This document shows positions 1 through 24,000 of a stretch of 24,000 nucleotides of DNA, in pieces. Under the pieces are notes generated by a model. That model was not told where the DNA came from. It did not search any database and saw only the letters and a program-made list of their open reading frames with translations. Each line of letters opens with the position of its first letter. The first letter of the stretch is position 1. The translations under genes were made by a program, and so were the position numbers. Source of the stretch: Pleurocapsa sp. (GTDB lineage Bacteria > Cyanobacteriota > Cyanobacteriia > Cyanobacteriales > Xenococcaceae); contig JBHJNX010000116.1 of assembly GCA_050330335.1 (NCBI GenBank), positions 18,495 through 42,494 on the forward strand, given 5' to 3'.

Positions 1-107
1 TGGTAGGTAGCTTTTCCCAAAATTTCTTTGGCAGTTGCTTCAATTAATTGCCAGTATCCTACCTCATCGGGCAATATATCTCTAGTACCTCGTAATGCTT
101 GAATCAT
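1..107 (-). CDS. hisS: Histidine--tRNA ligase, N-terminal fragment (gene runs off the left edge)
   Basis: The reverse complement from ATG at 107-105 translates as MIQALRGTRDILPDEVGYWQLIEATAKEILGKATY. This matches the conserved HisS N-terminus (xIQAxRGxxDxLPxExxxW) as I recall it. Not in the ORF track because it is truncated. Confidence 0.7.
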   Translation of the reverse strand, partial: MIQALRGTRDILPDEVGYWQLIEATAKEILGKATY

Positions 108-483
108 TTATGGATTATTAATAAACATTGAGCATTTAGTGGCGATCGCCACTGATTAAAGTTTCCCTTTACCTACAACATTGCTACTAATAAGGGGTTT
201 AAACGTCCCATTGTACATCGATGTAGGAGTATAGGGATGTCGATCTTGTCCTCTAGTTGAGTACTGGGTTACTCAAGCCCACGCTTACCCGAAGGGAAGC
301 GATGGGTAATTGACTTATTTTGTAGACACTTTCTAAAGTTGTAGCAACATTCATCAAGCAATCGAGTTTTTTACCAGAAATAAGATAGTAATTATCAAAG
401 ATAATGTTATTATTTTTTCAACCTATATAGCTGAAATATTTACTTTAAAAATTACCAATTTTAGTCTCAACTAATTAGGGTGG

Positions 484-762
484 TTAATAGTAAGTATTAT
501 TGGCCTGACTATTTTTCTCTACCAGGCTTATTTCCTGTAGAGTTTTCCAACCAGCCAGCCATAAAGACTCATCTTTAAGCTGTGCTGCATTAAGCCAAAA
601 GCGAGTTTGGGGATCGCAAGATGCTACCATTTCAGCAAACACCCATTTGCCTTGATTTTTGCGATTGACAACTTGGAAATGTCGCCACCCCCAAGTTTTC
701 TGTTTAGCTGTCCATTTAGAACCAACTAAATAAGGGAACTTCTGTTTTTGTTTTTTCGACAT
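484..762 (-). CDS. Small tryptophan-rich conserved hypothetical protein (TIGR02450-like)
   Basis: 92-aa ORF with a basic N-terminus and motifs SKWTA...GWRHFQV...WVFAEM...W...W. It resembles the Trp-rich conserved hypothetical family found in cyanobacteria. The family assignment is from memory only. Confidence 0.55.
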   Translation of the reverse strand: MSKKQKQKFPYLVGSKWTAKQKTWGWRHFQVVNRKNQGKWVFAEMVASCDPQTRFWLNAAQLKDESLWLAGWKTLQEISLVEKNSQANNTYY

Positions 763-830
763 TTTAACTTCAAGAGATAATAATGATAACCTAGTCGCAA
801 TAATCTACCTATCAAATCGCGATCTTTATT

Positions 831-2399
831 ATGAAAACTAAGACTACTTTGTATCAATTACTTTTACAACGAGTTAAGCAAGCTAATCGCTATGGTGCGA
901 TCGCTCTATCTTTATTTTTCGTTATTGCTTCTACTCCAGTTATTGCTGAAGAACAAACTATAGAATTACAAGATGTAAACTCTACAGAGTCACCACGAGC
1001 CAACCCTGGAGAATTACCCGCCGAATTACCTCAATTAAAACCCAGAGAACTACCCCCAACAACTCCACCCAATGCTACAACCCCGTCGGGAGAAAATATT
1101 GAATTTGCTACTGCTGAAACAGATTATACTCTTGGAGCCGGAGATTTAATTGCTTTAAACATCTTCCAAGTCGAAGAATATAGCGCTCAATATCCTGTGT
1201 TAGTAGACGGTACTATTAGTCTACCTTTAGTTGGTCGAGTTAATGTCAGTGGCTTAACTCTCAAAGAAACTTCCGAAGTAGTATCAAAAGAATATGCAAC
1301 TTATCTCAAGCGGCCTATTGTTACCGTTGGCTTAGTTGCACCGCGCCCCCTCAAAATTGGTATTTCAGGAGAAATAGACAATCCAGGTACTTATGAAGTT
1401 GCTCCCACTGGTGACAATCAGAAATTTCCCACTGTTACAGATTTAATTACGCGAGCAGGAGGAATTACCACAATTGCTGATGTACGCAATGTTAGAGTTA
1501 GAAGAAACAACAATGGCAAAGAAGTTGTTTTTAACTCGAATTTGTGGTCTTTATTGAGCGAAGGCAATATCCGTCAAGATATCTCTTTGAGAGATGGAGA
1601 TACTATCTTTGTTCCCACTGCGAGTGAAATCAATACTGCCGAACTCAGTAGACTATCTGAAGCTAGTTTTGGGTTACAATCTAACGAGCCAATTAAAATA
1701 GCCGTAGTAGGAGAGGTTTATCGTCCTGGTTCTCACACCATACAACCAGAACAAATAGGTCGTGATACTAACAACACGGATAGATCACAGTCTGCTCCTC
1801 CTCGATTAACTCAGGCATTAGCCTCCGCTAACGGCATCAAACCCCTAGCAAACGTCAGAGAAGTAGAAGTACGACGCACTGCTTGGGATGGAACAGAAAA
1901 GCTAATTGCTGTAGATTTATGGAAATTGTTGCAATCTGGAGATACCAACCAAGACATAATCTTGCAAAAAGGAGATAAAATCATTGTTCCTCAAGCAACA
2001 TCTCTGGCAAGCGATGAATCAGAGGCAATAGCAGCAGCTAGTTTTAACCGCGAAACAATTACAGTCAATGTAGTTGGAGAGGTTGGCACTCCTGGCGCGC
2101 AGCAAGTACCCCCCAATACTCCTCTTAACCAGGCAATTTTAGCTGCGGGTGGTTTTGATAGCCAAAGAGCAGATTCTGGAAAGGTAGAGCTAGTTCGTTT
2201 AAATCCCAACGGTACCGTAGATAAAAGACAAATTGAAGTTGATCTAGCAGCAGGTATTGACGATGATCAAAATCCTATCTTGCGTCATAACGATGTGGTA
2301 GTAGTTGCTCGTTCCGGTGTTACCAAAGCTAGTGATGGTTTGGGTCAAGTCTTCAGTCCCCTGGGTGGTATTTTTAGTATTTTTAGGTTTTTATTTTAA
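831..2399 (+). CDS. wza: Polysaccharide export protein, Wza/GumB-like (Poly_export + SLBB repeats)
   Basis: N-terminal hydrophobic signal-like segment (AIALSLFFVIASTPVIAEE) and a Pro-rich linker. Poly_export-like core DYTLGAGDLIALNIF...VLVDGTISLPLVGRVNVSGLTLKE. Three SLBB-like GE(I/V)xxPG segments. Aromatic C-terminus FRFLF. Sits directly upstream of a Wzc-like gene. Confidence 0.85.
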   Translation: MKTKTTLYQLLLQRVKQANRYGAIALSLFFVIASTPVIAEEQTIELQDVNSTESPRANPGELPAELPQLKPRELPPTTPPNATTPSGENIEFATAETDYTLGAGDLIALNIFQVEEYSAQYPVLVDGTISLPLVGRVNVSGLTLKETSEVVSKEYATYLKRPIVTVGLVAPRPLKIGISGEIDNPGTYEVAPTGDNQKFPTVTDLITRAGGITTIADVRNVRVRRNNNGKEVVFNSNLWSLLSEGNIRQDISLRDGDTIFVPTASEINTAELSRLSEASFGLQSNEPIKIAVVGEVYRPGSHTIQPEQIGRDTNNTDRSQSAPPRLTQALASANGIKPLANVREVEVRRTAWDGTEKLIAVDLWKLLQSGDTNQDIILQKGDKIIVPQATSLASDESEAIAAASFNRETITVNVVGEVGTPGAQQVPPNTPLNQAILAAGGFDSQRADSGKVELVRLNPNGTVDKRQIEVDLAAGIDDDQNPILRHNDVVVVARSGVTKASDGLGQVFSPLGGIFSIFRFLF

Positions 2400-2409
2400 T
2401 GGCATCTAA

Positions 2410-2459
2410 GTAGCCTTATTGATGCTGCCCAGTAAACTATTTGGGTAGCAATAGGCTAC
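2410..2459 (+). promoter_or_regulatory. Long imperfect hairpin between wza-like stop and wzc-like start
   Basis: Outer arms GTAGCCT(T)ATTG / CAATAGGCTAC and inner arms CTGCCCA / TGGGTAG (one G-U), about 18 bp in total. No U-tract follows, so it is not a classical terminator. Confidence 0.35.
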
Positions 2460-2506
2460 CATGCCACTAGCCTAAAATAATTTGTGTTGTGAGGAATGGG
2501 GAAATA

Positions 2507-4885
2507 ATGCCAGATCAAAGTTCGGAACATTCAATTTACTCTAATTTATTAAATGGACATGGGAGTAACAATGGTAATGGTGTTGGCGAGCGAAACCAAA
2601 ACTATGTTTATTCTATGCCCGTTGTGAACCAAGTAGCAGTAGAAGAAGATGAGGAAAGTATAGATTTACGCCAACTGGTTCGTGTAGTCAAACATCGCTT
2701 ACGTCTAATTGCTGCTATTACTTTAGGGATTACTACCTCAGTATCTATTTGGACGTTTAATCAAGAACCTAAATACAAAGGTAGTTTTCAACTTTTAGTT
2801 GAGCCATTAACTCAACAACAACAGCAAGAAGGCAATCCTTTATCTGTCTTAACTCAAGACTGGTCGGGCTTAGATTATGAGAGTCAAATACAAGTGTTAC
2901 GCAGTCCTAGCGTCCTCCAACCGATAGTTAGGCAGTTGGCAGAACGATATTCAGAGATTGAATACAAAGAATTAATTAAAGCTCGAAACTCCCCTTTAAA
3001 TATTGAACAGATAGAAGCAACGAAAATATTAGAAATATCTTATACTGATGGAGATCCTGATAAAATTCAATTTGTTTTAGATAATTTAGCTCACGCTTAT
3101 CTAACTTATTCTCTTGAACAACAGAGAAGAGAAGTTAAACAAGGTATTGATTTTGTTGAAAATCAGCTACCAGGAGTTAGAAACCGAGTAGATGATCTTC
3201 AAGAGAAACTTCAAAAGTTTCGCCAAAAATATAATTTACTAGATCCTGAAAAACAAGCAGGCATCCTATCAGAAAAGCTGGTAGATTTTGAAGAGAAATA
3301 TTTCGAGACTCAAGCCAAGCTTAAAGAAACTAAATCTTTATATACCACCCTGCAAAATCAACTAAGATTACAGCCAGAACAAGCGTTAACTTCCAGCTAT
3401 CTCAGCGAATCACCAAGATATCAAAAATTACTGGACGAATTGCAACAAGTAGAAGTAGAACTAGCTAAAGAGTCGGCTCGTTTTCTACCAGATAATCCCG
3501 TAGTTCAGGCACTTCAAGACAAAAAAGACCAATTGCTGCCTTTACTCCAAAAAGAAGCTGGTAGTGTTGTGGGCAGTTCTTCTAGTTCGGTAAGTAACAA
3601 TCCTGAACTAACCTCTCCTAGTTCCTTACGCTTAGAACTCAATCAACAATACATTCAAGCTGCCAATGAAATTCAAATTCTTGCAATTAGAGAACAAGCT
3701 TTAAAAGGTGCAATTTCCGAAATGGATGAAGCGATTGAGCAGATGCCAGTTGTTGCTCGTCAATATACTGACCTACAAAGACAATTAAAAGTGGCAACTG
3801 AAAGTTTAAATCGTTTCTTAGCCGCTCAAGAAGAACTGCAATTAAAAGGAGCGCAAAGAGCCTTACCCTGGCAAACTATAGCCGAGCCAACTTTACTGGA
3901 AAATCCCGTATCTCCCAATTCTCCTCGTAATATAGCTTTAGCTTTAATTGGAGGTACGTTATTAGGACTGGGGGCTGCTTTACTGGCAGAACGTTTAGAT
4001 CCTGTTTTCCATTCCTCCGAAGAATTGAAAGAGAGCGTTCAACTACCTTTGCTGGGTGCAATTCCCATTCAAAAAGATCTTAAACCTTTAGAAGAAGACG
4101 AAACACCAACTAAAGAAGAAAAATTTAGCCTACCCCAGCTACAAATTGGCAACAATACTTTAAGTTTCAAAAATAAAAGCACTAAACCCCAACCTAAAGT
4201 TCAAGATAGCAAACAAAAATGGTATGGGGCATCTCCATTTTTAGAAGCATTTCGTTCTCTCAATACCAATATCAAATTATTGGGTTCTGATTCATCAATT
4301 CGTTCGATTGTAATTAGTTCTTCAATCCCTTCTGAAGGCAAATCTACTATCTCCAGTCATTTAGCTCAAGCTGCCGCAGCAATGGGGCAAAAAGTATTGT
4401 TAATTGATGCTGATTTGCGCCGCCCTCAAGTACATCGCTGGATAGGGATAGAAAACCAAGAAGGATTAAGTAATATTTTGGCTACAGGTTTAGAGCCTGA
4501 AGTGGCAATTAGAACAATACCCCAATGGGAAAACTTATCAGTAATTACCGCAGGAGATATTCCTCCAGATCCTACTCGTTTGCTATCTTCTCAGAAGATG
4601 TATCAATTAATGGAACATCTGAAGAACGAAAAAAAATACGATTTGATTATTTATGATACTCCTCCAATTTTGGGATTTGCTGATGGTAGAATTTTGGCTG
4701 GTCGTACTAATGGTGTAGTTTTAGTTGTCAGAATTAATAAAACTGATCGCTCTTTACTCAAACAAAATATCGATAATCTCAAGATGTCGAAAGTTCCTGT
4801 TTTGGGTATTGTCGCCAACCAAGTCAACCGCAGTTCCAATGGTTCTTACCATTACTACACCCATTATTATGCCGATCGCAAATAA
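2507..4885 (+). CDS. wzc: Polysaccharide co-polymerase / BY-kinase, Wzc/GumC-like
   Basis: A TM segment (LIAAITLGITTSVSIW), then about 400 aa of coiled-coil-rich periplasmic region, then a second TM (IALALIGGTLLGLGAALL). The kinase domain has Walker A SEGKST, Walker A' LLIDADLRRP and Walker B DLIIYDTPP. C-terminal Tyr cluster GSYHYYTHYY. The ORF opens at GTG 2489; I prefer ATG 2507 because GAGGA lies 11 nt upstream. Confidence 0.9.
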   Translation: MPDQSSEHSIYSNLLNGHGSNNGNGVGERNQNYVYSMPVVNQVAVEEDEESIDLRQLVRVVKHRLRLIAAITLGITTSVSIWTFNQEPKYKGSFQLLVEPLTQQQQQEGNPLSVLTQDWSGLDYESQIQVLRSPSVLQPIVRQLAERYSEIEYKELIKARNSPLNIEQIEATKILEISYTDGDPDKIQFVLDNLAHAYLTYSLEQQRREVKQGIDFVENQLPGVRNRVDDLQEKLQKFRQKYNLLDPEKQAGILSEKLVDFEEKYFETQAKLKETKSLYTTLQNQLRLQPEQALTSSYLSESPRYQKLLDELQQVEVELAKESARFLPDNPVVQALQDKKDQLLPLLQKEAGSVVGSSSSSVSNNPELTSPSSLRLELNQQYIQAANEIQILAIREQALKGAISEMDEAIEQMPVVARQYTDLQRQLKVATESLNRFLAAQEELQLKGAQRALPWQTIAEPTLLENPVSPNSPRNIALALIGGTLLGLGAALLAERLDPVFHSSEELKESVQLPLLGAIPIQKDLKPLEEDETPTKEEKFSLPQLQIGNNTLSFKNKSTKPQPKVQDSKQKWYGASPFLEAFRSLNTNIKLLGSDSSIRSIVISSSIPSEGKSTISSHLAQAAAAMGQKVLLIDADLRRPQVHRWIGIENQEGLSNILATGLEPEVAIRTIPQWENLSVITAGDIPPDPTRLLSSQKMYQLMEHLKNEKKYDLIIYDTPPILGFADGRILAGRTNGVVLVVRINKTDRSLLKQNIDNLKMSKVPVLGIVANQVNRSSNGSYHYYTHYYADRK

Positions 4886-4967
4886 GATTATATACTCCCC
4901 TACACCCTATCAAAATTAAATTGGTAAACTACTAGGGGGCTTTGACATTCAATCAAGTAACAATATT

Positions 4968-5492
4968 GTGAATACACCAGTTATTACTACAGCTTTTCTG
5001 ATGACTGTTTTAACTTTTATCGGACTGTTGTTTTTTATTCGTGCTTCGGTTAAAGACCGAATCAAGCAAATCAAATTTATTCCTTCTGAATCAGAAGAGA
5101 TTGTTTTGAGTAAACTACAAAAATATTTTGAACAACGGTCTTATCAAATAGTCAATGTGGACACTCAACAGCAAACTGTCACCTTTCAAGGTTTTGTTAG
5201 ACCTAGTTGGTTTTTAACAGTTTTACTTACAGCACTAGCTGGATTGGGTTTGTCTTGCATGGCTTTGGTGCTGTCCTCTTTATATCCAAGCTGGAGCTAT
5301 TGGAGTTGGCTGTTAATCCTGGCTTTGGCACCAATTGCAGGACTTTTTTACTGGCGGAATGCTAGTCGTTGGGAAAAAATTTTTCTCGCTGTAGAATCAG
5401 AAGTTGATGGAGCCGACTCAATTGTAGTTACTGCCCATCGGGATGAGTTAATTCAGCTACAAAGAAATTTAAGCTTGCCAACAAAAGAATAG
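4968..5492 (+). CDS. Membrane protein, probably CCB1-like (cofactor assembly of complex C subunit B family)
   Basis: 174 aa with a GTG start. N-terminal TM followed by FFIRASVKDR, a soluble insert, two further TMs and a C-terminal AHRDEL motif. This pattern matches cyanobacterial CCB1 homologues as I remember them. The family call is unverified. Confidence 0.55.
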   Translation: MNTPVITTAFLMTVLTFIGLLFFIRASVKDRIKQIKFIPSESEEIVLSKLQKYFEQRSYQIVNVDTQQQTVTFQGFVRPSWFLTVLLTALAGLGLSCMALVLSSLYPSWSYWSWLLILALAPIAGLFYWRNASRWEKIFLAVESEVDGADSIVVTAHRDELIQLQRNLSLPTKE

Positions 5493-5513
5493 ATATCTTT
5501 ACAGTAAAATTAA

Positions 5514-5540
5514 GGGACGTTGGGGTACAACGTCCTTTTT
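5514..5540. terminator. Rho-independent terminator between convergent genes
   Basis: Perfect stem GGACGTTG (5515-5522) / CAACGTCC (5528-5535) with loop GGGTA, followed by TTTTT (5536-5540). It lies 22 nt after the stop at 5492 and 36 nt beyond the minus-strand gene end at 5576. Confidence 0.65.
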
Positions 5541-5575
5541 ATATTAAACTGGTATTCTATACTCTGGAGTAATTT

Positions 5576-5902
5576 TCAGCGAATACCTGCCGTAGCCACC
5601 GCCTTGGCTCGCTCCCATTCTTCAATCTCTATAGATTGTAAACTGGGAAACAGAAAATGATTTTCTTCAACATATTGAGCTCCAAATAATCCTTTTTCTG
5701 CCCAAAAATAACGGTCTGTAGTATGCTCGTTTCTTTTGACTATCAATAAGGCTGGAGGCACTATTCCCAAAGATGATATATACTTGCGAGCGGCTGTTAC
5801 TGGTTTTTGTTCGCCACTTTCAATATTATAATGAGGGACTAGCTCTAAAATCTTGCGTCCTTCCTGGCGACGGCGGCTTTTGCGTTTGCGTTTCCTTGCC
5901 AA
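5576..5902 (-). CDS. Small conserved hypothetical protein with a highly basic N-terminus
   Basis: 108-aa ORF beginning MARKRKRKSRRRQEGRK. The start is TTG, supported by a strong AGGAGG 8 nt upstream on the minus strand. I recognise no catalytic motif. Confidence 0.55.
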   Translation of the reverse strand: MARKRKRKSRRRQEGRKILELVPHYNIESGEQKPVTAARKYISSLGIVPPALLIVKRNEHTTDRYFWAEKGLFGAQYVEENHFLFPSLQSIEIEEWERAKAVATAGIR

Positions 5903-6208
5903 CCTTCTTACCTCCTATTGTTGTTGTTTAATAGCTGTAATAGCTGTAATCGTAGTTACAAAACATTGAGAAATTGTATCCTATTAAGCAAAAAAAATCA
6001 ACTCCCTCAATAGCTCAAAAAATAAAATAAAAAAATCAGTGGAGCAATTGCTAAATCATTTACTCTCGAGAAGAATCGGATTTTATTCAAAACAACAAAA
6101 GTAATTAATCGATAGTTATATTTTTTGTTTGAATCAAGCAAGATTTAATAAAATTAATTTAGAAAATACAATCAATCAGTTAAACTTCTTGGAATTAAAT
6201 AAATAAAA

Positions 6209-7540
6209 ATGCCTTATAGTTATATTGTTAGCCAAGAATTTGCTAATTTATGTCGGTGCCAAATGGCTTTATTAAGTCAAGGATTTGGTGGTGTTTGGAG
6301 TGCTGTATATTTAACAGAAGGAATACCGACAGAGCGGCAGGAAGAATTTTTCCCTTTTGCCATTTATCCTCAAGAAGAAAATAAATACTTAGCAGAACTT
6401 CCTACATTAGGATTGGCAGAAATTTTGCGACAATTAACATCTCAATCTTCTTGGTATTCTACTCAGTTATTGCCCCATAAATTAAGCGCAGAAATATCAT
6501 CTTCTTCGGCAATTGACCAAGAAGAAATTTGGCTGGCAAGAAAACAATTAATGTTACCTTTGGTTCATAAAGATATGATTATTGGATTATTAGTAGCAGG
6601 GCGCAAAGATAGAGATTGGCAAGAAACAGAATTTAAACCAATAGAAGAAATTGCTAGTACTTTAGCGATCGCGCGATTTTTAGATTTACAATATGAATAC
6701 TCTCAAGAACAATTAATAATGCAACAAAATTTGCGTCGTCTCGAACGCAATCACCTCGAAGATTTGCTACATCAACTAAAAAATCCTCTAACGGCCTTGC
6801 GAACTTTTAGTAAGTTATTAATCAAGCGTTTATTACCAGAAGAACGCAATTATTCAGTAGCCCAAAGTATTTTAACTCAAAGCGATCGCTTTCAAGAATT
6901 ACTACAACAATTTGAAGCTGAAATTAAAGATCTAGAACCATCAGCCACTCCTCTGACATTAAATACAACTTCAGTTAAATTATTAGAAGCAAATAAAGAA
7001 ACTTACAGTAATTTTTTATTGCCAGAGTCGAGAGAAAAACTAGAATCAGTAGCCATCCAAAATGTTTTAGAACCTCTATTAGCTGCTGCCATGGCGATCG
7101 CCCAAGAAAGAAATATCCAGCTAACGGTAGAGATGCACCCCAACTTACCCGAAGTGACAGCAAATTTCAAAGCACTCAGAGAAGTATTAAGTAATTTAAT
7201 CGACAATGCTTTGAAGTACACTCCTGCTGAGGGGAAAATCAATCTTACTCTAAAAACAGACAGACTAAACAATCATCCTGGGATGCTAGGAATTGCGATC
7301 GCCGATACGGGATATGGAATTAGCAGCGAAGATCGTCAACATCTGTTTGAACGTCATTATCGAGGAATTCAAGCAGAAAGCGACATACCTGGTAGTGGTT
7401 TAGGCTTGGCGATCGCCAAAGAATTAATCGAACAAATGCAGGGAGAGATTGAATTAATTAGCCCTAATCACCTCCAAGAAAATTCTCAATTTCCTGGCAC
7501 AACTTTTATTATCTGGCTACCCATAAACAGTAATCAGTAA
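6209..7540 (+). CDS. Soluble sensor histidine kinase with N-terminal GAF-like domain (possibly Hik2/CSK-type)
   Basis: H-box HQLKNPLTALRTF, N-box LSNLIDNALKYT, G1 IADTGYGI, G2 GSGLGLAIAKE. No TM segments. About 170 aa of N-terminal GAF-like region. The Hik2 orthology is inference only. Confidence 0.85.
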   Translation: MPYSYIVSQEFANLCRCQMALLSQGFGGVWSAVYLTEGIPTERQEEFFPFAIYPQEENKYLAELPTLGLAEILRQLTSQSSWYSTQLLPHKLSAEISSSSAIDQEEIWLARKQLMLPLVHKDMIIGLLVAGRKDRDWQETEFKPIEEIASTLAIARFLDLQYEYSQEQLIMQQNLRRLERNHLEDLLHQLKNPLTALRTFSKLLIKRLLPEERNYSVAQSILTQSDRFQELLQQFEAEIKDLEPSATPLTLNTTSVKLLEANKETYSNFLLPESREKLESVAIQNVLEPLLAAAMAIAQERNIQLTVEMHPNLPEVTANFKALREVLSNLIDNALKYTPAEGKINLTLKTDRLNNHPGMLGIAIADTGYGISSEDRQHLFERHYRGIQAESDIPGSGLGLAIAKELIEQMQGEIELISPNHLQENSQFPGTTFIIWLPINSNQ

Positions 7541-7555
7541 GCAGTAAGCAGTTAA
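7528..7555. repeat. Tandem heptamer array CAGTAAK x4
   Basis: CAGTAAT CAGTAAG CAGTAAG CAGTTAA. It spans the kinase stop codon (7538-7540) and fills the 18-bp gap before the next start (7559). Confidence 0.7.
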
Positions 7556-7558
7556 TAA

Positions 7559-8560
7559 ATGAGAAAATTATATTTTTTATTACCCGGAACACAGGGCAAA
7601 TATGGTGGTGGTGGACTTTGGGCAGAGTTAAAGACTTGCGATTTAGCCAGACAGGTTTGCCAAGCAGAAGTAATTACTTACAGACAGAAAGAAGCAGAAC
7701 ATTTATTTTTAGCAGATGTTTTACAACAAAAGGATTTAGACAACTGTATTTTTGTCATTGGCTGGGGTTTTGACATACCTAAATTAGTTAAAAGACTGCA
7801 AGGGCATAATATTATTTATCACGCCCATAGTGCGGGTTATGGTTTTCAGTTACCGCCAAATATTCCAATTATCGCAGTCAGTCGTAACACTATGGGTTAT
7901 TGGGGGCAAAAATCTCCTAATGGTTTGATTTATTATTTACCAAATCAAATTGGAGATGAATTTTACAACCGTCATTTGACTAGAGATATTGATGTTTTGG
8001 TTCAAACTCGTAAATCTTCGGAATATCTACTAAAGCAATTAATTCCCGCCCTGCGATCGCGCTGTAAGGTAAAAATTTTAGATGGTTATGTCGAAGATCT
8101 AGCAGGGTTGTTTAATCGTAGTAAAATTTATCTTTATGATTCGGCAGAATATTGGGGAGTCAGTGGAGTTAGTGAAGGATTTGGACTTCCTCCCTTAGAA
8201 GCCTTAGCTTGTGGTTGTCAGGTGTTTGCTAGCATTAATCATGGACTCGCTGATTATCTAGATCCAGGATTTAACTGTTACAAAATTGCCAATTACTGCC
8301 TGGAATACGATCTACAGAGAATTTTAGCGGTACTGAACGGCGATCAAATACTGACTATATCTGAAGCTGAATTAGCACAATATCGCCCTAATAATTTAAT
8401 TCCCAGACTAGAAGTCATTCTGACGGAAATTAACAGTTTTTTCAATTTAAGACCGCGCTATGTAGCCGATATTCCCAGTTTAAATGCTAGACGAATTAAG
8501 CAACTCTGGTTAAAGCGATCGCTTGGTAAGTTATTTAAAAGATTGAATATTAAATGTTGA
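7559..8560 (+). CDS. Glycosyltransferase, GT-B fold (GT4-like)
   Basis: 333 aa. C-terminal domain has the characteristic EGFGLPPLEALACGCQVFAS motif of retaining GT-B glycosyltransferases. The N-terminal half is divergent. Confidence 0.65.
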   Translation: MRKLYFLLPGTQGKYGGGGLWAELKTCDLARQVCQAEVITYRQKEAEHLFLADVLQQKDLDNCIFVIGWGFDIPKLVKRLQGHNIIYHAHSAGYGFQLPPNIPIIAVSRNTMGYWGQKSPNGLIYYLPNQIGDEFYNRHLTRDIDVLVQTRKSSEYLLKQLIPALRSRCKVKILDGYVEDLAGLFNRSKIYLYDSAEYWGVSGVSEGFGLPPLEALACGCQVFASINHGLADYLDPGFNCYKIANYCLEYDLQRILAVLNGDQILTISEAELAQYRPNNLIPRLEVILTEINSFFNLRPRYVADIPSLNARRIKQLWLKRSLGKLFKRLNIKC

Positions 8561-8561
8561 T

Positions 8562-9233
8562 TTATTTTTCTGCCTGAAATTGCTGCATTAACCATTGCCC
8601 TACTTCTGAATGATTAATACTCCTACTTCTTTGGAGTGCTTCAGTTAGGATATTTAATTTTAATCCTGTCAATATTTGAGACTCAGTAATTCTTTTACTC
8701 CCACCATTGGCGATTGCAAAAGCAATTATTTCACTATTGTGCGTATTTACTATCCAATATTCTTTAACCTGTAGTTCTTCATATAGAAGTCTTTTTTCCC
8801 CTAGATCATCGGCTAAAGATGTATTTGAAACTTCGATAACTAAATCTGGAACAGGATATTGATCTAGATTAACTATGCCCACTCCCCAAGGAATAGCATT
8901 AGCATTATCTCCAATGTAACAGGACAAATCGGGTTGAAATTCTCTCAATCCAGCCTGACGATAACTACAATTATCCTTGCCAGTCAAAGGAATGCCTTTG
9001 AGGCTAGCGTAAAGATAAATTGCATGATTAACAATAAAATGATCCTGAGAATGTTCGTTACCAATAGGTGTCATTTCAATTCTGTATTTACCTTGGTGAT
9101 AGTAGCCTTTAGAACTTTGGCAAACAGGATATTCGATGTTTTTAATGTATTCATCCCAGGTGGCAATAACCCAAGTATCTACTGTGAATTGTTCGACGAT
9201 AGAAACCATATTGATTTCAGAATTGTGCAGCAC
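8562..9233 (-). CDS. Uma2-family (DUF820) putative PD-(D/E)xK endonuclease
   Basis: 223 aa. Typical Uma2 core PDLVIEVSNTSLADDLGEKRLLYEELQVKEYWIV (D...E-V-S...K) and an upstream YELxxG-like region (RIEMTPIGNEHS). This family is very abundant in cyanobacteria. Confidence 0.8.
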   Translation of the reverse strand: MLHNSEINMVSIVEQFTVDTWVIATWDEYIKNIEYPVCQSSKGYYHQGKYRIEMTPIGNEHSQDHFIVNHAIYLYASLKGIPLTGKDNCSYRQAGLREFQPDLSCYIGDNANAIPWGVGIVNLDQYPVPDLVIEVSNTSLADDLGEKRLLYEELQVKEYWIVNTHNSEIIAFAIANGGSKRITESQILTGLKLNILTEALQRSRSINHSEVGQWLMQQFQAEK

Positions 9234-9505
9234 TGCTTTAAATTATATTAGATCGATCCAATGGTTATGCAACTCAAAGGACATCGCCCGTTCAATTTAA
9301 GTTATTGGTTCAGTGTGGATTTATCAATAGTTAATTTTAAGATAGCGCGATCGCAATGGAGAGTTGAAACAGCAGGAGAATTCAATACCGATTAAATTTT
9401 TTACCCAAGGGAATAGTGTCTCTATTTTCTTGGGCAATTATGTTTATAATGCTTAGAGGGAATTTGCATTGCTATTTAGATTTAAATATTACAGACTCTA
9501 ACTCT

Positions 9506-10537
9506 ATGTTTGCCGAAAGAACCTTACCTAAATTCGATCCTGCCTCAGTTAAGATTACTCAAGAAGAAGGATTAGTGCTTTACGAAGATATGGTTTTAGG
9601 ACGCTTATTTGAAGATAAGTGTGCTGAAATGTACTATCGGGGTAAAATGTTTGGTTTTGTCCACCTCTACAATGGTCAAGAAGCAGTTTCTTCCGGCATA
9701 GTTAAAGCTTTAAGAAGCCAAGGAGATTATGTCTGTAGCACCTATCGCGACCACGTTCATGCCCTCAGTGCTGGCGTTCCTGCCAAACAAGTAATGGCAG
9801 AATTGTTTGGTAAAGAAACTGGTTGCAGTAAAGGAAGAGGCGGCTCGATGCATATGTTTTCTGCCGAACATGGACTGTTAGGAGGTTATGCTTTTGTGGC
9901 AGAAGGTATTCCCGTAGCTACTGGTGCTGCTTTCCAGAGTAAATACCGTAAAGAAGTGATGGGGGATGATAATTCCGATGGCGTAACGGTGTGCTTTTTT
10001 GGCGATGGTGCGAGTAATAATGGTCAGTTTTTTGAATGTTTGAATATGGCTGCTTTATGGAAACTGCCAATTATCTATGTAGTAGAAAATAATAAATGGG
10101 CGATCGGGATGTCTCATTATCGTGCTACCTCCCAACCAGAAATTTATAAAAAAGCCAGTGTATTTAGTATGCCTGGTTATGAAGTAGATGGTATGGATGT
10201 ATTGGCTGTTAATACGTTAGCTAAAGAAGCTGTAGCTAGAGCGCGCTCAGGAGAAGGCCCGACGTTGATTGAGGCTTTAACTTATCGTTTTCGGGGTCAT
10301 TCCCTGGCAGATCCCGATGAATTGCGATCGCAATCAGAAAAAGAATTTTGGTCACAAAGAGACCCCATTACTAAATTTGCGGCTTATTTAACCGAACAAA
10401 ATTTGGCTACAAGCGAACAATTAAAAGAAATTGACACTCGCATTCAAGAGCAGATTAATGAAGCAGTTAAATTTGCTGAAGAAAGTCCCGAACCCAATCC
10501 TGACGAATTACATCGTTATATTTTTGCTGAAGATTAA
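9506..10537 (+). CDS. pdhA: Pyruvate dehydrogenase (acetyl-transferring) E1 alpha subunit
   Basis: Motifs [15 protein letters not shown], the TPP-binding block [36 protein letters not shown], and [12 protein letters not shown]. The ORF-track start at 9416 adds 30 non-conserved residues. ATG 9506 gives the usual 343 aa. Confidence 0.9.
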
Positions 10538-10655
10538 ACTCTCATTTGTAGGGGTGAACCTGTTGTTATCCCCTACAACAAAAAACTAGAAGAAATTAAT
10601 TTCCCCTAGTCTAGTAAATTCAATGAAAATTGAAACAGATTGTTGTTGGAATATT

Positions 10656-10997
10656 TTAGTCTAAATAGCCCATTAAAATAGTTGGATCGTCGATTTCGTT
10701 GGATGCAACAGGACGATTACCCAAAATGTGAATGTCGCTGATTTTAAGCGTGCTGACAGCAATAGGGCGATTACCAGAAATAGTCAGAGAACTGTTAAAG
10801 TTGATCGTACCTTTGGTAACGGGACGATTTGAGCCTACAGAAACATAGGTACGGACTATTTCTAAGTGACTGGGTTCGATGGGTCTATTTTGAGGTAATA
10901 GAGTATTTCTCTCTTGTATTGATAAAGCTGTTGACTGATTTTCAGTTTCGGCTTCTGCAAGTTGAGAGCCGTTAATATCAACGTTTTCTACAGTCAT
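10656..10997 (-). CDS. Small acidic protein with four (S/G/Q)NRP(I/V) repeats; function unknown
   Basis: 113-aa ORF. NRP occurs at residues 37, 57, 76 and 94 (period 18-20 aa), each followed by a short beta-like stretch. GGAGAC lies upstream of the ATG. No TM segment and no signal peptide. Confidence 0.5.
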   Translation of the reverse strand: MTVENVDINGSQLAEAETENQSTALSIQERNTLLPQNRPIEPSHLEIVRTYVSVGSNRPVTKGTINFNSSLTISGNRPIAVSTLKISDIHILGNRPVASNEIDDPTILMGYLD

Positions 10998-11173
10998 CGG
11001 ATTGTCTCCTAAATTTACTTAATATTGTTAGGGTGTCTGAGAAATTAAGCTACTATTTTCTACTACTATTTATTATCTCTTAATAACTGTCTTTATTTTG
11101 ACACTCTACGGTTGTGGCGACAACAACTTATTCAACTCTGGTAATTAACAATAAGTCGTGTTTATCAATAGAT

Positions 11174-11545
11174 TTAACCAAAACTGTCTAAGTCTATTGC
11201 TTTAAAACCACCCTTTTTAAATTGTAAAAAAACTTCTTGTAATTGTGACCAAATCAACGAAGCAGTAAACAGAGTGATAGGTAAAGTGATACCATAGGCA
11301 ACAATAATACCGAAGCCAAAAGTCAAGAAACCCCCTGCCAAAAATATCCAAACTCCCAAACAAATTCCTGCATAAGTGAGAGCCAAACCAGAGCCTGCTA
11401 ATTGATAAGAACTAGAATCTTGCGGTTTTTTTGACCAAGATCGCAATTTTTGTTCGATTTGAACTTGAAATGTTGCACCAAAAATCATAGCGATCGCTAG
11501 TCCAATAATGGGTATTAGAAATGGCGGTTGAGGATAATAGTACAT
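11174..11545 (-). CDS. Small integral membrane protein (about 3 TM), unknown function
   Basis: 123-aa ORF with three long hydrophobic segments. It lies 40 bp downstream of the ABC1 kinase gene on the same strand. Confidence 0.5.
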   Translation of the reverse strand: MYYYPQPPFLIPIIGLAIAMIFGATFQVQIEQKLRSWSKKPQDSSSYQLAGSGLALTYAGICLGVWIFLAGGFLTFGFGIIVAYGITLPITLFTASLIWSQLQEVFLQFKKGGFKAIDLDSFG

Positions 11546-11585
11546 AAATAGTTAATTCAATGATTATTTTGCCTTTATAATCACT

Positions 11586-13319
11586 CTATCGCGTAGTGGT
11601 AGCAGTGGGAATAATTGCCGCTACTCTTTCACTAGAAATTTGACGAAAGGTATTAACTGCCAAATCGAAGATTTTTTGCGGCTGAATCTCTTCTTGAATC
11701 AAACTCCAAAGACGTTGTATTTCTGTAGTATGTAAGCGATCATCTTCTGTCAGAGCTAGTAGTAGTTGACGGCGTAAATATTGTCCTTCTTCTGATAATA
11801 AGTATTGTAATCCCAAGCGTGCGGTGGGTAATAGGTCAAAGCGTTCATCAGATTGAGCGATCGCAATCATGTTTTCTAATCTCTGCCACTGAAATTTGCC
11901 ATCTTTAATTAAAACATCGAGCAAACGCCTTCTAAGTTGGGGAGATTCTCCTGTTAGTAATCTTTGAGATACGTAGGGATAAGATACTTCGACGATTTTA
12001 AAATTGGGATTTAGGCTCAATGCCAATCCTTCTTGAGTAATTAAGGAACGAATAATTAGGGCAAATTTTGCAGGTAGACGAAAAGGATATTCATACATGA
12101 TTTCGGAAAATTCATCAGTGATGGTTTTAAAGTTGAAATCACCAACGCTTTCTCCAATTGCGTTACCTAAAACTTTTTCTAAGGCGGGAATAATCGGTTG
12201 AATGTCAGTATCTGGGGTTAAAAACCCTAAATTAACAAAATCTTTGGCTAAAGCTGGATAATCGTTATTAATTAACTGCACTACTGCACTGGCAATAGTT
12301 TCTTTCATGGATTCTTCTAACTGATCCATCATGCCAAAATCAATATATGCCATGCGACCATCTAGGGTGGCGAAAAGATTACCAGGATGGGGATCGGCAT
12401 GGAAAAACCCAAATTCTAATAGCTGACGCAAACCAGAAGTAACACCAATCTTGACTAATTTATCTGCATCTAAACCAGCTGCTTGAAGTTTAGCGACATC
12501 TGTTAGCTTAATGCCGTTAATCCATTCTAAAGTGAGAACTCTTTGATTACTATATTTTTTGTAAATAACTGGAACTTTAACGTCTGGATCACCATCAAAA
12601 TTGTAGGCAAATTTCTCGGCGTTATTGGCTTCGTTGAGATAGTCGATTTCTTCAAATAATTTGGTGCCGAATTCATCGACAATTAAAGTCAGATCATGAC
12701 CGAGATTTAATGGTAGCCAGGGTGCTAGCCAGCCAGCCAGCCAACGCATAAGATAAAGATCTAAACTGAGAAGGGGACGTAAATTAGGGCGTTGTACTTT
12801 AATCGCTACTTCTTCTCCACTGTGTAAGATACCTCGATAAACCTGACCTAAACTAGCTGCGGCAACTGGATTGGAAGAAATGTCGCGATAAGCAGTATCT
12901 ACAGGACATCCTAGTTCCGATTCGATAATTTCAAAGGCAATTTGATTGCTAAAGGGTGGTAATTGGTCTTGGAGTTTGATTAATTCATCGAGAAAATCTT
13001 TGCGAATTAAATCAGGCCTGGTAGACAGTGCTTGCCCAACTTTGATATATGTAGGCCCTAATTTGGTCAGAATTTTACGTAATTCTCTAGCACGTTTCTG
13101 TTTGTTTTTTTCTTCTTGTTTCGTCCAGCGATCCAAGAGCAAATGAAGAACAAAATTACCAAACAACCAAACTATCACAACTGCTCTCAGTACAACTTTC
13201 CAAGGTCGGTAGCGATATACTTGGGCTATCTTTTGGGGATCGTAACGTAAACAAGGGTCTTGTAGTCCGAATTGACTTGTTATTTGCCCCCGATCGCTAG
13301 ATAGTTTAGATGATTGCAT
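11586..13319 (-). CDS. ABC1/UbiB/AarF atypical kinase family protein
   Basis: 577 aa with the ABC1 signatures AAASLGQVYRG, EVAIKVQRP, FFHADPHPGNL and YIDFGMM. Confidence 0.88.
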   Translation of the reverse strand: MQSSKLSSDRGQITSQFGLQDPCLRYDPQKIAQVYRYRPWKVVLRAVVIVWLFGNFVLHLLLDRWTKQEEKNKQKRARELRKILTKLGPTYIKVGQALSTRPDLIRKDFLDELIKLQDQLPPFSNQIAFEIIESELGCPVDTAYRDISSNPVAAASLGQVYRGILHSGEEVAIKVQRPNLRPLLSLDLYLMRWLAGWLAPWLPLNLGHDLTLIVDEFGTKLFEEIDYLNEANNAEKFAYNFDGDPDVKVPVIYKKYSNQRVLTLEWINGIKLTDVAKLQAAGLDADKLVKIGVTSGLRQLLEFGFFHADPHPGNLFATLDGRMAYIDFGMMDQLEESMKETIASAVVQLINNDYPALAKDFVNLGFLTPDTDIQPIIPALEKVLGNAIGESVGDFNFKTITDEFSEIMYEYPFRLPAKFALIIRSLITQEGLALSLNPNFKIVEVSYPYVSQRLLTGESPQLRRRLLDVLIKDGKFQWQRLENMIAIAQSDERFDLLPTARLGLQYLLSEEGQYLRRQLLLALTEDDRLHTTEIQRLWSLIQEEIQPQKIFDLAVNTFRQISSERVAAIIPTATTTR

Positions 13320-13504
13320 TTCACTCCATTTAGAGAAACTCGATCTCGACTCAATTGCCCTTGACTTATTAAGGGTTTTTACTTAGTATACAATTATTTT
13401 AGTATACAAAACTACAAATTCCTTAACTCAAGATTATCTTCTAGTTTAAACTTCTTTGCAGTAATAGCGATCGCTTTTTCTTGGTGTTTCCCTCCCGATG
13501 TTCT

Positions 13505-14251
13505 TTAGGAAGCAACAGCAATACCGAGCATTTCTTCAGGAGTTAGGTGAGAATGAACGACTCTACCATCTTTAAACCAAATAATTCTCTGAGTTAAACG
13601 GGCTACTTCTGTTTCGTGTGTCACCATAACTACCGTAATACCGCTCTGATGCAATTCGCCAAAGATCTCCAGTACTTCTTTAGTCGTCTGTGAGTCTAAC
13701 GCCCCAGTTGGTTCATCGGCAAGTAATAATAAGGGTTGATTAACAATAGCACGAGCGATCGCTACTCGTTGTTGTTGTCCTCCAGATAGTTGATTAGGTT
13801 TATTATGCATCCTATTACCCAAGCCTACTTTCGCTAAAGCTACAGTGGCGCGATCGCGTCTTTCGTTATAAGGTATATCAGCGTACACCATAGGTAGCAT
13901 GACATTTTCTAAAGCACTTATTTGGGGTAACAGATGAAACTGCTGAAAGACAAAACCAATTTTGCGATTGCGAATTGTGGCCAATTCCGCATCGGAAAGT
14001 GCTGCAACAGTTACGTTATCTAAATAGTAATTTCCAGAAGTAGGTCGATCTAAACAACCGATAATATTCATTACGGTAGACTTTCCCGAACCAGATGCAC
14101 CCATAATCGAGCAGTATTCACCTTGATGAACGATTAAATTAACTCGATCTAAAGCATGAACTATGGTGTCACCGCTACCATAGGTTTTAGTAACTGCTTC
14201 TAGGCGAATTATTACCGAATTAGATTGTGGAGATATTCCAGCAGAATCCAT
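13505..14251 (-). CDS. ABC transporter ATP-binding protein, MacB/LolD/DevA type (no cognate permease adjacent)
   Basis: Walker A GASGSGKST, Q-loop FVFQQFHLLP, signature LSGGQQQRVAIARA, Walker B LLLADEPTGALD, H-loop VMVTHE. Confidence 0.9.
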   Translation of the reverse strand: MDSAGISPQSNSVIIRLEAVTKTYGSGDTIVHALDRVNLIVHQGEYCSIMGASGSGKSTVMNIIGCLDRPTSGNYYLDNVTVAALSDAELATIRNRKIGFVFQQFHLLPQISALENVMLPMVYADIPYNERRDRATVALAKVGLGNRMHNKPNQLSGGQQQRVAIARAIVNQPLLLLADEPTGALDSQTTKEVLEIFGELHQSGITVVMVTHETEVARLTQRIIWFKDGRVVHSHLTPEEMLGIAVAS

Positions 14252-14283
14252 AAATAATTAGTTAAAGATTTTAGTATTGATGG

Positions 14284-15402
14284 TTATTCAGGGCGATCAG
14301 AGAAAGATGAATTATTTAATTTACCAACTAATTTACTTAATTCTTGTTGTATTTCTTGTAGACTAGTTTTTTCAATGAGATTTTTTTCTTGATTTAAATT
14401 AACTAAATGGTTATATTTATGACTGATATTGGCAACTTGCTGATTGAGTTCGAGAAACTTTTGGGTGAGTTTTTGCATGGAGTCTAAACTATACTCAAAA
14501 GACTGGGTTGATTTTTGTAAAATTAAAGAAGATTGAGAAAATTGATTTTGGGCGATCGCCAGATTGTTGGTTGCAGTAGCTAATTTTTCGGGGAAGCGAC
14601 TATTATCTAAGGTATTAGCAGCTTGTTTAAAAGTATCAGCACTATCATTAATTTTAGCAAATGCTTTGTTGACTGATTGTTCGATAGTTATCCCCAATTG
14701 TTGAACCATTTGATTGAAGTCTTGACTAAAGCGTTCGATGGCTACTTCAGTAGAACTCATTGGTTGTATTTGAGGTAAATAAATATTGTCAATATAGTCT
14801 TCTATAGTACTGAGTAATTTAGCTTTAGTTAAATTGGTATTCCACAGTAAATTAATTACTGTTAACAAAGAACTACAAGCAATCGCGATTAAACTAGTCG
14901 TAAAAGCAATCCCCATTCCTTGCAAGGGTGCATTTAATTCTTCTACTAAACTTCTAATATCATTTACATCTACTTGAGTAATAGTTTGACTTAAACTAGC
15001 CAGATTAAAAGTAATTCCCAAAAAAGTTCCTAGTAGTCCAAAAGAAAGTAATAAATTAGGTAAAATACGAGAGACGTTATCGGCAAATTCACAGGTCAAA
15101 GGTATACCCAAAAAACTAAATTTTTCTTGACTATATGTTCCTTCAATAATGGCTGACGTATTAATTTTTTCTAGATTTTCAATATCTCTGAATCTATATT
15201 CCAGTTTAGTAATTATTTTCGGAGGAAATTCTAATTTAATTCCACCTAATAATCTTCTAGTTTTACTTGCCATCTGGGATAAATGGATATACACCAGTAA
15301 TCGCAACAAGATGGCAAAAATAGTCGGTATAATTACCAAAAATACAGCTAAAAAAACTAGATAGCCGGGAAGTAAAGCCAAAATGCTTAAAATTTGTTCC
15401 AT
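14284..15402 (-). CDS. MotA/TolQ/ExbB-family channel-like protein with about 190-aa C-terminal helical (coiled-coil-like) tail
   Basis: TM1 is at residues 8-38, followed by a loop of about 70 aa. TM2 contains FGLLGTFLGI (compare ExbB GLFGTVWGI). TM3 contains GMGIAFTTSLIAIA (compare ExbB GIAEALIATAIGL). The rest is a Q/N/L-rich helical tail. No MotB/ExbD/TolR-like gene lies nearby. Confidence 0.6.
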   Translation of the reverse strand: MEQILSILALLPGYLVFLAVFLVIIPTIFAILLRLLVYIHLSQMASKTRRLLGGIKLEFPPKIITKLEYRFRDIENLEKINTSAIIEGTYSQEKFSFLGIPLTCEFADNVSRILPNLLLSFGLLGTFLGITFNLASLSQTITQVDVNDIRSLVEELNAPLQGMGIAFTTSLIAIACSSLLTVINLLWNTNLTKAKLLSTIEDYIDNIYLPQIQPMSSTEVAIERFSQDFNQMVQQLGITIEQSVNKAFAKINDSADTFKQAANTLDNSRFPEKLATATNNLAIAQNQFSQSSLILQKSTQSFEYSLDSMQKLTQKFLELNQQVANISHKYNHLVNLNQEKNLIEKTSLQEIQQELSKLVGKLNNSSFSDRPE

Positions 15403-15477
15403 GATCTTATCAAATATATGGCTATAAGGAAATTAGTTCCTAACTCTCTAGTAGTTTACCAATTTAATTTTAAACAA

Positions 15478-15505
15478 TTAATAGACTTCTCAAGAAGTCT
15501 ATTAA
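15478..15505 (-). terminator. Probable intrinsic terminator ending the cyn-NHase-hupE transcription unit
   Basis: Perfect 13-bp inverted repeat TTAATAGACTTCT / AGAAGTCTATTAA starting 12 nt after the hupE stop. On the minus strand it is followed by TTGTTTAAAATT. Confidence 0.55.
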
Positions 15506-15517
15506 CTAATAACTGAT

Positions 15518-16177
15518 TTACCCTATAATTGCCGAAGACAAAAAGACTATTCCGATCGCAGCGATCGCGCTACCTACAAAGCGAGTTATATATTTAAGAG
15601 AAATACGTTTGCTTAACTTAGTAGCTAGAATGTACGTTACTAATGAAATAGCTAACTGAATAATAGTAAAACCAATTAGATATGCCACTAAAGGAGTTGG
15701 TTCTGCGCCAAATATGCCTTCTCCGTAAGCAAAACCATGAAATATTCCTGATAACCCAGCTAGTGTAGTTATTAGTAAGTAATAATTGTTTTTTTCCCTT
15801 TTTTTCCCTTTAATAACTAATAAATAGCCAAATAAAACTACGGTCGCAGCAATAACTATTTCGGGAATGGGTAAATCAATCAAAGCTAAATGAATTCCCG
15901 CGCCGATACCCGTAGCAATGACAAAAGCAATGGGAATAATGATTCCTGCGGTCATCCCCACTGCCATTAAGCCACTAGCTACGATAAAAGCCAGATGATC
16001 CAAGCCAATCATTGGGTGTCCGAAACCAGACATAATGCCTTCAAAGAAGTTAGCGGGCATTTTACCCCCAAGGGGATGATGGGCGAAAGCTGGTGCGGTA
16101 ATTAATAGTTCGATGCCAACAATTCCTGCTGCTATGCTTAATTTGGATAAATAGGAATTCTGCTTTAATGATTTCAT
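15518..16177 (-). CDS. hupE: HupE/UreJ-family metal (Ni/Co) permease
   Basis: Signal-like N-terminus ending APAFA, then HHPLGG. Family motif GFGHPMIGLDHLAFIVASG. Multiple TM segments. The ORF opens at TTG 16213, overlapping the cobW-like stop; I prefer ATG 16177 (MKSLKQN..., 219 aa). Confidence 0.85.
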   Translation of the reverse strand: MKSLKQNSYLSKLSIAAGIVGIELLITAPAFAHHPLGGKMPANFFEGIMSGFGHPMIGLDHLAFIVASGLMAVGMTAGIIIPIAFVIATGIGAGIHLALIDLPIPEIVIAATVVLFGYLLVIKGKKREKNNYYLLITTLAGLSGIFHGFAYGEGIFGAEPTPLVAYLIGFTIIQLAISLVTYILATKLSKRISLKYITRFVGSAIAAIGIVFLSSAIIG

Positions 16178-16200
16178 TTTGCTATCTCTATTAGTTATTT

Positions 16201-17172
16201 TTACAATAAACAAGTTAAAAAGCCTTGTTTGAGGTCAGATTCATTGAGATTGCGCCCAATAAATATCAGTTCGTTAGTTTTAATTTCATCTGGTTTCCAG
16301 GGTTTACCAGGTCTACCATCTAGGGTCATATGTACTCCTTGAAAGACAAATCTGCGGTCTTCATCATCGACATTGAGTATCCCCTTCATGCGAAAGATAT
16401 CCTGACCGATCGCTTGTACTAATTGATACAGCCAGCGATTGAGTTGATCGCCGTTGACAACACCAGTTTGACTGATGGCGATCGCTATAACGGTTTCATC
16501 GTGTTCGTGGGCAGATTCTTCTAAGAATTGGGGGTCGATGGCTAGGGCATTTTTGAGATCGAATGCTTGCATCCCTAAAATTAAATCCATATCGATCTGG
16601 CAATTTTGGGTAGGATAAATTTTGGCGATCGCATTTCTGCCCCGTATTTTCTTAGTTAAGATGGTTAATTCTTCTAGGGTAACGAGATCGGTTTTATTGA
16701 GTAAAATTACATCGGCAAAAGCAATTTGTTCTTCTGCTTCGCTACTGTGCCAATGGTCTTGAATATATTTGGCATCAACTACGGTAATAACTGCATCTAA
16801 CTCTGTTTGTTTGTAGAGAATTTCATCGACAAAAAAGGATTGAATGACGGGGGCAGGATCGGCAAGTCCAGTGGTTTCGATGACGATATGGTCAAAGCTA
16901 TCCCGCCTGGCTAACAATTTACTAATAATCCGAATTAAGTCTCCTCTTACCGTACAGCAAATACAGCCGTTATTCATTTCCAGAATTTCTTCATCTGCAT
17001 CCACAACTAATTGATGATCGATGCCAATTTCCCCAAACTCGTTAACAATGACAGCTATTTTTTTCCCGTGTTCTTGGGTCAAGATGTTATTGAGTAAGGT
17101 AGTTTTTCCCGCCCCCAAATATCCCGTTAAAACCGTGACAGGAATTTTGCTTATTCTACTGCTTTTCTTCAT
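16201..17172 (-). CDS. COG0523 / CobW-family G3E GTPase metallochaperone
   Basis: P-loop [12 protein letters not shown], metal motif [23 protein letters not shown], plus a CobW C-terminal-like domain. It overlaps the upstream accessory gene by 17 nt. Confidence 0.9.
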
Positions 17173-17512
17173 ACTTGCAATCTATTATTTGTGCGGTGCG
17201 TCTTTCTAATTCCCCTGCGTCGATTAGTTCCGATTCAATTACCATCTTTTCCAAAGCTAGTAACCAGCGTTGATAATAGTCCCAGCTTTTATCTTCCAAA
17301 ACATATTCTGCTTCCCATTCAGCAATAGAAGCAATCAACTCCTGGCGAAAATCTTCCCATTCATAATGACCTTTTTTCGCCAAAGCCAAAGCCATCCCGA
17401 AGGCTAATCCTTCCCAGTCGCGATCAAATTTTAGTTCGCCGTTATTTCTTGGGGGCGATTCTTCACTGCCCATGAGGCTAGTAGCTGCAAAATGTTCAAA
17501 TTTTAGTTGCAT
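17156..17512 (-). CDS. Nitrile hydratase accessory (activator/epsilon, beta-homologue) protein
   Basis: 118 aa with [41 protein letters not shown]...[10 protein letters not shown]. This is the pattern of the small Co-NHase accessory protein family. It lies immediately downstream of the alpha subunit. Confidence 0.8.
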
Positions 17513-17536
17513 GATAATTAATGAATAATTAATAAT

Positions 17537-18160
17537 TTAGGTTGTTTCTACTAAGGCTACGCCCATCATGGCTTCGGGGGTGACGAGTCCTGCTAATTCT
17601 GATTCACTCATCCCTTCTGTACCAGGAGGGCGTTGGGGTAAGACAAACCAGCGTATCTGCGCGCTACTATCCCAAACGTGAATTTCAGTTGATTCGGGCA
17701 ATTCTACACCAAATTCGGTCAATACCGCCCTGGGTTCTCTAGCAACACGGGCGCGAAAGGTGGGGTCTTTAAACCAATAGGGAGGTAAACCAAGAGTGGG
17801 CCAAGGATAGCAGGAACAAAGAGTACAAACAATTACATTGTGGACTTCTGGGGTATTTTCTACCACTTTCATATGTTCCCCTTCCGCCCCCGACATTCCT
17901 ACAGGTAGCCCGATATCGGAGATAGCAGCATTACAATCTTCTAGTAATTTGGCTTTAAATTCGGGGTCAGTCCAGGCTTTTGCCACAATTTTTGCCCCAT
18001 TGAAAGGACCCATTTCTGTCTCAAAATAGTTAAGAACTTGGTTAACCGTCTCGCTAGAGATAATTCCTTTTTCGATTAGTAGAGATTCTAAAGCCCTAAC
18101 CTTGGCTGCACTATAAATTTCGCGATCGCGATCGTAACTAAAGCCGTCGTATTTGGTCAT
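17537..18160 (-). CDS. nthA: Nitrile hydratase alpha subunit, cobalt type
   Basis: 207 aa with the metal-binding claw VCTLCSCYPW. Thr in CTLCSC is the Co-type signature; Fe-type enzymes have CSLCSC. Flanking conserved blocks NGAKIVAKAWTDPEFK and VWDSSAQIRWFVLPQRPPGTEG. Confidence 0.95.
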   Translation of the reverse strand: MTKYDGFSYDRDREIYSAAKVRALESLLIEKGIISSETVNQVLNYFETEMGPFNGAKIVAKAWTDPEFKAKLLEDCNAAISDIGLPVGMSGAEGEHMKVVENTPEVHNVIVCTLCSCYPWPTLGLPPYWFKDPTFRARVAREPRAVLTEFGVELPESTEIHVWDSSAQIRWFVLPQRPPGTEGMSESELAGLVTPEAMMGVALVETT

Positions 18161-18176
18161 AATAATTTCTCCCCAC

Positions 18177-18923
18177 CTATGCCGATTCTAAATAGGTTTC
18201 AAACAAGTCGTTGTAGTAAACATTATTTGGTTCTGCCATTTCGCCCCATAATTCCGTTGCGGTGAACTTGACGTTATACACTGGCATGGGTTTGCCCAAA
18301 CCATCGGTAGTAGGGAAAAAGTAAGTGTAGGGTGCTGGGTAAACGACATCGATCGTGCCTACTTTCCCCCGCAGGTTGCCTGGTAGACGGGTATGTTCTC
18401 CAGGGGGTGTATCTTTAACCCGAACTGTATCCCCAACGGTGAATTTGGGAGTCATTTCTACATCCCTTTGGGGTGAATCTCCTTCTCGTAGATATTTAAT
18501 TATCTGTGCATCGATCGCAGGTTCGGGTTTGTTGGGTAAAGGGGAACTATCTAAATTGCCGTCTTCTAAATACAGGGCAGTTTTAGCATCTAATTCTTCG
18601 GCGGTAATGTAGCCTTCATTGATAAAGAAGCCTGCAATTCCTCCCAACCATTTTTCGTAGTAACGATATTTAAAATAGTCAAAGGGATTCATCCCCTCTG
18701 CACCCTGGCGTAAATGTCCCCAACTCCAAAAGCTTTTAAAATTAGTCGGTACGGTACTTATAGAATATTCGGGTACGGCATCTTTATCTAAATGATTGCT
18801 TAATGCCATCATCGCTACGTGAATACCAAAAATCCGTTCTTCCCAAGGTACGACGAATACCCGTTTCTGGAAATCTATTTCTCCTAAATTTTCTAGCCCT
18901 GCTAGATTATGTTGTAATTTCAT
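18177..18923 (-). CDS. nthB: Nitrile hydratase beta subunit (divergent N-terminus)
   Basis: 248 aa. The C-terminal half aligns by eye to known beta subunits (PKFTVGDTVRVK...HTRLPGNLRGKVGTI...VYNVKFTATELWG...VYYNDLFETYLE). The N-terminus reads HNLAGLENLG instead of the canonical (H/Y)DxGG. Beta-alpha-accessory order is typical of Co-type clusters. Confidence 0.85.
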   Translation of the reverse strand: MKLQHNLAGLENLGEIDFQKRVFVVPWEERIFGIHVAMMALSNHLDKDAVPEYSISTVPTNFKSFWSWGHLRQGAEGMNPFDYFKYRYYEKWLGGIAGFFINEGYITAEELDAKTALYLEDGNLDSSPLPNKPEPAIDAQIIKYLREGDSPQRDVEMTPKFTVGDTVRVKDTPPGEHTRLPGNLRGKVGTIDVVYPAPYTYFFPTTDGLGKPMPVYNVKFTATELWGEMAEPNNVYYNDLFETYLESA

Positions 18924-18928
18924 AGTTG

Positions 18929-18966
18929 TTGGTCATTAGTCATTAGTCATTGGTCATTGGTCATTA
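18929..18966. repeat. Tandem heptamer array TTRGTCA x5.4 (STRR2-like)
   Basis: TTGGTCA TTAGTCA TTAGTCA TTGGTCA TTGGTCA TTA. It fills the whole gap between the FGE-like stop (18964-18966) and the nthB start (18923). Confidence 0.85.
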
Positions 18967-19908
18967 CAAATTCATTGCCACGCGAAATCCGATCGCCCGA
19001 TTTAAAGATTCGGCAGGATATCCCGAACGATGTGCCGAACGACAGTGAGATGGCTTATTTGCCCAGGATCCACCCCGCAGAATACGGCATTCCGATTTAC
19101 CTCCTTTTATCCAAGCTTTACCGCTATAGGGCGAGCCGTGATAGTTGTCGTGCCAAACATCGGCACACCATTCCCGCACGTTACCGTGTAAGTCGTATAA
19201 ACCGAAAACATTGGGCATAAAGCTACCCACATCAATAGTTTGTTGGCGATAGGGAACTCCTGTTTCTACAGCATAGGCAAAAGTGCTAGCGTAGTCGGCT
19301 AAATTCCCCGTTACAGTATCCCCGTAAGCAAAAGGACTATTGCTATTACCGCGACAAGCATATTCCCATTCTGCTTCGCTAGGTAACCGGTATTGCTTAC
19401 CCGTATGTGCTGACAGGCGAGCGCAAAATTCTACTGCATCTAGCCAAGAAACGCATTCTACGGGGCGGTTTTCTCCTTTAAAGTGGGAAGGATTGGGATT
19501 TAGTTCTCGCTTTACTTGGGCAAGTTGTGCCACAGCACGCCACTGTCCTTGAGTTACGGGATATTTACCCAGGAAAAAACTTGCTACTCTTACTGAATGC
19601 AAGGGACGTTCGCGATCGCTGCTCTCTTTCTCCTTCAGTGATGCACCCATGTTAAATTTACCTGCGGGAATCGATACCATTTCTAGGGTTCGATAGTGAC
19701 CTAAATCTTCGGTGTAAAGCAAAGCCCGATGATAGGTGCGTTGTATTTCTTGTCCCGTGCGATCAACTTTTACTGTGGCAAAATCAAAATTTGGCAAGTC
19801 AGATAATTCCGAGCTAGAAGTAGTTGCCACGGCGTGATTTGCCGATACAGACCCAACTAAACCTACTCCTCCATAACCTGTCAGTTTGATAAAATTACGT
19901 CGCTTCAT
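18964..19908 (-). CDS. FGE-sulfatase-fold (SUMF1/EgtB/PvdO family) protein with twin-arginine signal
   Basis: N-terminus MKRRNFIKLTGYGGVGLVGSVSANHAVA is Tat-like. Family blocks ERPLHSVRVASFFLGKYPVTQGQW, YRLPSEAEWEYACRG, GLYDLHGNVREWC and RGGSW...HCRSAHRSG...IGFRV. Confidence 0.85.
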   Translation of the reverse strand: MKRRNFIKLTGYGGVGLVGSVSANHAVATTSSSELSDLPNFDFATVKVDRTGQEIQRTYHRALLYTEDLGHYRTLEMVSIPAGKFNMGASLKEKESSDRERPLHSVRVASFFLGKYPVTQGQWRAVAQLAQVKRELNPNPSHFKGENRPVECVSWLDAVEFCARLSAHTGKQYRLPSEAEWEYACRGNSNSPFAYGDTVTGNLADYASTFAYAVETGVPYRQQTIDVGSFMPNVFGLYDLHGNVREWCADVWHDNYHGSPYSGKAWIKGGKSECRILRGGSWANKPSHCRSAHRSGYPAESLNRAIGFRVAMNL

Positions 19909-19978
19909 TTTTGGTATAGATATTAGTATAATTTATCGATTATTAATTATTAGGGTGGGCAATGCCCACTCTACGGGA

Positions 19979-20422
19979 TTACCATTTCTTGTAAGGTAAA
20001 AATTTACCGCACATGGTCACTTTAACGCGATCGCCTTTAGGATCGGGGACTTTATCTACTTCAATAGAAAAATCGATCGCACTCATGATTCCGTCGCCAA
20101 ATTTTTCGTGAATTACGGCTTTGATTGGCATTCCGTATACTTGCATGATTTCATAAAAGCGATAAATTAAAGGATCGGTAGGGATTTGGGGTTCTAATGA
20201 ACCTTTTAAGGGGGGTACGGTTAAAATTTCCGCCATTAATTCGGGTAAGCCTAAAGTAGTAACGATTTTAGTTGCTTCATCCATGTCTGCGCTGGCTTGA
20301 CGGTAGATTACTGAGGCGATCCAGGTTTCATCTCTTCCTACTACTTTTTCTAAATCTTCAAAAGTAACTCCTTTTTCTTTCTTGGCTGCTAATAATTTTG
20401 CGGTAATTTCTGAAATAGGCAT
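19979..20422 (-). CDS. cynS: Cyanase (cyanate hydratase)
   Basis: 147 aa, which is the characteristic size. N-terminal HTH-like region [34 protein letters not shown]-terminal catalytic domain ending [14 protein letters not shown]. It follows an NrtABD-type transporter as in cynABDS. Confidence 0.93.
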
Positions 20423-20476
20423 AATTTTATTCCTCTTGCTTAATAATTACTGGATTTGGGCGAATGCCATTCGCCC

Positions 20477-21361
20477 CTACGGTTTGATTCTCGCTTCCTC
20501 TACCGCCCTAGTCTCTCGATACAAATGATCTTCCATTTCTTTTTTTAACTTGAAATATTCAGGATGGTTTTCGACGGTGTTGCGATCGCGAGGACGGGGG
20601 AAAGGTACTTCTAATACTTCGTCGATCCTGGCTGCGGGTCCTTTGGTCATCATCACGATGCGATCAGATAGTAGTAAGGCTTCGTCGATGCTGTGGGTAA
20701 TCATAATCGCAGTTTTGCGTTGTTGTTCCCAAATTCGTTCAATTTCGTCTTGCAGAAAACCACGGGTGAGGGCATCTAATGCCCCAAAGGGTTCGTCCAT
20801 CAGCAAAATTTGGGGATTTATGGCTAATGCCCTAGCTATCCCTACTCTTTGACGCATTCCGCCTGATAGTTCGTGGGGACGTTTCTTTTCTGCCCCTGTT
20901 AACCCCACAAGCTGAATATTTTCTTTGACAATGCGTTTTTGCTGTTTCTCTGGCATTTTGGGAAATACCGTTTCCACCGCAAATTTAATATTGTCCTGTA
21001 CTGTCATCCAGGGCATTAGGGCGTAACTCTGGAAGACCATACCGCGATCGGGTCCTGGCTTGTCTACGATTTGCCCGTTAATCCTCACTTCTCCACTAGT
21101 AGCAGAACTCAAACCTGCAATAATATTAAGTAGGGTAGACTTGCCACAACCAGAAGGACCAATTATGGAGACAAAGGTGTTGTGTTCGATATCCAGATTA
21201 ATATCTTCGATCGCCACAAAGTCAGAACTTGCCTGTCCCGTCAGCTTATTCAGCCAACCTTTGCGACCAGGAAATACCTTGGAGATCTGACGCAAGGATA
21301 TCTGGGCATTACTAGGATCAGTAGACACAGTATGATAGTTAGAAGAAAATGATATACTCAT
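20477..21361 (-). CDS. cynD: NitT/TauT-family ABC ATP-binding protein (CynD/NrtD-like)
   Basis: Walker A GPSGCGKST, signature LSGGMRQRVGIARA, Walker B LLMDEPFGALD, H-loop IMITHS. 4-nt overlap with the upstream permease gene. The symbol is assigned by synteny with cynS only. Confidence 0.85.
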   Translation of the reverse strand: MSISFSSNYHTVSTDPSNAQISLRQISKVFPGRKGWLNKLTGQASSDFVAIEDINLDIEHNTFVSIIGPSGCGKSTLLNIIAGLSSATSGEVRINGQIVDKPGPDRGMVFQSYALMPWMTVQDNIKFAVETVFPKMPEKQQKRIVKENIQLVGLTGAEKKRPHELSGGMRQRVGIARALAINPQILLMDEPFGALDALTRGFLQDEIERIWEQQRKTAIMITHSIDEALLLSDRIVMMTKGPAARIDEVLEVPFPRPRDRNTVENHPEYFKLKKEMEDHLYRETRAVEEARIKP

Positions 21362-22200
21362 GGTTTGCCAAAAGAAACTAATTTTTCTAGATAGGCAAAG
21401 ATTTGGTCGAGAATGATACCTACAATGCCGATAATGAAGATTGCCACCAGAATATTGGGGATATATAGGTTATTCCATTCATTCCAGATAAAATATCCCA
21501 ATCCCGTCCCTAACAGCATTTCCGCAGCCACAATTACTAGCCAAGAAATACCCATGCTAATCCGTAACCCAGAGATAATATTAGGTAAGGCAGCAGGGAT
21601 AATCACTTTAAAGATCGTCCGCCATCTCGATGCACCAAGGGTTTTAGAGACATCTAAATAATCGGGATTAACATTAGCTACCCCAAAAGCGGTATTAGTT
21701 AGGGTAGGCCAAATACTGGCAATGGTAATGATGAATATTCCTGTAAGTTCCGAATCGCGGAAGAGATACAAACCCAAAGGCAACCAGGCTAAAGGGGATA
21801 CGGGTTTTAGAAGTTGGAAATAAGGATTAAAGGCTTTAAATGCCACCTTAGAAATCCCGACTAAAATCCCCAAAGGTACGGCAATTAAGGAAGCAAGAGT
21901 ATAGCCAATGGCTACCCGCCTCAAACTAATTAACAAATTCCAACCAATACCCAGATCGTTAGGTCCATTATCGTAGAAAGGATGAGTCACCCAATACCAT
22001 AATTCCTCAATGGTTAAAGATGCAGTGGGCATCCCCTTGGCAAACCAGTTCATTTTTGCCCCAAATTCCCAAAATAAGAGAAATATCCCCAGAGATAATA
22101 AGAATAACAGAAACGCTTGCACATTATCGTTATTCATTAATTTATTATCTTTTTTGCTATTAATTGCTTGTTCTCGAACTGCTGTCATTTCATTTACCAT
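21358..22200 (-). CDS. cynB: NitT/TauT-family ABC permease (CynB/NrtB-like)
   Basis: 280 aa, about 6 TM. EAA-type loop LDVSKTLGASRWRTIFKVIIPAALPNI. The symbol is assigned by synteny only. Confidence 0.85.
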   Translation of the reverse strand: MVNEMTAVREQAINSKKDNKLMNNDNVQAFLLFLLSLGIFLLFWEFGAKMNWFAKGMPTASLTIEELWYWVTHPFYDNGPNDLGIGWNLLISLRRVAIGYTLASLIAVPLGILVGISKVAFKAFNPYFQLLKPVSPLAWLPLGLYLFRDSELTGIFIITIASIWPTLTNTAFGVANVNPDYLDVSKTLGASRWRTIFKVIIPAALPNIISGLRISMGISWLVIVAAEMLLGTGLGYFIWNEWNNLYIPNILVAIFIIGIVGIILDQIFAYLEKLVSFGKP

Positions 22201-22270
22201 TCACCATTTAGCATTTATCAGTTAACATTTGTCATTGAGCATCTGGAATTTAAAAATAAATGTTCGATGA

Positions 22271-23944
22271 TTAAACGCCGTATTTCTTGATTTGTTCGTC
22301 TACGTATGCCTGGGAATTAGCAGGATCAAAGGTATCAAATGCTAAAGTTTCTGTGCGATAAATATCATCTGGGGGGGTTTGACCAACTTCTTGTGCCAAT
22401 TCTCTCGCTAAATCAGTCATAAAGATTTCTTTGCCCACTTCTTCGTATTTACCATCAGCGATCGCACTTTTCACCTTACCGTCTCCTTGTAAATCCCAAC
22501 GCACCAATTGAGAAGATATCCAGTTAGCAAAACTCTGCCAGGGATAGGGGTCGAAATCAATGCGATCTGGAATTGATTTGCTATTACCCAACCCATCTTC
22601 AAAGTTACCTGTTAAGACAGCTTCTACTACTTCTACAGGCTGATTGAGAAACGCCCTTTCAGAGATAGCTTGAGCAATTTCAGGACGGTTGGCAGGATCG
22701 CGGGCATAACCAGCAGCTTCGATAATCGATTTGTTTAAAGCCCTAAAGGTATTGGGATTAGCGGTAATCCATTCATCACTGGCAGCAAAAGCACAACAGG
22801 GATGTCCTGGCCATAATTCCTTGGTTAATTTGTGAATAAAACCAGCTTCTTCGTATACTGCCCGTTGATTGAACGGATCGGGCATTAAGTAAGCGTCGAT
22901 ATCCCCTGCTACTAATTGGGCGATACTGTCTGGTGGCGGTACAGCGCGAATTTTTACGTCTTGATCGGGGTCGATGCCTCCTGTGGCTAGGTAGTAACGC
23001 AACAAGAGATTGTGCATGGAATAAGGGAAGGGTACGCCGATATTAAAGCCTTTAAAGTCCGCCGGACCATTGACTTTACCCTTATATTTATTGGCAACGG
23101 TAATCGCCTGTCCGTTGATGTTTTCAATACTGGCAAGTTTCACTCCAAAGGAAGCCGAACCTAAACCTAAAGTCATAGCGATAGGCATCGGGGCTAACAT
23201 ATGATAGGCATCTAATTCACCAGCGATCGCCGAATCTCGAACTGCACCCCAACTGGGCATTTTTACTACTTCGGCATTAAAGCCATATTTTTTATAGAAC
23301 CCTAATGGTTCAGACATGATAATCGGGGTAGCGCAAGTAATAGGAATAAAGCCAATTTTTAAATCTTTTTTCTCCAGATTATCCTCACCAGCCACAGCTT
23401 CAGAGCTTTCTGTAGCCGCTTCTTCGGCTTGTTGATTGGGGGCGCAGTTAGCTAAGGTAACTAAAGCTGCACCCACCGCCAAGTTCTTCAAAAAACGACG
23501 ACGACTAAACTGACTATTATGAACTACGTCACCAAAGAATTGCCCCGCCTTCTGTCCAAAAGCAGCAGCAAAAGCGTTTTCTATACCTCCTGCTTGTTTA
23601 CATAGTTCTAAGACCAAGCTTTCCCGTTTTGGATCGCCTTTTCCTGCAATCTTCAGTAATAATGTCTTTCTTAAATCCGCAGTGTTGACTGCATCTGCCA
23701 TCTTGAAAGTATTAGATTTATAGACCCTCATTTTAATCAGGTCGTCGATCATTTCCACTGGATCTTGGGGCATATCTTCCGCCATAAACTTCCAGTGGTC
23801 GGCAGCCATATGAAAGCCACCGCAGACCATACACATTGAATCTAATTCTCTCAGATTTCCTTTTTGAGAATTAAGATTTCCCCATTTATTTCTAGCGTTG
23901 TTTGTAGTAAATACCATAGTTCGATCTGTAATTTGACTAGTCAT
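22271..23944 (-). CDS. cynA: NrtA/CmpA/CynA-family periplasmic substrate-binding lipoprotein with an unusual N-terminal extension of about 145 aa
   Basis: Residues about 190-557 are classic NrtA/CmpA (LKIGFIPITCATPIIM...SWGAVRDSAIAGELDAYHML...NGQAITV...HPCCAFA). The twin-arginine motif plus lipobox (SRRRFLKNLAVGAALVTLANC) sits at residues 146-167, not at the N-terminus. The exact start is uncertain: in-frame ATGs run from M1 to M82. Confidence 0.85.
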   Translation of the reverse strand: MTSQITDRTMVFTTNNARNKWGNLNSQKGNLRELDSMCMVCGGFHMAADHWKFMAEDMPQDPVEMIDDLIKMRVYKSNTFKMADAVNTADLRKTLLLKIAGKGDPKRESLVLELCKQAGGIENAFAAAFGQKAGQFFGDVVHNSQFSRRRFLKNLAVGAALVTLANCAPNQQAEEAATESSEAVAGEDNLEKKDLKIGFIPITCATPIIMSEPLGFYKKYGFNAEVVKMPSWGAVRDSAIAGELDAYHMLAPMPIAMTLGLGSASFGVKLASIENINGQAITVANKYKGKVNGPADFKGFNIGVPFPYSMHNLLLRYYLATGGIDPDQDVKIRAVPPPDSIAQLVAGDIDAYLMPDPFNQRAVYEEAGFIHKLTKELWPGHPCCAFAASDEWITANPNTFRALNKSIIEAAGYARDPANRPEIAQAISERAFLNQPVEVVEAVLTGNFEDGLGNSKSIPDRIDFDPYPWQSFANWISSQLVRWDLQGDGKVKSAIADGKYEEVGKEIFMTDLARELAQEVGQTPPDDIYRTETLAFDTFDPANSQAYVDEQIKKYGV

Positions 23945-23964
23945 TAGTCATTAGTCATTGGTTA
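23937..23964. repeat. Tandem heptamer array, same TTRGTCA unit, x4 (degenerating)
   Basis: CTAGTCA TTAGTCA TTAGTCA TTGGTTA. It overlaps the annotated start codon (23944-23942) of the cynA-like gene and has the same orientation as the 18929-18966 array. Confidence 0.7.
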
Positions 23965-24000
23965 TTAGAAGGCAGGAGTTATTCAGCCACCGATTTACAA

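What the first reader, a model, noticed from the sequence alone, without database searches (positions are those of the whole stretch)
15518..23944. Ten-gene co-directional cluster joining a cynABDS cyanate module to a cobalt nitrile hydratase module with its own metal-supply genes
All ten genes are on the minus strand. The gaps are 70, -4, 54, 70, 40, 16, 24 and -17 bp, then -13 or +23 bp depending on the hupE start. The only convincing terminator hairpin follows the last gene (15478-15505). The order is SBP, permease, ATPase, cyanase, Tat-FGE-fold protein, NHase beta, NHase alpha, accessory, COG0523 GTPase, HupE. cynABDS is a known cyanobacterial operon. NHase clusters are best known from actinobacteria and proteobacteria, where an amidase gene is usually adjacent. 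No amidase is present here, and the NHase is welded onto a cyanate uptake/cyanase unit. This suggests one nitrogen-scavenging unit for cyanate plus some nitrile-like compound, perhaps sharing the NrtA-type transporter. I do not know of this combination having been described.
Basis: partly seen in the sequence, partly recalled or inferred. Interest (0 to 1): 0.7.

Follow-up and report, generated by a model that had tools for sequence, protein, structure and literature searches.

The report
Cyanate operon fused to cobalt nitrile hydratase
A stromatolite cyanobacterium carries its cyanate-uptake and cyanase genes joined head-to-tail to a cobalt nitrile hydratase gene set with its own cobalt-supply genes; the junction recurs in several other cyanobacteria, and it looks like a combined kit for scavenging nitrogen from small cyano compounds, made of known parts in an arrangement I did not find described.

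Summary
Ten minus-strand genes sit at the stated coordinates with exactly the stated gaps, and every family call is confirmed: NrtA/CmpA-type binding protein, permease, ATPase, cyanase, a PvdO-like FGE-fold protein with a twin-arginine signal, NHase beta, Co-type NHase alpha (VCTLCSCY), NHase accessory protein, COG0523 GTPase and HupE/UreJ.

There are small corrections. cynA probably starts at 23917 and hupE at 16177. Two GC-rich hairpins without a U-tract follow cynD and cynS.

- The NHase module is widespread in cyanobacteria (80 loci). It usually stands alone behind an NtcA-type box (22 of 57 upstream regions against 26 of 338 controls).
- A cynS-to-NHase junction recurs in 5 of the 80 loci and in one to two of six close relatives. 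Gene order differs among them, so the linkage is real but a minority state.
- In the window the cynS-FGE spacer is only 70 bp (39 bp in sibling assemblies). It replaces the promoter region that precedes FGE in close relatives without cynS, which favours read-through.
- No amidase lies in the window. Some relatives carry BiuH-like hydrolases, formamidase or urease nearby.
- Transporter sharing is untested.

I rate it a new variant of a known kind, of moderate interest.

The parts
22271..23944 (-). cynA-like substrate-binding lipoprotein of the NrtA/CmpA/CynA family. The probable true start is 23917 (548 aa). It has a conserved orphan N-terminal domain (23507-23917), then a twin-arginine signal with a lipobox (23432-23506), then the binding domain.
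   Evidence: Pfam NMT1_2 at 261 bits and a TIGR01409 TAT signal hit at aa 147-171. Best solved structures are NrtA 2g29, CmpA 2i48 and the NrtC/CmpC regulatory domains. Orthologues are 546-550 aa, and the start codon is set by alignment with relatives.
21358..22200 (-). cynB, ABC permease of the nitrate/cyanate type
   Evidence: TIGR01183 at 215 bits (cutoff 209) and BPD_transp_1. It is 78-86% identical to cynB in the cynABDS loci L024 and L030.
20477..21361 (-). cynD, ABC ATPase; overlaps cynB by 4 nt
   Evidence: TIGR01184 at 337 bits (cutoff 292).
20458..20476 (-). GC-rich hairpin (8-bp stem) immediately after the cynD stop codon, with no U-tract
   Evidence: Fold energy -12.7 kcal/mol, z = -2.0.
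19979..20422 (-). cynS, cyanase
   Evidence: TIGR00673 at 208 bits (cutoff 113) and the Cyanate_lyase domain.
19951..19973 (-). GC-rich hairpin after the cynS stop codon (GUGGGC-AUU-GCCCAC core), with no U-tract
   Evidence: Fold energy -12.3 kcal/mol, z = -2.25. It is conserved in the sibling assemblies L081 and L082.
19911..19941 (-). 31-nt insertion in the cynS-FGE spacer relative to two other assemblies of the same population. The spacer is 70 bp here and 39 bp there.
   Evidence: Alignment of the window with L081 and L082.
18964..19908 (-). PvdO-like FGE-fold protein with a twin-arginine-type signal (MKRRNFIK...). It lacks the FGE catalytic cysteine pair.
   Evidence: FGE-sulfatase domain at 199 bits. 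The best NCBIfam match is PvdO at 161 bits, below its cutoff of 500. The best solved structure is PvdO 5hha, E = 1e-42. The RR motif is present in 41 of 43 homologues. Conserved residues are listed.
18932..18966 (.). Heptamer tandem array (5 copies) filling the FGE-nthB spacer
   Evidence: Tandem Repeats Finder; sequence shown.
18177..18923 (-). nthB, nitrile hydratase beta subunit (a single polypeptide)
   Evidence: TIGR03888 at 220 bits (cutoff 152).
17537..18160 (-). nthA, cobalt-type nitrile hydratase alpha subunit (VCTLCSCY)
   Evidence: TIGR01323 at 302 bits (cutoff 250). The thiocyanate hydrolase model scores only 188 bits against a cutoff of 291. Co-type solved structures rank best.
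17156..17512 (-). NHase accessory protein (beta-subunit homologue)
   Evidence: TIGR03889 at 67 bits (cutoff 46). It follows nthA in 73 of 79 loci.
16201..17172 (-). COG0523 GTPase, a putative metallochaperone; overlaps the accessory gene by 17 nt
   Evidence: cobW plus CobW_C domains. It scores below the cutoffs for CobW, ZigA and YjiA. It lies next to NHase in 74 of 79 loci.
15518..16213 (-). HupE/UreJ-family Ni/Co permease; probable start at 16177 (219 aa)
   Evidence: PF04955 at 121 bits. The gene caller's start and homologue N-termini support 16177. It is present in 37 of 80 NHase loci.
15475..15508 (-). Terminator-like hairpin after hupE: a 15-bp AT-rich perfect stem followed by a U-rich tail
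22190..22236 (.). Degenerate heptamer array in the cynA-cynB spacer
23938..23968 (.). Heptamer array (AATGACT, about 4 copies) covering the ORF's first ATG. It lies between a TCTAAT box and the probable true start.

Best explanation
This is a composite nitrogen-scavenging gene cluster made of two known modules.

Module 1 is cynABDS. An ABC importer of the NrtA/CmpA/CynA family, with a lipoprotein binding subunit, takes up cyanate, and cyanase converts cyanate plus bicarbonate to ammonia and CO2.

Module 2 is the cyanobacterial cobalt nitrile hydratase module. NthBA hydrates a nitrile to an amide. The small beta-like accessory protein and a COG0523 GTPase mature and metallate the alpha subunit. 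HupE imports cobalt. A PvdO-like FGE-fold protein with an export signal is a conserved member of the module whose role is unknown.

In this organism module 2 has lost the NtcA-type promoter region that precedes FGE in the close relatives without cynS. It sits 39-70 bp behind cynS, so it is most likely transcribed by read-through from the cynA promoter. The two GC-rich hairpins would act as stability or attenuation elements.

Shown here: gene identities, cobalt type, spacing, recurrence of the junction, and NtcA-box enrichment in relatives. Inferred: co-transcription, N control in this particular organism, cyanate specificity, the cobalt roles of COG0523 and HupE, and the substrate. The amide product is handled by an enzyme encoded elsewhere. 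Relatives suggest BiuH-like cysteine hydrolases, formamidase or urease.
For: - Family assignments are above curated cutoffs, and the NHase is Co-type.
- The genes are tightly spaced and co-directional. The cynS-FGE spacer is 39 bp in L081 and L082.
- Close relatives whose NHase module is not preceded by cynS (L002, L005, L006, L007) have a spacer of 300-500 bp with GTAN8TAC upstream of FGE.
- The core cobW, nthB, nthA and accessory genes co-occur in 73-79 of the 80 loci. FGE is present in 43 and hupE in 37.
- The cynS-to-NHase junction appears in L009, L012, L024, L030, L032 and L090. There are three different internal gene orders, across several cyanobacterial groups by record title (Pseudanabaenales, Pseudanabaenaceae, Thermosynechococcaceae, Acaryochloris) plus the window's own close relatives (Xenococcus, Pleurocapsa, Waterburya).
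- NtcA boxes occur in 22 of 57 module-upstream regions against 26 of 338 controls, P about 1e-10.
- A conserved GTAAAAATnGCTAC-N22-TCTAAT lies upstream of cynA in L088, L090, L091 and L092.
- nthAB and cynS are co-induced under N depletion in Arthrospira (PMC4509649).
- HupE acts as a cobalt transporter in cyanobacteria (review PMC4284471).
Against: - There are no transcript data.
- The window's own 297-bp cynA upstream region has no GTAN8TAC, even allowing one mismatch.
- The hairpins after cynD and cynS could terminate part of the transcripts.
- Most NHase modules (about 70 of 80) and several cynABDS clusters (L086, L091, L092) are not linked to each other. The fusion is therefore dispensable and may reflect only shared regulation.
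- HupE and a COG0523 paralogue follow cynS even without NHase, so the assignment of HupE to NHase is not exclusive.
- No cyanobacterial NHase has a known substrate, as far as my searches show.
Confidence: 0.6

Rival explanations
1. These are two independent transcription units that are merely neighbours. cynABDS ends at the hairpin after cynS, and FGE through hupE is expressed from a promoter inside or just after cynS. The adjacency reflects the clustering of NtcA-regulon nitrogen genes into an island, with no functional coupling beyond common regulation.
For: - A GC-rich hairpin follows the cynS stop codon.
- A promoter-like match lies at 19968-19939, although such matches are no more frequent than in shuffled sequence.
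- In MAG P01_G01_bin.67 the probable cynS-FGE spacer is about 686 bp, long enough for its own promoter.
- Most NHase modules stand alone with their own NtcA box.
- Urease, formamidase and BiuH genes also neighbour NHase in relatives, which fits an island of nitrogen genes.
Against: - The spacer is only 39 bp in the sibling assemblies.
- The hairpin lacks a U-tract.
- There is no NtcA box between cynS and FGE here.
- The junction recurs with short gaps of 51-127 bp in L009, L012, L030 and L032.
Confidence: 0.25
2. The cluster is one pathway for small cyano compounds. The NHase acts on a C1 or N-cyano nitrile such as cyanamide, HCN or cyanourea, taken up by CynABD or produced in the periplasm by the PvdO-like protein. 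It yields urea, formamide or biuret, which are then hydrolysed by urease, formamidase or BiuH.
For: - In Waterburya (L004), a close relative, the NHase module is flanked by BiuH (411 bits, cutoff 370), formamidase (581 bits, cutoff 406) and an allophanate hydrolase fragment.
- ureABC lie upstream in L002 and L007.
- BiuH-like hydrolases occur in 17 of 80 loci.
- NitT/TauT-type ABC importers are fused upstream of FGE-NHase in L021 and L039, and a CynA paralogue precedes it in L002 and L007.
- NHases are reported to hydrate the N-cyano groups of acetamiprid and sulfoxaflor (abstracts of PMC12646544 and PMC13243292).
Against: - All of this is circumstantial, and no substrate has been tested.
- None of these hydrolases is in the window.
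- Most BiuH-like genes sit next to the second, divergent NHase paralogue rather than the main module (positions).
- CynA here is the cynBDS-type orthologue, for which cyanate and nitrite are the known ligands in Synechococcus elongatus (as summarised in PMC6627978).
Confidence: 0.15

Closest known systems
cynABDS operon of Synechococcus elongatus PCC 7942 and marine Synechococcus (cyanate ABC transporter plus cyanase)
   Same: The gene order is the same: binding protein, permease, ATPase, cyanase. The transporter is of the NrtA/CmpA family, and cyanase scores above the equivalog cutoff. An NtcA-type promoter is present in close relatives.
   Different: Here the operon continues without a convincing terminator into six further genes. 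This organism has no NtcA box upstream of cynA. A response regulator with an AraC domain and a PAS histidine kinase lie upstream. The binding protein carries an orphan N-terminal domain of about 140 aa ahead of its export signal; whether the S. elongatus protein has it was not checked.
Rhodococcus rhodochrous J1 cobalt NHase clusters (nhhBAG and nhlBAE, with the cobalt permease NhlF and an adjacent amidase); from my own knowledge
   Same: Both have a Co-type alpha subunit with VCTLCSC, beta-alpha gene order, a small beta-like accessory gene directly after alpha, and a linked cobalt importer.
   Different: The importer here is HupE/UreJ, not a NiCoT. A COG0523 GTPase is present in addition to the small accessory protein. 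There is no amidase and no amide-responsive regulators. A PvdO-like protein with an export signal is part of the module. Control is by NtcA-type nitrogen regulation rather than amide induction.
Iron-type NHase clusters with a COG0523 activator (Rhodococcus sp. N-771 Nha3, Pseudomonas chlororaphis B23 P47K); from my own knowledge
   Same: A COG0523 GTPase is encoded next to nthAB.
   Different: Those enzymes are Fe-type (VCSLCSC) and lack the small beta-like accessory protein. Here the enzyme is Co-type and has both helpers.
Arthrospira/Limnospira PCC 8005 nthA-nthB-nthE cluster
   Same: It is a cyanobacterial NHase with an activator gene. It is induced by N depletion together with cynS and formamidase (PMC4509649; PMC8400943).
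   Different: In Arthrospira the locus numbers place nth (60174-60176) and cyn (11877-11880) in different places. The paper calls the cluster 'uncommon in cyanobacteria', whereas the genome scan here found relatives in at least 80 species-level genomes.
PvdO of Pseudomonas (periplasmic FGE-fold protein needed for the last oxidation step of the pyoverdine chromophore)
   Same: It is the best solved-structure match (5hha, E = 1e-42, about 240 aligned residues). Both have an FGE-sulfatase fold, lack the FGE cysteine pair and are predicted to be exported.
   Different: The protein scores far below the PvdO equivalog cutoff (161 bits against 500). There is no pyoverdine context; the conserved partner is NHase (43 loci).

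Membership tests
cynABDS cyanate-utilisation operon | A cyanase gene (CynS) | tested here: met
   TIGR00673 at 208 bits (cutoff 113); PRK02866 at 216 bits (cutoff 150).
cynABDS cyanate-utilisation operon | A three-component NrtA/CmpA-family ABC importer directly upstream of cynS on the same strand | tested here: met
   NMT1_2 binding protein, TIGR01183 permease and TIGR01184 ATPase, with gaps of 70, -4 and 54 nt. Solved-structure matches are NrtA and CmpA.
cynABDS cyanate-utilisation operon | Cyanate specificity of the transporter | not testable with these tools
   No curated CynA-specific model exists, and the assignment rests on synteny with cynS. Source names are generic, such as 'CmpA/NrtA family' and 'nitrate/nitrite transport'.
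cynABDS cyanate-utilisation operon | An NtcA-dependent promoter (GTAN8TAC about 22 nt upstream of a -10 box) | tested here: inconclusive
   It is absent from the 297 bp upstream of cynA in this organism. It is present and conserved in the close relatives L086, L088, L090, L091 and L092. One box lies further upstream, between the response-regulator and kinase genes.
Cobalt-type nitrile hydratase | Alpha subunit with the metal-binding motif VCTLCSC(Y); Thr and Tyr mark the cobalt type | tested here: met
   VIVCTLCSCYPWP in the translation. TIGR01323 at 302 bits (cutoff 250). Co-type structures score 240-299 bits against 170-179 for Fe-type.
Cobalt-type nitrile hydratase | A separate beta subunit encoded next to alpha | tested here: met
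   TIGR03888 at 220 bits (cutoff 152), 16 nt upstream of nthA.
Cobalt-type nitrile hydratase | A small beta-like accessory (activator) gene downstream of alpha | tested here: met
   TIGR03889 at 67 bits (cutoff 46).
Cobalt-type nitrile hydratase | Nitrile-hydrating activity and cobalt content | not testable with these tools
   This needs expression and assay.
Thiocyanate hydrolase (SCNase) | Gamma subunit above the SCNase model cutoff, and the beta homologue split into two subunits | tested here: not met
   TIGR03887 at 188 bits, below its cutoff of 291. The beta subunit is one 248-aa polypeptide. SCNase structures rank lowest among the matches.
Classical NHase-amidase or aldoxime-nitrile gene cluster | An adjacent amidase (amidase-signature or nitrilase-superfamily) and/or an aldoxime dehydratase | tested here: not met
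   No such domain appears in any window ORF of 90 aa or more. Across the 80 related loci there are 2 with an amidase-signature-like motif, 2 with an AmiF-like gene and 17 with a BiuH-like gene.
Formylglycine-generating enzyme (FGE/SUMF1) | FGE-sulfatase fold | tested here: met
   PF03781 at 199 bits.
Formylglycine-generating enzyme (FGE/SUMF1) | A conserved catalytic cysteine pair in the C-terminal RGGS...C...C segment | tested here: not met
   The only cysteines conserved at 95% or more among the 42 sequences aligned (the window protein plus 41 homologues) are C162 and C185. The single Cys in the C-terminal segment (SHCRSAHR) is not conserved. The alignment to bacterial FGE shows the region.
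PvdO (dihydropyoverdine dehydrogenase) | Score above the equivalog cutoff | tested here: not met
   NF051459 at 161 bits, below its cutoff of 500. PvdO is the closest solved structure only.
COG0523 metallochaperone GTPases | cobW GTPase domain plus CobW_C domain | tested here: met
   PF02492 at 204 bits and PF07683 at 77 bits. It is not CobW, ZigA or YjiA by the equivalog cutoffs.
HupE/UreJ Ni/Co permeases | HupE_UreJ domain with an N-terminal signal and an HHP motif at the mature N-terminus | tested here: met
   PF04955 at 121 bits. The sequence reads ...APAFAHHPLGG. Metal specificity was not testable.

The most novel reading that the evidence does not exclude
The cyanobacterial NHase module would be a dedicated, NtcA-controlled system for small cyano or N-cyano compounds such as cyanamide, HCN or cyanourea. 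Fused to cynABDS, it would form a single 'cyano-nitrogen' assimilation operon. The conserved PvdO-like protein with an export signal would be a new periplasmic component, either producing or processing the substrate or capturing cobalt for HupE. It never co-occurs with a DUF1097 membrane protein, which may replace it. The orphan N-terminal domain of CynA, which carries a CxxC...H...DH motif, would be a cytoplasmic regulatory or metal-binding element.
Probability: 0.15. Interest if true: 0.7.

Novelty: new variant of a known kind. Interest (0 to 1): 0.45.

Why it matters
Cyanate is a recognised nitrogen source for cyanobacteria, but no cyanobacterial nitrile hydratase has a known substrate or role. 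Three results here make a nitrogen-scavenging role concrete and testable. The Co-NHase module is widespread in the phylum. It is preceded by NtcA-type boxes far more often than chance allows. It has been joined to the cyanate operon in at least three different gene orders.

The comparison also exposes three unexplained conserved parts, each of which could be studied in cultured strains such as Acaryochloris marina MBIC11017 or Xenococcus sp. PCC 7305:
- a PvdO-like protein with an export signal in the NHase module;
- an orphan domain placed ahead of the export signal of CynA;
- metal-supply genes that follow cynS even where NHase is absent.

If the substrate turns out to be a small cyano compound, that would add a new entry to microbial-mat and marine nitrogen budgets.

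Tried and rejected
- The promoter and terminator consensus scan gave counts no different from shuffled sequence and is uninformative.
- An NtcA-box search upstream of cynA in this organism found nothing with up to one mismatch and nothing of the form GT-N10-AC. The box between the response-regulator and kinase genes has no well-spaced -10 box.
- Rfam found no riboswitch or other RNA family in the window or in L081.
- Thiocyanate hydrolase was considered because of the link to cyanate chemistry. I rejected it on model scores and on the unsplit beta subunit.
- A true FGE that might oxidise the NHase cysteines was considered, because the NHase motif CYPWP faintly resembles the FGE target CxPxR. 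I rejected it because the FGE cysteine pair is missing and the protein carries an export signal.
- AlphaFold2 on the CynA N-terminal domain, with a 22-sequence alignment, gave pLDDT 49. It was unusable, so I ran no fold search.
- The two primary cyanobacterial cyn papers (PMC1797288, PMC3019706) are not held.
- A bulk Pfam scan of all 404 unlabelled neighbour ORFs was impractical. I replaced it with BLAST and motif searches for amidase types.
It was replaced by six look-ups of close cynA orthologues, counting the window's own contig.

Full report
**Observation.** From those coordinates the intergenic distances are 70, -4, 54, 70, 40, 16, 24 and -17 nt, then -13 or +23 nt depending on the hupE start, as reported.

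Profile searches confirm each identity:
- an NMT1_2 substrate-binding protein with a TAT-signal hit at residues 147-171;
- a nitrate-type ABC permease (TIGR01183, 215 bits, cutoff 209) and ATPase (TIGR01184, 337 bits, cutoff 292);
- cyanase (TIGR00673, 208 bits, cutoff 113);
- an FGE-sulfatase-domain protein;
- NHase beta (TIGR03888) and alpha (TIGR01323, 302 bits, cutoff 250);
- the NHase accessory protein (TIGR03889);
- a COG0523 GTPase (cobW plus CobW_C);
- a HupE/UreJ permease.

The alpha subunit carries VCTLCSCY, and cobalt-type NHases are its best solved-structure matches. Iron-type enzymes and thiocyanate hydrolase score far lower.

The hairpin after hupE is a 15-bp perfect, AT-rich stem followed by a U-rich tail.

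**Corrections to the anatomy.**
- cynA orthologues are 546-550 aa and begin ATGGTA. The first ATG of the window ORF lies inside a heptamer array. The true start is therefore probably 23917.
- hupE probably starts at the ATG at 16177.
- Two GC-rich hairpins of about -12 kcal/mol, without U-tracts, directly follow the cynD and cynS stop codons.
- The FGE-fold protein is PvdO-like. PvdO (5hha) is the best solved match at E = 1e-42. The protein is far below the PvdO equivalog cutoff, and the FGE catalytic cysteine pair is not conserved.
- No amidase or aldoxime dehydratase is encoded anywhere in the window.

**Source and flanks.** The exact NthA sequence is found on a 35.6-kb contig of MAG GCA_964414915.1 and in stromatolite metagenome assemblies. 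The closest NHase relatives are Xenococcus, Waterburya and Pleurocapsa-like genomes.

The longer contig shows what lies upstream of cynA: a PAS histidine kinase on the same strand and a response regulator with an AraC DNA-binding domain on the other. This regulator is 50% identical to the gene directly upstream of cynA in a Pseudanabaenaceae locus (L030). The same pair precedes cynA in L088 and L091.

Two sibling assemblies lack 31 nt of the cynS-FGE spacer, which leaves only 39 bp there.

**How general is the NHase module?** A scan of one genome per species found NthA relatives in at least 80 loci, nearly all cyanobacterial, with a few Gammaproteobacteria. I mapped the ten window proteins onto these loci and clustered all neighbouring ORFs.
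- The core cobW, nthB, nthA and accessory genes are present in 73-79 loci.
- The PvdO-like gene is present in 43 loci, and its twin-arginine motif is present in 41 of the 43 homologues.
- hupE is present in 37 loci.
- The PvdO-like gene and a DUF1097 membrane-protein gene (19 loci) never occur in the same locus.
- Other recurrent neighbours are NitT/TauT-type ABC importers with their own binding protein, BiuH-like isochorismatase-family hydrolases (17 loci), AsnC regulators, and a second, divergent Co-type NHase.

**Does the cyn linkage recur?** Seen from the NHase side, cynS lies immediately upstream and co-directional in L009, L012, L024, L030 and L032, with the order cynS-hupE-(FGE)-cobW-nthB-nthA-accessory. 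L024 and L030 show the full cynABDS.

Seen from the cynA side, I looked at six close orthologues (86-100% identity):
- The window's own contig has the ten-gene arrangement.
- L090 has cynABD, a cynS split into two ORFs, nthB, nthA, the accessory gene, cobW and hupE, without FGE.
- In MAG P01_G01_bin.67 the cynABDS contig ends with the same 10 nt that start the FGE-NHase contig. This suggests adjacency across a spacer of about 686 bp.
- L086, L091 and Xenococcus PCC 7305 (L092) have cynABDS followed by hupE and no NHase. In L091 and L092 a WD40 protein, an 83-aa CHEPDCPP protein, a second COG0523 paralogue (67% identity) and DUF1348 follow. The Xenococcus NHase lies on another contig (L005).

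The junction therefore exists in at least three gene orders and in several cyanobacterial groups, but it is a minority state.

**Regulation.** Perfect NtcA boxes (GTAN8TAC) lie within 400 bp upstream of the first gene of the NHase module in 22 of 57 loci with a complete upstream region. The rate in control intergenic regions of the same loci is 26 of 338 (binomial P about 7.5e-11). The loci are not phylogenetically independent.

Among the window's close relatives, the four whose NHase module is not preceded by cynS and whose upstream region could be read (L002, L005, L006, L007) have such a box upstream of FGE. In the window, cynS occupies that region.

Upstream of cynA, L088, L090, L091 and L092 share GTAAAAATnGCTAC-N22-TCTAAT, and L086 has GTAGCAATTATTAC. 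The window and its siblings have no such box, and they carry a heptamer array between a TCTAAT box and the start codon.

One NtcA box lies between the divergent response-regulator and kinase genes, but without a convincingly spaced -10 box.

Published work shows that nthAB, cynS and formamidase are induced together by N depletion in Arthrospira PCC 8005 (PMC4509649).

**Most likely mechanism.** CynABD imports cyanate. In S. elongatus the transporter prefers cyanate and also carries nitrite, as summarised in PMC6627978. CynS then releases ammonia.

The NHase module hydrates a nitrile in the cytoplasm. The accessory protein and the COG0523 GTPase supply and insert cobalt, which HupE imports; HupE's role as a cyanobacterial cobalt transporter is reviewed in PMC4284471.

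Because the junction is 39-70 bp and lacks a U-tract terminator, read-through from the cynA promoter is the simplest reading, at about 0.6. The main rival is two adjacent units in a nitrogen island.

**Fate of the amide and possible substrates.** This is unknown for this organism. In Waterburya (L004) the NHase module is flanked by BiuH (411 bits, cutoff 370), formamidase (581 bits, cutoff 406), an allophanate hydrolase fragment and an ABC importer. Urease genes lie upstream in L002 and L007. Classical amidase-signature enzymes are rare neighbours.

Two other observations bear on the substrate. NitT/TauT importers are fused upstream of FGE-NHase in L021 and L039, and a CynA paralogue (72% identical among its members and 58-61% to CynA) lies directly upstream in L002 and L007. 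NHases are also reported to hydrate N-cyano groups of insecticides.

Together these allow, but do not establish, the idea that small cyano compounds such as cyanamide, HCN or cyanourea are the substrates.

**Literature.** Open-access full-text searches found cyanobacterial NHases mentioned as a monophyletic clade (PMC3323583) and as N-regulated in Arthrospira. They found no description of a cynABDS-NHase fusion, of an FGE/PvdO-like member of NHase clusters, or of an NtcA link beyond Arthrospira. Two key subscription papers could not be read.

**Side finding.** The CynA-type binding proteins carry a conserved N-terminal region of about 140 aa ahead of their twin-arginine signal and lipobox. It holds invariant residues in the pattern C-x2-C-G-x2-H-x4-H-W and a conserved AFAAAFG segment. 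A search of 1.84 billion representative proteins found only 40 matches, all at the N-terminus of this family. It has no Pfam or solved-structure match, and the structure prediction was unreliable.

**Verdict.** This is a new variant of known systems, assembled from well-understood modules, and it recurs in several cyanobacteria. The interest is moderate (0.45). It comes mainly from the unexplained conserved accessory parts and from making the role of cyanobacterial NHase testable.

Noticed in passing
window 23432-23917 (minus strand): The CynA-type binding protein has a conserved region of about 140 aa ahead of its twin-arginine signal and lipobox, with invariant C-x2-C-G-x2-H-x4-H-W and a conserved AFAAAFG segment. 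It is conserved in CynA and in the CynA2 paralogue. Only 40 representatives were found among 1.84 billion proteins, all N-terminal in this family. It has no Pfam or solved-structure match, and the AlphaFold2 model had pLDDT 49. A cytoplasmic domain ahead of a Tat signal is an odd topology.
   Followed up: partly
window 18932-18966, 22190-22236, 23938-23968 (also 7524-7552): Heptamer tandem arrays (AATGACC/AATGACT and relatives) fill the FGE-nthB and cynA-cynB spacers and cover the first ATG of the cynA ORF. From memory, they resemble the cyanobacterial STRR heptamer repeats. In the window they occupy the position where close relatives have a shorter leader downstream of an NtcA-type promoter.
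   Followed up: partly
window 19911-19941: A 31-nt insertion in the cynS-FGE spacer relative to two other assemblies of the same population (L081, L082), where the spacer is only 39 bp.
   Followed up: partly
window 20458-20476 and 19951-19973: Compact GC-rich hairpins of about -12 kcal/mol directly after the cynD and cynS stop codons, without U-tracts. They may be stability or attenuation elements.
   Followed up: partly
L081 1659-3950 (upstream of the window end): A response regulator with an AraC domain (minus strand) and a PAS histidine kinase (plus strand) precede cynA. The same pair is found in L088 and L091, and a 50%-identical regulator sits directly upstream of cynA in L030. A GTAN8TAC box lies between the two genes (L081 2655-2668).
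   Followed up: partly
L091 13467-17513; L092 13496-17560; L086 13583-14729: In close relatives, cynABDS is followed by hupE and then by a WD40 protein, an 83-aa protein with a CHEPDCPP motif, a second COG0523 paralogue and DUF1348, with no NHase. L086 has hupE only. Metal-supply genes thus accompany cynS even without NHase, which is unexplained because cyanase is not known to need a metal.
   Followed up: partly
L001-L080 (related loci): The PvdO-like FGE-fold gene (43 loci) and a DUF1097 membrane-protein gene (19 loci) at the head of the NHase module are mutually exclusive, with no locus carrying both.
   Followed up: partly
e.g. L034 1347-6849; also L014, L022, L033, L035, L053, L060, L075 and others: About 15 loci carry a second, divergent Co-type NHase (alpha about 55% identical, VCTLCSCY retained, short or split beta). 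It lies next to a BiuH-like hydrolase, a NitT/TauT ABC importer with its own binding protein, and an AsnC-type regulator, just upstream of the main module.
   Followed up: partly
L004 12083-20594; L007 687-3264; L002 504-2996: In Waterburya the NHase module is flanked by biuret amidohydrolase BiuH and formamidase (both above curated cutoffs), an allophanate hydrolase fragment and a BMP-type ABC importer. In L002 and L007, urease structural genes lie a few kb upstream. In L002 the ureC reading frame is split into three ORFs.
   Followed up: partly
L002 6143-7756; L007 6170-7783; L030 16654-18303: A CynA paralogue, 72% identical among its members and 58-61% to CynA, has no adjacent permease or ATPase genes. 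It has its own GTAN8TAC box and lies directly upstream of FGE-NHase in L002 and L007. It is paired with an acyl-CoA-dehydrogenase-like gene.
   Followed up: partly
L090 13546-13989: cynS is split into two ORFs (64 and 63 aa) in this relative. This could be a frameshift, a pseudogene or an assembly error.
   Followed up: no
window 14284-15402 (minus strand): A 372-aa membrane and coiled-coil protein just downstream of the terminator hairpin has no Pfam hit and only weak, below-cutoff similarity to ZorA-type proteins. An ABC ATPase follows (13505-14251).
   Followed up: no
window 831-13319: The rest of the window is ordinary cyanobacterial housekeeping or envelope genes: polysaccharide export (Poly_export/SLBB), a Wzz-type chain-length and P-loop protein, CCB1, a histidine kinase, a glycosyltransferase, a Uma2 endonuclease, an E1 dehydrogenase and an ABC1 kinase.
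   Followed up: no

Follow-up and report, generated by a model that had tools for sequence, protein, structure and literature searches.

CynA, the predicted cyanate-binding protein of CynABD, carries a conserved and probably metal-binding domain ahead of its twin-arginine signal

CynA, identified here by family matches and gene order as the substrate-binding protein of the cyanate/nitrite ABC transporter CynABD, carries a conserved domain of its own in front of its twin-arginine (Tat) signal. We describe this pre-domain in a 24,000-nt stretch of Pleurocapsa sp. DNA (the window, meaning the whole stretch that was analysed), where the CynA precursor consists of a variable tail, a Cys/His knuckle and a helical domain of about 95 residues, with the twin-arginine signal following directly. 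By definition, a Tat signal peptide stands at the N-terminus, and the signal regions that are cut off a protein tend to be short and to rank with its least conserved parts. Here, an entire subfamily of transporters, spanning at least two major phyla and including Prochlorococcus, keeps a predicted folded, probably metal-binding domain of 47-145 residues before the Tat signal, together with an unusually conserved h-region, under strong selection. Judged on the sequence evidence, the pre-domain is a real part of a known transporter. The published CynABD descriptions that we reached do not mention it, and we found no description in the literature reached on cyn operons, Tat targeting and cyanobacterial substrate-binding proteins, although an earlier mention is possible. 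The initial annotation of this DNA had foreseen that such extensions might prove common and already characterised: they are indeed common in the CynA subfamily, and we found no characterisation of them.

The cynA gene and its operon

From Pfam/NCBIfam matches and conserved gene order, the ORF is assigned as cynA, heading a co-directional cynA-cynB-cynD-cynS operon (Table 1), and it has a 100% match within its own genome. The NMT1_2 family (PF13379) covers CynA residues 189-428 with an E-value of 1.6e-77, and in the PDB the binding domain finds its relatives in the regulatory domains of NrtC/CmpC and in CmpA (2i48) and NrtA (2g29), the NrtA/CmpA structures matching at E 1e-48 to 1e-49. This domain is 72% identical to a Prochlorococcus protein named 'Cyanate ABC transporter' in UniRef, and the Prochlorococcus 'cyanate ABC transporter' WP_052043481.1 carries the same pre-domain. 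Cyanate (and nitrite) binding by CynA is thus predicted, via its family and operon. About 45 of 50 cyanobacterial loci share the order N-domain-SBP-cynB-cynD-cynS, among them those of Acaryochloris marina MBIC11017, Nodosilinea nodulosa PCC 7104, Moorena bouillonii and Halomicronema, and cynS belongs to the operon at nearly every locus with the pre-domain. Neither an Rfam element in the cynA 5' region nor a strict NtcA box (GTA-N8-TAC) within 320 nt upstream of cynA was found.

Table 1 Positions of the cyn genes and of the segments of the CynA precursor in the window.
Feature	Position	Strand	Remarks
cynA, whole ORF	22271..23944	-	557 aa from M1, 548 aa from M10; stop codon 22271-22273
ATG of M10, likely true start	23915..23917	-	homologues begin M-V-F/I here; 94% query coverage
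Variable N-terminal tail, residues 10-27	23864..23917	-	mean pairwise identity 0.28; AF2 pLDDT <50
Cys/His knuckle, residues 28-52	23789..23863	-	C38-x2-C41-G-G-x-H45-x4-H50-W-x-F-M
Helical part, residues 53-145	23510..23788	-	AF2 model; five helices, after one in knuckle
Twin-arginine signal and lipobox-like L-A-N-C167	23444..23509	-	TIGR01409 match; h-region 151-166
Variable tether after Cys167, residues 168-189	23378..23443	-	identity 0.19; dN/dS 0.23-1.1
NrtA/CmpA-like substrate-binding domain, residues 190-557	22274..23377	-	PF13379
cynB, permease	21358..22200	-	TIGR01183 above cut-off; order conserved in ~45 loci
cynD, ATPase without NrtC-type regulatory domain, 294 aa	20477..21361	-	TIGR01184 above cut-off
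cynS, cyanase	19979..20422	-	TIGR00673 and NF002773 above cut-off

The Pleurocapsa operon runs on into a nitrile hydratase module that is absent from the other loci. A link to nitrile hydratase was considered as an explanation of the pre-domain and rejected, since its genes are missing from all of the roughly 50 other loci that carry the pre-domain.

Extent of the extension and its start site

The region first flagged (23444-23944) corresponds exactly to codons 1-167 of the cynA ORF, and the initial annotation recognised neither the identity of the gene nor that the extension, far from being peculiar to one genome, is a hallmark of CynA. It had put the extension at 66-145 residues; a long extension is borne out, but the upper bound is not, since the homologues, and with them alignment A1, start at the column of M10, which makes 136 residues, and not 145, the most likely real length. 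Accordingly, 136-145 residues precede the S-R-R-R-F-L-K of the signal. The statement that no ATG, GTG or TTG lies between M82 and the RRR was slightly wrong: codon 110 (Leu) is TTG, which does not matter because it encodes an invariant Leu inside the conserved domain. In the homologue alignments, each possible internal start is preceded by invariant residues, and the cynA DNA was also recovered in four independent stromatolite metagenome runs, the runs that contain the window all being of DNA.

The pre-domain in the cyanate branch and its absence from the sampled paralogues

The same architecture was found in more than 200 cyanobacterial CynA proteins from many genera, Prochlorococcus and complete genomes included, with 232 fused homologues of about 545-550 aa. 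A six-frame search of 401 cyanobacterial genomes returned 24 matches at least 66% identical in the binding domain, from 23 genomes, and all 24 carry the pre-domain in open frames of 531-595 aa; binding-domain identity to the sampled cyanobacterial orthologues ranges from 66 to 85%. Both NrtA/CmpA-type paralogues of the same genome, by contrast, start directly with the Tat signal and have no pre-domain, as do 24 orthologues of one of them, so that the earlier expectation that lipoproteins of this family begin with the signal holds for these proteins and fails for the CynA subfamily.

Most proteobacterial CynA proteins, encoded in cynABDS operons, have an extension of only 47-77 aa, in which a knuckle with a CxCG..H....H motif and a single helix abut the RR motif, and their signals carry canonical AxA signal-peptidase sites. 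The cyanobacterial knuckle aligns with this motif, and the two extensions are probably homologous (profile-profile E 5e-7). Within the NrtA/CmpA family, a Cys/His element before the export signal was found only in the cyanate branch, in cyanobacteria and proteobacteria.

A search of 1.84 billion representative proteins and of the six-frame translations of the 401 cyanobacterial genomes yielded no intact stand-alone pre-domain, which leaves the proposal of a formerly separate small gene fused in frame unsupported. The other two initial readings, a cleaved pro-domain or chaperone-like segment and a cytosolic domain on an uncleaved signal-anchor, are both kept as candidates. The sole unfused copy (L106) is a frameshifted relic in which the 3' part of cynA, cynB and cynD have been deleted in front of cynS. 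Among orphan genes without cynBD, one (L051) has lost the helical part and kept the knuckle and signal, and others (P0152 and L092) have kept the full domain.

A Cys/His knuckle and a helical domain under purifying selection

The C-x2-C-x3-H motif noted earlier is present as C38-x2-C41-x3-H45 and reaches on to H50. All four residues, together with at least 50 other columns, are invariant in alignment A1, and in the wider alignments A2 and A3 the knuckle Cys and H50 are invariant or at least 90% conserved. The pre-domain is probably metal-binding, with zinc the probable metal. A few members (L095 and P0146) lack the CxxC, so that zinc binding would not be essential in all of them.

Identity climbs towards the RR motif (0.28, 0.44, 0.57, 0.71), standing at 0.57 over residues 53-102 and 0.71 over residues 103-139. 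The latter form the best-conserved block, K-R-E..L..A-G-G-x-E-x-A-F-x-A-A-F-G..A-G-x-F-F-x-D, of which the portion A-G-G..A-F-x-A-A-F-G..F-F adjoining the signal is invariant. The extension was confirmed as real and coding, the same frame being kept in more than 200 sequences, and a pN of 0.10-0.21 against a pS of 0.72-0.79 gives a dN/dS of about 0.04, a pattern well outside chance expectation; the pre-domain is therefore under strong purifying selection.

A first AF2 model of the pre-domain, built from 34 sequences, was poor (pLDDT 63). A second, covering residues 24-148 with 64 sequences, reached a pLDDT of 80.4 (pTM 0.50), rising to 93-95 in the block 103-139, and shows the helices that had been predicted, one in the knuckle and five after it. 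The model matched no known fold: Foldseek against the PDB (best E 1.9), a wide VIA-align search (best Z 4.9) and an Atlas structure search gave nothing significant, ESM Atlas features were uninformative (best 0.78), and a profile search of the PDB returned no sequence match (best E 0.66). In agreement with the earlier failure to recognise a family, Pfam and NCBIfam gave no match to Pleurocapsa residues 1-145. Across 34 members, Pfam returned only the Tat signal and scattered weak zinc-finger matches in single members (zf-DNL, zf-C2HC_3 and Zn_ribbon_3; E 0.02-0.06), with no membership of the zinc-binding anti-sigma (ZAS, H-x3-C-x2-C) or known zinc-ribbon and knuckle families. Likeness to TorD-, DmsD- or NapD-type Tat chaperones was likewise found neither in these members (Pfam/NCBIfam at E<=1) nor in the PDB and fold searches.

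An internal twin-arginine signal with an unusual lipobox-like site

The Tat signal and lipobox-like site described at residues 146-167 are present (S146-R-R-R-F-L-K-N-L-A-V-G-A-A-L-V-T-L-A-N-C167). TIGR01409 recognises residues 147-171 with 24.3 bits against a cut-off of 16.7, the Pfam Tat signal PF10518 matched in 16 of 34 homologues, and R148 and R149 occur in 50 of 50 sequences. Unlike a canonical Tat signal peptide, the signal does not stand at the precursor N-terminus; given the 136-145 residues before it, we describe the element, as read from the sequence, as a Tat signal with a pre-domain.

The h-region is moderately hydrophobic (16 residues, KD 1.35) and strongly conserved: its identity is 0.71, on a par with the pre-domain, against 0.47 in the paralogue family at equal mature-domain divergence, and its pN is 0-0.04. 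A Cys follows it in 168 of 171 distinct signals (98%), three members (L049, L078 and L091) having none. The signal peptidase II lipobox consensus is [LVI][ASTVI][GAS]C. The paralogues have Ser, Ala or Gly at -1 in all 23 cases counted (24 sequences), whereas CynA has Asn in 125 of 171 distinct signals (about 74%; L-[TAS]-N-C), including the Pleurocapsa protein. Since the canonical substrates of signal peptidase II do not have Asn at -1, this residue may slow cleavage or prevent it.

A possible role in Tat export

Our best explanation, offered tentatively, is that the pre-domain is a cytoplasmic, probably zinc-binding module that acts on the precursor during Tat export and is then cut off. Its parts carry different weight. 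On insertion, a Tat signal forms a hairpin whose N-terminus faces the cytoplasm (PMC7317946). The pre-domain contains no hydrophobic segment, the only one lying at residues 151-166; with hairpin insertion, it would thus very probably remain in the cytoplasm as the binding domain crosses the membrane in folded form. The precursor is then reasonably likely to be cut after the h-region, leaving mature CynA without the pre-domain. The cut would fall at Cys167 through the lipoprotein pathway in cyanobacteria, and at the AxA site through signal peptidase I in proteobacteria. The near-universal Cys (168/171) and these AxA sites speak for cleavage, the prevalent Asn at -1 against it.

The function is the more doubtful part. 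We posit that the pre-domain may serve in cis as a built-in export-control module, probably stabilised by zinc, which would retain or mask the signal next to it, decide if and when the precursor, once folded, passes to the Tat receptor, and be discarded together with the signal peptide. Action in cis near the signal is suggested by the rise in conservation towards the RR motif, the h-region conservation above that of the paralogues, the lack of an intact stand-alone copy and the proteobacterial knuckle and helix that abut the RR. Strict fusion would be equally expected if the h-region anchored a fragment working after cleavage. Three observations run against export control. No cofactor of CynA is known, and Tat chaperones usually hold a precursor back so that its cofactor can be inserted; NrtA and CmpA, close relatives using the same route, need no such domain; and the pre-domain resembles neither TorD/DmsD/NapD-type chaperones nor a known fold.

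Alternative readings

The h-region conservation and low pN would also fit a transmembrane helix with a lasting partner, as expected if one gene gave two products: the pre-domain and h-region, once cleaved, would persist as a membrane-anchored, cytoplasm-facing protein in 1:1 ratio with CynA. Such a product would work as an accessory subunit of CynBD, either as a regulatory module replacing the missing C-terminal regulatory domain of NrtC/CmpC or as an adaptor to which PII or the cyanase decamer docks where the transporter opens into the cell. The 294-aa CynD is an ATPase and nothing more, whereas the solved NrtBCD and CmpBCD complexes have the regulatory domain; the near-constant presence of cynS in the operon and the loss of the helical part in the orphan L051 are consistent with this reading, and PII is likely to help control the cyanate transporter of S. 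elongatus (review, PMC6603209). Against it, a 16-residue h-region with a KD of 1.35 is typical of a transient Tat signal and not of a stable anchor, and the orphans P0152 and L092 keep the full domain without cynBD. Cleaved signal peptides are, moreover, normally degraded. We consider two products unlikely, though the most serious rival.

If the signal were instead never cleaved, CynA would be bitopic, its Cys/His domain lying in the cytoplasm and its binding domain in the periplasm, and could pass information across the membrane or stay tethered beside CynB. The Asn at -1 where the paralogues have Ser, Ala or Gly, the three Cys-less members and the highly conserved h-region point this way. 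Without lipid modification, after which cleavage normally follows, it is hard to see why 98% of signals keep the Cys; the proteobacterial homologues have textbook AxA sites, the tether past the Cys is as hypervariable as in ordinary lipoproteins, and 16 residues are short for a permanent helix. This signal-anchor is accordingly an improbable reading.

Cyanate, as isocyanic acid, carbamoylates thiols reversibly, and with the Cys/His element found only in the cyanate branch, the knuckle could conceivably sense cytoplasmic cyanate or the zinc/redox state, gating the export or stability of CynA or docking cyanase. If true, uptake would be under feedback control at the export step of its binding protein; we regard this as a long shot.

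That the extension is an artefact, whether a sequencing or assembly error, a start mis-called just before the RR or an upstream gene read through, would suit the general expectation of N-terminal signals and the TTG at codon 110, but is already refuted as far as sequence evidence reaches by the one frame and architecture shared by more than 200 sequences, drawn from many genera and including complete genomes, the dN/dS of about 0.04, the four independent runs and the invariant residues preceding every possible internal start.

Comparison with known systems

The Pleurocapsa protein does not differ in kind from the CynA of Synechococcus elongatus, Prochlorococcus and marine Synechococcus, and belongs with them. 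NrtA and CmpA (2g29, 2i48) share its NMT1_2 fold, Tat signal, lipobox Cys and flexible tether, but have the signal at the very N-terminus, a canonical Ser, Ala or Gly at -1, a poorly conserved h-region and no Cys/His pre-domain.

Conserved sequence before the RR is also a feature of long Tat n-regions (TorA/TorD, DmsA/DmsD, NapA/NapD and hydrogenase small subunits), which are thought to time the engagement of the folded precursor with the translocase. Chaperone-served n-regions comprise about 10-30 residues bound by a separate protein, and their substrates carry cofactors; the CynA extension, by contrast, has 47-145 residues predicted to fold alone, its operon encodes no chaperone, CynA has no known cofactor, and neither sequence nor fold of the extension resembles those chaperones. 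By analogy only, the extension may be likened to the extended signal peptide region (ESPR) of autotransporters and two-partner secretion proteins, a conserved, family-specific signal-peptide extension modulating translocation. The ESPR, of about 25 residues, serves the Sec pathway, forms no folded domain and has no motif of the metal type, and its Pfam profile matched neither the Pleurocapsa pre-domain nor those of 34 members.

The C-terminal NrtA-like domain of NrtC/CmpC (8w9m, 9uai, 9ua1) is an extra cytoplasmic transporter module that CynABD lacks, and the pre-domain could on that account fill an analogous regulatory niche. The two differ in that the NrtC/CmpC domain sits on the ATPase subunit, resembles a substrate-binding protein rather than a small helical domain and is unlinked to an export signal.

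Whether through export gating, a second product or tethering across the membrane, the pre-domain would add to ABC importers and Tat export a layer absent from the literature reached. In ecology, the cynA of Prochlorococcus serves as a marker for the use of cyanate. Predictors that expect an N-terminal signal may miss that of CynA, and the pre-domain bears on the design of recombinant CynA constructs.

Gene identity, operon and translation start

The open reading frame under study is cynA of a cynABDS operon, since its residues 189-428 match the NrtA/CmpA-type binding-protein family NMT1_2 (Pfam, E 1.6e-77) and genes for an NrtB-type permease, an NrtD-type ATPase and cyanase follow 3' in the same direction. 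Beyond the cyanase gene, the operon continues with the genes listed in the table. Nitrile hydratase genes were absent from all of the ~50 other cynABDS loci examined, so this module is a peculiarity of the Pleurocapsa genome; HupE or CobW lies nearby in several of those loci. A tie between the pre-domain and the nitrile hydratase module was ruled out, as other pre-domain loci lack these genes, and the domain therefore goes with cynA.

Counting from M1, the twin-arginine (Tat) signal reported in the initial annotation was found as described, running from S-R-R-R-F-L-K to L-A-N-C at residues 146-167, and the TIGR01409 signal model scores above cut-off at residues 147-171. That annotation placed 66-145 residues before the signal: the extension is real, but the upper figure is better replaced by 136, the most likely length given that homologues begin at the position of M10. 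Its statement that no ATG, GTG or TTG lies between M82 and the twin arginines (RR) was slightly off, as codon 110 is TTG, a formal start codon, which encodes an invariant Leu within the conserved domain. A tandem repeat that reads ATGACTA in the cynA direction overlaps the ORF's first ATG and generates three ATGs in different frames just 5' of M10. On the same contig, beyond window position 24000, a histidine-kinase-like ORF ends about 300 nt 5' of cynA. The AT-rich DNA between them lacks a strict NtcA box, having just G-T-T-N8-T-A-C at -304, and gave no Rfam match.

A sequencing or assembly artefact, or a mis-called start, as the origin of the extension was excluded to the extent that sequence evidence allows; 93-99% of sampled words from the window DNA are present in four stromatolite-metagenome runs.

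Features of cynA, its operon and homologous loci (window coordinates unless a locus, L, is named)
Feature	Position	Strand	Basis
cynA open frame, 557 codons	22271-23944	-	translation
cynA codons 1-167, M1 to Cys of L-A-N-C	23444-23944	-	
Lipobox-like site L-[TAS]-N-C, codons 164-167	23444-23455	-	
Operon continuation: FGE-sulfatase-like, nitrile hydratase beta, alpha and accessory, CobW GTPase, HupE-like genes	15518-19908		
7-nt tandem repeat, TAGTCAT x 4.4	23938-23968	+	
Short-frame relative, 452 aa	L051:1495-2853		
Orphan binding protein P0152, 544 aa	L002:6031-7665		
Unfused pre-domain stump	L106:6938-7261		
Pre-domain without CxxC	L095:6929-7300		
Proteobacterial-type extension, example	L118:3014-3304		in-frame upstream reading
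Proteobacterial-type extension, example	L122:6812-7072		in-frame upstream reading

A conserved pre-domain fused to cyanobacterial CynA

NrtA/CmpA lipoproteins were said normally to start with the Tat signal, which holds for the genome's two paralogues and 24 orthologues of one of them (M-x(3-6)-R-R-x-F-L). Among the points that the initial annotation held would count against it was that such extensions be common and already characterised in the family; they proved common in the CynA subfamily, where a word-indexed search with residues 1-150 found 232 proteins. Those among the matches listed are all ~510-580 aa and share the same architecture of pre-domain, signal and substrate-binding protein (SBP); sources include Myxosarcina, Xenococcus, Hyella, Pleurocapsa, Moorena, Leptolyngbya, Halomicronema, Adonisia and many MAGs. 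Prochlorococcus WP_052043481.1, a 'Cyanate ABC transporter' heading a 749-sequence UniRef cluster, has the same layout. A scan of named genomes, followed by tblastn, revealed the order pre-domain-SBP-cynB-cynD-cynS in almost all loci whose flanks were long enough, amongst them Acaryochloris marina MBIC11017, Nodosilinea nodulosa PCC 7104, Moorena bouillonii PNG, Hyella patelloides and Halomicronema.

The element is strictly fused and restricted to the cynS-linked branch. Six-frame searching of 401 cyanobacterial genomes located it in 23 (17 of 155 genera), each time as part of a 531-595-aa open frame, and an SBP-domain search of the same genomes returned 24 matches at >=66% identity (23 genomes), all with the long frame. 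The next relative (L051, 54% identity) has a short frame that keeps the knuckle, C-x2-C-G-x-x-H-x4-H, and the RR signal without the helical part; it is an orphan adjoining a chemoreceptor-like (methyl-accepting-chemotaxis-type) gene, with no permease or ATPase adjacent. P0152 is likewise an orphan beside such a gene, with no permease or ATPase adjacent, and carries a pre-domain that is complete yet divergent and contains an insertion. The proposal of a formerly separate gene fared poorly: exhaustive phmmer searching of 1.84 billion representatives with residues 1-145 yielded 41 proteins only, and the matches inspected were all fused proteins, fragments or frameshifted pieces. The sole unfused copy, in a Microcystaceae MAG, is a frameshifted stump (knuckle, then an M-P-Q-N-P helix in another frame) directly upstream of an intact cynS, evidently the remnant after loss of cynB, cynD and the 3' part of cynA.

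The homologous sequences are publicly available under ordinary binding-protein annotations. Our literature search, which did not reach several key older cyn papers, found no paper mentioning a CynA extension; within it, we rate the transporter and export signal as known and the conserved pre-domain as undescribed.

Structure and constraint

As initially reported, residues 1-145 match no recognised family (Pfam, NCBIfam). The C-x2-C-x3-H motif noted earlier is present and continues to a second His, H50; C38, C41, H45 and H50, together with over 50 further columns, do not vary across 16 aligned sequences. CxxC is missing altogether from a few CynA pre-domains (L095 and P0146), with a K-Q-T-repeat stretch in its place in one uncultured Synechococcus; a Geminocystis fragment begins with the His-rich H-S-P-H-D-H-D-H. 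AlphaFold2 modelling of residues 24-148 with 64 diverse sequences (mean pLDDT 80.4, pTM 0.50) gave a small knuckle followed by six helices, in line with the helices predicted earlier, and confidence peaks (93-95) at residues about 103-143. This model found no convincing fold match with Foldseek (best E 1.9), VIA-align against all 48,161 cluster representatives (best Z 4.9) or an Atlas search (TM-scores at most 0.34).

Codon-level comparison with five orthologues gave pN 0.10-0.21, pS 0.72-0.79 and dN/dS of about 0.04 (where dS was not saturated) for the pre-domain, with dN/dS of about 0.03 for the binding domain and 0.23-1.1 for the tether after Cys167. Mean pairwise identity across 50 non-redundant CynA proteins was 0.28 in the tail, 0.44 in the knuckle (residues 28-52), 0.57 at residues 53-102, 0.71 at 103-139, 0.44 in the n-region, 0.71 in the h-region, 0.19 in the tether and 0.79 in the binding domain. 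The h-region, the sole hydrophobic stretch in the first 200 residues, reaches only 0.47 in the paralogue family, whose mature domains are equally divergent (0.76). By this comparison the CynA signal is far more constrained than signals usually are, and the constraint extends without a break from the neighbouring part of the pre-domain.

A proteobacterial counterpart

The scan of named genomes also picked up loci from Burkholderiales, Bradyrhizobium, Tardiphaga, Rhodopseudomonas, Thiofaba, Rhodospirillales and one Abditibacterium (L109-L133), matched only where the binding domain begins. Here too, most loci are cynABDS operons, and in most 47-77 residues precede the RR. In the proteobacterial extension, the element D-P-[FY]-D-x-x-R-P-L is conserved, C-x-C-G is invariant and has His residues after it, and there is a variable linker as well as a helix, F-[IV]-E-A-x-L-V-K-A-L-F-P-Q-D, abutting R-R-R-F-L; public annotations include it in 36 proteins (343-481 aa, most 457-481). 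Comparing cyanobacterial and proteobacterial alignments, hhalign gave a probability of 92% (E 5.3e-7) over the knuckle and following helix, with a tail, probably not meaningful, that sets the proteobacterial RR on cyanobacterial helix residues. A shared origin of knuckle and proteobacterial extension is therefore probable on alignment grounds, and the cyanobacterial lineage would have gained some 60-70 residues of helices.

Signal cleavage and putative function

Of 171 distinct cyanobacterial CynA signals, 168 have a Cys after the h-region. The preceding residue (-1) is mostly Asn (125, 74%), then Ser (33), Ala (8) and Gly (2), whereas the 23 paralogue lipoboxes counted carry only Ser, Ala or Gly there. 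The usual lipobox consensus does not include Asn at -1, a residue that may slow or block signal peptidase II. Proteobacterial CynA signals end in an AxA site without a lipobox Cys, which argues for pre-domain removal as the ancestral condition.

Tat signals insert as a hairpin whose N-terminus stays on the cis side (PMC7317946), so the pre-domain most likely remains cytoplasmic; the Cys and AxA sites point to its probable separation from mature CynA. We tentatively favour a cis-acting export-control module working on or with the adjacent signal, because conservation peaks beside the RR and continues into the h-region, the shortest version, in proteobacteria, has only a knuckle and a single helix next to the RR, and the element was never seen as a separate unit. 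Rather unlikely, although the main rival, is that the cleaved pre-domain and h-region persist as a membrane-anchored cytoplasmic subunit. Such a subunit might be regulatory: CynD lacks an NrtC/CmpC-type regulatory domain, and, according to a review, PII probably takes part in controlling the cyanate transporter of S. elongatus (PMC6603209). Asn at -1 and the three signals without a Cys speak for a permanent signal-anchor, which nonetheless seems improbable.
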